Source of the DNA: a virus
Virus record (IMG/VR): IMGVR_UViG_3300015249_000001
Coordinates: 1-64,000 of that record
Reading direction: 5' to 3' (one strand)
Length of the DNA: 64,000 bases
The notes beneath the pieces are model-generated. The model made no database searches. It was given only the letters and a program-made list of their open reading frames with translations, and had not been told where the DNA came from. A program made the translations under genes and the position numbers. Shown one piece after another: positions 1 to 64,000 of the stretch. The first letter of the stretch is position 1, and every line of letters begins with the position of its first letter.

Positions 1-343
1 GCACGTACGGTTCATAACCAGTATCACTACGGGCATTTGTCGGGGTCGTGAAAGTATTGGTGGCCTTTACAAGGCTACGGGGCACAGCGCAGCTTATCGT
101 GATCTGCTTGCTGTAATCCAGGATGCCGAAGCCGAAGGGCAACCCCCCAGAACCAGACAGCGTGGTCTTCAACTTCTGCCAGTTGGTCTGCTTCAAGGCG
201 CTGCCTTGCATCATCCTTATGACCGAAGCGCCCCCTATCACCTCGTAATTCTGGTTGAACCCAAGGCAGTCAAAAATATTGGCGCGGACCTCGTTTGTGC
301 CATCGCTCAGCTTGAACCACCTAGCGTGGTCTTGGATACCCAT
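1..343 (-). CDS. hypothetical tail-module protein, N-terminal part only (ORF continues past left edge)
   Basis: ATG 343-341 with GGAGG (354-350) 6 nt upstream; my translation MGIQDHARWFKLSDGTNEV... stays open 114 codons to position 2; lies downstream of tape measure on - strand. Confidence 0.5.
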   Translation of the reverse strand, partial: MGIQDHARWFKLSDGTNEVRANIFDCLGFNQNYEVIGGASVIRMMQGSALKQTNWQKLKTTLSGSGGLPFGFGILDYSKQITISCAVPRSLVKATNTFTTPTNARSDTGYEPYV

Positions 344-368
344 CAAAAGCCTCCTATACCCTTAAAAT

Positions 369-794
369 TCAAGCCCCATTACTTGGGATGTCTTCCCTAC
401 TGCTGTCCTGCGGGCTTTCTGGAACATGCTCAGGGGCAGGGGGTGTGGAGGCAATCACGGCATCGACCATTTTTTGCTTGGCTACCCGAGCTTGCTCACC
501 CGATGCCCCTAGCAACTTGCCTTCGTTACGCTGGGCCTCACCATGCTCACGCAGGAAGTCCGTCAAGCGGCTGTTAACGCTGAGGTGCGTCTCTTGGGAT
601 TTCAAATACGCAGCCACCGCCGCAATGGTCGGCAAGGCGGCCTGGGCAATGTTGCCGAGCAAGGCCACGGCATCGATTTGTGGCCTAAGATAAAGCAGCG
701 CCAAGAAAAATACCGCCGAGATCAGGATAATGATAACCGTCGTGTATAAGTACGGGGCTGGGTTAGTGGGCGGGATGGGGGTGTTCTCTGCCAT
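369..794 (-). CDS. small membrane protein downstream of tape measure
   Basis: 141 aa; ATG 794 preceded by AGGTGGAG and a dyad cassette copy (815-826); one TM helix YLYTTVIIILISAVFFLALLYL. Confidence 0.6.
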   Translation of the reverse strand: MAENTPIPPTNPAPYLYTTVIIILISAVFFLALLYLRPQIDAVALLGNIAQAALPTIAAVAAYLKSQETHLSVNSRLTDFLREHGEAQRNEGKLLGASGEQARVAKQKMVDAVIASTPPAPEHVPESPQDSSREDIPSNGA

Positions 795-814
795 TAGTGT
801 TCTCCACCTAAAAT

Positions 815-826
815 TTGTAGTTACAA
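815..826. promoter_or_regulatory. dyad TTGTAGTTACAA (exact TTGTA-NN-TACAA)
   Basis: 20 nt upstream of - strand start 794. Confidence 0.7.
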
Positions 827-833
827 AAAGTAA

Positions 834-3800
834 TCATTTCCTACTGCCTGTCTTCAACCGTTGTAACCTGACCTGGGACTGGAAGCTAGGCACTTGGTCA
901 GGTTCCGCCATCGCGGTCAAGGTTGCCCCGCCCACATCTATGATGACCGGTTGCAGCGTTTGTGTCACTGTCCTGTCGGGCCTAGCCAACCCTGGGCTAG
1001 AGGGCTTGCTGATCCTTTGGGCCACTTCTGGGTCGAGTTGCAACGTACGCAACTTGTCCATGAAGTCCTTACCGTAAAGGTTGACCGCGCTGGCGGGTTG
1101 CATGTACTCACCATCTGAACCCCACAGGGGCACCTTGTCCTCTGTAGGTCCTCCAGGACCCTGGACTAGCCCACCTTGGGCATAGCCTATAAGCGTAGTA
1201 TCCTGTGGTTGTTCATTCTTCTTGCGCAGCTTATCTGCAAGGTCAGAGACTTGGGAGTCGTTAAGCGTAGGGTTATTTTCCTCACCCCCCGATGCCCGGT
1301 CTTGGGCGGTCTCGGCTTTATTAGTCCCACCTGTGGGCGTACCCCCTGGAAAACCATTCGCCAAGGTCTCCTTAAGTTTTTCCAAGGTAGTCGTCAAGTT
1401 ATTCACCGCATCTGTCAACTCTTGTTCGGCATACCTGGAAAATAGCAAGGAACTATTAAGTGAATTTACCTCATCTGTCAGGTTGCTGACAAAATTTGAC
1501 TGTTGGTTGATCTCTTGTGAATTGATAGCCAAGGCTGTATCCCTGGCTTGCTCAGTCAAGGATAGTGCCTCATCCTTGCTTATGCCCCCAGAGGACAACA
1601 AGTCCTTGATGTCGGACACTGCCCCTTTCGCAAGCTCCACCGACCCGGATGCCCCTGCGGCAGTGATCGTGTCCTGGATGTCAGAGACTGTCAGCTTCTC
1701 CCCAGAGATTTCACGCAGGCTCTTGTTGAAAAAATCCTCTAACTCCGCCTGCTTCTCATACAGGCTGGCAAGCTTTTCCCTTGCGGATTGCAAGCGTGAG
1801 GACGCATTCTGCAGGTTATTCTCCAAGGAAAGTGTACGGCTCTTTTGCTCCGTAAGTTTCTTATTGGTGTCCTGCAACTTGCTGTCCAACTCCTTGCGTT
1901 GGGCATTTTCAAGGTCAGCTATACTCTCTTCCCTAAGCGTCTTTTCCTTCCCAACCACCTCAGATAAAGCCTTATATGCGTCCGCCAAATCCTTAGACCC
2001 GGCCAATGCCTGTCTTCCCACATCCCCGGATAGCGCTTTCAATAAGCCTTCTGGACCGACATCTTTGGTATCGAATAGGGCTTCCTTGTCCACCTGTTTG
2101 CGTAAGGCTACGGCCAACAACTCTTTTTCAGAAGCAAGTTGCTTCTTTTGTATTTCATAAATTTCCTGGATAAGCTTGACCTCATCTTCCGTAGAATGCA
2201 CCTTGGTGTTGTGCAAGGTGGCTAGCCTGCCTTTCAGGTTTTTGACTTCAAGTTCCCCGACCAGGGACTGGCGTTGGGCTGCTTCCAGCTTCTGCTCCGT
2301 GGTTTCTTCCTCGACCGCAGAACTTGCCAACAAGTCTTTAGCCCGGACTAACCGCTCCTGGTGGGTTATGAGCTGTTTCTTTAAGTCCTCTAATCGGGCA
2401 TCAGTAACATTTCCATCAGCTACCTCCTTCTGGGTGTACCGGATAAAATCTTGCAGGCTCTTCTGCTCCTGCTCCACTACTTTCTTCTGCCCTTCCTTAA
2501 GCTGAGCTGCATGTTCGTTAGCTTTTTTACGGTCTTCAAGGCTTTTAGCAAAGTCTTGTTCAAAGTTCTCTGCCGTGGGCAGTTTCCTGTTTATGGGCAC
2601 TTCATTCTGGGATAGCGTCAACGCCTTTTGGAACTTTTCCAATCCTAGGTTAGCTTTATTTTTGGCCGCATCTGCCAATATTGAGGGGGAAAACAGCTTA
2701 CCCTCCTTAGTGATACTTAGGATAGCCTCTACCAACTGGGTTTGCCCATCCTCTATAGCTGAGAAGGTTTCTGCTTGCAGCCTTGCATAGCTAGGCCCCT
2801 GGATGCCGAGTGGATCCACTTGGAAAGCCTTGAAAAATTGCTCTATCTCTTTTTTCTTGTCCTCCAGCTTGTCCCCTTTGAGTTCTTTCTGGGACGTTTT
2901 AACAAACTCGGTCAGGGATAATTTACTGCCCTTCAATTCAAGCAACTTGTTAGCTTGCTCAATGTCCTGGGTACGTGTGTAAATAAGGCTGCGTTCTTTA
3001 TCGGTCAGCTTACCGAACGCATCAAGCAGCAGCTTTTCCTGCTCAGAAAGGCTACCTGCCTGCTGGTTTGAGAATGCTTTCTTGAGGTCTCCTAGCAATA
3101 CTTTCCGGACCCCTTCCGCCTCCTGCACAGCCGTATTGTACTTCTGCAAATCGGAAGCCAATTGGTTCCTGTCTACAGCCCCCTTAGCCAGCCCTGCTGA
3201 CTTTTCCAACTCTATGGCGACGTCTTCCAACGCTTGGCTACCGACAGCCACAACCTCATCAGAAGCTACCTTGAACAGCTCAGTAATCTTGTCCTTATTG
3301 GCATCGTTCAAATACACATCCAAGGCAGAATTGGCTTTGGAAATTGTGTCTTTAAAAGATTGGACTTGTTTGGCTTCCTCTTCTGCGGAGGCCTTCAAGG
3401 CGTCGAACGCTTCCTGCGCCTTTTGGTTCTCTATGCCAAGGGCTGCCAACGCCTTGGCCTTTTCCTCCTCGATGCGCTGCTTGTTGCCGAAAATATCCGT
3501 CTTGTCTATGACGTAGTTAATGCCTTCATAAAGACCATAAATAGCCAAAGACCAAGGGGCCAATCGGGTAACTATAAGGGTGCTGGCTACTTTTATGCCC
3601 TCCCATAACTTAGTGGCCGAAGTGGCGTAACCAAGGATAATACCGGCCACCGCCTTGGCCTTGGAGGTGATGCCACCGATCTTATCTTTTGCCAGCTGGG
3701 ACAGGGTGGCCAAGGTGCTGACAGTTTCCTCCGCCAAAATCACTCCATCAGGACCTACAGCCGAGGCAACCTTGCCCGCCCCCTTGGCTTTGGCTACCGC

Positions 3801-6800
3801 TTTAGCCTTGCCTACCAGTATGGAAATCCCCGCTTGGGCAAGCAGGGCGGTGGTGATGACCTCTACAGCCGTGGCAAAGTTCTTTACCGTTTTATTGGTG
3901 GCCCCAAATACAGTGGACACCTCCTGGGCAATACCCACCAGCAGCCCATACACTAAAGCCTTGCCAATAGTGAATTGTTTAAGCAGCAGGGTGAGGGTAG
4001 TGGCTATGCCACTCTGGGTGGCCCCGCCTACACCGGTGTCCCCTGTCCCTGCCCTCAACTCATTAAGGGAGTGCTTGAATTGGTCAAGGAGGGCCGTGGC
4101 GTTCTTGACCACCTTAGTGATCTGCCGGAGCGTACCCTCAAAGGCGCTGAACAAGGTGTTCGTCAGGGTTTCGGTCAAGTTCTGGAAGGAGGCCTGCAAG
4201 GACTCCATCTGTATCTTGGTACCCTCCGCCGCTGTGCCTGTCTCCTTGATAGCCACTGTATTGGCAATATAAGCATCCTTGTTGGCAAGCAGGGTCTTGA
4301 CCACGTTCTCCGCCCGGATGTCCAAGACTCGGGTAAATTGGTTTTCACCAACACCCCCTACGCCGATCTTCTCCAACTCATTAAGGACTGCCAACAAGGG
4401 GTCCTTGGCATTGGCAAAGCCAGCAAACATGGCCCTGATCGTGTCTTGCGATAGGTTTTGCCCTATTGAAGCGTACTGTTTTTGCAAGCCTTCAACCGTC
4501 TTCTTGTCCGGCTTGAATAGCTCCAACAAGCCTTGGCGTAAGCCTGTACCTATAGTGGACGCCTTGATGCCTGCATTACGCAGAGTGGCTGCGGCAGCCG
4601 TGACGCTATCCACCGACAGGTTAAAAGACTCCGATGTCTCCAGGAGGAAGTTGGATATGGTGCGTAAGTCACTGACGCTAAGCTTGGAAATATTGACTGC
4701 ATTGCGTAGCTTGTCTGCCAGCTCGCCTGGGTCGGCGTCCTTGAACACTTCTAGGAAAGTGGTCAAGATGTCGGAAGTTTCCGACATGGATGAGCCAGTG
4801 GACGATGCCAAGTCAGCGGTCGCCCTCAGGACGGTGTTGAAATCCTTGATCTGTACGCCAGCCTGCACCAAGGTCTGGCCGGCCTGTGCAACGTCCAGCA
4901 CACTGAAAGCCGTGGTCTGGGCAACATCTTGCACAGATGCGGTGATGCCTATCATTTCCTGGTTGGTTGCCCCAGCAACCGCCTTGATGGAAATCAGTGC
5001 GGCTTGCAGGTCTATGATAGAGGCGATCGCTGTCCTGATGGAATCAGCCACCTTGTACATGATGGTGTAGAGGACAGCGTAGCGGAAAAACAACTGCAGC
5101 GACCTGCCGCTCTGGACAAAGATGTTATCCAGGTTGGACATTTCACTGGTGAGTGTGGATATGACCGCTTTCTGTTCCTTAAGCAACCGGTTGGTGCCTG
5201 CTGTGCTGACACCCATCTTCTTTTGCTGGCTCTCCAAGGCAATCAATGCCTGGATGTACCTTTCCTCCGCACGCAATAGCTGTTGCTTAGTGCTTAACTG
5301 TTCCTTGAAGGATGAGTTGTATTGCCTCGCAGTGTCTGCCAACTGTCGTGCATTCTCGACCGCATGTTGGGCCTTGGAAACATCTTCCTCCCTGCCCTTC
5401 AAGATGACATCCGGTTGCCTTAAGGCTGCCTGTGCTTCTGCCTTGCGCTTGATACGGTCAGCGTCTGCCTTGGCCTTACGGTTTTCTGCCTCGTCTGCCT
5501 GCCTGTCGGCAGCAGCAGCCCTCTTTTTGGCCGCATCCTCTTGCTTGCGGGCTTCCTCCACCAGTTTTAAAGTTTGTTTCCTGGCCTCTTCCCCAGATTT
5601 GCCGGCCTTTTGGATAAGTTCAGCTTCTAGTTTCTCGGCCTCCTTCCTCCTACGTTCAGCTTCCTTGGCAGGGCCTTCCACATCTTCCTTCCTAGCCCTG
5701 CGTAAGTTGGCCAGTCTTTCGTTCTCCGCCCTTACCAGCTCTTGGTTCCTGAGAATTTGGCGGTCTAGCTGCTTTATCAGCAGGTCACCATCAGCGATCT
5801 GGGTCTTGAAAGTGTCTGTCTTGGCAGTACCGTCTACCTGCTTACGTAGGTCCAACAGTTCCTGGACAGCCGCTCTCTGCTTTTGCAGGGCTTCCACAGC
5901 TTGCTTGGTGCCCTCGTCCCTCTGCCCTGCACGGAAAGTCGTTTCATTGACTTTTAGCTGGGCCTTATTGAGCGCGCCTACTTGTTGGGTGAGGAGTTGA
6001 TACGCCTCTGGTGTACCCTTTAAGGAATCCTTTAAGTTTTGTGAAAGCTTGAACAGCTCAGGGCTGACCCTTTTCAGCTCCTGCCCGAGCTTTGCCAGCT
6101 TCTCCTGTACTTGGTCTTCCGAGATTGCCATTTCCTTGCCGGACTGCTGGGCAAGGCGCAACTGGGCTATCTGGTTTATCAGTGCGGATGTGTAAGTGTT
6201 AAGCGCCTTGATCCTACCGGAATCCCCAACGCTGGCAGCCCCCTCACCCCTGGTAAACTCGAAGGCTTCCCGAGCAACGGCAGTACGGTTGTCCAACCCG
6301 GACAAGGCCAGCTCAGAGGCTTTTATTTGGTCTAAAGTGGCTTTCTTCCTTACATTGACAACATCCCCCACTTGCTTGAGGGTCTGCGCCACCTTGCCGA
6401 CTTTAGACTTGGCTATTGCATCTTCCCCCGCCGCAAGCACTTCCTGTACGGCCTTCTTGTACTCCGCCGCCTCTGCAGTCAGTTGGGTAGTAGCTTGCCT
6501 TAAAGTCTTGCCTTCTAAATCAAGGAAAGCCTTTAGTGGACTTTTGCCCCTAGGCCCTAGCCCAGAGGCATTGCCGGTCTCCTTGGCTACTAGGGTCAGC
6601 AGTTCCCTCAGCTTGGCCCCAACAATCTTGCCGTCCTTATCAAGGACATCGGTAGTTTCCTTAAGCTTCTTCTTGACCGCCAAGGCAAGGTTGTTTTTCG
6701 TCCCTGTTTCCAGGGAGGTGCCCAAGGTTTTAAGCAGGGCATTGACTTCTTTATCAATGATCCCCTTGGCTTTGGCTATTTGTTGGGCAAAGCCTTTTTG

Positions 6801-6971
6801 GTCAAATTGGTAGTCTAAGGGTAGCTTAGTGGAGGACTGTACCTTTTTAAGTAGGCCTTTTAGCTGCTTGTCTATCTCGGCAGCGAGCGCCTTGGCTTCT
6901 ACCTTTCCAGGTTCGAGGTCTAAATCAATCCCAAGCTTGAGGGATGCGGGGGCTTTGTTTGATGATGCCAT
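834..6971 (-). CDS. tail tape measure protein
   Basis: 2,045 aa from ATG 6971 (track ORF starts at upstream TTG 6983); long K/E/A/Q coiled-coil regions plus central hydrophobic core (VAGATNQEMIGITASVQDVAQTT...SSTGSSMSETSDILT) typical of tape measure core domain. Confidence 0.9.
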   Translation of the reverse strand: MASSNKAPASLKLGIDLDLEPGKVEAKALAAEIDKQLKGLLKKVQSSTKLPLDYQFDQKGFAQQIAKAKGIIDKEVNALLKTLGTSLETGTKNNLALAVKKKLKETTDVLDKDGKIVGAKLRELLTLVAKETGNASGLGPRGKSPLKAFLDLEGKTLRQATTQLTAEAAEYKKAVQEVLAAGEDAIAKSKVGKVAQTLKQVGDVVNVRKKATLDQIKASELALSGLDNRTAVAREAFEFTRGEGAASVGDSGRIKALNTYTSALINQIAQLRLAQQSGKEMAISEDQVQEKLAKLGQELKRVSPELFKLSQNLKDSLKGTPEAYQLLTQQVGALNKAQLKVNETTFRAGQRDEGTKQAVEALQKQRAAVQELLDLRKQVDGTAKTDTFKTQIADGDLLIKQLDRQILRNQELVRAENERLANLRRARKEDVEGPAKEAERRRKEAEKLEAELIQKAGKSGEEARKQTLKLVEEARKQEDAAKKRAAAADRQADEAENRKAKADADRIKRKAEAQAALRQPDVILKGREEDVSKAQHAVENARQLADTARQYNSSFKEQLSTKQQLLRAEERYIQALIALESQQKKMGVSTAGTNRLLKEQKAVISTLTSEMSNLDNIFVQSGRSLQLFFRYAVLYTIMYKVADSIRTAIASIIDLQAALISIKAVAGATNQEMIGITASVQDVAQTTAFSVLDVAQAGQTLVQAGVQIKDFNTVLRATADLASSTGSSMSETSDILTTFLEVFKDADPGELADKLRNAVNISKLSVSDLRTISNFLLETSESFNLSVDSVTAAAATLRNAGIKASTIGTGLRQGLLELFKPDKKTVEGLQKQYASIGQNLSQDTIRAMFAGFANAKDPLLAVLNELEKIGVGGVGENQFTRVLDIRAENVVKTLLANKDAYIANTVAIKETGTAAEGTKIQMESLQASFQNLTETLTNTLFSAFEGTLRQITKVVKNATALLDQFKHSLNELRAGTGDTGVGGATQSGIATTLTLLLKQFTIGKALVYGLLVGIAQEVSTVFGATNKTVKNFATAVEVITTALLAQAGISILVGKAKAVAKAKGAGKVASAVGPDGVILAEETVSTLATLSQLAKDKIGGITSKAKAVAGIILGYATSATKLWEGIKVASTLIVTRLAPWSLAIYGLYEGINYVIDKTDIFGNKQRIEEEKAKALAALGIENQKAQEAFDALKASAEEEAKQVQSFKDTISKANSALDVYLNDANKDKITELFKVASDEVVAVGSQALEDVAIELEKSAGLAKGAVDRNQLASDLQKYNTAVQEAEGVRKVLLGDLKKAFSNQQAGSLSEQEKLLLDAFGKLTDKERSLIYTRTQDIEQANKLLELKGSKLSLTEFVKTSQKELKGDKLEDKKKEIEQFFKAFQVDPLGIQGPSYARLQAETFSAIEDGQTQLVEAILSITKEGKLFSPSILADAAKNKANLGLEKFQKALTLSQNEVPINRKLPTAENFEQDFAKSLEDRKKANEHAAQLKEGQKKVVEQEQKSLQDFIRYTQKEVADGNVTDARLEDLKKQLITHQERLVRAKDLLASSAVEEETTEQKLEAAQRQSLVGELEVKNLKGRLATLHNTKVHSTEDEVKLIQEIYEIQKKQLASEKELLAVALRKQVDKEALFDTKDVGPEGLLKALSGDVGRQALAGSKDLADAYKALSEVVGKEKTLREESIADLENAQRKELDSKLQDTNKKLTEQKSRTLSLENNLQNASSRLQSAREKLASLYEKQAELEDFFNKSLREISGEKLTVSDIQDTITAAGASGSVELAKGAVSDIKDLLSSGGISKDEALSLTEQARDTALAINSQEINQQSNFVSNLTDEVNSLNSSLLFSRYAEQELTDAVNNLTTTLEKLKETLANGFPGGTPTGGTNKAETAQDRASGGEENNPTLNDSQVSDLADKLRKKNEQPQDTTLIGYAQGGLVQGPGGPTEDKVPLWGSDGEYMQPASAVNLYGKDFMDKLRTLQLDPEVAQRISKPSSPGLARPDRTVTQTLQPVIIDVGGATLTAMAEPDQVPSFQSQVRLQRLKTGSRK

Positions 6972-7003
6972 TTGGGATTCCAAGTAGCTAGGTTACTCAA
7001 GTC

Positions 7004-7034
7004 CCCACAAGCCCCGTAACCAAAGGCTTGTGGG
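7004..7034 (-). other. 10-bp perfect stem-loop between putative tube gene and tape measure gene
   Basis: CCCACAAGCC (7004-7013) / GGCTTGTGGG (7025-7034), 11-nt loop; no U-tract on the - strand so not a canonical intrinsic terminator. Confidence 0.45.
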
Positions 7035-7051
7035 TTCAACTCCAGTCTTCC

Positions 7052-7888
7052 TTATTGGTCTGCGCCGCCGATACGGGCACCCATAGGGTACAGTTCGATC
7101 AGGCTTGCTACGTTGTTTAGAGACCCACCGACACCTACGTCAGTATTGGACGGTGCAAGGATCTTGTAGTCCATCGCAAGGCTTGCGTAATCCGTAGCGG
7201 AAGTGCCTTGTTCCATAGAGCCTGTGTTTGCTGCCTTCCAGATCAACCAAACAAGAGGGCGGCCAGAGACACTTTTTTGTTGGATAACCGAAGCCGTGAA
7301 GTAGTTGGTCTTGGTCACGTTACCGGCTGCCACGCCATGCGCCTTGAATACGTGGTACTCACGGGTGGAATCGGCCAGGGCTGGATAGGCTACCAGCGTC
7401 CCCATGCCTGTTTTCAGGGTAATGGCATTGACTGCAATAGAAGCAATCTGGCTGACTGTAACATCCTCCGGCTTACCCTCTGGGTAGATTACAATAACGT
7501 CATCAACCGCAAGGCCAGCAGCACTGATTACATCGAAAGTCACTGCGTTGGCCGCCACATCCGCCGTATCTACCAAGGTGGTCTTCACGTCCGTGATTAC
7601 GTCTGTGCTGACCGCATTGCCCAGCATGATGTCAATATTCCTGCGGGAAAACTCCCGCGCTGTAGCCTTGAGCGTGCCGGTCTGCTCCGTAATCTGCGTG
7701 TCCACAATTTGCTGTGGAAACATACCTTTCAAGTCAACAGAGGTATTTGCAAAACCTATGGTGACATTATCCACAAGGCCGACAGAGCGACCTTGTGCCA
7801 GCCTAGCTGCCTCTGTCATAGGCCCTACACGTAGTTCTGCGGTACCAATAGAAAATTCGTTTGTTTGTGGTGAACCTAATCGAGCCAT
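7052..7888 (-). CDS. putative major tail (tube) protein
   Basis: 278 aa; AGGAG 7 nt upstream of ATG 7888; occupies the slot immediately upstream of the tape measure; call is positional only. Confidence 0.5.
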   Translation of the reverse strand: MARLGSPQTNEFSIGTAELRVGPMTEAARLAQGRSVGLVDNVTIGFANTSVDLKGMFPQQIVDTQITEQTGTLKATAREFSRRNIDIMLGNAVSTDVITDVKTTLVDTADVAANAVTFDVISAAGLAVDDVIVIYPEGKPEDVTVSQIASIAVNAITLKTGMGTLVAYPALADSTREYHVFKAHGVAAGNVTKTNYFTASVIQQKSVSGRPLVWLIWKAANTGSMEQGTSATDYASLAMDYKILAPSNTDVGVGGSLNNVASLIELYPMGARIGGADQ

Positions 7889-7999
7889 GTCAGTCTCCTG
7901 CCGGGTGAAAAAATAAGACGAAAGAATCTTAGCACAGTTGCGATAAGCCGTTAAATCTTTTAGTGGTTTTTACCCCTAAACCCATGCTAAATTACCCAA

Positions 8000-8599
8000 A
8001 TGCACTCTATTTTTTTACCCCGCACAGACTTAAGGTTCAAGGTACCCTTGCTGGCCTTGGAATACTACGCCTTGAATATCACCCCTGATACGCCCCAAGA
8101 AGACAAGGCTTGGCATCTTGATTATATCCTACGGGTGCTGTGCTTGATCCGGCCTTGGGTCACCAAGGATGCAGAGTACCTGATCCAGAGGATTAAGGAA
8201 GCCAATGAAAGGCCCACCTCCCAAGCTACCCCTGCAACGGACAGGTTGACGTTTAGCTCCCGGTTCAATAAATGGATGCAAGAGCTGCCCACTGACGCCT
8301 TGCTGGCCGAAATGACCGGCTATGATACCCAGCGTATGCGGCAACTTTACTGCGTGGAGGATTACGTGACTACGCAAAAGCTAATCAAGCATTATGTCGA
8401 AGGTTTGCACCAAAAGAACCTGATGGCTTACGAGTGCGCCTTGTACGGGGCAGGGAACAGTTATAAAGGGGACCAACCCAAGGACCCCAACACCAAGGTT
8501 TGGGATGCCAACACCAAGGAGGGCATGGCGGCTATGGGGCAATTCGGCTTCGGGGCAATCAAGGACCCTTTGGCATTTGGGATCAAGTTGGATATTTAA
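8000..8599 (+). CDS. hypothetical protein
   Basis: 199 aa ORF on + strand inside the - strand morphogenesis block; no clear SD; no motif recognised. Confidence 0.4.
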   Translation: MHSIFLPRTDLRFKVPLLALEYYALNITPDTPQEDKAWHLDYILRVLCLIRPWVTKDAEYLIQRIKEANERPTSQATPATDRLTFSSRFNKWMQELPTDALLAEMTGYDTQRMRQLYCVEDYVTTQKLIKHYVEGLHQKNLMAYECALYGAGNSYKGDQPKDPNTKVWDANTKEGMAAMGQFGFGAIKDPLAFGIKLDI

Positions 8600-8612
8600 A
8601 GGCAGGCCTGAC

Positions 8613-8825
8613 ATGGACCCTACGATTTTCGACATCGACACATGGAGCAAGGCCGGTATTGTGGGCTTGTGCCTGATGGGGGCTTTTACCTGGGTTTTTA
8701 CGGTCACGCGGGCATTCTTACGCTGGGGGGACCTGGCTGCCCGCATCTGCCAGTCGCAGTACCTGCCAAAGGTGCTGCACGAAAACTGTAAACGGCGCCG
8801 GGCCAAAAAACCAGAGCTGCCTTGA
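8613..8825 (+). CDS. holin-like small membrane protein (candidate)
   Basis: 70 aa from internal ATG 8613; single TM (AGIVGLCLMGAFTWVFTV) and basic tail KRRRAKKPELP; upstream of spanin pair. Confidence 0.45.
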   Translation: MDPTIFDIDTWSKAGIVGLCLMGAFTWVFTVTRAFLRWGDLAARICQSQYLPKVLHENCKRRRAKKPELP

Positions 8826-8901
8826 CTGCAATAGGCATAGGGCATAAGATCACCAAGTCTAGTAATGACTTTCAACTTAAATTTTACTTTAGGAAACAAA
8901 G

Positions 8902-9147
8902 ATGGATATAGGTGAAGCTTTTAATGCTGTGCTTTCAGGTGAATACGACTACGCTACCAACCCAAGTTTCGCAGGGTTCAAGTACCGAAAAATAGACCTT
9001 TCTGCAGTCCCGCCAATCCCAGGGTTCACTATCGAATCCTACTGCCTGGGCCGGGTGACCCCACAAAACAAGATTCACATGAACTTTAGCCCTGACCACA
9101 AAGAGATTATCAGCCCTCTGTGGGAAGTGCATAACGACCCTGCATAA
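8902..9147 (+). CDS. hypothetical protein
   Basis: 81 aa; SD-like AGGAAACAAAG directly before ATG 8902. Confidence 0.55.
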   Translation: MDIGEAFNAVLSGEYDYATNPSFAGFKYRKIDLSAVPPIPGFTIESYCLGRVTPQNKIHMNFSPDHKEIISPLWEVHNDPA

Positions 9148-9311
9148 TTGACCAGCAAACCCAAGCTGCATTGGGGGTCGGCCTCCAATGAAGGCCAAGT
9201 CAAAGCCCTGTGTGGGCAGGTCGGCAAACTTATCCAGTATGCGGACACCCTAAGGGCCTTGACTTGCCATGCGTGTTGGAAGAAGCTGAAAAAGGCTAAG
9301 CAGGTTTAGGG

Positions 9312-9791
9312 ATGCCTTACCTAATAGCCGCCCTCCTTGCCTTTTCTTTCGCCGCTGGCTTCGGTACGGCTTACCGGTTCTACTCCACGAAGGCAGAGCT
9401 GCTCCAGCTCTCAATAGATACAGGCAACACGCTTGCGGGCCAGGAACTTAAATCCCTCCAGGTAGCCTTAAGGTCAAGCCAGGAAAAGGCGCTGGCCTTA
9501 AACACCCAGCTGGAGGATGCCCATGAGAGCGATATTCAGACTATCAATTATTACGCTGGCCAGCTTGCTGCTGTCCAGTTGCCAAAGCCAGCCGGTCATC
9601 AAGGTTGTGCAGACGCCTTGCCAAAAACCAAGCATCCCCCTGTCATTGCAGAAGATGCAACCCACCGAACCGACGTTCCAGAAAAACTTGCTGGATTTCT
9701 ACAGGCAGAAACTTACCGGGCAGACCAAGCCGCCCTAGACAAAAACATGCTGCTAAAGTTTGTGTTGGCTAATTGCGGGGTTTCAAACTAG
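9312..9791 (+). CDS. Rz: i-spanin (Rz-like)
   Basis: 159 aa; N-terminal TM MPYLIAALLAFSFAAGFGTAY then coiled-coil-like periplasmic region; contains an embedded lipoprotein ORF in +1 frame. Confidence 0.7.
   Translation: MPYLIAALLAFSFAAGFGTAYRFYSTKAELLQLSIDTGNTLAGQELKSLQVALRSSQEKALALNTQLEDAHESDIQTINYYAGQLAAVQLPKPAGHQGCADALPKTKHPPVIAEDATHRTDVPEKLAGFLQAETYRADQAALDKNMLLKFVLANCGVSN
9517..9738 (+). CDS. Rz1: o-spanin (Rz1-like lipoprotein) embedded in i-spanin gene
   Basis: 73 aa; GGAGG 7 nt upstream; signal + lipobox LLSSC; Pro-rich mature part; fully nested out of frame in 9312-9791. Confidence 0.65.
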   Translation: MPMRAIFRLSIITLASLLLSSCQSQPVIKVVQTPCQKPSIPLSLQKMQPTEPTFQKNLLDFYRQKLTGQTKPP

Positions 9792-10589
9792 CCGGTATTT
9801 CTTTATGCCCCGGCCCCACTTGTCCTCCACCCTGTTCACTAGGATTTGGCGTAGTAGGCGGCCACGGGTGGTCATAAGCCGGGTAATGAAAGGTCTCGAC
9901 CGGCTGTCGTTACCCAGCTCGTTGTAAGCCAAAATCTCCATACCGTGCGTCTTTGTGCTGGCATCCCCCACCAACCCTGACCTGTCCAGTAGGGAAGGCC
10001 CCCCTTCTCCCCCCGTGATGTATGCTGCCCTAAAGATAAGATCCAGGGCTTCTGATTGCCTAATGGGTGGGAAAGTGAACTCTGCTTGATACCTGTAGAC
10101 CCTGCCCCGATATTTGTATCCCCTTGATAATACATGGAAAACTACCTTGGTGCGGGTGGTGGAGGATTTCCTGGCGCCTGCAAACTGCCTGTAAGCCTTG
10201 TACATATTGCCCGTGAACTTCCAGAACAGTTCTTCCGTACCGGGTCTCTGCTTGAATTTCTGCAAGTAATACTTGCGGGTGAAAGGATGGAAGCTGACGG
10301 CCACATTCTCCCCTTGGGCATCTATAGAATCTTGTAGCCGTAGGCCTTGGCGTAAGACATTACCTACAAGGCCAAAAGTCTCCTTATAGTGTTGCTTCGC
10401 CACTAAACCTGCTTCTGGCAAGGTAACCTCCAACAGCTTGTCCACAGCGCCTTCTAGGGCAGTGTCAAAAGACCGGTTAAGGACTTGCCTTTGGTCGGGG
10501 GTGGAGGCAAAGTCAATAAGCACCCTGGCCTTCACCTGCTCGGAAACGAGGTGGGAGAAGTTGGCGGATTTAATTTTTACGCTAGGCAT
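9783..10589 (-). CDS. hypothetical virion-module protein
   Basis: 268 aa ORF, ATG 10589; co-oriented with structural genes; no motif recognised. Confidence 0.55.
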   Translation of the reverse strand: MPSVKIKSANFSHLVSEQVKARVLIDFASTPDQRQVLNRSFDTALEGAVDKLLEVTLPEAGLVAKQHYKETFGLVGNVLRQGLRLQDSIDAQGENVAVSFHPFTRKYYLQKFKQRPGTEELFWKFTGNMYKAYRQFAGARKSSTTRTKVVFHVLSRGYKYRGRVYRYQAEFTFPPIRQSEALDLIFRAAYITGGEGGPSLLDRSGLVGDASTKTHGMEILAYNELGNDSRSRPFITRLMTTRGRLLRQILVNRVEDKWGRGIKKYRLV

Positions 10590-10600
10590 TCAGGTAAGGA

Positions 10601-10798
10601 CTAATCCAGTACAAAATCATCGTCACCCCCACCCCTTCGATGCGCACTCCCTCCCGCTACCTTTGGACAGGCTGAGACTCTATGCTTCTTACTCCCACAG
10701 TAAGCACACCACATGGTGTTTCTGTTGCCCTGCCCTGCCCAGGTCTTGGGGCAATTCACCTGGGTGTGCTGCCTAGACCCGCAGTTACTGCACCACAT
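10601..10798 (-). CDS. double CCHC zinc-knuckle protein
   Basis: 65 aa; two C-X2-C-X4-H-X4-C units (CSNCGSRQHTQVNC, CAYCGSKKHRVSAC) each preceded by MW; start overlaps upstream stop (TGATG). Confidence 0.65.
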   Translation of the reverse strand: MWCSNCGSRQHTQVNCPKTWAGQGNRNTMWCAYCGSKKHRVSACPKVAGGSAHRRGGGDDDFVLD

Positions 10799-11253
10799 CA
10801 GATCAACAACCTCTGTGCCATGAAAGGCACGGCGATCATCCTGAACCCTGACAACGTATCATATGTTTGCTGCACAAGCCCCACTTGCCCAGGGACAAGT
10901 ATACCCACCAAAGGCCCTTGTGTGGCTTCAAACTCTTCGTGTATCAGGATACGCCCTCCCTGGGGGAACATTTCAGACACTGCACCTGCCAGGGCCAGGA
11001 TCTTGTAGTTGGAAGGGTCATCCGATGTCCTGGCACCGATATGGAAGACCCCGGAATACAAAGGGTCCTTGGGGGTTTCCTCCAAAGTGCCATACTCCAG
11101 CACAAGGGCAGGGGTGCTCTCCGACAAGGCTTGTGCCGTGCGCGTTGTGTCGTCCAGGTCTATGTAATCTATAGCCAGTGATGAAGCCAGGTCGAAAGCC
11201 ACCTTGTCCAGGGTGGACTTGAAGGCCAAGGAAAAGGTTGACAGGCCGCTCAT
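10798..11253 (-). CDS. hypothetical head-tail joining-size protein
   Basis: 151 aa from ATG 11253 (GGAGGAAG upstream, ATGA overlap with previous gene); track ORF begins at upstream GTG 11268. Confidence 0.55.
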   Translation of the reverse strand: MSGLSTFSLAFKSTLDKVAFDLASSLAIDYIDLDDTTRTAQALSESTPALVLEYGTLEETPKDPLYSGVFHIGARTSDDPSNYKILALAGAVSEMFPQGGRILIHEEFEATQGPLVGILVPGQVGLVQQTYDTLSGFRMIAVPFMAQRLLI

Positions 11254-11465
11254 TCCTTCTTCCTCCACCTAAGTTCTCCCAAAGTGGAAGCGGGAGAGCA
11301 CGCAGCCGTCTGCCCACAATAATCACATACCCTGTAATCCTTACAAGCGAAGGTCAAGGGGGGATTTTCTGCATACCTGACCGTACATAGCAGGCAAACC
11401 CAAGCGGGGGCTGAATCCAGCTCAGGGACTACAGGTGGAGGTAGTTCGTTGTTTAAAGTGTCCAT
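11250..11465 (-). CDS. small Cys-rich (zinc-ribbon-like) protein
   Basis: 71 aa; CLLC ... CDYC pairs; tightly packed in structural operon. Confidence 0.5.
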   Translation of the reverse strand: MDTLNNELPPPVVPELDSAPAWVCLLCTVRYAENPPLTFACKDYRVCDYCGQTAACSPASTLGELRWRKKE

Positions 11466-11468
11466 GAG

Positions 11469-12071
11469 TTACCTCTGCACTAAGGTTACGTGGTAAAGGG
11501 AGAGTTCGGGGTAGACTTCCTTGATGTCATATTCGTAAGCCCTGCCCTCAGGGCTTGTCCAGCGTAAAATGTGCTCAGGCCTTATCGCGGAGTAAGTTGG
11601 GATATACCCGTTCAGCTTGCTTTGGGTAACGTCCCTGGTGTATGTCCCGGCGACGCCAGCATACCTGTCGGTTGCGAAGGGGAACAACCCTAGGGAAGCT
11701 TCCACTTTCTCCCCAGAGACCCCTGAGGCCTTGATTTGGGGCACCAGGTTGAATAATTCTGCATAACCCACCTCAACACTCAGCAAGGTGTACTCATAAG
11801 CGTAACCCTTATCCGCTTCAATGTTAGGCTGCATACCATAAATCAAGTACTGCTCGGGGCTGGAGGTGAACCGGATAACTTGTGCCCCTGTGGGCAGCAA
11901 GGAAGGCGACAATAAGAACCTGCGGGCGAAGAAGCTTTCCGTCCTGCCTATCCAACGTCCGCTCGTAGGCAACTGTACCCTAAAGCCTAGGGGCACCCAA
12001 AGCTGCGTGGTGCTGTCAAACACCTCTGCCGTGTTGCGGCTCAGCTTGCCAAAGGCCTGTTGGAACCACAC
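11469..12071 (-). CDS. hypothetical virion-module protein
   Basis: 200 aa; GTG start abutting upstream stop. Confidence 0.55.
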   Translation of the reverse strand: MWFQQAFGKLSRNTAEVFDSTTQLWVPLGFRVQLPTSGRWIGRTESFFARRFLLSPSLLPTGAQVIRFTSSPEQYLIYGMQPNIEADKGYAYEYTLLSVEVGYAELFNLVPQIKASGVSGEKVEASLGLFPFATDRYAGVAGTYTRDVTQSKLNGYIPTYSAIRPEHILRWTSPEGRAYEYDIKEVYPELSLYHVTLVQR

Positions 12072-12527
12072 TCAGCCACCCCCGGCAACACCTGTCACAG
12101 GGTCGTATTCTGGTTCAGCCTTGCTCACCAAGGTGAACATGCCTGTGGGGTAGATTGCCCCTACTGCAGGGTTAAGTTCCTTTTCCAAGGCACCTATCCG
12201 GCGTTTCAGGTTTTCTACAAGGGCTAGGAAATCTATGTCAAACCTCTCCATAGTGTCTTGGTTTGCCGCATACTTCTTGGCTACGGCCAACTGTCCTGTC
12301 CCAATGAACATCAAGGCCCCGTAAAGCTGCGCCCAGACCGTCAACCTGAGTTCGCCTTCCTCCGTGTCGAAGACCGCCTCATGGTTTGGGAGGATAGACA
12401 TGAGACGCAACAGCATGAGCTTGTCCAGGCCGGCATTGACCAGCATTGACTCCTCAACGTCATACCCGTCTACCCCGAGGCAACCCCGGATGGCATCCGT
12501 CGTAGTGTACAATATTTTTGTAGCCAC
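12072..12527 (-). CDS. hypothetical connector/adaptor-size protein
   Basis: 151 aa; GTG 12527 with GGGGG SD 5 nt upstream. Confidence 0.55.
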   Translation of the reverse strand: MATKILYTTTDAIRGCLGVDGYDVEESMLVNAGLDKLMLLRLMSILPNHEAVFDTEEGELRLTVWAQLYGALMFIGTGQLAVAKKYAANQDTMERFDIDFLALVENLKRRIGALEKELNPAVGAIYPTGMFTLVSKAEPEYDPVTGVAGGG

Positions 12528-12536
12528 AAAACCCCC

Positions 12537-14288
12537 TTAGGCGCGTGCCTTATTGTAGCCTTCTATCGACCCGCAAGCCAGCCGGTAGAGGATGCCTATG
12601 TCGGACGCCGTGGTCCCTGAGTTAGAACAGACTATGCCATTGCCGAAGTTGTTGGCGGCGGCATTGGGGATATTGGTGGTTATTGTCTGGTCGTAAACAG
12701 CGGTGGTGCTCGTACCTGCGTAAATCCTAAAACGTACAGAAGTACCTGCGGCATTGGCTTCCACGTCAAAGGTGTAGGCGGTGTCCAAGGACGCTGAGTA
12801 AGTGGTGCCGTGCGTCGTCCCCGTACTGGCTTTTGCAGTCTTGGCACTGATGACGCCGCTGCCGTCGCATTCAAACCATGCCCCGTTGGCCACCGCCGTC
12901 GTATTGGCTATGGCGTCGGAAAACCCTATCCTGACAGTGTTGTTAGTGAACGCGGTACGCCATAGGAATTGACACTGGAACTTTCGGCTGATAACCCCAA
13001 AGTAGTCCGCCCCTGCTATGGACATATACCGGTAACCGCCGTCCGCTATAGTGGAGCTACGGATCAGCACACCCCCTGAGTTGTACCCAAACTGTGCCGC
13101 CGAGGGTAACCCGGTATTGTTGTTACCCGAGCTGAGCGCAGCCCCCAACCAAAATTGCCCATTGGCATTGGTTGTATAAATCCTGGACTCCATCCAAAAG
13201 TCCCATAACCCCAGGACGGATGGCACTGCATAATCCGTACCTGCAGTAGCGATGCTAGCAACCCCGCTACCATCCACCTTGACCAACCCAGTGGTACCTG
13301 TAAAGTCAGACGCAACCTTGTTGGCCCCTGCACTCACTTTGAGCTTGCCAGATGCTGCACTGTTGCTTGCTTGGGTTACCATGTCGGCAACTGTTGCGCT
13401 GACCCCGGAAGGTGTGGCATAGTCCGTATCTGCGACTGCAGCCCCGATCTTGCTGTCAGCGCCTACCTTAAGGATATGGCTAGTGCCCGCGTAGGTTTTC
13501 AGGAGGTGGCTGGGGCCTGCGCTAAGCTTGATAAGGTCTGCTGTCGCTGGGGTGCCAAACTCATAAGCTATGAACTCACTCTCAAGCCTGGTAGGTGGCC
13601 TATTGACGCACAAGGCCACCCAATTGACCCTGACTACGCTGTCCAGGCTGTTGGCGTCCCCCAGCAAGGTTATTTGCAGCGCCGTCAAGCTGCCTGCTAT
13701 CCAGTCGCTAGGCACAGTGGAAGCCCGCATGTCAAAGTCCAATACCCACTCGTCCCCTACCTTCAAGAAATCTGGGGTGACCACACTTTTCTGGAAGCTG
13801 CCTGAAAAACCATGCGCACCTGACCCGCCCGCGCTGGTGGAATACTGGCAAATCACATTTTCTGACAACGCCCTGGTGCTGGCCCCCAGGCTAACCACCG
13901 TGATGCTCAGTTTGACGCGGGAGTACGTTACCCCGGAAGGCCCTATGTTAAAGCTAGGGGTTATGAGCCTCGTCTGCCCGCTCACCCCATCGTTGGCCAC
14001 CTGTATCCCGGTCTCAAAGACGGAATCAAAGGTCACCTCGTTGCCTATAGGGCCTGATGTGAACCCTTCCTCGTCAGAACGGAAGGTCCATATAAGGAGG
14101 TAGTCTGTGCCTACGCTATCCTGTTGCCCTTTGACAATACCCAAATCCACAACATTGCTACTGGAATCCTTTTGGCACAAATGCCCAGTAATCGCATCCA
14201 CGAACAGCCTGACCTTGCCGGACGGGGCTGCAGCAATGTCCGCAGCCGCAGCTACGGGGAGGTCTATCTTGCCTTCTTCAAACAGCAT
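12537..14288 (-). CDS. fibre-like protein
   Basis: 583 aa; G/S/T/A-rich; shares a ~55-aa segment (QASNSAASGKLKVSAGANK...AGTDYAVPS) with the neighbouring 361-aa fibre protein. Confidence 0.65.
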   Translation of the reverse strand: MLFEEGKIDLPVAAAADIAAAPSGKVRLFVDAITGHLCQKDSSSNVVDLGIVKGQQDSVGTDYLLIWTFRSDEEGFTSGPIGNEVTFDSVFETGIQVANDGVSGQTRLITPSFNIGPSGVTYSRVKLSITVVSLGASTRALSENVICQYSTSAGGSGAHGFSGSFQKSVVTPDFLKVGDEWVLDFDMRASTVPSDWIAGSLTALQITLLGDANSLDSVVRVNWVALCVNRPPTRLESEFIAYEFGTPATADLIKLSAGPSHLLKTYAGTSHILKVGADSKIGAAVADTDYATPSGVSATVADMVTQASNSAASGKLKVSAGANKVASDFTGTTGLVKVDGSGVASIATAGTDYAVPSVLGLWDFWMESRIYTTNANGQFWLGAALSSGNNNTGLPSAAQFGYNSGGVLIRSSTIADGGYRYMSIAGADYFGVISRKFQCQFLWRTAFTNNTVRIGFSDAIANTTAVANGAWFECDGSGVISAKTAKASTGTTHGTTYSASLDTAYTFDVEANAAGTSVRFRIYAGTSTTAVYDQTITTNIPNAAANNFGNGIVCSNSGTTASDIGILYRLACGSIEGYNKARA

Positions 14289-14291
14289 GGC

Positions 14292-15377
14292 TTAGCCTAT
14301 AACGGTTGCAATCCTGGAGTCTGTCGTAGGGGCGACAAGGTAAGGCCCCACGGTGACCGTGTTGACCGTTGCCGCCACTATCCTGGGATACACCACCTCA
14401 TCGGTCGAGGCGTCCCTGACCGTCACGGACACAGCCTTGGTGCCCAGGTTATGGGTCAAGGTGTAAGTGGTCGTCGTGCCGTCCCCGAAAGTAAAGGTCT
14501 TGGACTGGGTGAAGCCGACCAGGGCGGAAGGCACCACTGCCTTGGTGGTGTTGCTCTTGGCAAGGGCTTCGGCATTGGTTGCCAAGGCTACAAGGCCCAA
14601 TACGGACTCCGTGGCCTGGTCAACATTCGTTTGCACCACTGTCCAGTTAGCCCCTACAGCAGCCTGTGTTCCGGCAGCAGAGGTGACAAAACAGAAAATC
14701 TCATCCCCCACCTGGACAGGAAGGCCGGAAGCTCCCCCGATCAAACCTGCCACGGTGATCCTGTAATACTCCCCGGCATTGGCTGCAGGGTAGTTCGGGT
14801 TGGTGGAGGCGTCAATGCCACCCATTGGCTTTGCCAGCCCAGTGATCGCAGACGCAATTGCCTGGGACACCGCTAAGGCAGAAGGTAATTGCGTACCTGT
14901 AGCCCCCGACAAGGTGGAGGAGGTGTTGAGTACCCCTGACGCCAGGTCAGCAGTTTCCAGGTTACTGATGCTGTTACCTGTGCCGTTGGCATCAAAGGTC
15001 TTGTTTGTGAAGGTGTTGGTTGAACCCGCCGTGACGTAATCAGTGCCCGCCGAGGCGGTGGACGCCACCCCGGATGCCGTCTTTATCAGCCCGTCTGAGC
15101 CAGCATAGTCCGTGATCGACTTGTCTGCACCTGCAGATACCTTAAGCTTCCCAGAAGCAGAGGAGTTGGATGCCTGTGTGACATCCCCCGTCCCTGCACC
15201 TGCCCCTGCCTCGTCCCAGGTAGTCCCGTTGTACGTACGCATCCTATTGGATACCGTATTAAAATAAGTACGGCCTACGAACAGGTTGGTAACAGGGTCA
15301 GCCGCGAGCTTTTCAAACCCCCACCCCCTAATCTCATAGCCCCCGTCAGCGGCCTTTAAATGGTCTTCAATTATCAT
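14292..15377 (-). CDS. tail-fibre-like protein
   Basis: 361 aa; GGAG SD; contains VLGLVALATNAEALAKSNTTKAVVPSAL, a motif I associate with phage tail-fibre repeats, plus AGTDY repeat units. Confidence 0.7.
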   Translation of the reverse strand: MIIEDHLKAADGGYEIRGWGFEKLAADPVTNLFVGRTYFNTVSNRMRTYNGTTWDEAGAGAGTGDVTQASNSSASGKLKVSAGADKSITDYAGSDGLIKTASGVASTASAGTDYVTAGSTNTFTNKTFDANGTGNSISNLETADLASGVLNTSSTLSGATGTQLPSALAVSQAIASAITGLAKPMGGIDASTNPNYPAANAGEYYRITVAGLIGGASGLPVQVGDEIFCFVTSAAGTQAAVGANWTVVQTNVDQATESVLGLVALATNAEALAKSNTTKAVVPSALVGFTQSKTFTFGDGTTTTYTLTHNLGTKAVSVTVRDASTDEVVYPRIVAATVNTVTVGPYLVAPTTDSRIATVIG

Positions 15378-15386
15378 GATAAGCTC

Positions 15387-15725
15387 CTAACTTAAAATTA
15401 ATGTGCCGCTGAACAAATTGGTAAAGCTGACTGTGACGTTGTTCAGGTCAACGTAGTTGATTGTGCCGCCAAACCACTCGGTACCCCCATTATCCAGCAC
15501 CCTGATGGCAGGTTTCTTTTGCATGTTGTGGGTGCAGGAAATGTTGGTGGAGTCGTTAAAGTCGAAGGTGAAGGACAGGTTGGGCTTGCCCAGTATGGTG
15601 TTCCAGTCCCCGGTACCCGGCCCTGGCGGGCCTTGGCTGCCCGTGGTGACAATAGACACCTGCGTGCTGGGGGCATTGACCACCTGCTTTTGGGTTTGAA
15701 GGACAACAGCGACTTGTTCACTCAT
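15387..15725 (-). CDS. small fibre-associated protein with short collagen-like tract
   Basis: 112 aa; GSQGPPGPGTG tract; ATGA overlap with upstream gene. Confidence 0.55.
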   Translation of the reverse strand: MSEQVAVVLQTQKQVVNAPSTQVSIVTTGSQGPPGPGTGDWNTILGKPNLSFTFDFNDSTNISCTHNMQKKPAIRVLDNGGTEWFGGTINYVDLNNVTVSFTNLFSGTLILS

Positions 15726-16342
15726 ACGGCAGTGGTGACCTCATCACAAAAAGTAGCAACGCCTGAGATCAAGGGGTCCACAATACCTGCAGCCGTGACC
15801 AGTTCAAGGTCATAGACACCGGTATCCTGGGTTATGGCTGACAGCGTGTCAGCATCCACTGACAAGACCACCTTCTTGTTGGTGGTATCCAAGGTGACCC
15901 TGCCATTGGCAGTGGTGAGCAGCAATATTTCGGTGCCCCCCACGGCAGTCTTGACCTGCATACGGGCGGAGGTGTAAGCCGACAAGTCCACGGGAGAGAG
16001 GTACACCAAGTACCCCGTGGATGCCGTGTGTGCAGGGTCCTCGAGGGTTATCTTGGCATTGAACTCTATAGTGTCGGCATCTATTACGGTCGCCTCCCTA
16101 AAGTCCTTGTTCTTTGGGGGAATGTTCAGGCTGTTCAAGCTGGTCAGCCCCTGGGCGCTGAGCACGGCAACCCTCCATTTATCTGGTAGGCCATGCGCAG
16201 GGCATACAATCCTGGCAGGGGCGGAGTTCTGTATAGTGGTTATGGGCTTGTAGATGTAAGGCATAGCCTCATACCTTAGCTCCCTGTAGAAGGAAGCCCC
16301 CCGGCAAAATTCAAGGTCAAGCTGGCCTGCACAACAGCTCAC
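15722..16342 (-). CDS. hypothetical virion-module protein
   Basis: 206 aa; GTG start with AGGAG 6-7 nt upstream. Confidence 0.55.
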   Translation of the reverse strand: MSCCAGQLDLEFCRGASFYRELRYEAMPYIYKPITTIQNSAPARIVCPAHGLPDKWRVAVLSAQGLTSLNSLNIPPKNKDFREATVIDADTIEFNAKITLEDPAHTASTGYLVYLSPVDLSAYTSARMQVKTAVGGTEILLLTTANGRVTLDTTNKKVVLSVDADTLSAITQDTGVYDLELVTAAGIVDPLISGVATFCDEVTTAV

Positions 16343-16345
16343 GGC

Positions 16346-16651
16346 TTACTCCTGGGTAGGTGGCACCACTACCCTCAAGACGCCTGCACGCACCTGCCTC
16401 TTCAACCAAGAGTTCTTTGGGTCATCAAGGTCGGCCACTTCAAGGTAGTTACGGTCGGTTATCAGGATGCCTGAAACGTGGTCCCGCAAGGGGTACGGGC
16501 CTGTGCATTGCAAGTGGACGGGGCCTTTCAGTACCTCGGTTTCTTGCTTGGTTGCGGCTTCCTCGATGGTGCTTTTTTGGGTGCTTTCATTGTCAGGCTC
16601 CGTAGGAGGTAACTTCTCAGGTTCATTTGTGTGTATTTTTGGGTTTGCCAT
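16346..16651 (-). CDS. hypothetical protein
   Basis: 101 aa; ATG 16651; first - strand gene after the HNH insertion. Confidence 0.5.
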   Translation of the reverse strand: MANPKIHTNEPEKLPPTEPDNESTQKSTIEEAATKQETEVLKGPVHLQCTGPYPLRDHVSGILITDRNYLEVADLDDPKNSWLKRQVRAGVLRVVVPPTQE

Positions 16652-16789
16652 TGGGGGTTAGCTCCTTTGTGTTAACTTTTTGAATTACAGGGTGTATAGT
16701 ACAAACACCTGGATAGCTTTGCAAGGCGATAAGCGGTTCGTCACCGTTTCCAGGAATCCTCGACTAAACCTATAACGTAAGGTGTCTAT

Positions 16790-17446
16790 ATGAGTAAAAA
16801 ACCAACAGGTGCCCCGCGCCGCATACAGCTTAACAAAGGTGACCGGTTTGGTAAATTGGTTGTCATCAAGGAAGCTGAAAAATATTCCCTGCCTTGTGGC
16901 ACTTCCCAAAGAAGGTTCCTTTGCAAGTGTGACTGCGGGAATAAGTCCGAGGTGTTCCTGAGTTTGTTGAGGAGTGGGACTACCCAGTCTTGTGGGTGTG
17001 CGGGCAAGCATGGGCATAGCAGGACGCCGGAGTATGACGCCTGGGACGCAATGGTACAAAGGTGTACAAACCCTAAGAACCCATCTTATCCAAGGTACGG
17101 TGGCAGAGGTATTACTATAGACCCCCTGTTTTTGGATTTCCCTGCTTTCCTTCTTCATATTGGAAAAAGACCCTCGAAACTGTACAGTTTAGACAGGGAA
17201 GATAACGAAAAAGGTTACATCCCCGGCAACATTAGGTGGGTTCTTAGAAGGACCCAAAATTTAAACCGCTGCAACACTAAGCTCTATGAATACCAGGGAC
17301 TATCCTTGGCCCTGTGCGAATGGGCTGAGCGCACCGGCATTCAAGAGAAAAGCTTATGGAGTAGGTTAAACGTCCTGGGGTGGTCTATAGAAAAAGCCTT
17401 GACCACTCCCGTCAACAGTGCTAAATTAAATATACCAGCCCCATAA
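16790..17446 (+). CDS. HNH/homing-endonuclease-like protein
   Basis: 218 aa; GDRFGKLVV..CKCDCG..SCGC then HGHSRTPEYDAWDAMVQRC..YGGRGI..LDREDNEKGYIPGNIRW, a pattern seen in free-standing phage endonuclease-like genes; opposite strand to flanking capsid genes. Confidence 0.65.
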   Translation: MSKKPTGAPRRIQLNKGDRFGKLVVIKEAEKYSLPCGTSQRRFLCKCDCGNKSEVFLSLLRSGTTQSCGCAGKHGHSRTPEYDAWDAMVQRCTNPKNPSYPRYGGRGITIDPLFLDFPAFLLHIGKRPSKLYSLDREDNEKGYIPGNIRWVLRRTQNLNRCNTKLYEYQGLSLALCEWAERTGIQEKSLWSRLNVLGWSIEKALTTPVNSAKLNIPAP

Positions 17447-17467
17447 GCTTACTTAGTACGCTTAGCC

Positions 17468-18697
17468 TTAAGCCCCTATAACCAAACCAGTAAAGGCTTC
17501 TGGGTAAAGCTTAAAAATGGCGGTCCCGTAATCAAAACGAAGGCCCTGCCCCCTTCTCATCACGAAAGTCTCAACCGCACTGTAGCTCGCACTGATGTTT
17601 GTCACTTGCCTTAAGGCATACCGACGGTCAAAGCCCACTACCCGGTCTGCACCCACAACAGCCGTAGGCACCAACAACAGCTTAGGCAAGGGCATCCCCA
17701 TGTTCTCGATAGAGTAATCCGCAGGGAACCGGTTAGCCTGTGAGCTAGTGTCGGTAAGCACGGTGGGTTTACCTGACCTGGCCTCGATAGCCAAGGCTGA
17801 GTCGATGTCCGTAACTACGTCAGTGACGGACATTGTTTGGTATTTTTCACGCAGCCATTTTACCCAAGCCAGTTGGGTGATAGGGTTGGCAGCATTGATG
17901 GTTGCCACCGTGTCGTAGGTGGAGGCATTCGCAAAAGTCACTGCAGCACTGCCAGTGTCCACGTCACCATTGATGATGCCAGCCATGTCAGATTCAATAC
18001 GGCGGATACGCTCACCACGGGCCTGCGAAGCCAACATCACAGCCACAAGGTCAATTGAAGTAGCTTTCAGTGCCTCATCCGCCACCATCAAGCCAATGCT
18101 CTTGGTAGGGATAGTGTAAGAACGCTGGCTCAGGGTAATGCTCACCATGACCGCAGGCTCTGCCAATTGTCCAATAGGTTGGGCTGCAGAAGCTTCTGGC
18201 CCGGTCACGTTAATCAAAGGCTGGTCAGCGCGTGGGCCAATAATGTTGTCCTTGACGGCAATCGCGTTTTCCCAGGGGATGAGATAATCATCCTTATCCT
18301 CCATAAGCACCGCATTAATCATCTGCATCATGATTTCCTGGAACAGGATGCGGCCTGAAATATTGTCTGCCCCAACACCTTGCGGACGCACCAGCGCCCC
18401 TGCCGACAAGTCGGTTACGCCGTGCATGATTTCCGCCATCGTGGTTGCACGGATACCCCTTGCAGGGTCAGGACGTACGCGGATACCCGCACAAGCGGCA
18501 AACTGCTCTAAAGGGGTGCCGTCTGGGTAAACTACCCGGTCCCCCTCCAAGACCTGCTTGACAGGGTACTTTTGTGCATAATACTGGGCCAACGACAGCT
18601 TGCTCTCTGACGCTGCCCTGTAGTCCGAGACATCCAAGGTAACTTCTGCCCTGTTGTCGTTCCTGTCGATAAAGCTTACTACGTCTTGTGCTGACAT
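17468..18697 (-). CDS. major capsid protein
   Basis: 409 aa; GGAG SD; position after protease/scaffold and decoration-like gene as in lambda-type head modules; size typical. Confidence 0.7.
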   Translation of the reverse strand: MSAQDVVSFIDRNDNRAEVTLDVSDYRAASESKLSLAQYYAQKYPVKQVLEGDRVVYPDGTPLEQFAACAGIRVRPDPARGIRATTMAEIMHGVTDLSAGALVRPQGVGADNISGRILFQEIMMQMINAVLMEDKDDYLIPWENAIAVKDNIIGPRADQPLINVTGPEASAAQPIGQLAEPAVMVSITLSQRSYTIPTKSIGLMVADEALKATSIDLVAVMLASQARGERIRRIESDMAGIINGDVDTGSAAVTFANASTYDTVATINAANPITQLAWVKWLREKYQTMSVTDVVTDIDSALAIEARSGKPTVLTDTSSQANRFPADYSIENMGMPLPKLLLVPTAVVGADRVVGFDRRYALRQVTNISASYSAVETFVMRRGQGLRFDYGTAIFKLYPEAFTGLVIGA

Positions 18698-18739
18698 TAC
18701 GGTCTCCGATAAATTAATTGAATTGTATAACCGTAACGG

Positions 18740-19183
18740 TTAAACCCTTTCCATTAGGATAGTGTCACCCACCGCACCGGTACCGGTAACGATGCTGAGA
18801 ACCTCCCAGACGAACTTTGCAGGCGAGCCTTTCTTGACAATAGGCAGGGCGTCTGCAGTGCCGAGGGCTGATTGTGCCCCAGCAACCAAGCCGTCACCCA
18901 CCACCACTGCAAGAGTGCCCCCTACTTTAGCCAGTTTGCGCTTATTTTTCTGGACGGAGCCAAAACTAAAGCCTTGGTTAACAGTGGCAGTTTCCATTGC
19001 GATGACGAAGCCCTCAATTTCATCGCCATCCGCAGCAAGCACGTAATTGTTGGCAGTGCCCTTCTTTACCAGCTTGCCCTTGTCGGCATCGACGAACTTG
19101 CCTGAGGAGTTTGCACCCAAGGCAGCACTTACAATGTCCGCCATAGGTGAATTTACTAATTCGGTGAATGCAAAAGTGGTCAT
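18740..19183 (-). CDS. head decoration-like protein (candidate)
   Basis: 147 aa; G/A/V-rich; sits between protease/scaffold and capsid gene (lambda D slot). Confidence 0.5.
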   Translation of the reverse strand: MTTFAFTELVNSPMADIVSAALGANSSGKFVDADKGKLVKKGTANNYVLAADGDEIEGFVIAMETATVNQGFSFGSVQKNKRKLAKVGGTLAVVVGDGLVAGAQSALGTADALPIVKKGSPAKFVWEVLSIVTGTGAVGDTILMERV

Positions 19184-19227
19184 ATCAAATACCTTCTAAT
19201 CAGTGTTAAGGGGAAATTTCTAAAGGC

Positions 19228-20766
19228 TTAATGCCGGCCAATACGGGACAGTGGCAGTAAAACTGCACGCTCCAACTCTGCCGCCGCTTTATCAGTTTGG
19301 GCATCAGCCTCTTCATCCCCTCCCGTGGCGGCGTGCTGCCCACCTTTACCAAACTTCTTGGCCAACAAGGCCTTGGCATCAGTATGCTGCTTGACCAGCA
19401 GGGAAGGTGAAAGGGCCAGCAGTGCATCCCCTGAGGGGGCTTGCCCTCCTGCGGCCACAAACGACCACTGGATTGCCTCGACCGCAATAGCCTTGAGGCC
19501 AGCCTCGCTGGCTTCTGCTAGGGACATTTGGGATTTTAAGGTTTCATGGGCCAACTTCAAGGTGGCCAATTCGGTGCTGGCTGCCACCAACTGGGCTGTC
19601 AACGTTGTAACGGAAGAGGCCAACACCCCTAGGTCTGCCTGGTCTGCCTGGGCTTTCACCTCGGAAGGTGCAGGGGTTTCGGGTTCAGCCGGTTCGTTTT
19701 CCACCGGGTCTGTTGCCGGTTCACCCTCCCCACCAGCCTGGAGTTGTGCAGAAGCTGCCGCCAATGCAGCAGCCGTTTCAGCGTTCAAATGTAGTTTAGC
19801 CATGTCCGAGGTCTCCGGTAAGTCATGTGAAGCAGCAAGTTTTAGTTGCTGTGTAAAGGGTGTCTGGGCTTGTCGCTGACTATTCTGCGACACTTTCTTT
19901 TGCAAATCAATAACTAGCTGGTCAAGAGTGATATTTTTATTGACAAGCTTCTTGGCTAGGGCAACATCCCCATACCAAACTTCCCCGGTAGCCAGTGTGG
20001 ACTGGACATAAGCCAAGTCCAGGGGCATCGACGTGGCTATGTGCTGGTTGAACCTGGAGCCTGCCTGGGTGACTTCAACGTCCAGCATGTCCGACCCTAG
20101 GGAGGACAGTTTCTCGTAAGGGTTGCCTGCCCCCTTGCCTGGGTTGGATTTAAACACACGGCGCTTGACGCCATCCATCTTATCCATTTCAGTAATTTCG
20201 TAAACCATCTTGATAACCCCTATGCTGCCTAGCAAGGCGTGCTGCGAGGCATAGAAGTTGCCACTGGTGACGGCTGCCCAAACCCCTGCGGAGCAGCACA
20301 GTGTGTCCGTGTAACCATACACGGGCACGAGCTTGGCCACAGTGCCCTTCAAGAAGTCCGTGAAAGCCCCAATGCCCGTGACCATGCCACCAGATGTGTT
20401 GTAAACAATCACGATCACCTTGCACCCCGCGTTAAGGGCCGCAATGCAGGCATTCCTTATGTCTTCGTAGCCACACATGCCTCCCCAACGCATTTCCCAC
20501 CAACCACAACAACCTTCGATCAAGCTCCCCTTGACGTAGACCATGCCTACGTCGCCCACCTTCTTTAGCAGGGGGTGCTCAATTTCCATGTCTTCCTGCT
20601 CCTCCTCCCACTCATCGGCCATCGCAAGGATGTCAGGGGAAGCGTGCAGCACCATCTTGTCCAGCTTGGCCAGGGAAGAAAGGTAGGTGTCGAACCCCTG
20701 GGCAGTGCCCGCCCAGGGGATGACATGGAGACCCCCACCTACTGTAGCCTTAGTTATGTCGCTCAT
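19228..20766 (-). CDS. S49 (SppA/ClpP-type) prohead protease fused to Ala/Glu-rich scaffold-like C-terminus
   Basis: 512 aa; VIVIVYNTSGGMVTG, CCSAGVWAA and LLGSIGVI motifs of S49 peptidases; C-terminal half A/E/L-rich. Confidence 0.85.
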   Translation of the reverse strand: MSDITKATVGGGLHVIPWAGTAQGFDTYLSSLAKLDKMVLHASPDILAMADEWEEEQEDMEIEHPLLKKVGDVGMVYVKGSLIEGCCGWWEMRWGGMCGYEDIRNACIAALNAGCKVIVIVYNTSGGMVTGIGAFTDFLKGTVAKLVPVYGYTDTLCCSAGVWAAVTSGNFYASQHALLGSIGVIKMVYEITEMDKMDGVKRRVFKSNPGKGAGNPYEKLSSLGSDMLDVEVTQAGSRFNQHIATSMPLDLAYVQSTLATGEVWYGDVALAKKLVNKNITLDQLVIDLQKKVSQNSQRQAQTPFTQQLKLAASHDLPETSDMAKLHLNAETAAALAAASAQLQAGGEGEPATDPVENEPAEPETPAPSEVKAQADQADLGVLASSVTTLTAQLVAASTELATLKLAHETLKSQMSLAEASEAGLKAIAVEAIQWSFVAAGGQAPSGDALLALSPSLLVKQHTDAKALLAKKFGKGGQHAATGGDEEADAQTDKAAAELERAVLLPLSRIGRH

Positions 20767-20769
20767 CTG

Positions 20770-22269
20770 TCAATTGCTCCCGGTCTTCTTGCTAGGTAAG
20801 GACTTGCCCCCAGGCTGGCTGGTCGGGCTGCCCTGGCTTGTGCCTTCGTTTAGGTTACGGGCTTGCCCGTCCGAATTTAATTGCATGTCCGTGGGCACTG
20901 TCTGCTGCTGGGGGTTAAGGAACATGCTGCCCGACAGCACCGGGGCAGTTGGCGACCGTGCCCCCGCCCTGACCACATGGGCGAACTCGTCATCTGTATA
21001 CAGGCCAAGGCTGAGCTTCTGCAGGTGCTGCTGGAACATGACGCTGTTGTGTGCAGACAACTCACTGGCAGGCCTTATGTTGATGTCGTCGAAGGCAAAC
21101 TTACAGTAACTGTCTGTGCCCGCCTTTAGGCGCACGGCAAGGGTGACCGCCCTGGACAGCACGGTCTCGACCGGCACCTGGATGGACCGCACCATCTTCA
21201 AGTACACCAAGGCCTCCGTAGTGGCCAGGTTCTGTGAACCCGTGCCCAAGCCCAACACGGACGACATGGACTTCAAGGAGGACGCCATCATGGAACCCAG
21301 GATCTCCAGCAAGGAAGAGTAATCCGCCTTGTCCCCCTTCCCCGACAACACGTCAGCGTCCGCCGTATCATACATCACCAGGGCATCCTCAGGTTCCAGG
21401 CCGCGCAGCAAAGCCGTGACTTCTTCCCTGACTGAATTGAAATACTTGGCCATTTCAACAGGGTCTGACTGGACTTCCAGGCTTGCCGACTGCTTGACGC
21501 TTTCCTGCACCAGCTTCACGATCAGCCTGGAATGGCCTGACCTGCGCAACACGCGGGACAAGTCCTCCAGGAACTCCGTAAACACGAAGATCATCTGCAG
21601 GGCAGCTTCCAGTGGGCTTCTTGGGTGTATTGAAGAGGATTGCTGGTGGGTGGCGGCGTAGAAGAAGGTGGGGATGTCCAGGGAAATCGGCTTGGCTTCC
21701 CCTTGGGCCACCTGCTCTGGGAATATAGACCCATCCCCCCGAGGCTTCCAACGCAAGGAGGGCACTGGCACGGGTATCATTTTTTCCGGCAGGATAAAAG
21801 GGTTGAGCACCAACTCCAAGGCACAAGCCCCAGTCTGCATGACTTCCTTTAACAAGGATTCCAGCAAGCCTTTTGTTGACATCTTGTCCCCATAGCCCAC
21901 CGAGTAGTCATAGAGCGTGTCGGCAGATGCCAGCACCTCCTTTGCCACCCTGGTGGCCACTGGGTCGAACTCTTCCGTGCCCGCCTTGTAGGCTGTGACA
22001 AGGTACCCGCTCATGGCTAGTTGTATATAAGAATGGACTGCCGCCGAGAAAATCCCGTTGAACCTGGTCAACGCCCGGATCGCGTCCACCGTGGACAACT
22101 GCCTAAACTGCTGGATAGACGTATTGAGCAGCGACTGTTCCAGGTCGGCAATGGCCGTGCCCGTGGACTTGGAGAACCCTGGGTCCGTCACCCTGGCCTT
22201 GCTGGCAACCACACTGCGGGGCACTATGACCGTGGCGCCCGCCTTGCCCTTAACCTTGGACTCTGCCAT
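20770..22269 (-). CDS. portal protein
   Basis: 499 aa from ATG 22269 (GGGGG SD; track ORF starts at TTG 22281); directly upstream of S49 protease, size and position of lambda-type portal. Confidence 0.8.
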   Translation of the reverse strand: MAESKVKGKAGATVIVPRSVVASKARVTDPGFSKSTGTAIADLEQSLLNTSIQQFRQLSTVDAIRALTRFNGIFSAAVHSYIQLAMSGYLVTAYKAGTEEFDPVATRVAKEVLASADTLYDYSVGYGDKMSTKGLLESLLKEVMQTGACALELVLNPFILPEKMIPVPVPSLRWKPRGDGSIFPEQVAQGEAKPISLDIPTFFYAATHQQSSSIHPRSPLEAALQMIFVFTEFLEDLSRVLRRSGHSRLIVKLVQESVKQSASLEVQSDPVEMAKYFNSVREEVTALLRGLEPEDALVMYDTADADVLSGKGDKADYSSLLEILGSMMASSLKSMSSVLGLGTGSQNLATTEALVYLKMVRSIQVPVETVLSRAVTLAVRLKAGTDSYCKFAFDDINIRPASELSAHNSVMFQQHLQKLSLGLYTDDEFAHVVRAGARSPTAPVLSGSMFLNPQQQTVPTDMQLNSDGQARNLNEGTSQGSPTSQPGGKSLPSKKTGSN

Positions 22270-22357
22270 ATAAACCCCCAAACCCTTGTAATGTGTGGAA
22301 TATTAAACCCTTTTAGGATAAATTAGTAAACATTATCTATTGAGGGGGCGTAAAGAC

Positions 22358-23473
22358 ATGGCAGGATCAGCAAATTTCAAGCAGTGTTGGCTGAGGCTGA
22401 AGCTGGACGGGCCTATAGGAGGCAGGGACATTGTGGACTCTTCCATGTACAACCGGAAGATCCTGCCCTCCGGCACGGAGTTTTCCCTGATAGGCCACAG
22501 CACCTCACAGACCAAGTTCTTTTCCTCCAGCCTGTTCATGGACTCGCAGTACCTACAGTACGTTATGCCGGGCACACAGCCTTGGTGCTGCCCAGTCAAC
22601 AGCTTCACCGTACAGTTTTGGGTGTACCCCACGAACGCAGGTGGGGCCACGGCCAAGGGGCTGTTGGCCTTTTCTTGCCGAGCGGGGAACTTCCAGGTCA
22701 AGGAGACCAGTTCCAACCGGCTGGGCATGGTGTATATCCGCAACGGGGTCACGGTCGGTTCCAACTCCACCACCACCGGTCTAACCAACAATGCCTGGAA
22801 CCATATTGCCATCACCTGGGACGGGGCCACCGTCCGGCTCTACAAGGACGGCACTTCCATTGCCAGCGTGGCGGCCACTGCAGCGACCTCCAATTTCAGC
22901 ATCTGCGACCAGCCCGACGGCAACCACATACTAGGTTATGATGGCGTCAGCACCAGCCCCACTGCAGGCTATTACTCCGACATCGAAGTATACAATGACC
23001 TGGCCCTGTACAGCGGTACTTCCTTCACCGTGCCGACGGCAGCCTCAGTGGACTACTACCGGGTCATCAACGGGACAATCTCCGAGGCGGAAGCCATCGT
23101 AAAGTGGAGGATATGTGCGCATGACTGGCATACGGGGCAGTTGGTCGGGGCCACCTACTCCACCGGGACCACCTACAAGGTAAAAGTTGCCACCGACCAG
23201 TTGTGCTATGTGGTCATGGCCCCGGCAAACCACCTCATTGAGTCCGACTCCGCCAACCAGATGTCTGTAGGGGACCTCCTGATGCCTAAAGCAGCCCCCA
23301 CGAACCCACACCTATGGTCACTCTCAAGCGGCACGGGGTACTATGTCGAGAACCCAGGGCTGACCATGACCGCCCCAAACGACTTCGTAGACACAAACAG
23401 CAACACATGGGGCTACCTGGGCAGGCTCGTGCAACCTGTCTGCCAAGGCCCCTTACTACCCGTGGATGAATAA
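22358..23473 (+). CDS. LamG/concanavalin-like domain protein
   Basis: 371 aa from ATG 22358 (GAGGGGG upstream); NAWNHIAITWDGATVRLYKDGTSIASV is a typical LamG-type strand motif. Confidence 0.6.
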   Translation: MAGSANFKQCWLRLKLDGPIGGRDIVDSSMYNRKILPSGTEFSLIGHSTSQTKFFSSSLFMDSQYLQYVMPGTQPWCCPVNSFTVQFWVYPTNAGGATAKGLLAFSCRAGNFQVKETSSNRLGMVYIRNGVTVGSNSTTTGLTNNAWNHIAITWDGATVRLYKDGTSIASVAATAATSNFSICDQPDGNHILGYDGVSTSPTAGYYSDIEVYNDLALYSGTSFTVPTAASVDYYRVINGTISEAEAIVKWRICAHDWHTGQLVGATYSTGTTYKVKVATDQLCYVVMAPANHLIESDSANQMSVGDLLMPKAAPTNPHLWSLSSGTGYYVENPGLTMTAPNDFVDTNSNTWGYLGRLVQPVCQGPLLPVDE

Positions 23474-24072
23474 TGCCAAGCCCAAAAGTACGCATGGACC
23501 CCTTGTACGGCCAAGTGCCCCACACCCCCAACACCGCCCTGGAGGTCGAGCTGGCCCGGCAGAACAACGAGCTGCTGGCAAGGCTTGCCCAAGCCACCGC
23601 CATGCCCAGGCCGGACTTGTCAGCCTATGAGAAGCAGGCCACCAAGGAAGCCATCCAAGAACTGATTGCCGACCTGCAGGACTTGGCCCCGGCCATCACC
23701 GACGCCCAGAAGGCCACCATCTTCGACATCTTGGGGCCGCTCTATGACACCCATGACGAACTGCCTGGGACAGGGCAGGTGGACATCGACGCCGTGACCG
23801 AGCAGTACATGCTGGTCAAGAGCATCAAGCGCAAGGTCATGGACCCGCACGGCACCCTGCATTACCATGCCTCCGCCCGTGAACTGACTTCCCTGGTGAA
23901 CGCCATCAACAGCGTCATTTCCCTGTTCATCCGCCACCAGGACAGGATGGACACGCTTGCCCAGGTGCAGGAACTCAAGAGGGCGATCAATGCCGCCCTA
24001 GAGGATTCCCCCGAGGAAGTCAAGCGCAAGTTCCTGCAAGCGCTTGAAGGGCGGTTGGCTGAAAAAGGCTAA
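23473..24072 (+). CDS. possible small terminase subunit
   Basis: 199 aa, TAATG overlap with previous gene, immediately upstream of large terminase; positional call only. Confidence 0.35.
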   Translation: MPSPKVRMDPLYGQVPHTPNTALEVELARQNNELLARLAQATAMPRPDLSAYEKQATKEAIQELIADLQDLAPAITDAQKATIFDILGPLYDTHDELPGTGQVDIDAVTEQYMLVKSIKRKVMDPHGTLHYHASARELTSLVNAINSVISLFIRHQDRMDTLAQVQELKRAINAALEDSPEEVKRKFLQALEGRLAEKG

Positions 24073-24120
24073 GAACCCTGCTGCACTGGCAGCGCACCCC
24101 CACCAACCCAAGGCGCCCCT

Positions 24121-25902
24121 ATGTCGAACCCACTCCTTATAGACCTGATAGACAATGTGCGGTCGTCCATAGACCGCACTTCCGTGGACTACGCCACCTG
24201 GCTGTGCAACAACTTCCAGAACCCCAAGAGGCCTCAGGAACCCTGGTCGTTCAAGGACCATGAGTTCCAGGTGGAGATTGCCTCCGCAGGGGACGACGTG
24301 CATACGCTTGACGCCCAGAAGTGCGCCCAGGTCGGCCTCTCCACCATAGAGATACTATCCCTGCTGGCGTTCGCCGCCCTGCACGACTCCCTCAAGGCCG
24401 CCTATGTCCTGCCCACCGCCAAGTTCGCCCAGGATTTTGTGCAGTTGCGGTTCGACCCTATCATCCGGCAGTCCCCAAGGATCTCATCCTTATTATCAAA
24501 CGCCAATGATAATAAGTCGATGAAGCAGGTCGGCACCTGCCACCTTGTGTTCAAGGGCACTTCCGGGGAGTCCCAGGCCATTTCCGTGGACTTGGACATG
24601 CTGATGGTGGACGAGGTCAACTTCTGCAACGCCAAGGTGCTGTCCAGCTTCTCTTCCCGCCTACAACACTCGGACTTGCGCCTGTTCCGCCGGTTCTCCA
24701 CGCCCACCCTCCCAGGTTTCGGCATTTCCCTGCTGGCCAAGGAAGGCAGCATGGGGCGCTACCTTGTCAAATGCCTGCACTGCGGGCACTGGTGCGCCCC
24801 CAGCTTCTTCCGTGACCTGCGTGGCCGCAACCTGCAAGCGTTCCTGGCAAGGTTCGAGAAGTCCGCCACCGACATCCGCCCAGCCGACATTTCCCACCTG
24901 CAGGACTGGTTCAGGGAAGCCCCAGGGGGCAATGACGCCCACCTGGTGTGCGAGCACTGCCAGCGCAACCTTGAAGCCTCCCTCAGGGACGCCTCCCGGC
25001 GGCAGTGGGTGCATGAGTCCCCCACCAAGTTCAAGGAAGGCCACCGCAGCTACTACGTGAAGCCCTTCGACCTGCCGAAGTACAACGCCACCCCCGAGGT
25101 GCTGCTGTCCATGAAGGACTACACCTATGGGGATTTTGTCAACTTCCGGCTCGGGGAGGAACACGAGTCCGCCGAGAACTCCTTCCTGGTCAACCTCATC
25201 AAGTCCTACTGCACCGTGCCCCCCACCCCCATCGGCAACATCCTGGCAGGCGCTTCCGGCCACGCCCCCGGCACGCTCTACATCGGCTCCGACCTTGGCA
25301 AGACCAACCATGTCGCCATCGGCAGGGAAGGCGCTTCTGGGCAACTGGAGGTCATCTGCTTCTGTACGGTGGACGTGGCGCAGCTCCGTGAAATGTTCGG
25401 CGAGGCCAACTTCGGCAAGTGGCTGGCCAAGGTGTTCCTTGGGGGCAAGGCAAGGCGGATGGTGCTGGACTCCGCCCCTTCCTACGAGCCTGCGCTTTTC
25501 TGTTACGGCCAGCTCCCCCTGGACTGCTCCTTCGGCGCCTACTACGTCCAGCGCGGCGTCGGCAAACCGGACATCTATGACTTCAAGTCCGGGCAAGGGG
25601 TGGTCAACATCTGCCGCACGGAGGCCTTCGACGAGCTGGCAGCCGCGCTCAACTCCGGGGGCCTCCTGCTGCCCTCGGACTCGGAGAAGCTGGGCGTCCT
25701 CGACCACCTCGGCAACTTCAAGAAGGTCAAGACAATGGACAGCAAGGGGGGCACAAGGGAGAGCTGGCAGGATGTCGGCGGCCCCGACCACTACGCCCAC
25801 GCACTGCTGTACCTGTGGGCAGCCTACACGTCGATGGTCAACCGGCGCAAGGCATCGAATGTCCTGGCCTTCCCTTCCGTGGGCAAGGCCAAGATGAAGT
25901 AA
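24121..25902 (+). CDS. terL: large terminase subunit (GpA-like)
   Basis: 593 aa; Walker-B-like LDMLMVDEVNF, CLHCGHW...CEHCQ zinc module, overall architecture as in lambda GpA-family terminases. Confidence 0.85.
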   Translation: MSNPLLIDLIDNVRSSIDRTSVDYATWLCNNFQNPKRPQEPWSFKDHEFQVEIASAGDDVHTLDAQKCAQVGLSTIEILSLLAFAALHDSLKAAYVLPTAKFAQDFVQLRFDPIIRQSPRISSLLSNANDNKSMKQVGTCHLVFKGTSGESQAISVDLDMLMVDEVNFCNAKVLSSFSSRLQHSDLRLFRRFSTPTLPGFGISLLAKEGSMGRYLVKCLHCGHWCAPSFFRDLRGRNLQAFLARFEKSATDIRPADISHLQDWFREAPGGNDAHLVCEHCQRNLEASLRDASRRQWVHESPTKFKEGHRSYYVKPFDLPKYNATPEVLLSMKDYTYGDFVNFRLGEEHESAENSFLVNLIKSYCTVPPTPIGNILAGASGHAPGTLYIGSDLGKTNHVAIGREGASGQLEVICFCTVDVAQLREMFGEANFGKWLAKVFLGGKARRMVLDSAPSYEPALFCYGQLPLDCSFGAYYVQRGVGKPDIYDFKSGQGVVNICRTEAFDELAAALNSGGLLLPSDSEKLGVLDHLGNFKKVKTMDSKGGTRESWQDVGGPDHYAHALLYLWAAYTSMVNRRKASNVLAFPSVGKAKMK

Positions 25903-25930
25903 GTTTTAATCCAACCTTTAAGGACCATTT

Positions 25931-26947
25931 ATGAAAAAAGTATATATGTACTTGATTTTGCTAAGCTTATCCGTAACACTCCAAGCAGCCCCCCAAAACC
26001 CCAACGCCCTCTACAACATCTACCTGTCAGAGACCACCGACCAGCCCAAGGACATCGGCGACCCCAAGTTCCGCAACCGCTGCGAAATCGTCAAGGACGC
26101 CAACGGGGTGGTGGTGTCCAACCACACTGACTGGATCGTGTTCCCTGGGGTTGCCAACGGCTCCATGCACCGGCACGTCTATGCGGGCGTCACCGACACC
26201 GACGAGAACACCACGATGGCGGACTTGCCTGGGTTGCCGACGACCTGCTGGGGCGGCTTCATCAAGGACGCCATCTGGACGGTCGGCCTCCAGCACGCAG
26301 GCGACCTGTCCGATACCAACCCCGACCACTTCACGATCTACTACGCCCAAGGCTCGGGCGGCGTGAACTGGCCCTCGATGGCGTCCCTGATGGTCAATCC
26401 CCTGCCGAACGGCATGGTGCTGATTGCAGGCAAGGCCTCCGACCCTGCCTACGCGCAGTGGATGGTGACCAAGAAGAAGCTGCTGCTGGGCTGTGTCAGT
26501 GCCTCCGGGGGCACGTACAACAACGCGACCACCACCGACATCCCTGAGTGCCTCCCCGGCGACGAGCTGCAAGTGAAGTTCGTGTTCCCTTCCTGCTTCC
26601 GTGGCACGTCAGCCCTCCTGCTAGACAAGGACTCCCCCAACCATATGGACCACGCCGCCTACCCGCAGACAGGCGACTACCTGACGGCAGGCAACAAGAC
26701 CACCTCGCAATGCCCTTCCACACACCCTTACAGGTCAGCCACCATCATTGGCCTATGGCACTACAAGGGGGTTGGGAAAGTCATCACCGACGCCGGTGCA
26801 CAACTGCACATGGACTACGGGAAGCAGATCAACGACTACCTGTTCGACGCCCCCTTCAAGGACTGCGTGGTGGGCGGGCTTGACTGCGGCGTGGGCCTGC
26901 TCGGCAAGTCCGGCCTCAGGTCCGAGTTCCCTGGGTTCACCAACTAG
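25931..26947 (+). CDS. secreted DUF1996-like protein
   Basis: 338 aa; signal peptide MKKVYMYLILLSLSVTLQAAP; DWIVFPGVANGSMHRHVYAG resembles the DPIVxPGxxSxHxHxFxG core I recall for DUF1996. Confidence 0.55.
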   Translation: MKKVYMYLILLSLSVTLQAAPQNPNALYNIYLSETTDQPKDIGDPKFRNRCEIVKDANGVVVSNHTDWIVFPGVANGSMHRHVYAGVTDTDENTTMADLPGLPTTCWGGFIKDAIWTVGLQHAGDLSDTNPDHFTIYYAQGSGGVNWPSMASLMVNPLPNGMVLIAGKASDPAYAQWMVTKKKLLLGCVSASGGTYNNATTTDIPECLPGDELQVKFVFPSCFRGTSALLLDKDSPNHMDHAAYPQTGDYLTAGNKTTSQCPSTHPYRSATIIGLWHYKGVGKVITDAGAQLHMDYGKQINDYLFDAPFKDCVVGGLDCGVGLLGKSGLRSEFPGFTN

Positions 26948-27192
26948 GCCAGGGGTGCCCTGGCCAGCTTATAAGCCCCTATTCCAGGGAACGCCGTGGA
27001 ATCCACCCTAGAGTGCCCCACGGCAATTGGCTGGTTCCCCGCATTGTAAAAGGGCAGTTGCGCAGCTTCCCTACACCACGGGATTTCAATGCTGCAGTCG
27101 GTGCAGGCCTTCTTGTTGAGGGTCTGCATCAACAGCAACTGGGTGTTGCCACAAAGGGGGCAAGACTTGGTTGATTGCTTTTCTTCTTTCAT
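26944..27192 (-). CDS. small zinc-ribbon-like protein (weak)
   Basis: 82 aa; CPLCG...CTDC; no SD; 3' end overlaps convergent gene by 4 nt. Confidence 0.35.
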   Translation of the reverse strand: MKEEKQSTKSCPLCGNTQLLLMQTLNKKACTDCSIEIPWCREAAQLPFYNAGNQPIAVGHSRVDSTAFPGIGAYKLARAPLA

Positions 27193-27217
27193 GGGCCAAT
27201 TTTAATTTTTACTAAAG

Positions 27218-27916
27218 TCAAGGGCTTGGCCAGGCGGTGGCCCACCCTGGGATAGCCTGCCTCGCCCAGCCTGGGTGGCTTGAACTCAACCGTGTATGGA
27301 CTTCCTCCCACCCGTCCCTTGCAAAGTCCGTGGGGTTGCCTTGGTGGTTGCTTATGGCAAGGTCAGGCATTTCCACTGGCAGCCCTTGCTCGGAGGGGTG
27401 GGTGTCCTGTTGGCTGCCCTGTGGGCTTATATGCCCTACCCGGTTTATATGCACTACAAGTAGCGCCCTACCCGAGTGGGCGGCGTAGGCTTCCAGGGCA
27501 AGGCGCTCTTGGGGGAACCTGAGGTCGTCGATGATTACAAGGGGGTGCAGGGGCAGCCGGGCCACCAGGATTTCAGACCACAAGGCGGGGCTTATGGTGT
27601 TGTGCGCCCATTCGGTCCCAAGGGTCTGCATGAGGCGCCTGCAGGTGATGTTGAGGAAGGGGATGGTTTCTTCCTTGTGGGTGAGGTAATGGCTTGGGGG
27701 GTGGGGCAAGGGGACTTGCCGGAGGAAGGCTGTTATTGTTGCTTTCAGGGGGGCGGCAAAGGAGAGGATGGGGGGTTGTGGGGCAGGACGGGGCAGGGAT
27801 TGGGTGGGGGAAGTGCCCGATGGGTGGGCAAGGAGGGTGGAAAGTTCCTCCTGTATGTGGCGGGCTAAGGTTGACTTGCCGGATTGCTTTGGGGCGGAGA
27901 GGGCGATTATGGTCAT
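27218..27916 (-). CDS. dNMP-kinase-like P-loop protein
   Basis: 232 aa from ATG 27916 (MTIIALSAPKQSGKST P-loop); MQTLGTEW, VIIDDLRFPQE and HPSE motifs as in phage dNMP kinases; track ORF adds 86 Pro-rich codons from the C-rich leader. Confidence 0.6.
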   Translation of the reverse strand: MTIIALSAPKQSGKSTLARHIQEELSTLLAHPSGTSPTQSLPRPAPQPPILSFAAPLKATITAFLRQVPLPHPPSHYLTHKEETIPFLNITCRRLMQTLGTEWAHNTISPALWSEILVARLPLHPLVIIDDLRFPQERLALEAYAAHSGRALLVVHINRVGHISPQGSQQDTHPSEQGLPVEMPDLAISNHQGNPTDFARDGWEEVHTRLSSSHPGWARQAIPGWATAWPSP

Positions 27917-28100
27917 GGGTCGGGTTCCTTTTCTTTTCAGGGGTTGGGGTGGGTTACTTTTCTTTTTCAGGTGTAAAGGGGTAGTATAAGGTATGGCAGG
28001 GTGTAAGGTAAAAGGTTTGGAGGGGGGTTTGGGGGGGGAGGGGGTACAGTCATGGTGTGGCCCCCGGCCACCGGCCAATAAATCCCCCCTGGGCCACACA
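27917..28100 (-). other. C-rich/G-poor 5' leader tract (G-rich on + strand)
   Basis: + strand runs G6 (28022-27), G8 (28031-38), G5 (28040-44); on the sense (-) strand nearly G-free; contains AACCCCCCTCCA (complement of 28018-28029) shared with tract at 31402-31413. Confidence 0.6.
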
Positions 28101-28103
28101 ATT

Positions 28104-28115
28104 TTGTAGTTACAA
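28104..28115. promoter_or_regulatory. dyad TTGTAGTTACAA (exact)
   Basis: in divergent region between kinase gene and early + genes. Confidence 0.7.
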
Positions 28116-28136
28116 AACCCATCTTGAAAATAATGC

Positions 28137-28166
28137 TTGACATCTTGCCAATCATTATGGTAAGCT
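28137..28166 (+). promoter_or_regulatory. sigma70-like promoter candidate (extended -10)
   Basis: TTGACA (28137-42), 18-nt spacer ending TGg, TAAGCT (28161-66); faces first + strand early gene. Confidence 0.4.
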
Positions 28167-28215
28167 GTACCCACGTTGCAAGGTTTACCGGCCTTGCCCC
28201 CGCAACCATCACTTT

Positions 28216-28227
28216 TTGTGATTACAA
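28216..28227. promoter_or_regulatory. dyad TTGTGATTACAA (1 mismatch)
   Basis: 13 nt before ATG 28241. Confidence 0.6.
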
Positions 28228-28240
28228 AAGGAATAAGACA

Positions 28241-28405
28241 ATGCTTACTGAATTTTTAATGTCAATGCTGGCGCATGGTGCCAGCCTGGATGACACAAGA
28301 CTATTCTTATCCGTGGCCGGCATGGCCCCGGATGAGATAGACGCGGCCCTAAGGGCCATGCTTGATGCGTTAGTTCAAGCAAACAATCAACTTAAACTTA
28401 ACTAA
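28241..28405 (+). CDS. hypothetical small protein
   Basis: 54 aa from ATG 28241, which is preceded by dyad 28216-28227 and AGGAATAAGACA; track ORF 28124 runs through the regulatory region. Confidence 0.45.
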   Translation: MLTEFLMSMLAHGASLDDTRLFLSVAGMAPDEIDAALRAMLDALVQANNQLKLN

Positions 28406-28419
28406 ATAGGAAAAGGACA

Positions 28420-29322
28420 ATGGAAAATCAAATGACAATAAAACTAACCTTCTCAAACCTACCAGCGGGGATCACCTTACCTGAATCCCCAACCTACGAG
28501 GATGTGGCCGAGCAGGCCCGCCTCTTTGGGCTTACTGGCAAGGTGCAAGCCAGCAAGTTATTCTTTGACGCCTTGGCATCACAAGACGTTAACAGTTTTG
28601 TATTTTTTGCAAACGCGGCCAAGGTGGCGGGGGCCGATGACGTTTTCGGGCCAATGCGTAATTACGCTACAAACTACCTTATCGGCAAGGATAATAAAAT
28701 TCTGCCTGTTGGGGTGACAATTGGCAAAACCAGGGACGGCCTCATGCGCCTGACACATCAAACACCCAGCATGATTGAGAAGCTGGCCGTCCTGGACAAA
28801 ATCGGCCCTATGCTTAAAAAGGTTACGGATGAAAGCATCCGGGCCGAATTGGCCGCCATGTCAGAAAGTAGCCTCAAAGCAGCCCAATACAAACTTGACT
28901 CTGTGGCCCTTGCCCTTGCAGACCAACAAGAGTTGGCAACCATGCAAGCTGAATTAGCCAAGCTAAAGGCTAACCGCACAGAAGAACAACTCGTGCACCT
29001 TGCCAAGCTGGCAAGGATTGAAGACCAAATCGATTGCTGCCTTGAGTGGGCAGAGGCTGAGGCGGCGGCGAAAGCCGAAGCCGAAGCCGAAGCCGAAGCC
29101 GAAAAAGAAATGGCCCCCGCCGCTGACAAGGGCGCCATTACGGCCCCCCGCGAGAAAGACAGCGGCAAGGTCAGCCCAGCCGCCACTATAAGCCCAGACG
29201 CACGCAAACGGGCTAAAGACCTGCTGTACTGGCTACTAGAGCAAGGGCCCAGCACGGCTGAATTGCTGGCTTTGGAAACACTCTTGCACGATTACGTGCA
29301 GGAACACGTAATCGCGGCATAA
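28420..29322 (+). CDS. hypothetical protein with (AE)n tract
   Basis: 300 aa; GGAAAAGGACA before ATG; coiled-coil-like middle, AEAEAEAEAE tract. Confidence 0.6.
   Translation: MENQMTIKLTFSNLPAGITLPESPTYEDVAEQARLFGLTGKVQASKLFFDALASQDVNSFVFFANAAKVAGADDVFGPMRNYATNYLIGKDNKILPVGVTIGKTRDGLMRLTHQTPSMIEKLAVLDKIGPMLKKVTDESIRAELAAMSESSLKAAQYKLDSVALALADQQELATMQAELAKLKANRTEEQLVHLAKLARIEDQIDCCLEWAEAEAAAKAEAEAEAEAEKEMAPAADKGAITAPREKDSGKVSPAATISPDARKRAKDLLYWLLEQGPSTAELLALETLLHDYVQEHVIAA
29074..29103 (+). repeat. hexanucleotide tandem repeat GCCGAA x5
   Basis: read directly; encodes (AE)5 within 28420-29322. Confidence 0.9.
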
Positions 29323-29328
29323 CCCTAA

Positions 29329-29352
29329 GGCCCGCCGCAAACGCGGCGGGCC
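29329..29352 (+). other. perfect 10-bp GC hairpin without U-tract
   Basis: GGCCCGCCGC-AAAC-GCGGCGGGCC between two co-oriented genes. Confidence 0.6.
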
Positions 29353-29378
29353 ACTTATAACCTAAAGAGGGAAAGACA

Positions 29379-29612
29379 ATGAAACTTTACTCACCACAAA
29401 AGGCCCTTGCCACTGCAAGGGATTTAAAAACTAAGCCAAGGTACGCCCACTGTTACCAAAAAGTGACAGCGGCCCAACTGGCATTCCTGATAAGGAATGC
29501 CGTCACAGTCATGGACCGGCCCCGCTACCCGTTCGGGTACCGCCGCTGGGTTTATGCCATCGAGAAAAATTGCTTCCGCACGTTCTACGGGCGTGACATG
29601 GGGGCCTTATGA
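29379..29612 (+). CDS. hypothetical protein
   Basis: 77 aa; AGGGAAAGACA before ATG (cassette-type initiation region). Confidence 0.55.
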   Translation: MKLYSPQKALATARDLKTKPRYAHCYQKVTAAQLAFLIRNAVTVMDRPRYPFGYRRWVYAIEKNCFRTFYGRDMGAL

Positions 29613-29878
29613 AAACCTTAAATCCAGTAAACCTGGAACACAAGAGGCACGGCCTAAAAAGGCACGTTTTCGGTGGTGCCTACCACCAACATGGGGCGGT
29701 TATAAGCAACATACGGGCCTTGTTGCATGGGCTAGGTTACGACTGTAGCCTTCTCATGGATGCGGAAATTTTGGCCTTTTGGCCCATCGTACAAGACGTG
29801 GAAAGTGGCGATGAAGACACGTCGGCCCTGTTGGAAGTGTTGGACTTCAATTCAACAGGGGGCAAGGCATCAAAATAG
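29609..29878 (+). CDS. hypothetical protein
   Basis: 89 aa; ATGA overlap with previous gene. Confidence 0.5.
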   Translation: MKTLNPVNLEHKRHGLKRHVFGGAYHQHGAVISNIRALLHGLGYDCSLLMDAEILAFWPIVQDVESGDEDTSALLEVLDFNSTGGKASK

Positions 29879-30022
29879 AAATTAAGCAGAAACATGGGTT
29901 ATTTTTCCTGGCCCGGACATATCGCCGGGGCCTTTATCGAATTGGCGGTTGAAAATTACAGGGAAAATCTAGGTATCACACCTAACTTATAAAGTCAATC
30001 ATTCCCACTATACCTAGTATGC

Positions 30023-30050
30023 AAAAAAGGGGCGAAAAGCCCCTTTTTTT
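30023..30050. terminator. bidirectional rho-independent terminator
   Basis: AAAAAA-GGGGC-GAAAA-GCCCC-TTTTTTT. Confidence 0.75.
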
Positions 30051-30135
30051 CGTTTAATTTTCGTGCCAAAAATAATACCAAGTATATAGAAGTCCTTACC
30101 TTGCCCCCCCGCAAATTCCATGCCATAATAAAAAA

Positions 30136-30165
30136 TTGCAATCACAAAAAGTGACTGTCTATATA
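30136..30165 (+). promoter_or_regulatory. promoter-like element with dyad in spacer
   Basis: TTGCAA, 18-nt spacer containing TCACAAAAAGTGA, TATATA. Confidence 0.3.
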
Positions 30166-30222
30166 GGGTAAGGCGTTACACGTGCTTTTTCCCCAGAATC
30201 GCAGCAATTCAACAATCACTTT

Positions 30223-30234
30223 TTGTAATTACAA
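30223..30234. promoter_or_regulatory. dyad TTGTAATTACAA (exact)
   Basis: within 22-nt long form AATCACTTTTTGTAATTACAAA (30214-30235); no gene follows. Confidence 0.7.
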
Positions 30235-30240
30235 AACGAG

Positions 30241-30256
30241 AGTCAAATATTTGACT
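30241..30256. repeat. 16-bp perfect palindrome AGTCAAATATTTGACT
   Basis: read directly in AT-rich non-coding region. Confidence 0.85.
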
Positions 30257-30512
30257 AACTTAAAAGATATGCTGACTAGGCTCAAAAATCAATCAACTGC
30301 TTGAAAAACAAAATCTTTTAAAAAGTCAATAGGCGCGTGAAAAGGGCCTGAAATGGTCGGTTTTTACTTTCTGACATTAACGCTTTTCTGGTTTTTGAGA
30401 AAGCGGGCAGAAAAGTGTCATTGTCTAATAGAGCTTAATTTCAATAACTTATCGAAAAAGTTCACCCAACATAGACGTAGGTATCCTTACAGCTTGTAAG
30501 GCAAGTCTTGGC

Positions 30513-30540
30513 AAATTGTAAGTTACATAACTTACAATTT
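30513..30540. repeat. 28-bp inverted repeat (13-bp arms, 2-nt spacer)
   Basis: AAATTGTAAGTTA-CA-TAACTTACAATTT; arms contain TTGTAA half-sites related to the genome-wide dyad. Confidence 0.9.
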
Positions 30541-31011
30541 GTAAATTATTAGCTGGCACAGTAATTGCATACAAACCCCTGAAACGCACGTCGTTCTAAC
30601 ATATTCGACTAAAAAAATCAGTTGACGATTTACAAGGCACTGATATACAACAACAAATAGTTTAAAAAGCCACTGAGCTTTTTTGTGGTCAAAAACGTAA
30701 TGTGTGATGAACCGTGCATTACAGACCAAAAAAATCGGTTTTTTCTTATCAAACGCCGGAAGTCCGCCGGTTTTTGGCCGTTTTTAGCCGAAAATCGGGC
30801 AGGTGCTTGGCAAGGGGCATCGTATAAATACCCCTTTATTAGTACTTATTAGAGCTATATACCATTGACGAAAAAAAAAGTACTTCTTTACAGTGTAAAG
30901 TATGTGCCTGACTATTGACGCTTTTTTGGTCAAGGGGCTGTAAGTTATTGATTTTATTTTGAAGGCTCTACAAGGTAGATGTTAGCTTTTCTTCGATAAT
31001 AGCTAACCGCT

Positions 31012-31025
31012 ATTTGTATACAAAT
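31012..31025. repeat. 14-bp perfect palindrome ATTTGTATACAAAT
   Basis: zero-spacer variant of the TTGTA/TACAA dyad. Confidence 0.85.
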
Positions 31026-31112
31026 TGCCATGTACCTGCCAGCTATCTCAGAATTGCCCAGTTGGCAAAATGTAAGGTACGATAACTTTTTGAAATTGAA
31101 AGAAAAATATTT

Positions 31113-31124
31113 TTGTAATCACAA
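31113..31124. promoter_or_regulatory. dyad TTGTAATCACAA (1 mismatch), long form in reverse orientation
   Basis: 31112-31133 is the reverse complement of AATCACTTTTTGTGATTACAAA. Confidence 0.6.
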
Positions 31125-31149
31125 AAAGTGATTAATTGCCTTGAAAATA

Positions 31150-31158
31150 GGGGGGGGG
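31150..31158. repeat. G9 homopolymer
   Basis: counted from sequence (31150 g plus eight g at 31151-31158), intergenic. Confidence 0.8.
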
Positions 31159-31379
31159 TCAAAATTTTTTCTAATATTAGGAGGCCAAAAAGTATCAAAC
31201 CGTCGGAGATTTATACAATCTGCCCTCTCCTACGCATCGACATTTTTTGGCCTTCAAAATTTATATTTTTTTTCTCCATACTGCCACAACCTAGCCGTTA
31301 GACCCTTTAAAACTTTATTTTCACTACCCGCAAAACCGCATTCTACCTACAACCTCACCAAAACTACGCGGAAGTGGTA

Positions 31380-31700
31380 CACCAAGCTCCTGCCCCTTGT
31401 CAACCCCCCTCCAGCCGGCCCAAAAAATCCAGTCCCCCCAGCCCCCTCCCTAGAAAAACCCCCCAAAAAACCCAACCCTCCCATACCATTCCCCTTTTTC
31501 TGCAAATTGGTTGAAATGAACCAATTTTTGAAATTTCAAAAAAACAACGTTCAATTAACCTCTCCTTACCATTCCCCTTTCCTTGCCCATTTTCCTCCGA
31601 CCATTCCCCCTGTACTGCCCCCTTTTCCCAAAACCTCCAAAAACTACCCGGAAGCATTTGTCAAGTTTATCGTATATCCCCTTCCCTTAAACCTCCACAG
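31380..31700 (+). other. C-rich/G-poor tract on + strand
   Basis: runs of C5-C7 separated by A-runs; very few G; contains AACCCCCCTCCA at 31402-31413; upstream of gene 31976. Confidence 0.6.
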
Positions 31701-31748
31701 GAAGTGTTAATGGACTATACTTTATTTTTTGCCAAAATCTTCTGACGG

Positions 31749-31777
31749 TTGACAAAAGTAATACCCAAGGGTACTAT
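31749..31777 (+). promoter_or_regulatory. sigma70-like promoter
   Basis: TTGACA (31749-54), 17-nt spacer, TACTAT (31772-77). Confidence 0.55.
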
Positions 31778-31975
31778 GCCCAGCAAGCCTAGTCTGACGG
31801 ATACCCCAAACGGTATTACAGTATATTTTACATATGTATTTGTAAGCTTTTGATTATTATAGAAAGTGCTAGTGACCATTTTTGTTCAATCCGTCGAACT
31901 TGCTTTACTCCGTGCCAATACTTTCCAAAATCCGGCACAACCGACCAAACTATTATCAACCAACAGGAAACAATA

Positions 31976-33742
31976 ATGACCACAGAACCTGAAATTCACC
32001 CTAAAGAACCAATGCAGAACTTAAAGCCAAGGTATGCCAACCTCCCGGAAGCATCCTATCCGGGAGGCTACCAGCCAACCTTGTACATAGCGCCAAGGCC
32101 AGCCTTGTACGACCACAGGGCGGAATCCACCACCCCCCTCCCCCATGTGCCGTCGCCCCCTCCCAACCCCTTGTGGGGACCCGTGTTCGACTGGGTGCAG
32201 CGGCAGGCGCCCTTCAACTACACGCCTGCCCACACCCACGCCTTCGGGGCGTCGGGGCCGGAAGCGCCAAGGCTGCTGGGGAGGGCGTCCAGCCTGCCGC
32301 ACGGCTACGACCACGCAGGGGCGCTGCCGTGCGGGGCGTTGAAGTTCTTTGATGTCCTTGCCTTCTTGGGGCAAACCGGGATGCCGCACGCACAGGCCAG
32401 GGTGCGCACGACGGGCATTGAGTTCGGCATGGCGGTGGCGGAATTGCCGGTGGCTTCAAGACTGACAGAAAACTTCAGTGGCAAGGCGCACAAGTGTGCG
32501 AAGCCGCCACGGAAGCGGGTGCTGAAAGTGTGCAGGTACACCTTGACGTGCGAAAGGTTCCTGCGCTTCTTGTGGGCGAAGCCGCCAAGGGACTGGGAAG
32601 GCAACGCCAAGCCGTTGGGGAGGCCGGCCAGCACGATGTCCTTGCAAGAACTTTCGGAAGCGTACCGGAAGCCGTTGCAGCGCCTGCCGGAAGGCCATTC
32701 CGCAAGGTATGTCCCACTTGACGAGCTGTCCTTGCCGGAAGAGGTGCGGCAATATGCCTGGGAGGCCCATGCCTGGATGGCGTCCGAAGGCATGGAAATC
32801 GAGGGTTCCCCGGAAGAGGACAGGTTGAAGCGCGGCGTGGACGTGCAGCCCGACCTTGTGGATTGCCGTGGCGGCAACCTGCGCCTTGCCGGGAAGCTGT
32901 TCCTGAACCCCCTGCCCTACCCCGCCAGCATGGCCTACACGTCATGGGAGGCGATGGCGGAATACAATTCCCTTGTCCCGGTGCTGTTCAAGGCGGCAGG
33001 GCACCACACGGGGATCTGGGAGGCCCACAGGACGGCATGGTCAGAAACCCACTTGGGTTACAAGGCAGTGTTGAATGGCGGCAGCGGCAACCTGCCGGAA
33101 GAGTGGAGGGCCAGGAGGTTCTCCAGCCGCAGCCCCTTCCGGGATGACCCTAAGTTTGTGGCCCAGGTCAACCAAAACCTCACCCTCTCCACGGGCACCC
33201 TTGTCGGTGCGGGCTTCTGGCACAAGGGGCCTTGGAAACTTGGCTTCGGGCAAGGCAGGCTGTATTGGAAGCCGGGGCATGTCAACAAGGTGGTCAGGAA
33301 AATCATGGAAAACTTCGGGCTGCCCCAATATGAAAAGCGCATTTCGTCCCTGCCGATGTCAGTGGAAGACCCTGCCGCGTACCTTGCGCATGGCTGGGCG
33401 GAAGACCCGTTCAGGCGGGACGCCACGGGCAAGGCGGCCAAGGCGTACCACTACCTCAAGGACGGCTGCGTGAGCCTGTCGCAGAGGCCGTCATGCAAGG
33501 GGCACCGGGAGAAGCTGCCTGCCGTGCACCCCATCGTGTACGCGCTCCTGTTCGGCCACAGCAGCCGGAAGCAGGAAGTGCTGACCTACCTGCTGCTGCC
33601 CACGGAAGAAGGCCACAGGGCGCTGGGCTTGCCCCCCTCGGACTATTACGACTTCTCTTGCATAGGGGCGCTTTACAAGGCGTCCCTTGGGTGGGCCGGC
33701 GAGGTGGAGGAAGGCGAGGTGCGCTGGGTTGAGCAGCAGTAA
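31976..33742 (+). CDS. large orphan protein
   Basis: 588 aa from ATG 31976 (AGGAAACAATA upstream); GC-rich; no motif recognised. Confidence 0.6.
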   Translation: MTTEPEIHPKEPMQNLKPRYANLPEASYPGGYQPTLYIAPRPALYDHRAESTTPLPHVPSPPPNPLWGPVFDWVQRQAPFNYTPAHTHAFGASGPEAPRLLGRASSLPHGYDHAGALPCGALKFFDVLAFLGQTGMPHAQARVRTTGIEFGMAVAELPVASRLTENFSGKAHKCAKPPRKRVLKVCRYTLTCERFLRFLWAKPPRDWEGNAKPLGRPASTMSLQELSEAYRKPLQRLPEGHSARYVPLDELSLPEEVRQYAWEAHAWMASEGMEIEGSPEEDRLKRGVDVQPDLVDCRGGNLRLAGKLFLNPLPYPASMAYTSWEAMAEYNSLVPVLFKAAGHHTGIWEAHRTAWSETHLGYKAVLNGGSGNLPEEWRARRFSSRSPFRDDPKFVAQVNQNLTLSTGTLVGAGFWHKGPWKLGFGQGRLYWKPGHVNKVVRKIMENFGLPQYEKRISSLPMSVEDPAAYLAHGWAEDPFRRDATGKAAKAYHYLKDGCVSLSQRPSCKGHREKLPAVHPIVYALLFGHSSRKQEVLTYLLLPTEEGHRALGLPPSDYYDFSCIGALYKASLGWAGEVEEGEVRWVEQQ

Positions 33743-33749
33743 TCACTTT

Positions 33750-33761
33750 TTGTCATTACAA
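33750..33761. promoter_or_regulatory. dyad TTGTCATTACAA (1 mismatch)
   Basis: long form 33741-33762, starts at the stop codon of 31976-33742 and precedes promoter 33772. Confidence 0.6.
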
Positions 33762-33771
33762 AAACTGTGCC

Positions 33772-33800
33772 TTGACGGCAACACTGTCAAGGTGTAAAGT
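33772..33800 (+). promoter_or_regulatory. sigma70-like promoter
   Basis: TTGACG, 17-nt spacer (contains CCTTGAC..GTCAAGG dyad), TAAAGT. Confidence 0.5.
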
Positions 33801-33806
33801 ATGGCT

Positions 33807-33929
33807 GTGCCCCCATCCAGGGGGCACTTACAGGGGCTATCGGTATGCCGGTGCGGGCGAAATACCGATAGCCCCAAGGTTATCGCTCCCCCTTGTGGCG
33901 GCCCCGCACAGCCGCCCCTGGGGGTTTTT
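33807..33929 (+). ncRNA. candidate structured leader / short RNA (three hairpins, last is a terminator)
   Basis: GTGCCCCC-5nt-GGGGGCAC (33807-27); 14-bp perfect stem 33833-46/33862-75; GC hairpin + TTTTT (33888-33929). Confidence 0.4.
33888..33929 (+). terminator. intrinsic terminator-like hairpin
   Basis: CCCCC..GGCGGC-8nt-GCCGCC..GGGGG followed by TTTTT, ending 1 nt before ATG 33930. Confidence 0.55.
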
Positions 33930-34331
33930 ATGGGGGATAAGATGGGTAATTTTTGTAACTTTATGTTGGGGGTGTCCATTGCCGCCGTGCTGGCTGCCCT
34001 TGGGTCCCTGGTGCGGGTCTTGGCGACCAGGGACCCAAAATTCAGGCGCGTCCCTGAGGCCCAGGACGCGCCCAAGTCTGTCCTTGCCCAGTGCAAGGAA
34101 GGCTACTCCCCCGCCCCGTACGACCCAGTCAGGTTCGTGGACATGGAAACGGTGGAGAAGGCGGAGAAGCCGCCATACCCTTATGACGGGTATGTCAAGC
34201 AGGTGGTGGGGTACAAGGTCGACAAGGGCCAACCCTTGGTGGACGTGGCCTTAAGGGAAAGTTTGCGGCAGCCCGGTGAGTTCCGCAGGAGGATGTGCGG
34301 CATGGCACATTGGGATGGCGGCGGCGAGTGA
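33930..34331 (+). CDS. small membrane protein
   Basis: 133 aa from ATG 33930 (MGDKMGNFCNFMLGVSIAAVLAALGSLVRVL, one TM); upstream 43 codons of track ORF coincide with RNA hairpins. Confidence 0.5.
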   Translation: MGDKMGNFCNFMLGVSIAAVLAALGSLVRVLATRDPKFRRVPEAQDAPKSVLAQCKEGYSPAPYDPVRFVDMETVEKAEKPPYPYDGYVKQVVGYKVDKGQPLVDVALRESLRQPGEFRRRMCGMAHWDGGGE

Positions 34332-34591
34332 CGGTCAAGTACGTCCTTTGCCCTTCCACGCAGGTGGATGCGCGCACGCTCGCTTCCTTATATGGGGTGG
34401 ACAGCAAGGAATGTATCGTCCTGCCCAACCTGAACGCCTGCTGGTTCAAGCGCTGGAAGCCGCCGCCCAAGGCGGTCTTGTTGGTGCCTGACCCTACCGG
34501 GCAGTATAAGCTGCCGGACAAGTCGCCTTGCACGGTGTATGATCTGAGGAAACAACAACTTGAAAGTGGAGGCCAAGATGAAAAAACGTAA
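34328..34591 (+). CDS. hypothetical protein
   Basis: 87 aa from GTG 34328 (GTGA overlap with previous stop); alternative ATG 34295. Confidence 0.4.
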   Translation: MTVKYVLCPSTQVDARTLASLYGVDSKECIVLPNLNACWFKRWKPPPKAVLLVPDPTGQYKLPDKSPCTVYDLRKQQLESGGQDEKT

Positions 34592-34703
34592 GAAATGCCA
34601 CACGTGTGGCAAGAGGGCAGTGCCCGTCGGCCTTGACCTGCTGGGCAGGGCCTTTTGTTCACGAGCCTGCCACGGCAAGCACTGCAAAAGTAAGGGGTTT
34701 TGA
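34578..34703 (+). CDS. 41-aa Cys/His-rich basic peptide (not in ORF track)
   Basis: GGAGG 6 nt upstream of ATG 34578; my translation MKKRKKCHTCGKRAVPVGLDLLGRAFCSRACHGKHCKSKGF. Confidence 0.45.
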   Translation: MKKRKKCHTCGKRAVPVGLDLLGRAFCSRACHGKHCKSKGF

Positions 34704-34704
34704 C

Positions 34705-34947
34705 ATGGGTGAAATATTCCTTAATGTGGAGGGCGAACCCTCCAAGGTCTATGCAGGCACCCGCATGAAAGATGGCAAGGTCAGCGGGCCTCACAGGCAG
34801 GAGGTGACAATGCAGGTATTGGGTGCTGTTGTGTCCCTTTTGCAAGGGGGCGGGAACATAGACCTTTACAGCGAAGAAGGAACTAACCCGTCCTGCCGGA
34901 TCACGGTGGAAAGCTTGCCTGCCAAGGGGCTTCCAGAAAGGGGCTGA
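34705..34947 (+). CDS. hypothetical protein
   Basis: 80 aa from ATG 34705 (AAGGGG upstream). Confidence 0.5.
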   Translation: MGEIFLNVEGEPSKVYAGTRMKDGKVSGPHRQEVTMQVLGAVVSLLQGGGNIDLYSEEGTNPSCRITVESLPAKGLPERG

Positions 34948-34948
34948 T

Positions 34949-35143
34949 ATGTTTGGATTCAAAGATGAACCCTTGTTTGAGGTTGATAGGTCTAGGTGTC
35001 CGCCGTCATGTTTACCAACCAGCCTGGATAAAACAAGTTTAGTAGACATAACGGCTGTTGGTGATACCTGGAGAAAATACATGGATAAAGAAACAGGGAA
35101 GGTTCACGATGGGGCTGAATATTATAGGCAGGCGGTTAAATGA
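34949..35143 (+). CDS. hypothetical protein
   Basis: 64 aa; AAAGGGG upstream; abuts previous stop. Confidence 0.45.
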   Translation: MFGFKDEPLFEVDRSRCPPSCLPTSLDKTSLVDITAVGDTWRKYMDKETGKVHDGAEYYRQAVK

Positions 35144-35152
35144 GGGTTACAC

Positions 35153-35398
35153 ATGCAAATACAAACTAAATTCGGCCTTGGCGAAATAGTTGCCAAAGAA
35201 ATCTATAAAGGCAATGAGCTTTTAGGCGATGAGCTGATGGAAGTCGTTGCAATAAGCGTTTCAAAAACCGGAACAGCTTATTTATGCAGGATGCCTAAAA
35301 CAATGCACCTGATACAATTCGAGGAACATGAATTGATTGGGGACCCTGATTATTGTCAGGAAACGGCTAGCTACCCTAAGGAGGAAGACGGTGCGTAA
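35153..35398 (+). CDS. hypothetical protein
   Basis: 81 aa; GAGGG SD. Confidence 0.55.
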   Translation: MQIQTKFGLGEIVAKEIYKGNELLGDELMEVVAISVSKTGTAYLCRMPKTMHLIQFEEHELIGDPDYCQETASYPKEEDGA

Positions 35399-35431
35399 AA
35401 CAAGCTATTTAACCTACTTTGAGGAATTAAA

Positions 35432-35983
35432 ATGAAGACTTACCTGATAATCCTTGCAACGGCATTGCTTTCCCAGGTCCCGGAAGCGGGGGCGTCTTCG
35501 GCAGCCCTATCCTGGGACCCGTCCCCTGGGGCCACCGGATACAAGGTGTACTACGGCATCGCCCCCAGGGAGTACACCAATTCCACGGATGTGGGCAACA
35601 CTTTGTCCACCCTGGTCACTGGCCTGGAACCAAGCAAGGGGTACTACTTTGCCGCCAAGTCCTACAACACGCAGTGGCAAAGCGGCTACTCCAACGAGCA
35701 GCACGCCACCACCCCGCCGGCGCCCATGCCGGTAGGCCCCGTCACCGTGTCCGCCCCTGTCGCCGGGACAGTGTACAAGGTGGTGGCCACCCCTGCCCCT
35801 GACCCGGCAGTCACCAAGTGGGCATGGAAGTTCCCCGGCGCGGTCAACCCACTGCAATCCAAGGGCAGGCCGCTGCCGGTCACGGTGTACTTCCTTGCCC
35901 CTGGGGCGTACCGAGGGGTGCTCGTGAAGTATGTCGGCACGGCGGTCAAGGAGACAGTTACGTTCGACGTGCCGATACCATGA
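35432..35983 (+). CDS. secreted fibronectin-type-III domain protein
   Basis: 183 aa; signal peptide MKTYLIILATALLSQVPEAGA; LSWDPSPGATGYKVYYG...LEPSKGYYFAAKSYN is an FN3 pattern. Confidence 0.65.
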   Translation: MKTYLIILATALLSQVPEAGASSAALSWDPSPGATGYKVYYGIAPREYTNSTDVGNTLSTLVTGLEPSKGYYFAAKSYNTQWQSGYSNEQHATTPPAPMPVGPVTVSAPVAGTVYKVVATPAPDPAVTKWAWKFPGAVNPLQSKGRPLPVTVYFLAPGAYRGVLVKYVGTAVKETVTFDVPIP

Positions 35984-36198
35984 AAGTGACTTACCACGGT
36001 ATCCCAGGCCGGAGGATCCATGAGGAGATCGTTGGGATGACCTTTGAAATGCCGGATGACACGAAGGTCAGCTTCGGCACCACCCTGCGCCATGAAGGGG
36101 TGTCCTACAGCGTGACTTGGTGTGAGTGCAGCGTGGAGTACGACGACCCTAGATTAAACGAAATGTACCGGGTTATACCCAAGGAGAAAAAAGCATGA
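35980..36198 (+). CDS. hypothetical protein
   Basis: 72 aa from ATG 35980 (ATGA overlap). Confidence 0.5.
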   Translation: MKVTYHGIPGRRIHEEIVGMTFEMPDDTKVSFGTTLRHEGVSYSVTWCECSVEYDDPRLNEMYRVIPKEKKA

Positions 36199-36644
36199 CA
36201 ATGGTGCTGAAAGACAAGGTGTACAGTTGGATGGAAGTGCGTGTGGACGGGGAGGTCAAGTGGGCTGGAGAGGCCAGGTTGGAGTTGTCGGCCACCCATG
36301 TCCCTGGGTTTTCAAGGGTCGCTGAGGTTTGTTTCTTGTTCGACCAGGGGGAGGTTGAAATGAGATACCCCAAGGTAAGCCCTGGGCAAGCCTTGCGCGT
36401 CCTTGTGTTGCCTGGGACAGGGCAAGGGCCTATCAAGTTTGAAAACTCCTTGATAGCTAACCTGGCCGACTTGAGGGCAAAAGGGGATTCCTTGCTGTTT
36501 GTGGTGCAGGCTCAGCACGGCCCCAAGGTCTACGGGGTGCCAAGCTCCCTGCAATTCGACCCCCTGACCAGGGGGCAGGCCCAGGGGGCTGCTGCAAGCC
36601 TGACGGGCACCTCAATTACATGCTGCCTTGGGGGGAGCCTGTAA
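36195..36644 (+). CDS. hypothetical protein
   Basis: 149 aa; AAGGAG SD; ATGA overlap. Confidence 0.55.
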   Translation: MTMVLKDKVYSWMEVRVDGEVKWAGEARLELSATHVPGFSRVAEVCFLFDQGEVEMRYPKVSPGQALRVLVLPGTGQGPIKFENSLIANLADLRAKGDSLLFVVQAQHGPKVYGVPSSLQFDPLTRGQAQGAAASLTGTSITCCLGGSL

Positions 36645-36892
36645 GGCTGGGAAGGTACCTCTCGGAGGACGGTGCGCACCTTGTTGACTTGCAAGAGGTT
36701 GCCGACCTGCTCTCTCTGCCCTTGGAAATTGTGTTCCCCGATGTAAGGAAATTGCTGGGTGTGGTCGTATCTGGGGTAATTCGGGAAATGGCCGGTGGCA
36801 AGAAGTACCTGGAATCCGGTGCATTCTATAAGTCCGTGTTCCAGTGGTTCGCCAAGGTCTACCACGACAGCCACTACGTCAAGAAGGCTTGA
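36620..36892 (+). CDS. hypothetical protein
   Basis: 90 aa; overlaps previous gene by 25 nt; possible HTH-like DLQEVADLLSLPLEIV. Confidence 0.4.
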   Translation: MLPWGEPVRLGRYLSEDGAHLVDLQEVADLLSLPLEIVFPDVRKLLGVVVSGVIREMAGGKKYLESGAFYKSVFQWFAKVYHDSHYVKKA

Positions 36893-36946
36893 AAAACACG
36901 CATAACCTGTTAAGCTTAAAGGGATTTTGGCTTGCAGGGGAACGTT

Positions 36947-37216
36947 ATGACTACACCTTTGGATGTGCTTTGTGACCTTGGATGGGTATTGGCCGCAGGG
37001 GGGTTTGGGGCTGCGGCCTGGGCGGTGCCGAAGTACCTTTGGTACCGGGCGGAGATACAGTTCTTTGCCGAGCAGTACCAAGAAGCCTTTGTCGAGCTGC
37101 AAGCATTAAGGGACAAGCTGGGCATGTCCAGGATTGCCCATGCCCTGGACGACCTTAAGTCAGGGCGCAAGCAATGCGTCCACTACTTCGACTACCTTTG
37201 GAAGGGGCCTAAGTGA
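36947..37216 (+). CDS. small membrane protein
   Basis: 89 aa from ATG 36947; TM LGWVLAAGGFGAAAWAV. Confidence 0.5.
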   Translation: MTTPLDVLCDLGWVLAAGGFGAAAWAVPKYLWYRAEIQFFAEQYQEAFVELQALRDKLGMSRIAHALDDLKSGRKQCVHYFDYLWKGPK

Positions 37217-37539
37217 TGGTGCCCATGAACCCGATCACCATCCCGGTGCCCACCATCGTCGAGTGGGCGCAGTACGGCATCACCCCAGGGGTCATGATGT
37301 TCATGATGGTCGCTGGCTGGCTTTTCACCGTGGCCATCGTGTGCAGGATGTTCATCCTGTTCGTCAAATGGCACACCTCGGAAATGGGCAAGGTGGGGGC
37401 GGCACATGCGGTCGAGCGGGACAACTTCTACAACAAGCTTGACGCCTTGCGGGACTCCCATGACAGGGAAATATCCAGGCTGTACGACCTGATCGGGGAG
37501 CTTTCTGACAGGGTGGCACGGGCCTTGGATAATGCTTGA
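37213..37539 (+). CDS. membrane protein with C-terminal coiled coil
   Basis: 108 aa; ATGA overlap; TM GVMMFMMVAGWLFTVAIVCRMFILF. Confidence 0.55.
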   Translation: MMVPMNPITIPVPTIVEWAQYGITPGVMMFMMVAGWLFTVAIVCRMFILFVKWHTSEMGKVGAAHAVERDNFYNKLDALRDSHDREISRLYDLIGELSDRVARALDNA

Positions 37540-37565
37540 CATATTGTAATTACAAAAGTTAATAT
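37536..37565 (+). promoter_or_regulatory. sigma70-like promoter with dyad in the spacer
   Basis: TTGACA (overlaps stop codon), 18-nt spacer containing TTGTAATTACAA (37544-55), TAATAT. Confidence 0.55.
37544..37555. promoter_or_regulatory. dyad TTGTAATTACAA (exact)
   Basis: inside the 18-nt spacer of promoter 37536-37565. Confidence 0.7.
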
Positions 37566-37571
37566 TGATCT

Positions 37572-37671
37572 GCCAGCGGAAAGCAGTGGGGGCTTTCCGC
37601 TGGCGATTTCAAATCACCACCAACCCCGGAGATGCAAGGCGCCCCTCGTAGGCCTTGCACCGGGGTTTTTT
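37572..37671 (+). ncRNA. candidate structured leader / short RNA (two hairpins, second is a terminator)
   Basis: 13-bp perfect stem 37572-84/37592-604; CCCCGG..TGCAAGGC-11nt-GCCTTGCA..CCGGGG + T6 (37624-37671). Confidence 0.4.
37624..37671 (+). terminator. intrinsic terminator
   Basis: two-tier GC stem followed by TTTTTT ending at the base before ATG 37672. Confidence 0.6.
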
Positions 37672-37866
37672 ATGGGGAAAATTATGGGGCCTACTTTTTG
37701 GAATTTCTTCTGGCAGGCACACCTTCCGGGTGTGCTGGGGCTGTGTGGTATCTTCAATGTGCTGTTTTTTAAAGGCAGCCCGATAGGGTTGGGTTTTTCC
37801 TTGCTAGGCTTCTACTTGTCCGTCCTGGAACTCAAGTCCTTGATGGGCAAGTGCAGGCAGGGGTAG
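37672..37866 (+). CDS. small two-TM membrane protein
   Basis: 64 aa; MGKIMGPTFWNFFW... N-terminus resembles that of 33930 gene; no SD (starts right after terminator T-run). Confidence 0.4.
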   Translation: MGKIMGPTFWNFFWQAHLPGVLGLCGIFNVLFFKGSPIGLGFSLLGFYLSVLELKSLMGKCRQG

Positions 37867-37869
37867 GCC

Positions 37870-38238
37870 ATGCCCTGCGTGTGTGATTACACTGCTCCCC
37901 AGGTTTACCTGGCTAAGCAAGTCAAGGCCAGGAAAAGCCATGTTTGTGAGGAGTGCCGCAACACGATAAGGGCCGGGGACGCTTACGAGAGAGTTTCAGG
38001 CCTATGGGAGGGGCAATGGGAAACTTTCAGGACTTGCCTTGGGTGCGTGTCCTTGAGACAGTACACCGAAGGGTACGTGCCTTGCGTCTGTTGGCAACAT
38101 GGCAACATGGTGGAGGACTGCCTGGAAACGCTGCAAGAGTATGCCCATGAGTTACCAGGGATGTTGTTCGGGGCTTATAGGTTGATAGTCAAAAATAAAC
38201 TTAATAGGAGAAACACATGCAAGACCAAGAATACATAG
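37870..38238 (+). CDS. Cys-rich hypothetical protein
   Basis: 122 aa; several CxxC (CEEC, CLGC). Confidence 0.5.
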   Translation: MPCVCDYTAPQVYLAKQVKARKSHVCEECRNTIRAGDAYERVSGLWEGQWETFRTCLGCVSLRQYTEGYVPCVCWQHGNMVEDCLETLQEYAHELPGMLFGAYRLIVKNKLNRRNTCKTKNT

Positions 38239-38612
38239 ACAACGTACTGCGCACGGAATCCCCGGTAAACCCGGAAATGTTGGCCCGCATGGCCAACCCG
38301 GAGACCTTGAGGTTGCTCCATGCAGTGATAGGCATGGTCACGGAGGCCGGTGAACTGGCGGACGCCCTCAAGAAGCATATCTTTTATGGCAAGCCCCTCG
38401 ACCGCATTAACGTCCTGGAAGAAGTGGGGGACAGCCAATGGTACGCCGCCCTTGCCGTGGACATCTTGAAGTCCACGATGGCAGAAGTCAGGCAGGTCAA
38501 CATTGCAAAACTAAGGGCCAGGTTCCCTGACAAGTTCAACGCAAAGGATGCGCAAGACAGGGACTTGGCTAACGAAAGGGCGGTCTTGGAGCAAGGGCAT
38601 GGACAAGGCTGA
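38217..38612 (+). CDS. mazG: MazG-like nucleotide pyrophosphohydrolase
   Basis: 131 aa; VTEAGELADALKK...EEVGDSQWY pattern of phage MazG; AGGAGAAACAC before ATG. Confidence 0.75.
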   Translation: MQDQEYIDNVLRTESPVNPEMLARMANPETLRLLHAVIGMVTEAGELADALKKHIFYGKPLDRINVLEEVGDSQWYAALAVDILKSTMAEVRQVNIAKLRARFPDKFNAKDAQDRDLANERAVLEQGHGQG

Positions 38613-38880
38613 ACTATTTTCCTTCCTCCTGTCAGGTATGGTGTCTGGCATCTGGGTCGGTTGGTTGCTCTGGGGGCGGGGCTGTTCCCGCTACCAATGG
38701 CTGCGCCAGCAAAGGTGTGTGGACGGCACGCTGGTGGTTGTCAAGGCAGGCACGTACATGCCCTTCCAGGATGCAGTCAGCCTACCTACCAAGGCCCTGG
38801 TGCGCCTTAGGGACTTGGACGACGCCATTGACTGTCACTTGGACTGGCATGAACCCGAGGAACCTGACGATGCTGACTAA
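38599..38880 (+). CDS. small membrane protein
   Basis: 93 aa from ATG 38599; TM LFSFLLSGMVSGIWVGWLLW; acidic tail. Confidence 0.45.
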   Translation: MDKAELFSFLLSGMVSGIWVGWLLWGRGCSRYQWLRQQRCVDGTLVVVKAGTYMPFQDAVSLPTKALVRLRDLDDAIDCHLDWHEPEEPDDAD

Positions 38881-39220
38881 AGAACAACTGGATAACCTGT
38901 ATAAGCTAGCCCGGACGAAGCCGGTGGTGGCCGCTGCAATGGCTAGCTACTCCAGGGCCAATTCCGGCGTCTCAGAGACGGAAATGCTATACGGCCTTGT
39001 GGTTGCCTTGCAGTCCCAGGTGGACACCCTGGAAGAGGCCTTGTTGAAGCAAACGAAAACCCAAGTGCCACAGTTCTTGCTGAAAGGGGTTGATCCCGGA
39101 CTGTTGCAAGGCAGTTCTCCCGTGCCTTATGAAGTGCCCCGTTGCTCTTGTTGTGGCGCTACAAGGGACGAGGGAGTTAGGTTGCAGAATGGGCCTTACA
39201 GATGCAGCAATTGTTTATAG
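38870..39220 (+). CDS. hypothetical protein with C-terminal CxxC pairs
   Basis: 116 aa from ATG 38870 (overlaps previous stop); CSCCG...CSNC. Confidence 0.5.
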   Translation: MLTKEQLDNLYKLARTKPVVAAAMASYSRANSGVSETEMLYGLVVALQSQVDTLEEALLKQTKTQVPQFLLKGVDPGLLQGSSPVPYEVPRCSCCGATRDEGVRLQNGPYRCSNCL

Positions 39221-39229
39221 CGGGTTACT

Positions 39230-39514
39230 ATGCCAAAGGTTTTGAACAAATTTAAGGAGGGCGTGCCCCAAGGGTCTGTTTACATAGGCCGCCCTAGCAA
39301 GTGGGGCAACCCCTATGTTATCGGTAAGGATGGGTGCAGGGACGAGGTTATCCACAAGTACAAGGTTTGGCTGACTGCACAACCTTCCAAGGTGGCGGAA
39401 GCCCAAAGGGAGTTGGCAGGCAAGGACTTGGTTTGCTTCTGTGCCCCCTTGGCTTGTCACGGTGACGTGCTCTTGGAGGTTGCCAATAGGGGCATAACTG
39501 TTGGGGACACCTAG
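39230..39514 (+). CDS. DUF4326-like protein
   Basis: 94 aa; IGRPSKWGNPY...KYKVWL...LAGKDLVCFCAPLACHGDVL matches the DUF4326 pattern as I recall it. Confidence 0.65.
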   Translation: MPKVLNKFKEGVPQGSVYIGRPSKWGNPYVIGKDGCRDEVIHKYKVWLTAQPSKVAEAQRELAGKDLVCFCAPLACHGDVLLEVANRGITVGDT

Positions 39515-39542
39515 TGCCTTTTCAGGAAACGGAGGAGTTAAA

Positions 39543-39806
39543 ATGAAAGTTTTAAAATGGCAATTGGAAGTCAAGGACTACCAAACCTTGCTGCTGCCCA
39601 AAGGCGCAAAGGTATTGGATATACAGCCCAAGGGGGAGTCCGTTTATTTGTGGGCATTGTGCGATTTGGAAGCAGACAAGGAGCCTAGGAAGTTTGCAAT
39701 CTATGGCACGGGATACCCGGTGCCGGAGGAACCTGGGCAGTACCAGGCAACCGTGCAGCTATATGAAGGTTCCTTTGTGGGCCATATATTTGAGGTGGAG
39801 CAATGA
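39543..39806 (+). CDS. hypothetical protein, paralog family member 1
   Basis: 87 aa from ATG 39543 (GGAGG SD); similar to 51709-52011 and 52067-52365 (..LLLPKGAKVLD..VYLWAL..HIFEVE). Confidence 0.6.
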   Translation: MKVLKWQLEVKDYQTLLLPKGAKVLDIQPKGESVYLWALCDLEADKEPRKFAIYGTGYPVPEEPGQYQATVQLYEGSFVGHIFEVEQ

Positions 39807-40324
39807 CAGACCTTATCAGCCCGGGGGACAGGGAAGGCCACCGGTTTTACCACGCAGAGGACTACGCCGCCCTGCTGGGAGTGGATATGCACCATTTCAA
39901 GGGGGTGCTGATGCAGTTCCCCTGGTACGGGAAGGTCGGCCCAGGCTTGCCTTGGGTGTCGGAAGCAGACCATAAAGAATACCTAAGCCCCTTGCTGTCC
40001 TGGTGGGTGTGGGATGACACGTGGGTGTGGATTAAGTTGCTGTCCGCCAAGTTGGAGGAACTCAAAGCCATCCAAGACAGTTGTAAGTTCATGGGCAGTG
40101 AAGACCTTGTGGATTGCGGGGCGGCTGACGCCCTGCACCAAGTGGGCCTGGAGCTGAGGGGGTTGGCTACCCCTCCCTGGATACCTGTGGGCGTGCAGTT
40201 GCCTAAAAAGCGGGGGTATTATGCAGTGCAGTCGAAGGACTCCCGCAAAGGCATGTGGTTCCGGTACAAGTTTGTCCCCGGCAAGGGGTTCCCCGACTTT
40301 ATCACCTGTTGGAAAGAGTTATGA
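39803..40324 (+). CDS. hypothetical protein
   Basis: 173 aa; ATGA overlap. Confidence 0.55.
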   Translation: MTDLISPGDREGHRFYHAEDYAALLGVDMHHFKGVLMQFPWYGKVGPGLPWVSEADHKEYLSPLLSWWVWDDTWVWIKLLSAKLEELKAIQDSCKFMGSEDLVDCGAADALHQVGLELRGLATPPWIPVGVQLPKKRGYYAVQSKDSRKGMWFRYKFVPGKGFPDFITCWKEL

Positions 40325-40785
40325 AAGTTATAATCATAACTATCCTCTGGGCACTCCCAGGATTAATGGTCACAGGGCTTCTAGTGTCCCTGGCGTTCCG
40401 TAAGCACAGGCTTAAGGCAAGCCCTACCCCAAAGCCGGGTAGTATGCTGGTAAGGCATATACCCACGGACAACTTGGGATACTGGGGGTATCCTTTGAAG
40501 GGTTATGGCAAGGCTGATGCAACCTGCCCTGTAAACCAAGAAATCCCCCTTACCGGTAGGGCGTTTATGGTGGTGGCCTATACGGACGAGTATGGCCCGC
40601 TGATCTTGTCCAGCCATATAGGGCTGACCAGGCGGGCCGTGCAAGACTCAGTGATGGCAAGGGCCAGGCAGGAAGGTTTCAGTGGTAGCCTGGAAGAGCG
40701 CTTAGAAGAGCTAGGCTGGGAAATTTGTGAATTTGATCTAGTCCAGGTGCCGGCTGACCCGGTAAGTACAATTCAAGGGGAGTAA
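40321..40785 (+). CDS. membrane-anchored hypothetical protein
   Basis: 154 aa from ATG 40321 (ATGA overlap); N-terminal TM IIITILWALPGLMVTGLLVSLAF. Confidence 0.55.
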   Translation: MKVIIITILWALPGLMVTGLLVSLAFRKHRLKASPTPKPGSMLVRHIPTDNLGYWGYPLKGYGKADATCPVNQEIPLTGRAFMVVAYTDEYGPLILSSHIGLTRRAVQDSVMARARQEGFSGSLEERLEELGWEICEFDLVQVPADPVSTIQGE

Positions 40786-40788
40786 ACT

Positions 40789-41028
40789 ATGAATAATATA
40801 CAAGAAGACCATAGCGCTGTGCATTGGTTTTGCTTTTCATACACTGGGAAGTGCAGCGAGACAGGGGGGCCTGCTACGGCGAGCGCATATGTGGGCTACC
40901 TTGGGAGGGTGGTGACAAGACCCATGATAGAGAGCAATAAAGCGGTTGCTGGAGTAACCGAGGACTCAGCCTTGATAGCGGTGTCCTACCTGGGAGAAAT
41001 GACAAGGGAAGAATTTTTGGGTCACTAA
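40789..41028 (+). CDS. hypothetical protein
   Basis: 79 aa; AAGGGGAG SD. Confidence 0.55.
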   Translation: MNNIQEDHSAVHWFCFSYTGKCSETGGPATASAYVGYLGRVVTRPMIESNKAVAGVTEDSALIAVSYLGEMTREEFLGH

Positions 41029-41052
41029 CAGAGAAAATTACGAGTGGGACTA

Positions 41053-41094
41053 GGGGCGGCTGTGCAGTTTTGTGGGTGCTGCACCCGCCCCTTT
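41053..41094 (+). terminator. terminator-like GC hairpin
   Basis: GGGGCGG..TGCAG-loop-CTGCA..CCGCCCC then TTTG; follows gene 40789-41028. Confidence 0.45.
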
Positions 41095-41125
41095 GAAAAC
41101 CCGCGTAGGACGGTGGAATCAGTAC

Positions 41126-41155
41126 TTGACAAGATGTAAAGAATGATGCTATACT
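41126..41155 (+). promoter_or_regulatory. sigma70-like promoter
   Basis: TTGACA, 18-nt spacer, TATACT. Confidence 0.6.
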
Positions 41156-41161
41156 ATTATC

Positions 41162-41218
41162 TCAAGTTGGGTTGTTGACTTGTCCTCCTACTGACCTGCC
41201 CTAAGGCGGGTCTTTTTT
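41162..41218 (+). ncRNA. candidate ~55-nt attenuated transcript
   Basis: region between promoter 41126-55 and terminator 41193-41218. Confidence 0.3.
41193..41218 (+). terminator. intrinsic terminator
   Basis: GACCTGCC-CTAA-GGCGGGTC (one G-U) followed by TTTTTT. Confidence 0.6.
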
Positions 41219-41239
41219 GGGTAGGTGAATAATCACTTT

Positions 41240-41251
41240 TTGTAATTACAA
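41240..41251. promoter_or_regulatory. dyad TTGTAATTACAA (exact)
   Basis: long form 41231-41252; 16 nt before ATG 41268. Confidence 0.7.
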
Positions 41252-41267
41252 AACTTAGGAGAAGGCA

Positions 41268-41534
41268 ATGGCCTACTGTGCATACAATGGGGTCAACCAC
41301 CTGTACTACCGGGCGGACAACCTGGTTGACTTGGTGAAGTTGTTCACCAAGTTCCACATAGACGGAAAGACTGGCAAGACTGTGGTTAAAGTGGCAGGCT
41401 ATGCAGCCTGTCCCGGCACACGCTACAACATGAAGGAATGGACAGTGGGCGAGGTAGAAATCGACCTTGTTAAGCTTGTCCTTAGGGATATTAAGCGGGG
41501 GGATTACAAGATCACCCTATACAAGCAACTTTAA
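41268..41534 (+). CDS. hypothetical protein
   Basis: 88 aa; full cassette (dyad 41240-51, AGGAGAAGGCA) before ATG. Confidence 0.65.
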   Translation: MAYCAYNGVNHLYYRADNLVDLVKLFTKFHIDGKTGKTVVKVAGYAACPGTRYNMKEWTVGEVEIDLVKLVLRDIKRGDYKITLYKQL

Positions 41535-41546
41535 CGGGAGAAGACA

Positions 41547-42020
41547 ATGGAAAGAATATTGAACCATATAGAAGAGGGGGGTGTAGAACTTACCCTCTGG
41601 GCGTACGAAAACCCACCCCAGTGGTGGTACATCTTAAAACATGAAGTTGGCGGGGAGTTGATAAGCAAGTGCCGTTATACTGACCAGTTTGAGGCCAGCG
41701 AGGCATACGAGGCCAAATATAAACAACTGTTCGCACAACTCCGGTTTAAGCCTTGCTGGGACAGCCAGCCCGAAATAGATGGGGATACAGGGGAGTCCCA
41801 AGTGGTGCTGTTGCTGCACACAGAAGCCAAGGAGTACAGGGCAGGTGTGTTCGTGTCCTTTGCGCAGAAACCTACTGTTGAAAATACACAGTTATATTTG
41901 ACAGGGCACGGTGACGGGGCAGTTGACCGGGCAAAGTTCCTTTGGAGCCCCTTGCCGGACGCAACCCTGTACATCGCATCTTGTAACTACAAAAAAGGAA
42001 AAGACAATGGAAAAATATGA
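41547..42020 (+). CDS. hypothetical protein
   Basis: 157 aa; GGGAGAAGACA before ATG; C-terminus CNYKKGKDNGKI is encoded by the next gene's cassette. Confidence 0.65.
   Translation: MERILNHIEEGGVELTLWAYENPPQWWYILKHEVGGELISKCRYTDQFEASEAYEAKYKQLFAQLRFKPCWDSQPEIDGDTGESQVVLLLHTEAKEYRAGVFVSFAQKPTVENTQLYLTGHGDGAVDRAKFLWSPLPDATLYIASCNYKKGKDNGKI
41981..41992. promoter_or_regulatory. dyad TTGTAACTACAA (exact)
   Basis: 14 nt before ATG 42007; inside last codons of upstream gene. Confidence 0.7.
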
Positions 42021-42393
42021 GACAAGCGGGGGCTTTGACATTCAAGATGACCCTAAACAGTACCAGACTGAAATAGAGTTTTATAAGGATAAGATAACCC
42101 TGGCACGTACGCTGTTGGACGACGTAGTGTCGGCAATGGTGACTTTCTTCAACCCAGGGGAACCCGATGGGGCTGGCTTCCTTGGAGGCCTGATGTGGCA
42201 GCGTGGGAATTATGTCAATGACCCTGGACGGGTTTCCAAGGGGCATGAACTTTATGCCCGGTGGGACGGGCCGCACCTGAGGGTGTATAAGGATTTTTCC
42301 CAACTATATTGGACAACCCCCGAAACAGGGGATGAGCTTTGGGTGGACATGCCATTTTGTAATGACAAAAAAGGAGAAGGAAATGGGGATTAA
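42007..42393 (+). CDS. hypothetical protein
   Basis: 128 aa from ATG 42007 (dyad 41981-92 + AGGAAAAGACA); C-terminus FCNDKKGEGNGD again encoded by next cassette. Confidence 0.65.
   Translation: MEKYETSGGFDIQDDPKQYQTEIEFYKDKITLARTLLDDVVSAMVTFFNPGEPDGAGFLGGLMWQRGNYVNDPGRVSKGHELYARWDGPHLRVYKDFSQLYWTTPETGDELWVDMPFCNDKKGEGNGD
42357..42368. promoter_or_regulatory. dyad TTGTAATGACAA (1 mismatch)
   Basis: 14 nt before ATG 42383; inside last codons of upstream gene. Confidence 0.6.
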
Positions 42394-43852
42394 AAAGTTG
42401 CAAGCGCTCACCCCAGAACAAGAGGCCGCAATGCCGGGGTGGGCTGAGAAGTGGATAAACATAGGGCTTTGCACCGATGAGGCGGATTGGGAGGTGTCAA
42501 AGCAGGCCATAGCTGAGTGTTATGCCCTTGCTGGGCTGGAACCCCCTAAAAAGTACATCAAGGTGCAATCCCCCTTGGTGCTGGCGTTGGCCGCCCCAAC
42601 TGCTGATTTCATCTTGGGGTCCCTGCCCCAGGTCAGCCCTGTGGCCTTGGCAAGGGTTGGCGCTGTCAAAGAAGCCGTCAGCGGTGCCGTCAGCGCCGGC
42701 GTCAGGGATGCAGTCAACAACGCCGTCAGCGGTGCCGTCAGCGGCACCGTCAGGGATGCCGTCAGCGGTGCCGTCAGCGGTGCCGTCTTGTATGCCGTCA
42801 GCGGTGCCGTCAGCGGTGCCGTCTTGTATGCCGTCAGCGGTGCCGTCAGGGATGCCGTCAGGGATGCCGTCAGGGATGCCATCGTGGGTGCCGTCAGCGG
42901 TGCCGTCAGGGGTACCGTCATGGGTGCCGTCAGGGATGCCGTCAGGGGTGCCGTCAGCGGTGCCGTCAGGGATGCCGTCAGGGATGCCGTCAGGGATGCC
43001 GTGAGGGGTGCCGTCAGGGATGCCGTTAGCGGTGCCGTTGAGGGTGCCGTTTGGGATGCCACCGCTGATACCGTCAACGGTGCCGTGGGGGATGCCGTCA
43101 GGGATGCCGTTTGGGTTGCCGTCAACGGTGCCGTGGAGGGTGCCGTCTGGGATGCCGTTTTGGGCACCACCAAGGAGGGTGGGGTTAAAAACCCACTGGG
43201 CAAGCATATACAGGGAAATTGGGCCTATTACCTTGGTGGGCAGTCTTGGGCGGGCTGGAACTCCTTTGAATCCTTCTTCTTGGAAGTATGCCACTTAGGG
43301 ATACCGGATGAAATGAAGGCAAGGGCGGAGGCCTACAGGAAAGCCCAGTCTTCCTCTTTTTGGTGGTGGCCCCACAAGGATTTTGTGATGGTGTGCAACC
43401 GCCCCGTCAAGGTTAAACTAGAGGAAGGGCGCCTGCATTGTGCCGATGGTTTGGCCTTGCAGTGGCCAGATGGTTGGGGGATAGCTTCTTGGAAGGGCAC
43501 AGTCATACCTAACCAGTGGGTGTTGGGAGAAAAGCCCACAGCAGCAGAGTTGTTGCATTGGGAAAATGTTGAGCAAAGGCGGGCAGGGTTTGAATTGGTC
43601 GGGTGGGACAAGCTGTTATCCGAGCTGGACTACACCTTGGTTGATTCACACCCTAACCCGGAAATAGGAGATCTGATTGAGATAGATTTGCCGGACAGCG
43701 GCAAGGAACGTTTTATCAAGGTGATGTGCGGTACGGGAAGGCAGTTCGTCTTGCCCGTACCGCAGGAAATCCGCACCGTCATAGAGGCACAGGCATGGTC
43801 TTATGGGTTTGACCACCCACAAGATTTTTTATTACCAGAAGTGAGGACTTAA
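42383..43852 (+). CDS. A-V-x-x tetrapeptide-repeat protein
   Basis: 489 aa from ATG 42383 (dyad 42357-68 + AGGAGAAGGAA); 42 consecutive 4-residue units; globular Trp-rich C-terminal domain. Confidence 0.7.
   Translation: MGIKKLQALTPEQEAAMPGWAEKWINIGLCTDEADWEVSKQAIAECYALAGLEPPKKYIKVQSPLVLALAAPTADFILGSLPQVSPVALARVGAVKEAVSGAVSAGVRDAVNNAVSGAVSGTVRDAVSGAVSGAVLYAVSGAVSGAVLYAVSGAVRDAVRDAVRDAIVGAVSGAVRGTVMGAVRDAVRGAVSGAVRDAVRDAVRDAVRGAVRDAVSGAVEGAVWDATADTVNGAVGDAVRDAVWVAVNGAVEGAVWDAVLGTTKEGGVKNPLGKHIQGNWAYYLGGQSWAGWNSFESFFLEVCHLGIPDEMKARAEAYRKAQSSSFWWWPHKDFVMVCNRPVKVKLEEGRLHCADGLALQWPDGWGIASWKGTVIPNQWVLGEKPTAAELLHWENVEQRRAGFELVGWDKLLSELDYTLVDSHPNPEIGDLIEIDLPDSGKERFIKVMCGTGRQFVLPVPQEIRTVIEAQAWSYGFDHPQDFLLPEVRT
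42662..43165 (+). repeat. 42 tandem 12-nt units (consensus GCCGTCAGCGGT / GCCGTCAGGGAT)
   Basis: counted codon by codon: AVKE AVSG AVSA GVRD ... AVWD AVLG; in frame within 42383-43852. Confidence 0.9.
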
Positions 43853-43854
43853 AG

Positions 43855-44211
43855 ATGGAAAACGAAACAACATTTGTAAATGCAGCAGCCCAAGGGGACT
43901 TGTACCTGCAAAGGGTGGATGCTGTGCCCGAGGGCTTTGTAGCTACAAAGCCTGTAGAAAACAGATATGTAGTGGCTCACAGTGAGACCGGCCACCACCA
44001 TGTTGTGGAAGCAGAACCCGAAGTCAACTACTACACCGATCCGGGGGAACCTATGGTGGCCTACCTTGAAGTTAAAAAGATCGTTGGTGCTGCCCTGGAG
44101 CATTGCCGTGGCTTCGACACCCACAAGACACTGCGTATTCCCCAAGGCATTTTTAAGTTGTCCCGGCAACGGGAGTACACCCCCCAAGGCTGGAGAAGGG
44201 TACAGGACTGA
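43855..44211 (+). CDS. hypothetical protein
   Basis: 118 aa; GAGGA SD; GDLYLQRVDAVPEG...AHSETGHHHVV pattern seen in other phage orphans. Confidence 0.6.
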   Translation: MENETTFVNAAAQGDLYLQRVDAVPEGFVATKPVENRYVVAHSETGHHHVVEAEPEVNYYTDPGEPMVAYLEVKKIVGAALEHCRGFDTHKTLRIPQGIFKLSRQREYTPQGWRRVQD

Positions 44212-44238
44212 CCCCTTCGGGGGTTTCCGTTAAAGGTT

Positions 44239-44250
44239 TTGTAATTACAA
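44239..44250. promoter_or_regulatory. dyad TTGTAATTACAA (exact)
   Basis: 14 nt before ATG 44265 (ardC). Confidence 0.7.
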
Positions 44251-44264
44251 AGTGGAGAAAGACA

Positions 44265-45188
44265 ATGGCAAAGAAGACAACAACAACAAAGAAGGTTGAC
44301 CTCTACCAAGAGGTCACTGACAAATTGGTGGCTGAACTGGAAAAGGGCGTACGCCCTTGGATGAAGCCTTGGGACAATAGCATCGAAGGTGTGGGTGTGC
44401 TGCCCTTAAGGGCTAACGGTACACCTTACAAGGGCATGAATGTGCTGCTGTTGTGGGGGACGGCCTGTGCAATGGGCTACGACAACCCGACTTGGATGAC
44501 TTACAAGCAGGCCTCTGAGTTGAAAGGCCAAGTTAGGAAGGGAGAAAAAGGCACCCCTATCGTGTTCGCATCGACGTTCAGCAAAGAAGTCGAAGGCGTG
44601 GACAAGCCCCAGAAAATACCTTTCCTGCGGTCGTACACTGTGTTCAATATTGCACAGATTGACGGGCTGCCTGAGAAGTACCATACACCCAAGATGCCGG
44701 TGCAAAAACCTGTCATGGAAAGGTTTGATGCCTATGACAAGTTCATAGGCAATACATTTGCCCATGTCAAGGAAGGCGGCAACAGGGCTTACTACAGCCC
44801 TGTTACCGACCATATCCAACTGCCCCCGATTGCAGCCTTCAAGTCCCCCTTGGGGTATGCCGCTACTGGCCTGCATGAGTTGACCCATTGGACTAAGCAC
44901 CCAGCAAGGCTCGACCGGGATTACGGCAAGAAGAACTGGGGGGATGAAGGCTACGCAATGGAAGAGTTGGTGGCTGAAATCGGTTCAGCTTTCCTTTGCG
45001 CCAGTATTGGCCTTGCGCCGGAGGTGCAGGAGAACCATGCGGCGTACCTGAAAAGTTGGTTGCGGGCACTCAAGGATGACAAGAAGTTCATCTTCTCGGC
45101 TGCCAGCGCAGCCCAAAAGGCGGCTGATTTCCTGTGGGAAATGCAGCCGGGGTATGTAAAACCAGTGGAAGAAAAGGAGGCTGCGTGA
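44265..45188 (+). CDS. ardC: ArdC-like antirestriction protein (ssDNA-binding N-domain + zincin metalloprotease)
   Basis: 307 aa; PWMKPW, PYKGMNVLLLW, WMTYKQASELKGQVRKGEKG (DUF1738-type) and HELTHWT, EELVAEIGSAFL metalloprotease part; exact cassette upstream. Confidence 0.85.
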   Translation: MAKKTTTTKKVDLYQEVTDKLVAELEKGVRPWMKPWDNSIEGVGVLPLRANGTPYKGMNVLLLWGTACAMGYDNPTWMTYKQASELKGQVRKGEKGTPIVFASTFSKEVEGVDKPQKIPFLRSYTVFNIAQIDGLPEKYHTPKMPVQKPVMERFDAYDKFIGNTFAHVKEGGNRAYYSPVTDHIQLPPIAAFKSPLGYAATGLHELTHWTKHPARLDRDYGKKNWGDEGYAMEELVAEIGSAFLCASIGLAPEVQENHAAYLKSWLRALKDDKKFIFSAASAAQKAADFLWEMQPGYVKPVEEKEAA

Positions 45189-45427
45189 GTGTCCTAGCTG
45201 ACCTTGACGATGACGAGTTGGGGGACTTGTCCAGTATCACCGGCAACTACATTAACGGAAACCTTGCCACGGCCAAGCAGCAAGTGGCAAGGGGGGACTT
45301 TACACGACCTCAAGTAAGGGAGTATTTCCAAGAGGTCGCCGGGTACTCCTTTAAAAAGTCCACCTATACAGTGGACTGGCTATTTGGGGATGTGCAAAGC
45401 AGGCAGCCAGCCTTGGATTGCGATTAA
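45185..45427 (+). CDS. hypothetical protein
   Basis: 80 aa from GTG 45185 (GTGA overlap with ardC stop). Confidence 0.45.
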   Translation: MSVLADLDDDELGDLSSITGNYINGNLATAKQQVARGDFTRPQVREYFQEVAGYSFKKSTYTVDWLFGDVQSRQPALDCD

Positions 45428-45431
45428 TTTT

Positions 45432-45443
45432 TTGTAAGGACAA
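45432..45443. promoter_or_regulatory. dyad TTGTAAGGACAA (1 mismatch)
   Basis: 12 nt before ATG 45456. Confidence 0.55.
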
Positions 45444-45455
45444 AAGGAGAAAGAC

Positions 45456-45797
45456 ATGGTGTACGAACTTAAAATGAACGAGGGACGGTTGCAAATGGTG
45501 GAGACACTGCCGGTGGTGGTGGTGGATGTGCCTGTGGACGTATTTTGCAGGAAGCTGGATGCCAGGAGCTATGACTCCAACCCTAACCTTTACCTGGGCA
45601 GGAGGATACACCTGCAAGACTGCTTGAAGCTGGTGCTTAAGGCCAACCCAGAGTTGTTGCCTAAGCCTTTCAAGTTGCGGTGTACGGGCTATGGTCAAGT
45701 GGCTTTTGTGGAGTCCCAAGGTAAGCCTGTGGACTTGGATGCCTTCTTCCACAAGTTGAGGGCTTGTTTAAAATCAATGAATAAGGAGCAAGGATGA
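45456..45797 (+). CDS. hypothetical protein
   Basis: 113 aa; dyad 45432-43 + GGAGAAAGACATGG. Confidence 0.6.
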   Translation: MVYELKMNEGRLQMVETLPVVVVDVPVDVFCRKLDARSYDSNPNLYLGRRIHLQDCLKLVLKANPELLPKPFKLRCTGYGQVAFVESQGKPVDLDAFFHKLRACLKSMNKEQG

Positions 45798-46234
45798 ACA
45801 CGCAAGCACTCCTAGACAGGATGGCTTCTGAGTCCGCTGAGTTTGACAGCGCGCTTAAAGCTTTGGGCGTCAAAGCCCTTGAAGAAGACAAGAACCCTAT
45901 ATTCTTACGTTCTTTGACTGTCTGTATGTCAGCAGTCATATGTACCATGCAGGATAGAGTCAAAGCCAAAGATACGGTAGTGGCCTTTCTGGAAAACTTT
46001 TTTGAAGACCCTATAGGTGGGTTGGGGCTGGCCAAGGTGGGTTCCAAGGCCAAGTACGGTGCCCTGCAGGGTGGGATTTTCCACAAGGCCAGGGAAAGCC
46101 AGGAACCTGATCTGCCTTGGCAGGCCTTACCTGCCGTCTTAGCCACCGCATTGGTGCTTGAAGGTAAAGGGGTGGCGGAATTGGAAGGGTTGGTAGACGC
46201 TACCAACAAATATTTGCAACTATTGGAGGAGTGA
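45794..46234 (+). CDS. hypothetical protein
   Basis: 146 aa; AAGGAG SD; ATGA overlap. Confidence 0.6.
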   Translation: MNTQALLDRMASESAEFDSALKALGVKALEEDKNPIFLRSLTVCMSAVICTMQDRVKAKDTVVAFLENFFEDPIGGLGLAKVGSKAKYGALQGGIFHKARESQEPDLPWQALPAVLATALVLEGKGVAELEGLVDATNKYLQLLEE

Positions 46235-46767
46235 TGGCAACCCAGACAAAACAAAAGCTAATCTGTCCTGACGGCAAGGTCAGGACGTGCGTAGTCACAG
46301 ATACATATGCCAGGGTGCAGGTAAAAGGCCTGTGTGTGTCCGGTTCGGTGGAGGAGGGTAAGTTTGTGCCTTGGGAGCACACCCCAAACCGGGGTGTGTT
46401 CTCTGCCCTCTATGTCACTAGGCGGGGTTACTTGTCAGGTGAAAAGAAATACCTACTGGACCCAACCCAACCTGAAAACAAGCCTGTGGAGGTGTTGACC
46501 TTAAAGGACGTGCAGGATTCCGAGGGGGAGATAATGCTCGTGCCCCTGGAGGTGGGGGCAGTAGCTAAGGCATTGCACCTTTACTCCAGTGCAGTCGATA
46601 CCCCCTTCAACTTGAACAAGGTCAGGCTCGGCTTGTGCAAGCTGCATAAGTTGAAGCCTTGTAGTGCGTTTTCCAGGGTGAGGGTGCGCCCTTGCCTGTC
46701 CTTGGACATGGAGGGGGACTGGTTGGGCGCCTTGGAAGAAATCATTGTACAGTTACAGAAGCCCTAG
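46231..46767 (+). CDS. hypothetical protein
   Basis: 178 aa; GGAGGAG SD; ATGA-type overlap. Confidence 0.6.
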   Translation: MMATQTKQKLICPDGKVRTCVVTDTYARVQVKGLCVSGSVEEGKFVPWEHTPNRGVFSALYVTRRGYLSGEKKYLLDPTQPENKPVEVLTLKDVQDSEGEIMLVPLEVGAVAKALHLYSSAVDTPFNLNKVRLGLCKLHKLKPCSAFSRVRVRPCLSLDMEGDWLGALEEIIVQLQKP

Positions 46768-46778
46768 GGGGTAAAGTT

Positions 46779-47045
46779 ATGTTTTATTATGCAGTTGAGT
46801 ATAAGTCAGGCAAGAGGACTACTTGGGGTATGCCCAATAAACACACGGGAAGGTTGTCCATAGCTTGTGACTTGAAACGTTTCCCTAGCAGGTCTAGTAG
46901 GGAGTCTTGGGTATTGAAGGGAAAGGTCACTGCGGATATGGCAGGGTCTTGTCGAGAGCCTGTTACTTTGGCGGAAGCTAAGAGGTTACACCGTGGGCTT
47001 GCGGGTGCTGAGTTTACTGAGTTTTTAAGGTCTCTGGTTACATAA
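46779..47045 (+). CDS. hypothetical protein
   Basis: 88 aa from ATG 46779. Confidence 0.5.
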   Translation: MFYYAVEYKSGKRTTWGMPNKHTGRLSIACDLKRFPSRSSRESWVLKGKVTADMAGSCREPVTLAEAKRLHRGLAGAEFTEFLRSLVT

Positions 47046-47051
47046 GTCTAA

Positions 47052-47081
47052 TTGACAAACTGTACAGTACTGTGCTACAAT
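47052..47081 (+). promoter_or_regulatory. sigma70-like promoter
   Basis: TTGACA, 18-nt spacer, TACAAT. Confidence 0.6.
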
Positions 47082-47087
47082 ATTAAC

Positions 47088-47127
47088 TGGTAAAAATTTG
47101 GGCCCGTCCATCGGACGGGTTATTTTT
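47088..47127 (+). ncRNA. candidate ~40-nt attenuated transcript
   Basis: region between promoter 47052-81 and terminator 47103-27. Confidence 0.3.
47103..47127 (+). terminator. intrinsic terminator
   Basis: CCCGTCC-ATC-GGACGGG followed by TTATTTTT. Confidence 0.65.
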
Positions 47128-47148
47128 GCCGGAATAAATAATCACTTT

Positions 47149-47160
47149 TTGTAATTACAA
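47149..47160. promoter_or_regulatory. dyad TTGTAATTACAA (exact)
   Basis: long form 47140-47161; 15 nt before ATG 47176 (GHKL ATPase). Confidence 0.7.
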
Positions 47161-47175
47161 ATTTGGAGAAAGACA

Positions 47176-48867
47176 ATGGCATTACCCGCAAACACAGGAA
47201 ATTTGGTGAAGTATTTGGAAAAAAGCTTCACCAACAAGACCACCTTCTTGACAGAAATGATGCAGAACGCAAGGAGGGCAAAGGCAACCTATGTTGCATT
47301 TAACCTCGATGAAGAAAATAACAAGCTAGTGGTCACGGACGACGGTGTAGGGATCACTGAGAAATCCCTGCTGTTCACCATCGCGGAGTCTGGCTGGGGC
47401 AACATGGAGGAGACGGCGGACGTGGTAAAAAACGAAGACCCGTTCGGTGTCGGCTTCCTGTCTGTATTGTTCGCTTGTAAAACTATCCTTGTGGAATCCC
47501 CAGGGTTCTCCCTGTTCGGCGAGACTAGCAGGATACTTGGTGAAAATGTGTTCCATAGGGAGGACTCCAGCGATGTGGGGGCAGGCACAAGGATAGAACT
47601 GCGTGGGTTGAAGGCGGACAAGTCCACTTTCCTCAAAGTGGTCAAGGAAGCCAGTAGGGGTTTCCCTATTGAAGTCCTTTTTGATGGCGTCCCAATGGAG
47701 CGCCCTTACGCCCTTGATATTGGCAAGTTTGAGGAGTGCCCAATGGGGCAGTGGTGGTGGAGGGAGAAGGACTACTCAAGATACCCACAGGTAGGATACT
47801 TTATCCAGGGGTTGCCAGTAGGGGTCAACACCTACAGCGCTACATCCCATCCACAGATAGTCGTCCACCTGGATTGTAAGCAGTATTCAGCCAGGGTACC
47901 CGACCGGGCGGTGCTGAATGATGCAGAGGCGGCTGCTAAAGCTGTACTTTCCTTCTATGAGCAACAAGTCAAGGAGCTGTTCATTAGGATGCTCGAAAAT
48001 AGCCCCTTAGAACTTTTACGGCATAGGGATACCCTCTATAGACACGGTTTGCTGCACCTGCTAAACACGGTACAGGCTTTGCCCAAAGACTTGTTGTGTT
48101 CTGTGCAAGACTTGCCTTATATGACAGAGGATTCCTGTGACCGAGATTGGCTAGTAACCAAAAAAGAGAGCTTTACCAGAGAAGACATCGCGTCAGGGCG
48201 AGTCAAGGTGTTCCACTTTAGCGATGACTATGAAATGGACGGCAGGCAGGACACAGCAGCCCGCTTGGCCTGGATAAGGCAAGCCCATGACACGGACAGC
48301 TCCTGTGACTATTTAGTCTATGACGGTGGCCTGGACTCAGGGCATTGGCTATACGACTACCTATTGGATGAGGACAGGATGGAAATGTCTGTGCTAGTGG
48401 GTAGTCAGACTTTCAAAGGCAAGTACCGCGGGGATACCTTGGGCACTTATGACTTGGTTATCTGTAAGTCCTACACCTTGCGTATGGAGTACGATTGGGA
48501 AGATGACCCCCGCAAGGAAGGGTTCCTTATGGATGTGCGGATTGATGATGAACCTTTGTTCTTGGCCAGTGAAGGGAATCTCTATACCCCTGGGAGAACC
48601 CACAGGCAAGACCTGTACAGCCTAATTAGGCAGATGGACAAGTTTTACAGCCAGGGTGACCAGCCCTTTGATGATGACCTAGTGTCCAAGGAGCTGACAA
48701 AGCTTAGCCAGTACATTTCCTTAAATTCTATGCAAGACCCTGCCCAAGCGTTGCTGTCTTTGATAGGCGGCCTGGACTTGTCCTTGTACCCAGGACTATT
48801 TGGCAAAGAGTTCAAGGTGGGGTTAAGTGGGGAAGGGCGACCTGTAGTCAGTGTGTTGAACACATAA
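47176..48867 (+). CDS. GHKL-family (Hsp90/MutL/MORC-type) ATPase
   Basis: 563 aa; Bergerat-fold motifs EMMQNARRA (motif I Asn), TDDGVGI (DxGxG), DPFGVGFLS (G-loop); exact cassette upstream. Confidence 0.7.
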   Translation: MALPANTGNLVKYLEKSFTNKTTFLTEMMQNARRAKATYVAFNLDEENNKLVVTDDGVGITEKSLLFTIAESGWGNMEETADVVKNEDPFGVGFLSVLFACKTILVESPGFSLFGETSRILGENVFHREDSSDVGAGTRIELRGLKADKSTFLKVVKEASRGFPIEVLFDGVPMERPYALDIGKFEECPMGQWWWREKDYSRYPQVGYFIQGLPVGVNTYSATSHPQIVVHLDCKQYSARVPDRAVLNDAEAAAKAVLSFYEQQVKELFIRMLENSPLELLRHRDTLYRHGLLHLLNTVQALPKDLLCSVQDLPYMTEDSCDRDWLVTKKESFTREDIASGRVKVFHFSDDYEMDGRQDTAARLAWIRQAHDTDSSCDYLVYDGGLDSGHWLYDYLLDEDRMEMSVLVGSQTFKGKYRGDTLGTYDLVICKSYTLRMEYDWEDDPRKEGFLMDVRIDDEPLFLASEGNLYTPGRTHRQDLYSLIRQMDKFYSQGDQPFDDDLVSKELTKLSQYISLNSMQDPAQALLSLIGGLDLSLYPGLFGKEFKVGLSGEGRPVVSVLNT

Positions 48868-48875
48868 CATAATTT

Positions 48876-48887
48876 TTGTAACAACAA
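48876..48887. promoter_or_regulatory. dyad TTGTAACAACAA (1 mismatch)
   Basis: 14 nt before ATG 48902. Confidence 0.55.
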
Positions 48888-48901
48888 ATAGGGAGAACAA
48901 G

Positions 48902-49744
48902 ATGGCAAATGAACAATGTGTAATTTTTAAAGGAGTCCGGGAGGATGGTTTAACCTACAGGACTAAGGTGTCCTGGAAGGACGGGTATTTTGCAATAAGT
49001 GACCACGGTAAGGCACTTAACTGGAGAGGGTTTCCCTGGGGCAAGCTGCAATTGGTGGATATATTCAAGACTCAATTGCCGATGCACTTTTGGGCTAACT
49101 CAAAGTACTTTTGGGGCAATAAAAACTTTAAAGCCTTGTCCAGCCTTATACCAGACATGACTGAGGCGCAAGTGGAAGCCTACTACAATACCAGCCCCAG
49201 GGGCAAGCCGGAAGATGAGGTCTATATAGAACTTATGGAACCGGCTGCCAAGAAATGGCTTTCTCTAGTGCAGGAGGCTTTCACTGCCTTGAAAGCCCAT
49301 GAAGGCCAAGAGGTTTGGTTGACTGAGCAGCCCAGCTTTACCGAGGGGGAGTGGATCGACATAGAAGGCTATGGCAAGCAACCTTGCGAGGTGCTTGGTG
49401 AAGACCCCATGTGGGTCCAAGTCGGGGACTGTGAGTTCAACTTGTTCCACAGCAAGGGAGAGGCTGGCAGGGCGGCCCGCCAGTATTGGGAGGACATGGC
49501 CAATAACGACCCAAAGGAGTTTGCGTTCATGATGGGGGAAGAGACCTTGGTGGCTTGGGGGATGAACGCATTGGCTGGCCCAGGAACGTCGAAGGTGCAC
49601 GGCCTGGAGGAGTGGCTGGACTTGTGGCTTGACACTCCCCATGAGCACTTTGCCAGCTATGACGGTGAGGAGTGCCAAGTCTTGGCTCACTCTCAGGGCT
49701 TGTCGGACATCGACCCTTTTACGGTTGCTTACAGGACTAATTGA
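48902..49744 (+). CDS. hypothetical protein
   Basis: 280 aa; dyad 48876-87 + GGGAGAACAAG before ATG. Confidence 0.6.
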   Translation: MANEQCVIFKGVREDGLTYRTKVSWKDGYFAISDHGKALNWRGFPWGKLQLVDIFKTQLPMHFWANSKYFWGNKNFKALSSLIPDMTEAQVEAYYNTSPRGKPEDEVYIELMEPAAKKWLSLVQEAFTALKAHEGQEVWLTEQPSFTEGEWIDIEGYGKQPCEVLGEDPMWVQVGDCEFNLFHSKGEAGRAARQYWEDMANNDPKEFAFMMGEETLVAWGMNALAGPGTSKVHGLEEWLDLWLDTPHEHFASYDGEECQVLAHSQGLSDIDPFTVAYRTN

Positions 49745-49745
49745 C

Positions 49746-49922
49746 ATGGGAAACTTTATTTTAGTCCTGCTTATTTGGCTTCCCTTGTCAGCCTTGGCCT
49801 GTACGGGTTTAATAAAGCCCTCCAACAACAATAAGGAAAGCCGCAATATTTATTGGTTGGGGGTGGCTGTGGGGATCTTGTGGCCACTGCTGATAGCCGT
49901 AATCATAGTTTACATTATGTAA
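49746..49922 (+). CDS. small two-TM membrane protein
   Basis: 58 aa from ATG 49746; MGNFILVLLIWLPLSALAC...GILWPLLIAVIIVYIM. Confidence 0.45.
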   Translation: MGNFILVLLIWLPLSALACTGLIKPSNNNKESRNIYWLGVAVGILWPLLIAVIIVYIM

Positions 49923-49938
49923 TGTACAATAGTATAAT
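49909..49938 (+). promoter_or_regulatory. sigma70-like promoter
   Basis: TTTACA, 18-nt spacer, TATAAT; overlaps end of previous small ORF. Confidence 0.5.
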
Positions 49939-49971
49939 GTACCTTCCCCCAAACATAACCCGGAGGTGTAA

Positions 49972-50268
49972 ATGTCACTGGATATAGTCCCAAAGATCCA
50001 GGAGCAGTTGTTGTTCATTGAAGAAAATGTGCGCCTATATGACGTAGGCCGTACAGATTGCATCGACCGGTATACGGCAGTGTTCATGCACAAGGTGGAC
50101 TTCAAGACCAAGAAGTTCACCTGCCTGTGCATGAGTGCCCATCCTTACGCCAACGATGGGGTCATTGTATCTACCCAAGGGCATCCGGGTAGGCATCTTG
50201 GCAAGAGGATAAGTTATGGCGACTTGCCGCAAGACTGCCAAAGGTTGCTGTGTGAAAGGCTTTTTTAA
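49972..50268 (+). CDS. hypothetical protein
   Basis: 98 aa; GGAGGTG SD. Confidence 0.6.
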   Translation: MSLDIVPKIQEQLLFIEENVRLYDVGRTDCIDRYTAVFMHKVDFKTKKFTCLCMSAHPYANDGVIVSTQGHPGRHLGKRISYGDLPQDCQRLLCERLF

Positions 50269-50275
50269 TTAATTT

Positions 50276-50287
50276 TTGTAATTACAA
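50276..50287. promoter_or_regulatory. dyad TTGTAATTACAA (exact)
   Basis: 14 nt before ATG 50302. Confidence 0.7.
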
Positions 50288-50301
50288 AGTGGAGAAAGAC
50301 A

Positions 50302-51243
50302 ATGGAAATAACCGTTTATAAAATTTTGCAAGATAGCGACCCCTTTAACCCAAGGATGGACTGCGACATGCTAGGGGTGATGTACACATGCCACAGGAAT
50401 TATCGGTTCGGGGACCCAAAATGGGACACCTCTGTAAATTCCCCCCCTGACTCAATCGACCAGTTTATCTGGGACTTACAACCAGGGGAGTTGGCAGGCT
50501 TTCCTGGCTATTGGATGGAGGACGGGGAAGTCAGGCGTACCCTGACTAAGGAGGAGCAGGAAGAGTATTGGTACCTTGATGCTCGTCCTGGCTGGGATGA
50601 TGAACGCTTTGAGCAGCTAGACCAAGTATGGCAGGATAACGAACCTTCACAAGAGGAGGCTAAGGCTTTCCTGGAGGCCTTCGAGACTTGGAAGTCTGAA
50701 AATATCTGCATTTTACCGCTGTACCTGTATGACCATTCAGGGATCACGATGCGTACCTCACCCTTCAGTTGCCAGTGGGACAGCGGACAGGTTGGGTTCA
50801 TTTACTGCACCAAAGAAAGGTGCGATGAACTGGGGGCGGACTTTTCCAAGGCTGAGGACTGTTTACGCGCCGAGGTCGAGGAGTATGACCAGTACTTGAC
50901 CGGTGACGTTTATGGCTATGTGTCTTGGGAGTTCAAGCTTGAGGACTTAGAAGATGAAGAGGCCCTCTCCGACTTGGATAGGTTCGACACCTTAGCAGAA
51001 AACGAGCACGCCAAGGTTGTACTCTGGGATGGGTACTCCAACCTTACTGACCTGGAGGATTGGATGGAGTCCTCTGGCGAGGTGGAAGAAGGACATTCAT
51101 GTTGGGGTTTTTATGGTCAGGATTACATCAAGGAAGAGCTTAAGGCCGGGGCTGTCCGCCACTGTAAGTGGGTTGCAGAAAAGGCTGTCAGGGAAGCTTC
51201 TGAACAGGCTGAACGTAGCCGCCGTACTTACTGGTGCATGTGA
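50302..51243 (+). CDS. strongly acidic hypothetical protein
   Basis: 313 aa; exact cassette upstream; DSDPFNPRMDCDMLGVMYTCHRNYRFGD and LYLYDHSGITM..WDSGQVGFIY motifs recur in phage orphans I have seen; many D/E runs. Confidence 0.65.
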   Translation: MEITVYKILQDSDPFNPRMDCDMLGVMYTCHRNYRFGDPKWDTSVNSPPDSIDQFIWDLQPGELAGFPGYWMEDGEVRRTLTKEEQEEYWYLDARPGWDDERFEQLDQVWQDNEPSQEEAKAFLEAFETWKSENICILPLYLYDHSGITMRTSPFSCQWDSGQVGFIYCTKERCDELGADFSKAEDCLRAEVEEYDQYLTGDVYGYVSWEFKLEDLEDEEALSDLDRFDTLAENEHAKVVLWDGYSNLTDLEDWMESSGEVEEGHSCWGFYGQDYIKEELKAGAVRHCKWVAEKAVREASEQAERSRRTYWCM

Positions 51244-51458
51244 TGGCCAGGCATGTAAACAAATGGATATATGGCTGGAAGCTATATGTCCACTACGGCC
51301 AAGGATGGGAATATGAGTGCTTTGAACACACCCGAAAGGGCTACCTTGAAAACAAGAGGGCTTACCTTAGGGACTGTAAGCATCCCCAAAGGTGGTCACG
51401 GGGGAGGGAGCTGAACCCTGAATGGGGCCTGTGCCAGCCCGTGGGGTTGGAAGCATGA
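51243..51458 (+). CDS. hypothetical protein
   Basis: 71 aa from ATG 51243 (TGATG overlap); WKLYVHYGQGWEYE motif. Confidence 0.5.
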   Translation: MARHVNKWIYGWKLYVHYGQGWEYECFEHTRKGYLENKRAYLRDCKHPQRWSRGRELNPEWGLCQPVGLEA

Positions 51459-51712
51459 CTTCCTTCAAGGATATTCCCTTCAACGACTTCCCAATCAAGC
51501 AAGGGGATGAAGTGGAGGTTTCTACCGAAGGCTGTGATAATTTCACATTCACAGTCAAAGCTGTCCGGGGGTTTGTGTTGTTGCCCCTGCACCCTGTCAC
51601 CTTGCAAGATGGTACAGGGCCTTACCCGGCCATACCTATGGTTGACCACGGTTTTGTTGTTACAAAAGTCAATGGCCAACCCTTTAATTATTTTTCTAGG
51701 AGAACAAGATGA
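51455..51712 (+). CDS. hypothetical protein
   Basis: 85 aa from ATG 51455 (ATGA overlap). Confidence 0.5.
   Translation: MTSFKDIPFNDFPIKQGDEVEVSTEGCDNFTFTVKAVRGFVLLPLHPVTLQDGTGPYPAIPMVDHGFVVTKVNGQPFNYFSRRTR
51654..51665. promoter_or_regulatory. dyad TTGTTGTTACAA (1 mismatch)
   Basis: inside 3' end of 51455-51712, 43 nt before ATG 51709. Confidence 0.45.
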
Positions 51713-52011
51713 GCGTAAAGATAGTGACTTACAGGATTATGCCTATTAAACAACAGAATTTTATGCTTCCAACAGGGGCAGAAATACTGTCCGCAACACC
51801 GGAGCCTTCCGGTAAAGTCTGTATCCATACCCTGGACTGGTCGGGTCCGGTTGGAAATAAAGATGCCAGGCGCCAGGTAGTGGCCCTTAAGCCTGGGGAG
51901 TCTTACGACCTTGCCCAAGGAAAAGAGCTGAGGTTAATCGATACCCTTATGTGGGGGAATTTACCGGGGTTGGTAGTGCATGTGTTTGAAGTGGTAAACG
52001 CAGCAGCTTAG
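51709..52011 (+). CDS. hypothetical protein, paralog family member 2
   Basis: 100 aa; AGGAGAACAAG before ATG; aligns with 39543-39806 and 52067-52365. Confidence 0.6.
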   Translation: MSVKIVTYRIMPIKQQNFMLPTGAEILSATPEPSGKVCIHTLDWSGPVGNKDARRQVVALKPGESYDLAQGKELRLIDTLMWGNLPGLVVHVFEVVNAAA

Positions 52012-52066
52012 CACTTGTCCTAACCCAACCAAGCAAAAATTTATTTTAACCAAGCGGAGAAAAATT

Positions 52067-52365
52067 ATGCCCTTAAAAATTAAGTCTTACATATTGTCAA
52101 CAACGCCACATAACACCCTGGAACTGCCTTTGGGCACCCAACTGCTGCCTGGAGTGGAACCCACTGGATCACCTGGGGGCTTCCACTTGCACACGCTGGA
52201 GTGGGAAGGTAATGCCACTGGAACTTTTGAGGTGGTGTGCCTCAACGAGGGGGAGTCTTACGTCCCCCTCCAGGCAAGGCCTTGAGGTTCTTGGGCGTCT
52301 TGTCCTGGAAGGATTACCCTTATGCAACAGCGTATGTGTTCGAGGTGGAAGATGCAGCCGTTTGA
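52067..52365 (+). pseudogene. paralog family member 3, split by a frame change at ~52279 (pseudogene or -1 frameshift)
   Basis: frame 1 ends at TGA 52283-85 (…GESYVPLQARP*); the -1 frame continues ALRFLGVLSWKDYPYATAYVFEVEDAAV* to 52365, aligning with the C-terminus of 51709-52011 (LRLIDTLMWGNLPGLVVHVFEVVNAAA). Confidence 0.5.
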
Positions 52366-52633
52366 AGACCTGCCTTATGAGACCCTCCCTGCCCAAGTGC
52401 AGGGAGGGATCAAAGCCTACGTAATGAACAAGCGCGCCCCTGGTCATTTCCTGTCTTCCGTGTTAAAGAATGACCTGCTTGGGGCATTCTCCTATGCGGA
52501 CTTATCTAACAGGCAGGACTTACACCTGATAGTGAAGTGGCTGTACAACGAAGCCCCCTCCACTTGCTGGGGAAGTAAAGAAGCTTTTGACAAATGGGTC
52601 ACACAACCGGAGAAAGACAATGGAACAAAGTAA
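52352..52633 (+). CDS. hypothetical protein
   Basis: 93 aa from ATG 52352 (GAGGTGGAAG upstream). Confidence 0.5.
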   Translation: MQPFEDLPYETLPAQVQGGIKAYVMNKRAPGHFLSSVLKNDLLGAFSYADLSNRQDLHLIVKWLYNEAPSTCWGSKEAFDKWVTQPEKDNGTK

Positions 52634-53360
52634 ACAAACAGCAACTTTTGTAATGACAAATGAGGGCCACTCAAGGTTGACCACGCTGCAAAGGACGGTC
52701 TTGGGGCTTTGGGGGTTCACCGCGTATAAACACCAGAACCCTAGCGTGGTGTACACCGCCACGGACTTGAAGCAAGACCCGCCCAAGTTACCGGAGCTGC
52801 GCGAGGAATTGTCCCCCTTGGGCTACCCTGAGCTATATGCCAGTAGCAGGGAGTTTTTTCAGTGGAGGCTTTTCAAGCCAGGGGACTTTGTACCTTTTTC
52901 ATGGGTCCAGGTGCTGGAGGAGTGGTCAAGCACCACAGGCCTTGATGTCTTGGCCCAAGGGGTGACCCACGGGGACATGGACAATGCCTTACACTTCTTT
53001 GTTTTCCAGATTACACCTGAGGGCACAAGGTTTGCAGATGTCCATGACATCCTGAATTACGTTACCGAATGGTTGCCTAGGAAGGAAGGGAAAAAGTTTC
53101 CAGACCTGGATCTTAGTGGGTGCCAAGCACCAAGAGAGGATTCTGTATCCCAGGAGTGGAGACCCTTCGACTATCTCAGGGCGCAGCCTTGCCTGAAACC
53201 CCCCCGGCATGTGGTAATGGCTGAAAGCCTGGGGGATAGGGATGTTTTGGATGCCATACCTTTATGCCCCCAATGCTTTAAACATTATAAGCAGTCTTTC
53301 GATGACCGGGAGAATAGTTTAAACCTGAGCGTCTACAACTTAGCCCCGAGGGAGGGTTAA
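52620..53360 (+). CDS. hypothetical protein
   Basis: 246 aa from ATG 52620 preceded by exact GGAGAAAGACA; dyad 52648-59 lies inside codons 10-13. Confidence 0.6.
   Translation: MEQSKQTATFVMTNEGHSRLTTLQRTVLGLWGFTAYKHQNPSVVYTATDLKQDPPKLPELREELSPLGYPELYASSREFFQWRLFKPGDFVPFSWVQVLEEWSSTTGLDVLAQGVTHGDMDNALHFFVFQITPEGTRFADVHDILNYVTEWLPRKEGKKFPDLDLSGCQAPREDSVSQEWRPFDYLRAQPCLKPPRHVVMAESLGDRDVLDAIPLCPQCFKHYKQSFDDRENSLNLSVYNLAPREG
52648..52659. promoter_or_regulatory. dyad TTGTAATGACAA (1 mismatch)
   Basis: downstream of ATG 52620 (order SD-ATG-dyad inverted relative to other cassettes). Confidence 0.5.
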
Positions 53361-53665
53361 TGAACACGGTAAAGGACAGCAGCATCGCCAACACCATGTT
53401 CCAGCTAGAGTTCCAGACAACCTTGCAGTTGTCTGACATCCTGGTCTGGACTGCAGAGTGTCCTCACTTGGAACTCAAAAGCATATTTTCAAAAGGGCAG
53501 ATCGAATACTTTGTGGAAGTCACTGATGCTTTGCAGGGTTATATCCCTGAAAATAGTCCGGAGCTGCTTGAGAATATGCCTACTAAAGAAGCCCTAGGTG
53601 CTCTCAATAACCGAAAGGATTTTAAAACAGACCTTAAAGAATTTTTGGAGGGCGAGGATGAGTGA
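53360..53665 (+). CDS. hypothetical protein
   Basis: 101 aa; GGAGGG SD; TAATG overlap. Confidence 0.55.
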   Translation: MNTVKDSSIANTMFQLEFQTTLQLSDILVWTAECPHLELKSIFSKGQIEYFVEVTDALQGYIPENSPELLENMPTKEALGALNNRKDFKTDLKEFLEGEDE

Positions 53666-53837
53666 AACTTTTTTAATCACCTGAGGTGCCCCCTGCCAAT
53701 TGCTTGCCCGGACAATGGGGCGGGCGTACAGTTGGTGGGGGCTTGGGAAAAGGTGCAAAAAGGGCGTGGAGTTCCCAGGTTGCAAGGCTATAGTAGGTCT
53801 CACCCTGGGTTTATGTCAACTTAATTTTGGAGTACGT

Positions 53838-54497
53838 ATGTCTAAAGATTACCTAACTAAATACCAAGAGCTGCTCGGCCTCAAGGCTGACGGCGTTATC
53901 GGGCCTATCACGGCCAAGGCAATCATGGATGACATAGGCATCAAGGACAGGGTGTTGTTCTCCCACCTGTTCGGCCAGATGCGGCTGGAGTCTGGGGGGT
54001 TCTCCAAGTTCAGGGAGAACATGAACTACTCTGCCAAGGGCTTAATGTCCACATTTGAGAGGTATTACAAAGGGAAACCGGAATTGGCCGAGGCCCATGC
54101 CCATAGGCCCACCACGATAGCCAACTATGTTTATGCCAACCGCAACGGGAACAAGGGGGTGGAATCCGGGGATGGCTATTTTTACCGGGGGGCTTTCGGG
54201 TTGCAGACCACGGGAAGGGCAAATTTCCTTGCCTTGTTCCGAGAGCTTGGCCTGCCAGCAGACACTGACCCTGACAGCTTGGAAGAGGATGTGCGCACCT
54301 ATTTCCGTGCCGGATTGTTTTATTTTAACCATAATAATGTGGATACCTTATGTACAGGGACCTCTGCTTCGTGCATCCTTTCCGTAGGCCGCAAGATTAA
54401 CCTAGGGACTTACAGGACAGAAACCATGCCCATCCATGCGGAACTCAGGCAGGAGTACACCAAAGCTTTATTCCGTTCCACCGGCCTGTCAACCTAA
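53838..54497 (+). CDS. endolysin: peptidoglycan-binding repeat + GH19 (chitinase-like) muramidase
   Basis: 219 aa from ATG 53838 (GGAG SD); LGLKADGVIGPITAKAI (PG_binding_1-like) and GQMRLESGGFSKFRENMNYS...YRGAFGLQTTGRANF (GH19 catalytic pattern). Confidence 0.8.
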   Translation: MSKDYLTKYQELLGLKADGVIGPITAKAIMDDIGIKDRVLFSHLFGQMRLESGGFSKFRENMNYSAKGLMSTFERYYKGKPELAEAHAHRPTTIANYVYANRNGNKGVESGDGYFYRGAFGLQTTGRANFLALFRELGLPADTDPDSLEEDVRTYFRAGLFYFNHNNVDTLCTGTSASCILSVGRKINLGTYRTETMPIHAELRQEYTKALFRSTGLST

Positions 54498-54504
54498 CCG
54501 TTTA

Positions 54505-54534
54505 CCTGACAATTTGTATTTACAAATTGTCAGG
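54505..54534. repeat. 30-bp inverted repeat (14-bp arms, 2-nt spacer) built around the dyad
   Basis: CCTGACAATTTGTA-TT-TACAAATTGTCAGG, 8 nt after endolysin stop. Confidence 0.9.
54514..54525. promoter_or_regulatory. dyad TTGTATTTACAA (exact)
   Basis: core of the 30-bp inverted repeat 54505-54534. Confidence 0.7.
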
Positions 54535-54546
54535 GAGGGAGTTAAA

Positions 54547-54570
54547 ATGACCCTCCTTTACCAAACCTAG
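54547..54570 (+). other. 7-codon mini-ORF with strong SD ahead of an SD-less gene
   Basis: GGGAGGGAG-N6-ATG ACC CTC CTT TAC CAA ACC TAG; stop is 8 nt before ATG 54579. Confidence 0.4.
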
Positions 54571-54578
54571 ACTACAAA

Positions 54579-55115
54579 ATGAACACTTATCAACTTACAA
54601 AAGACAATTTTTTTCCCTATGAGGGGAAAGATATTGACCTTTCCGACATCTTTGCGCCAGGGGACATGCTTTTGGCCTTGCCTAGCATGGTGGAAGGCCT
54701 GGAGCAGCACTACGACCTTAAGAAATACCCTGCAAAGGCGCTTAACCTGTCCGGGGCCGTGGATCTCGAAGACGCTTGTACCGACCTTTACAGGGTCAAA
54801 GTGCTCGGGATTTCAGACACCCCGGAGGGCAAGTGGTCTTTCCGCCCCCGCAAAGTCCTGTCAAGGTTGCCTTTTTACAACACAGTCTTTGTGACGTCGG
54901 GCAAGGACACGAACCGTATCACCTTGAAAGGTTACGCTGCTGCCATGCCGAAACCCAAGGCCGGCCCCGCCCAAGGGCAACCTTACAAGCACCACATAGG
55001 CAGTTGCGCGGTATACGAGGAAGACCTAGGGTTCTATTTTGCCTTCGCCTTGTTCACTTACCCTGTAGGGACAACCATAAAAGATGCCAGAGGGTTAAAA
55101 CGTGACGCAGCTTAG
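54579..55115 (+). CDS. hypothetical protein
   Basis: 178 aa; no own SD (see mini-ORF). Confidence 0.5.
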   Translation: MNTYQLTKDNFFPYEGKDIDLSDIFAPGDMLLALPSMVEGLEQHYDLKKYPAKALNLSGAVDLEDACTDLYRVKVLGISDTPEGKWSFRPRKVLSRLPFYNTVFVTSGKDTNRITLKGYAAAMPKPKAGPAQGQPYKHHIGSCAVYEEDLGFYFAFALFTYPVGTTIKDARGLKRDAA

Positions 55116-55332
55116 CCAACAAGAGCCTATAGACCCAGAACTGTTTATCCCAGAGAAGTACGTCACCCAAAGGGAAATCCTGATCCACCTGCCCGGTTAC
55201 GGGTATGGGATCAGGATACCCGCCAAGGACTTAGGCAGGGCAATCCTAGATAAGCGCATACACCCAAACATCATAGTTAACAGGGAGTTTACCGCGATCA
55301 TCCATGAGACAGCGATGCCTAAGGACTTCTGA
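55102..55332 (+). CDS. hypothetical small protein
   Basis: 76 aa; GTG start with GAGGG SD. Confidence 0.45.
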   Translation: MTQLSQQEPIDPELFIPEKYVTQREILIHLPGYGYGIRIPAKDLGRAILDKRIHPNIIVNREFTAIIHETAMPKDF

Positions 55333-55356
55333 CGCAGTACAAAACCTAAATATAAT
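55329..55356 (+). promoter_or_regulatory. weak promoter candidate
   Basis: CTGACG, 16-nt spacer, TATAAT upstream of primase gene. Confidence 0.3.
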
Positions 55357-55376
55357 AAACAACAACCAGGTGTGCG

Positions 55377-58247
55377 ATGTACAGATACTACCAAGCAAGC
55401 GAGTGGAGCGACTGGGTTATTGTAAATGACGAACACCCAGAAGATCCCTGGTACACTGCAAGACAACTCAAAGCCGCAAGGGTTACTGTCCTGTCCCTGT
55501 CCGGGGACCCCCTGACACCAACCCAACAAGGGGCGCCTGTAAAGTACCACGGGCCACTCTACTTCGACATAGACAACCAAGGAGACTTACCCGGCGCGTT
55601 AGCATCTTCTGTCGAGTTATGCAACAAATTAAAGAGCCTTGGGGTCCATGAAGACCAGTTGGAGATCCACCTGTCCGGCAGCAAAGGGGTGCATGTTTAC
55701 ATTTCTCCCCAAGTATTCTCTAAGCAAGGGCAATTGCCCCATGCCAACCTGCCTGAGGTGTATGCTACGCTGGCTTGGCAATTGTGGGTGGAGGGCTTGG
55801 ACATGCAGGTTTACTCGGCAGAGAAAGGCAGGATGTTCCGGCCGGCCAATGCAAAGAGGCCAGATGACAAGTATAAGGTCAGGGTCACCTATGAAGAACT
55901 CTGTAACCTCACCGAAGAGGGCTATAGGGAAATGGTGAAAGCCCCAAGGAAGTTTCCCAAGTCTTCCCAAGAACCTACCGGTTTTGCCAAGAAGTTAGGC
56001 ATGTTGTTTGAGTCTGCACTAACTTCCACGGTCTCCAGGCGCAAGGCACAAAGCACTTTCCAGCCTGTACCGGAGCACGCATTTGCAAGCTTCCAAGGGG
56101 GCGCCCCTTCCTGCGTAACCTTGTTGGCTCATGGAAATAGGCGGCAGGTCAAAGGGGACTCCACCACGTCCTTTAATAACCTGTGTATCCAGATGGCCTG
56201 CTGGGCCAAGGCTGGCAGTCCCGATCCGACGATACTGGAAACCATGACCCGCTTGGCCGTGGAGAATAACCCATCCAGCAAGGGGGTGCCCGAGCACGTC
56301 AGGAAGCAGCAGATGTCTGCAACTATGCAGTACGTCAAGGCCCAGCCTAACTACACTTTCTCCTGCGGGGGGATCAAGAAATTGCTCAGCCGCCCCCCTG
56401 AGTGTGAGTCCTGCCATGTCAACAAGGCAGTACAGGAAAGTCCCCAAATGGCCCAGCAGGTCTTGTCCGGGGTGTTCCTGTCCCAAAGGAATGGCAATTA
56501 CTATGCGGACAAGGATGCTTCTGTCTTGGTTGCCCCCATAGGGTTGTCAAGGGACTCTGTAGTGAGGGATGAAGACACCAACACGGTGATTTCCTCAGTC
56601 ATGTTGGTGCATGTCCCCTTGACTGGGCAAACCCACAAGGTATTGGAGTTCTCAGAGGAAGCCTGGTTGACTAAGCTGAACCTAAAAAAAGAGTTGCAGG
56701 GTATAGAGGGTGCCGGCTTTTTCGGCAGTGACAATGATGTGGTCAGGCTGCGCTTGACCATTGCAAGAGACGATCTACTAAGTGGGGCGGAAGTGAAAAC
56801 AGTACACAAGGCAACAAAGCTTGGCATCAATTACCGTAGGCGTACCGGGCCTAGCTCTCCCAGGCATCCAGACCACAAGGGCAGGTTCACATACGTTGAA
56901 CCTGACTTCACGTTGAACGATGTGGGGGTGCCCAATACGCACATCTTTACCGGCTCTTCCCAAGGGGCACCCAGGCTTGGGGGCAGGAACCTGTCCGAAC
57001 CCTTGGTGCAGGCCAACAACGAGGCGTTTAGGCTGCTGCTGAAAAGCAATGCACCCCATGTGCTTTGTTATGTGCTGCCTTGGTTCCTGGCTTCGCACAT
57101 CAAACAGCACATTTACACAATATTCGAGAGGTTTCCCTTGTTGTGCGTGTCAGGCATTGCCGGGACCGGAAAAAACGCCACCGCCAAGTTGATGATGAGG
57201 CTGTGCGGCTTGGAAGGGGAGCAGGCCAAATGGACACTGGAAGCCCCTAACTGCACCAAGTGGCCCTTCCAGGAAGCCCTGAGCAACTCCAGTACAATCC
57301 CAAGGGTCATCAACGAGTTCAACCCTAAATCTATGGATAAGTGGCACTACGGGCACATCACGGAAATGCTTAAGGCGGCTTATGACAGCCAGACAATTAA
57401 CAAAGGGGCACCTGGGAGCCACAATAGGAACACTGGGCCCGTGACAAATACCTGGAGGATAACTGCCCCTGTCATGTCTTTGTCGGAAGAACCCCCAGTA
57501 TCCTCCGCCGTAATCCACCGGGCACTGATGGTGAACTTGGACAGGCAAGGGCTACAGGCAGGAAAACCTTATTACATTGCCCTTGAACCCAGGTCTGACG
57601 ACCTGACAGACATAGGCAGGGTCTTGGTGAAAGGTGCGCTGACGACACCTATTTCCAGGATCATAACCTTGATGGACAAGGACGAGCTGCCGGAAGAGGT
57701 GCGGAACTCTGCGGTCGAGGAAAGGATAAAATACAACTTCCAAGTATTGCTGTGCGCTTACGACTGGGCGTACCTTGTGCTTGAACAAGCTGGGATGTCA
57801 AAGGACAACTTGCAAGGGTTGCTGGATTTACGGGCTACTTTCTGCGCCCACATCACCGACAATGTGGAAAGCATAAGGGCCAAGGGGGGCTTGACGGAGG
57901 TTGACAAGGTGCTGAAAGTTATTATGTTGATGGCTAACCCCCTGGAAACACACTCTGCTTGGAAGCTGGAAGCCGGGGTGCATTACACTATTGAAGGGGA
58001 GTACCTGTACCTGGACACATTGACTTGTTATCCAAAAATCCAACTGTACAACAGCCAGACCCGCACCTCTTTAGGCATCCAGTCCGAGGAGGCGTTCAAC
58101 ACGTTGGTTAGGTCGATGTCTTATTTTGTCAGTGATAACTTACCTTGTAGGGGGTTGAGCACAGGGGGAAGGCCGGTGCTGTGCCTGGATATGCAGGGGT
58201 TGGTGCTGCAAGGGCTGCCTATAGAAATGTTTTTTGGGGGGTCTTAA
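55377..58247 (+). CDS. AEP-type primase-polymerase fused to SF3-like helicase
   Basis: 956 aa; AEP motifs LYFDIDN, LSGSKGVHVYIS, GLDMQVYS..RMFRP; later P-loop CVSGIAGTGKNAT. Confidence 0.8.
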   Translation: MYRYYQASEWSDWVIVNDEHPEDPWYTARQLKAARVTVLSLSGDPLTPTQQGAPVKYHGPLYFDIDNQGDLPGALASSVELCNKLKSLGVHEDQLEIHLSGSKGVHVYISPQVFSKQGQLPHANLPEVYATLAWQLWVEGLDMQVYSAEKGRMFRPANAKRPDDKYKVRVTYEELCNLTEEGYREMVKAPRKFPKSSQEPTGFAKKLGMLFESALTSTVSRRKAQSTFQPVPEHAFASFQGGAPSCVTLLAHGNRRQVKGDSTTSFNNLCIQMACWAKAGSPDPTILETMTRLAVENNPSSKGVPEHVRKQQMSATMQYVKAQPNYTFSCGGIKKLLSRPPECESCHVNKAVQESPQMAQQVLSGVFLSQRNGNYYADKDASVLVAPIGLSRDSVVRDEDTNTVISSVMLVHVPLTGQTHKVLEFSEEAWLTKLNLKKELQGIEGAGFFGSDNDVVRLRLTIARDDLLSGAEVKTVHKATKLGINYRRRTGPSSPRHPDHKGRFTYVEPDFTLNDVGVPNTHIFTGSSQGAPRLGGRNLSEPLVQANNEAFRLLLKSNAPHVLCYVLPWFLASHIKQHIYTIFERFPLLCVSGIAGTGKNATAKLMMRLCGLEGEQAKWTLEAPNCTKWPFQEALSNSSTIPRVINEFNPKSMDKWHYGHITEMLKAAYDSQTINKGAPGSHNRNTGPVTNTWRITAPVMSLSEEPPVSSAVIHRALMVNLDRQGLQAGKPYYIALEPRSDDLTDIGRVLVKGALTTPISRIITLMDKDELPEEVRNSAVEERIKYNFQVLLCAYDWAYLVLEQAGMSKDNLQGLLDLRATFCAHITDNVESIRAKGGLTEVDKVLKVIMLMANPLETHSAWKLEAGVHYTIEGEYLYLDTLTCYPKIQLYNSQTRTSLGIQSEEAFNTLVRSMSYFVSDNLPCRGLSTGGRPVLCLDMQGLVLQGLPIEMFFGGS

Positions 58248-58285
58248 AAAGAAGCGGAGGGCTACCCACCTTCCGCTTACGTAAC

Positions 58286-58297
58286 TTGTAGTTACAA
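58286..58297. promoter_or_regulatory. dyad TTGTAGTTACAA (exact)
   Basis: intergenic, 39 nt before ATG 58337; preceded by hairpin AAGCGGAGG..CCTTCCGCTT. Confidence 0.65.
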
Positions 58298-58336
58298 AAG
58301 ATACACAGGAAAACTAACAAATACCACGGTAAGATT

Positions 58337-59854
58337 ATGCCCGAAAATAAAGATTTGGCAATACCCTTGTCTTCTTATATGCCTTTGCCCTTAGGTCAAG
58401 AGGAACTGTACTTAACCCTGCAACCCAGGGCTGACCAAGTGGAAGACTACCTCACCCTGGTCAGTTGGCAGCGTTGTGCGAACTACAGTGAGGTGGGCAC
58501 CGGTAAAAGCTTTGTTTCATATTTGTTGATAATGAAGTCCCTATTGGAGGGTTTAAGGGTGCTAGTGGTCATGCCCCCACCCTTGATCCCCCAATATATT
58601 TACAACTTCCATAAGATCCTTCCCGGAAACCCTTACACTGTAGTCAGGCTGCACAAGGCCAAGGCCACCAGGGAAAAGGACATGGCAGCCTGGACTTCCC
58701 AAGGCAAGTGGCCTCAGGTGCTTGTGACCTCATACCAGTTGTTTGTCAAGTATCACCGGGAGCTATACGCTAAGGGTTGTTACGGCTTGTTGGTGGCCGA
58801 TGAAGCCCACAACATAGGGCTTGTACAGACCCATGCGTTCCGGGCTTTCTTTTGCTTTGTCTATGGTCGCAGGCCCATCAAGCTGCTATTGATGACGGCC
58901 ACTCCCGCAATGACGGAGATACAGTCCAACTACACCCAAGTGAAGCTCAGGGACCCTAAGGTGTACACCAACCTTGACCAGTTCGACCGGATGCACGTTG
59001 AGTATGAGACCAGGACGATCCAGGTGAACAACAAGAAAGGGCAGGAAATGCCCAAGAAAATCCAGGTCATTTCGGGCTACAAAAACTTGGACACCTTACA
59101 GGTAAACCTGATGCGGGGGGCTGTGCGTAGGAGGGCGGCAGAGGTGCTGTCCTTGGAAGCACCGACAATAATAGACCATTTAGTTATTTTAGAACCTAAA
59201 CACGAAGCACTATACCAGACCCTGCTGCAAGAAAGGATTCTGGAATTAGGGGAAGAAATAAGGGTGGCCAAGAACGCTTCTGCCTTGCGCCAGATGGCCT
59301 TGCAGATTATCACCAACCCCAACCTCTACATGCCCCCGGAAAGCCCCTTACCCGGTAGTGACATCAGCCCCTTGGAGGTTTTAAAGTCATTGCTAGGGGT
59401 GATGCCCTTGAAGGAGTCCAAGGTGTTGGTGTTTTGCCACTTCCAGAACACGGTAAAGATGCTTGAGAAGGAGCTGTCAGAATACAACCCTGCCCTGGTC
59501 TATGGGGGTTCCAACACCGACACCAACGTCAAGAAGCTGCTTGAGGATGGGACGTGCAGGATAGGTATCCTGAACTTCGCTTCCGGGGGTGCCGGGTTTA
59601 ACCTGCAAGGGGTTAGCCACCATGTCATTGTCTATGAGGCTATAGGGTCCCCAGGGATGATCCAGCAGGGGTTGGGACGTGTGCATAGGGGTGGGCAACA
59701 AAAGCCCGTGGTGGCCTGGATATTCCGTTATGGCGCCAGCTTGAGTGCAAGGCTATTGAACAAGGCCCTAGAGAGGGCAGGGTCTATCAAGGTTACTGTA
59801 GGGGACGACTTTTGCTTTGCAGATTTTATCATCGAGGGGGTTGACATATTGTAA
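58337..59854 (+). CDS. SNF2-family (SF2) helicase
   Basis: 505 aa; SEVGTGKS (motif I), LLVADEAHNIG (DEAH), QGLGRVHRGGQ (motif VI). Confidence 0.85.
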   Translation: MPENKDLAIPLSSYMPLPLGQEELYLTLQPRADQVEDYLTLVSWQRCANYSEVGTGKSFVSYLLIMKSLLEGLRVLVVMPPPLIPQYIYNFHKILPGNPYTVVRLHKAKATREKDMAAWTSQGKWPQVLVTSYQLFVKYHRELYAKGCYGLLVADEAHNIGLVQTHAFRAFFCFVYGRRPIKLLLMTATPAMTEIQSNYTQVKLRDPKVYTNLDQFDRMHVEYETRTIQVNNKKGQEMPKKIQVISGYKNLDTLQVNLMRGAVRRRAAEVLSLEAPTIIDHLVILEPKHEALYQTLLQERILELGEEIRVAKNASALRQMALQIITNPNLYMPPESPLPGSDISPLEVLKSLLGVMPLKESKVLVFCHFQNTVKMLEKELSEYNPALVYGGSNTDTNVKKLLEDGTCRIGILNFASGGAGFNLQGVSHHVIVYEAIGSPGMIQQGLGRVHRGGQQKPVVAWIFRYGASLSARLLNKALERAGSIKVTVGDDFCFADFIIEGVDIL

Positions 59855-59924
59855 CGGTAAGCTTAATCTAAGAGTCCCTTACAACATGTAAGCCACTAAT
59901 AACCTCTACTAGGACGCAGATACA

Positions 59925-60197
59925 ATGAACCAAAAAGAATTAGTTGATGTAGTTACAAAAACGTCAGGATACCCTAGGACCCAAGTGGAAAGTACCTTGT
60001 ACTCCTTGCTCAAAGCTATTGAAAGGGAAGTGGCCTCCGGAGGTGTAGTACGGCTGGTCAATTTCGGTACTTTCAAGACATTGCAGTATCAAGAGAGGAA
60101 CGCCATAAACCCGGTCACAGGTGCGCCTGTCATAAGGCCTGCAAAGAAAGTACCTAAGTTTTCTGCAGGCAAAAAGTTCAAGGACGCAATGGGCTAG
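59925..60197 (+). CDS. HU/IHF-family DNA-binding protein
   Basis: 90 aa; MNQKELV...VRLVNFGTFKTLQYQERNAINPVTGAPVIRPAKKVPKFSAGKKFKDA is a classic HU fold sequence. Confidence 0.85.
   Translation: MNQKELVDVVTKTSGYPRTQVESTLYSLLKAIEREVASGGVVRLVNFGTFKTLQYQERNAINPVTGAPVIRPAKKVPKFSAGKKFKDAMG
59947..59958. promoter_or_regulatory. dyad-like ATGTAGTTACAA (1 mismatch)
   Basis: inside codons 8-11 of the HU gene; may be coincidental. Confidence 0.35.
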
Positions 60198-60233
60198 GGA
60201 CAGCAATTAACGATAACCTTAAAGAGAAATGAA

Positions 60234-61109
60234 ATGACTAAGATAAAAGATAAAGTAGACGTAACAGAAAAGACAGTGATTGAAGGGGAACTGGCGTCAC
60301 CCCCTGCGACTTTGGCTGAGACCCCGGTGGAGGTCACAGAAGGCGAGCTTCTAAACCCTGATGCCCCTACGGAGCTTGCCCATACCGAAGAACAGTCCGT
60401 GGAACAGTCCGTGGAACAGTCCGTGGAACAGTCCGTGGAACAGTCCGTGGAACAGTCCGTGGAACAGTCCGTGGATGAACCTGGAATTCCCGAACCAACC
60501 ATTGCAGCCCCTGCCACCATTGCAGGCACTGCGGTAGCCACCAACCCTAACAAACCTAACCTGGCAGCACCTTTGCAAGCGTTGGCTGACATGGGTATCG
60601 AAGATGTGGTTATTGATTTCACATCCTTTCCAAAGATCACCTTGGAGAAGGGGATTTTTTCAACCGTCAATGGGCCTATCGGGTCTGAGTTCGAGTTCCA
60701 GTACCTGAGCAAGCACCCAAGCTACCTGCTGTCCTCAATCCCACCTGACAGGGATACCGACAGTGAATTGGTTTACTCGTTGGATGGCAAGGAAGACTAT
60801 GAGGGCAAGTCTTTTACGGACTACATTGCGGAGTGGAAGGCCAAAGGTTGGGATGCCAAGAAGACCAGTTACGACATCGTGTTGGGGGTCTGCTTAAATG
60901 GTGAGTTGGCTGGTGAAATCGTGCAGTTGCAGATTAGCCCTAAGTCACAAGGGGTGTTCGGTGGTTATTTGTTCAACCTTGGATTCAAAAAATTGAACCC
61001 TCTGCAAGTAGTCACCCGTGTGTATGCAGGCAAGATGCAAGGCCAGGGCACCAAGGCGTTTACGCCTTGGGCATTCAAGGTTGAGCGCAAGGTGGAAGCC
61101 GATGCCTAA
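60234..61109 (+). CDS. hypothetical replication-module protein with (EQSV)7 tract
   Basis: 291 aa; acidic repeat-containing N-part, conserved-looking C-part; between HU and SSB genes. Confidence 0.6.
   Translation: MTKIKDKVDVTEKTVIEGELASPPATLAETPVEVTEGELLNPDAPTELAHTEEQSVEQSVEQSVEQSVEQSVEQSVEQSVDEPGIPEPTIAAPATIAGTAVATNPNKPNLAAPLQALADMGIEDVVIDFTSFPKITLEKGIFSTVNGPIGSEFEFQYLSKHPSYLLSSIPPDRDTDSELVYSLDGKEDYEGKSFTDYIAEWKAKGWDAKKTSYDIVLGVCLNGELAGEIVQLQISPKSQGVFGGYLFNLGFKKLNPLQVVTRVYAGKMQGQGTKAFTPWAFKVERKVEADA
60390..60473 (+). repeat. perfect tandem repeat GAACAGTCCGTG x7
   Basis: read directly; encodes (EQSV)7. Confidence 0.95.
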
Positions 61110-61557
61110 CAGTATCACTATCCTTGGTCGCCTTGGACGTGATGCAGAAGTGAGGTACACCCCTTCGGGGGTGGCCCTTGCCGCATTTTCCTTGGCGGAT
61201 ACCATTGGCTTTGGGGACAGGGAGCAAACCAACTGGTATAACTGCTCACACTTCCTGCGGGATAAATCCAAGATGGCCGACCACCTTACGAAGGGCAAGC
61301 TGGTCATGGTGGTTGGGGAGCTTACCCTAAGGGCGTACACAGACAATACTGGGAACAAGAGGGTGTCCCCTGACATCAAGGTTGAGCGGGTGACTTTTGT
61401 AACTACAAATTCTCCAGGTTATCAGGATAAGGACAGGGAGGGTGGCAAGCCTACCAGCACAACCCAAGTACACGAAGCCCCGCCACCCCCTCCACCTGGG
61501 CAAGCTTTTGGGGACACGCCGGACTTTGACGACGAAGCCGATGATATCCCATTTTAA
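61102..61557 (+). CDS. ssb: single-stranded DNA-binding protein
   Basis: 151 aa from ATG 61102 (ATGCCTAA overlap); ILGRLGRDAEVRYTPSG..NWYNC..GKLVMVVGEL OB-fold pattern and acidic tail DDEADDIPF. Confidence 0.9.
   Translation: MPNSITILGRLGRDAEVRYTPSGVALAAFSLADTIGFGDREQTNWYNCSHFLRDKSKMADHLTKGKLVMVVGELTLRAYTDNTGNKRVSPDIKVERVTFVTTNSPGYQDKDREGGKPTSTTQVHEAPPPPPPGQAFGDTPDFDDEADDIPF
61397..61408. promoter_or_regulatory. dyad TTGTAACTACAA (exact)
   Basis: inside ssb coding sequence (..VTFVTTNS..), 177 nt before polA start. Confidence 0.5.
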
Positions 61558-61584
61558 AATCAACAACTTAGATATAAAAAGACA

Positions 61585-64000
61585 ATGGCAACTAACTATA
61601 CACCAATGATATTGGACTTGCGGGGACTTGTCTGGAATGCCTACTATGCAGGCATGTCCAGGGAGCCTTTGCGAGGCGAGATAAAAGACGAGGTGAACAC
61701 TGCGGAGTATGGGTTCGCCACATTCTTAAACAAGTTTTTCAACCCCATGCTTGAGATTGTGGAGTCTCCCCTGCATATGGTGGCGGTAGAGGATGACGGT
61801 CACCTTTACAGACAATCTTTATACTCCGAGTACAAGGCGGACAGGGAGGTGGCAAAAGACCAAAGGGACAAGGTGGAACTTGCGCAAATAGACAAGGCCT
61901 ACAACTACGCAGCCTCTTTCCTGAAAGCGCTGGGTGTGCCCTTGGTTAAGTTGAGGAACCAGGAGGCGGACGACGTTATCGCTTTCCTGGTAGAGAAGCT
62001 GCATACACGGTTCCCCTGCATTGTGTCCTCTATTGACAAGGACATGCTGCAACTCTACCCAAAGGCCAACATCTTCCGTAACGGGGCTATCCAGACAACT
62101 TTTGTTGAAGGTGTACCCTCAAACCTTATAGCCTTGTACCTTTCCATAGTTGGGGACAGCTCTGATGGGTTCCCAGGGGTTGTGGGGCTAGGCCCCAAGG
62201 CTTTTGAAAGCCTATACAACACCTTTGGGGAGGCAGGACTGTTAAAGATCCAGGGATTCCTGGAGACCAAGGACAAAGCCAGCTTTAGGGCTGCCGTAGA
62301 ACCCTCCGGGCACAAGGTCGGCATGAAATTGCTGGCCGAGTGGGACAGGTGGGGTGTGCAGCTACACCTGGCAAAACTGCATCCTGAAATCTGTGACGAC
62401 GTTAAGGCTGTATTGCAGTGGATTAAGCGGTGTCCAAGCCACTCCCGGTTGACCCAAGTTATGGAGTCAGCAGGGGCGTTAGATATGGTTGGGCAATATG
62501 AGAAGTTCTGCTACACCCAAACACTGGTGACAATGGACAACCTGGATGACTGCCTGGAAGAGGTTATAAGGCTGCTTCCTGAAACCCCTTGTGTCCCCTT
62601 CGATTATGAGTCCTATGACCCTTCCCCTGAAACGGAAAAGCTAAAGTTGCTAAAGAAGATGGATTACGTCAATCCCCTTGCGCAAAAGATAACAGGGGCA
62701 TCCTTCTGCCTGGGCAACAACTTGCAGCATGTTTACTACTTTTCCAGTGGGCACAAGGATACGGCCAACCTGCCCTTAAGCTACATTAAGGGGATGCTGT
62801 TGACCGTTGAGGGGCATGGGCTGGATACAGTGGCCCACAACTGTATGTTCGAGGCCACCCTTTCCCGAACCAACTTCAACCATGAACTTAAGTCCTGGCA
62901 GGATGTCCGGTGCTATTCCCACCAAATAAACGAGAATACCCCCAATGATTTAAAGTCGCTGTCACTTGAGTATTTGAATTACAAGCAAACAAGCTATAAC
63001 CAATTAATGACTCAACTCGGTGTGGAAAACATGTCCCAAGTGACAGGGCAAGAGGTGCTGGCCTATGGCTGCGACGACTCCTTGGTGACCGGGCACCTAT
63101 ATTATTTCTTTATCTTGTTGACTTGCCTGGAAGACACCTTCGAGTTTACTAGGGACTATGAATGCAATGCCCTAGCCCTGATGAAGGAACCCCACATCCA
63201 CGGTATCCAGTTCGATCCTGCGGAAATACAGAAACAGCATGAACAAGACCAAGCAACTTGTGACGCCAATTACTCAAAGGTGCTATCCCTATTAGAGCAG
63301 CATTGTTTGGAACCTAACTATGCCGGTGTCCAGATGATCTATGAAGACCAGAAGGCTTATGTGGCTTACAAGGCCCGTAAGGCTTACCGGGATAAGAACC
63401 CAAGCTCCACCTTCGAGGAGCAGGAAGCCCAGGCCAAGGTCGCCCTTGCCAAGTTCAAGGAAAAACTGCTTAAGTCTTGTGTCTACATCATCCCTTACGA
63501 GGCCAGTGTCCAGGAAGCCTTTATACCCACTCCCGTGAAGTTGACCAGGGTTGCGGGTTTCCTTGGCTTCCCTGAGATTACCAAAGTATCCAAGGCAGGC
63601 ATATCGGACTACCTTTCAGACCTTGAAAGACCCCCTGCGCCTAACCTAAAGCAGGATATTTTTTGTGAGTTGCTGGGCCTTGCGGCATCACAATTCAATA
63701 AAAGGGAAGGAGAGTATTACGAAAAGTTCAAGTCCTTTTGCGAACTGGTGCTGTCTGAAAACACCCCGAAGAGAATGGAAGGCACCCTGCTCAGCTTGGA
63801 CTCCCCCACTCAACTGTCCTCTGTATTTTATCTGATGCTGGGCTTGCCCATACGGATCAGGACAGATGTGCAGAAAGGCAGTGTGCGCTCAGAAGCAGGA
63901 CTTCCAGGTAACCCCTCGACCGACGATAGCGCCCTTGACTTTGCCCTTGCCAATGATTGTGGGGGTGACAATGCCTGGAAGGGGGAAGTGCTACGGGCTA
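61585..64000 (+). CDS. polA: DNA polymerase I (family A) with N-terminal 5'-3' exonuclease; 3' end beyond window
   Basis: own translation from ATG 61585 stays open to window end; FEN motifs QEADDVIAFL, SIDKDMLQL, GDSSDGFPGVVGLGPK; 3'-5' exo motifs PFDYESYD, AHNCMFEA, YGCDDSLV. Confidence 0.9.
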   Translation, partial: MATNYTPMILDLRGLVWNAYYAGMSREPLRGEIKDEVNTAEYGFATFLNKFFNPMLEIVESPLHMVAVEDDGHLYRQSLYSEYKADREVAKDQRDKVELAQIDKAYNYAASFLKALGVPLVKLRNQEADDVIAFLVEKLHTRFPCIVSSIDKDMLQLYPKANIFRNGAIQTTFVEGVPSNLIALYLSIVGDSSDGFPGVVGLGPKAFESLYNTFGEAGLLKIQGFLETKDKASFRAAVEPSGHKVGMKLLAEWDRWGVQLHLAKLHPEICDDVKAVLQWIKRCPSHSRLTQVMESAGALDMVGQYEKFCYTQTLVTMDNLDDCLEEVIRLLPETPCVPFDYESYDPSPETEKLKLLKKMDYVNPLAQKITGASFCLGNNLQHVYYFSSGHKDTANLPLSYIKGMLLTVEGHGLDTVAHNCMFEATLSRTNFNHELKSWQDVRCYSHQINENTPNDLKSLSLEYLNYKQTSYNQLMTQLGVENMSQVTGQEVLAYGCDDSLVTGHLYYFFILLTCLEDTFEFTRDYECNALALMKEPHIHGIQFDPAEIQKQHEQDQATCDANYSKVLSLLEQHCLEPNYAGVQMIYEDQKAYVAYKARKAYRDKNPSSTFEEQEAQAKVALAKFKEKLLKSCVYIIPYEASVQEAFIPTPVKLTRVAGFLGFPEITKVSKAGISDYLSDLERPPAPNLKQDIFCELLGLAASQFNKREGEYYEKFKSFCELVLSENTPKRMEGTLLSLDSPTQLSSVFYLMLGLPIRIRTDVQKGSVRSEAGLPGNPSTDDSALDFALANDCGGDNAWKGEVLRA

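Follow-up and report, generated by a model that had tools for sequence, protein, structure and literature searches.

In phage lambda, the PR'-6S RNA-tR' region, on which the Q protein acts, is made up of a constitutive-looking promoter with a DNA element in its spacer, a short terminated leader and a gene for a small membrane protein, and the oop RNA of lambda and the sar RNA of P22 are phage small RNAs that have their own promoter and terminator. In the T4-type phages, promoter-early stem-loops (PeSLs) are repeated cassettes in which a sigma70 promoter and a stem-loop precede a terminal Shine-Dalgarno sequence and ATG; the stem-loops commonly lie between the -35 and -10 hexamers, and the cassettes recombine with one another, so that related phages differ by insertions and deletions (Arbiol et al. 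2010, PMC2839356; Comeau et al. 2014, PMC4122927). The repeats described in mycobacteriophages include the stoperators of Cluster A (PMC9283540), the start-associated sequences (SAS/ESAS) of Cluster K (PMC3203893) and a 17-bp palindrome of Cluster O, which has invariant arms, a variable center and a function that is not known (PMC4351075). The system presented here resembles each of these kinds of repeat or cassette but is a member of none of them.

The window analyzed, a stretch of 64,000 nt, comes from a phage contig of ~81.5 kb that is circular or terminally redundant (ENA ERZ27267776 k141_128248), and second and third records of the same phage were found in one Logan run and one JGI sample. 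This is a tailed phage, with structural genes (tape measure, portal, S49 protease and others) on the minus strand and a gpA-type terminase on the plus strand. Some 35 kb of co-directional plus-strand genes are non-structural and encode, among others, ArdC-like, primase, SNF2 helicase, HU-like and SSB proteins, while PolA, a methylase and an intein-containing helicase are encoded outside the window. A spanin pair (9312-9791) and an endolysin-like gene (53838) are the apparent lysis genes. The gene content is virulent-looking (PolA, primase, SbcCD and ThyX), and no integrase, repressor, sigma factor or phage RNA polymerase was detected in the parts of the genome that were examined; a search for tRNA and tmRNA genes also returned none. 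A 956-aa protein was considered as a possible phage RNA polymerase that would use the repeat described below as its promoter, but this was rejected because the protein is a primase; it has no sequence match in the PDB.

The terminase shares 27% identity with the best phage record, and no relatives were found by megablast against phage records or by protein-seeded scans of IMG/VR and GTDB. Pattern scans of IMG/VR gave chance matches only, with no locus that carries several copies of the dyad, and a scan of JGI metagenomes with CACTTTTTGTAATTACAAA returned 44 loci, only one of which (L174), at 99.9% identity, represents this phage. No differences between the ENA and Logan copies were seen across the modules described here, and relatives at the nucleotide level are limited to such near-identical copies. 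Homologs of a neighboring 122-aa protein (51-56% identity) occur in phages that have neither the dyad nor the modules, and both are likewise absent from the single relative at ~56% protein identity. The phage is a member of a previously unknown lineage without close relatives, and is apparently a novel, virulent, siphovirus-like phage that depends on the host RNA polymerase.

An earlier note, made from the sequence alone, had described a promoter at 37536-37565 with a dyad in its spacer, a perfect 13-bp hairpin and a two-tier terminator behind it, and an ATG at 37672 that opens a 64-aa peptide with two transmembrane segments, and all of these features are present at the positions given there. 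The -35 hexamer of this promoter, P37536, is TTGACA (37536-37541, plus strand) and overlaps the end of the upstream 108-aa gene, whose TGA stop codon lies inside it. The -10 hexamer TAATAT (37560-37565) follows after an 18-nt spacer. Promoters of the class TTGAC[AG]-16..18-TAnnnT are found 12 times in the window versus 1.66 +/- 1.16 times in shuffled sequences, a seven-fold enrichment, and 10 of the 12 are on the plus strand. The block ATAATGC directly upstream of the -35 hexamer (37529-37535) is common to P28137, which has the same -35 flank as P37536 over an 18-nt match (ATAATGCTTGACAT.TTG, z 5.4); it also provides GATAAT, a -10-like hexamer that may form a tandem promoter with CTGACA at 37505 across a 17-nt spacer. 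A further block, TTGACATATTGTAA, is common to P37536 and P59841, the promoter ahead of the HU-like gene; in all, P37536 has 14-nt blocks in common with two other strong promoter matches. From these features, P37536 is predicted to be an active promoter with a transcription start near 37572.

The transcript would begin with the perfect 13-bp hairpin, which has a 7-nt loop (37572-37604; 37572-37584 paired with 37592-37604) and whose first position is the predicted +1. In the predicted fold this is followed by an unpaired linker, GAUUUCAAAUCACCACC (37605-37621), and by the intrinsic terminator, a two-tier GC-rich hairpin (37622-37671, core 37624-37665, about -25 kcal/mol) ending in a run of six T residues at 37666-37671. 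The RNA from 37572 to 37671 folds at -55 kcal/mol with z = -6.06, and none of 200 shuffled sequences folded as well. No match to Rfam 15 was detected at the gathering score in the window, nor at E = 10; the best sub-threshold match had E = 0.22 and 23 bits versus a gathering score of 90.

The 64-aa ORF (37672-37866, plus strand) has its ATG directly after the T-run, contains hydrophobic segments at about residues 17-35 and 37-54, and ends 4 nt before the next gene. Although absent from the genes predicted by the metagenome gene caller, it has coding-like codon usage, with an in-frame score of 0.33 that is the best of the six frames (the called small genes score 0.04-0.45) and a GC3 of 0.69. 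A second ATG at 37684 is preceded by a well-placed GGGGA Shine-Dalgarno sequence, as is likewise the case in module 1 at 33942, and is the likelier start of this ORF. No homologs were found for the 64-aa ORF or for a 133-aa ORF, and BLASTP detected no similarity between the two. The genes that follow encode MazG-like, DUF4326 and similar proteins, a set made up of nucleotide metabolism genes and ORFans with no lysis or structural genes among them.

Although the earlier note had called this unit the second of two, four such units of promoter, short structured RNA and intrinsic terminator were found (33772, 37536, 41126 and 47052), all on the plus strand and at operon boundaries. The four best-formed intergenic plus-strand terminators between 31 and 62 kb (33925, 37666, 41213 and 47123) each lie 40-125 nt after a sigma70-like promoter. 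Module 1 (33741-33946) opens with a composite repeat (33741-33763), followed by the promoter TTGACG-17-TAAAGT (33772-33800), a leader RNA of about 123 nt with a fold z of -5.2, a T5 run at 33925 and then ATGGGGGATAAGATG. Module 2 comprises P37536, a leader RNA of about 100 nt and the T-run at 37666. Module 3 (41126-41270) has the promoter TTGACA-18-TATACT and an RNA of ~55 nt in which an unpaired UCCUCCU lies between two hairpins; its terminator at 41193-41212, with T6 at 41213, is followed by a composite repeat (41231-41253), a ribosome-binding site and an ATG at 41268. Module 4 (47052-47178) has the promoter TTGACA-18-TACAAT, an RNA of ~40 nt and T5 at 47123, again followed by a composite repeat (47140-47162), a ribosome-binding site and an ATG at 47176. 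In modules 1 and 2 the next ORF adjoins the T-run, and in modules 3 and 4 a ribosome-binding site is found within 45 nt. The spacers of four promoters, P59841 and those of modules 2, 3 and 4, have the motif TTGACA-N3-TGTA(A/C) in common.

The junction of module 2 had been proposed to resemble that of module 1, and nucleotide alignment agrees: the score of 35 exceeds those of all 500 shuffles (18.7 +/- 2.4, maximum 28; z = 7.2), and module 1 is the best non-self match to the module 2 junction in the window. The shared sequence covers ~45 nt, consisting of the 3' arm of the terminator, the T-run and the opening ~10 codons (ATGGGG.A..ATGGG..T.TTTTG.AA.TT). The proposal that the whole regulatory unit had been duplicated is not supported, as these ~45 nt are all that align; the leader hairpins of the modules do not align to each other, and BLASTP found no similarity between the ORFs downstream of modules 1 and 2. 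Local alignment of modules 3 and 4 detected a 65-nt block that spans the 3' arm of the terminator up to and including the ATG (z = 22). As judged from these alignments, the modules are mosaics of short blocks and not whole-unit paralogs.

The perfect palindrome TTGTAATTACAA, located at 37544-37555 in the spacer of P37536 (about -28 to -17), is one copy of a phage-wide repeat, TTTTGT-N4-ACAAAA, the consensus of which is the 16-bp palindrome TTTTGTAATTACAAAA. At no more than one mismatch, TTGTAATTACAA occurs at 17 sites in the window versus 0.11 expected, and the wider family TTGTNNNNACAA, TTGT-N4-ACAA, at 22 sites versus 1.23 expected; two further copies lie just outside the window. Single mismatches are confined to the central 4 nt while the arms TTGT and ACAA are invariant, a pattern that is expected for the site of a dimeric DNA-binding protein. 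The palindrome is extended by its flanks only at 43937 and 54514. An asymmetric extension, AATCACTTTTTGTAATTACAAAA, is carried by seven copies of the dyad in both orientations (14 strand-matches versus 0.21 expected). The left arm of the composite repeat includes a weak AAnAAT 7 nt ahead of the dyad. A role of the repeat as a sigma70 promoter was also considered and rejected, as it contains no TAnnnT with a fitting -35.

Ten of the 22 copies are located 12-20 nt upstream of a start codon and directly 5' of its ribosome-binding site, nine of them on the plus strand, 12-16 nt before a called ATG, and one on the minus strand, at 20 nt. These start-linked copies are often followed by GGAGAAAGACAATG, and two of them keep this spacing to the start codon even though they fall within the 3'-terminal part of the gene before. 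The dyad in the spacer of P37536 is 116 nt from the ATG and is not start-linked. Copies without a nearby start codon (28104, 30223, 31113, 33750 and 37544) lie in promoter or non-coding DNA. In the divergent early control region (28104-28243, plus strand), the dyads at 28104-28115 and 28216-28227 bracket the promoter region at a distance of 112 bp from center to center; the second is in the 5' UTR of P28137, ahead of an ATG at 28241. The dyad at 33750 is 10 bp upstream of the module 1 -35 hexamer, and a 1.8-kb AT-rich non-coding stretch holds two or three dyads (30136, 30223 and 31113).

Among the systems described previously, the T4-type PeSLs are built like these modules: a sigma70-like early promoter, present in several copies and with an upstream flank that is conserved and AT-rich, is combined with a dyad or stem-loop, and the 3' end carries a Shine-Dalgarno sequence and an ATG. 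In both cases the cassettes flank ORFans and the copies are mosaic, and the mosaic arrangement of blocks suggests recombination between cassettes. In contrast to the PeSLs, whose stem-loop terminates transcription that arrives from upstream, the spacer dyad is AT-rich and too weak to terminate, folding as an RNA hairpin at only -1.9 kcal/mol; a strong terminator is instead located ~95 nt after the start site, where it would act on the promoter's own transcripts, and the phage is an unrelated, siphovirus-like one. The mycobacteriophage repeats are, like the dyad, motifs of 12-17 bp with dozens of copies, which are concentrated among the non-structural genes and are mostly intergenic. They are unrelated to it in sequence, and the host here uses TTGACA/TATAAT promoters and GGAG ribosome-binding sites. 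The stoperators likewise have many intergenic copies, one of which overlaps an early promoter, as the copy at 37544 does in the spacer of P37536; however, they are asymmetric and oriented with transcription whereas the dyad is a perfect palindrome, and they are bound by the immunity repressor of a temperate phage, whereas in this phage no integrase or repressor family was detected and the gene content appears to be that of a virulent phage. The SAS of Cluster K also have many copies a few nucleotides from the start codons of non-structural genes, but they are asymmetric and contain a Shine-Dalgarno core, which in the present case lies outside the palindrome. The Cluster O palindrome has the same pattern of invariant arms and variable center but is not linked to start codons.

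We propose, with moderate confidence, that module 2 is a cis-regulatory cassette marking a boundary in the early/middle gene array on the plus strand. In this cassette, an operator-controlled early or middle promoter would be followed by a leader terminator that gates the next block of genes. The sigma70-type promoter P37536 would fire from about 37572 to give a transcript with a very stable 5' hairpin, probably an RNA stabilizer, and the polymerase would meet a strong intrinsic terminator ~95 nt into the transcript. Expression of the 64-aa ORF, and of the 3.4-kb block that follows (37.7-41.0 kb), would then depend entirely on read-through of T37666, because no other promoter with 9 of 12 matches or better is found on the plus strand from 37672 to 41126 and because the ORF start adjoins the terminator. 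As a gate, the terminator could be either a leaky attenuator or the target of antitermination, and it would act on transcripts from the upstream operon as well as on those from P37536. We infer that T37666 would terminate efficiently and yet be open to read-through or antitermination. The repeated order of promoter and then terminator, seen four times, argues for design. Counting against this reading, a terminator that attenuates the transcripts of the promoter just ahead of it is sensible only if termination is conditional, and no antitermination signal common to the four leaders, whether RNA or DNA, was found.

The spacer palindrome is most probably the operator of a dimeric, phage-encoded regulator, which by its binding at -28 to -17 would shut off or retune P37536 within a temporal switch. 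The phage-wide distribution of the dyad suggests a global temporal regulator. Among the genes examined, no candidate for this regulator was identified. The first early protein, of 54 aa, which is predicted to form three helices (pLDDT 90) and has no significant fold match, and the HU-like protein, which is closest to generic HU, were both considered and set aside. The direct link between the dyad and promoter control that the earlier note had drawn is retained only in part: the palindrome in this spacer is a natural operator site, but most copies of the dyad are near ribosome-binding sites and not promoters.

This last distribution bears on an alternative in which the dyad acts at the level of RNA or translation, through a factor that binds 5' of the Shine-Dalgarno sequence, or serves as the linker of shuffled cassettes, so that the copy in the spacer of P37536 would be a by-product of recombination and not a means of promoter control. 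The fixed spacing of 12-20 nt to the start codon, frequently with GGAGAAAGACAATG following, is not required by a DNA operator and points to an RNA-level or translation-level role, as does the retention of this spacing in the two copies that lie within coding sequence. The modules are mosaic in the manner of T4-type PeSL cassettes, and the start-associated sequences of Cluster K provide a precedent. Nonetheless, this alternative is unlikely. The RNA hairpin is marginal and is not a predicted structure in the native start regions, compensatory changes in the arms are absent among the core sites, and the five copies in promoter or non-coding DNA, the spacer copy included, are far from start codons.

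Equally unlikely is a reading of module 2 as a stand-alone small RNA gene, whose ~100-nt product would act in trans on host or phage mRNAs or proteins, with expression of the ORF being an incidental leak. With its 5' hairpin, its 17-nt single-stranded stretch as a seed and its terminator ending in U6, the product would have the classical layout of bacterial and phage small RNAs, and the oop and sar RNAs are similar in their length of ~100 nt, 5' hairpin, single-stranded stretch and intrinsic terminator; the high stability of the fold and the unpaired UCCUCCU of the module 3 leader also fit. Unlike oop and sar, however, the module 2 RNA is not antisense to any gene and has an ORF adjoining its terminator: the next start codon abuts the U-tract, with neither a spacer nor a promoter of its own. 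The linker found no target in the window beyond complementary 8-mers, which occur at chance level, the product of module 4 is only ~40 nt and is essentially a terminator hairpin, and the Rfam search was negative even at E = 10.

A third alternative holds that the match to a promoter is non-functional, and that the hairpin and terminator simply close the upstream operon (33.9-37.5 kb), with the downstream genes being expressed by leak. In its favor, the upstream gene stops inside the -35 hexamer and the terminator is where the end of the operon is expected. This is very unlikely given that the promoter-then-terminator order occurs four times, that the 14-nt blocks are common to two other strong promoter matches, and that such matches are seven-fold enriched. 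Finally, a lambda-type late promoter is extremely unlikely. In this reading the dyad would be a Q-binding element (the earlier note had likened its position to that of such elements), and a Q-like protein would load onto RNA polymerase that pauses close to the promoter; the modified enzyme would then continue past the terminator and transcribe a holin-like gene. The strong promoter, spacer DNA element, promoter-proximal terminator and small two-TM ORF directly behind it do follow the order of PR'-6S RNA-tR', and the TTGACA-N3-TGTA motif recurs at P59841 and in modules 2, 3 and 4. However, a -10-like pause element is missing from the initial transcribed region GCCAGCGGAAAGCAGTGGGGGC, +1 to +25 of the transcript (GCCAGCGGAAAGCAGTGGGGGCTTT) contain no TAnnnT-like sequence, and no Q gene or antiterminator family was found among the Pfam and PHROG matches of the genes examined (all but ~2 kb of the genome). 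Copies of the dyad number at least 22 and lie upstream of promoters, in a spacer or after a terminator, there are four modules versus one in lambda, and the genes downstream are a two-TM ORFan, MazG-like, DUF4326 and ORFan genes and not late genes, the lysis genes being located elsewhere.

In a wider reading, the four promoter-then-terminator gates and the palindrome copies (at least 22) would together make up one timing circuit across the phage. A single phage factor that reads both TTTTGT-N4-ACAAAA and the TGTA half-site of the four promoter spacers, and that switches early promoters and also licenses read-through or translation of the gene blocks downstream, is a speculative extension that we consider quite unlikely. 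Were such a single-factor timing circuit to be true, it would represent a new form of antitermination or of dual DNA/RNA regulation, unrelated to N, Q or put.

For annotation, automatic gene calling missed what are probably real features, namely the 64-aa ORF and the short leader RNAs. The palindrome is a phage-wide regulatory repeat akin to repeats known in other phages. Multi-copy repeats that are start-associated or palindromic are known in Cluster K, in Cluster O and as the T4-type PeSLs, and their function is mostly unknown. The present phage brings together in one genome a start-coupled palindrome, the same palindrome at or in sigma70 promoters, and four promoter-proximal terminators. 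This combination would offer a compact system in which to distinguish DNA-level from RNA-level action of such repeats, or a combination of the two, and it would also bear on how the expression of gene blocks is timed in a virulent phage that has no RNA polymerase of its own.

A divergent control region (28079-28240) separates a dNMP-kinase gene on the minus strand from the first early operon. Two copies of the dyad, the palindromic repeat found throughout the phage, lie 112 bp apart here and flank P28137, the promoter of that operon, on both sides, and a promoter-like site on the minus strand (28181-28154) is also found within the region. The first gene of the operon (28241-28405) encodes a 54 aa product with a confident three-helix structure prediction, for which no fold match was found. 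Just after a bidirectional terminator at 30023-30050 is ~1.8 kb of AT-rich non-coding DNA (30000-31850), which contains the composite repeat, i.e., the dyad with its asymmetric extension, in both orientations (30136 (-), 30214 (+) and 31111 (-)), several further repeats, direct as well as inverted, and sigma70-like promoters at two positions (30865 and 31749). Replication may originate in this stretch, or it may be a hub for regulation.

At 54505-54534, a dyad copy forms the centre of a 30-bp perfect palindrome, cctgacaatTTGTATTTACAAattgtcagg, located upstream of gene 54579; the hairpin that it forms as RNA is worth -19 kcal/mol (z = -5.4). No fewer than eight genes share, almost unchanged, one translation-initiation block, GGAGAAAGACAATG, with or without an upstream dyad (28230, 28409, 29368, 44254, 45446, 47165, 50291 and 52609). 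In the leader RNA of module 3 (41162-41218), one of the four promoter-leader-terminator cassettes, the sequence UCCUCCU lies unpaired between two hairpins and resembles an anti-Shine-Dalgarno sequence.

The minus-strand structural module is interrupted by a plus-strand gene island (8000-9791), which is probably a lysis cassette. It encodes a small TM protein and an Rz/Rz1-like embedded pair, in which the outer gene product (9312-9791) has an N-terminal TM segment and a coiled coil and the inner (9517-9738) a lipobox, LLSSC. An endolysin-like gene (53838-54497) is located far from this island. In the window, gene 60234 contains, at 60427-60438, one additional 48-nt unit compared to the ENA contig of the same phage. 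The circularisation junction of that contig coincides with a glycine-zipper gene region of repetitive sequence (42700-43160; 42.7-43.2 kb).

Two other promoter-like sites resemble or adjoin P37536, the module 2 promoter with a dyad in its spacer. The first, TTGACATATTGTAAcggtaagctTAATCT (within 59841-59925), contains a half-dyad that matches the initial 14 nt of P37536 exactly. Directly downstream is an HU-family gene (59925-60197), whose product might be either a candidate for the putative dyad-binding factor or a decoy. The second, CTGACA-17-GATAAT at 37505-37533 (10/12 matches), forms a tandem pair with P37536, which it closely precedes; a transcript started from this site would carry the dyad at about +4 to +15.
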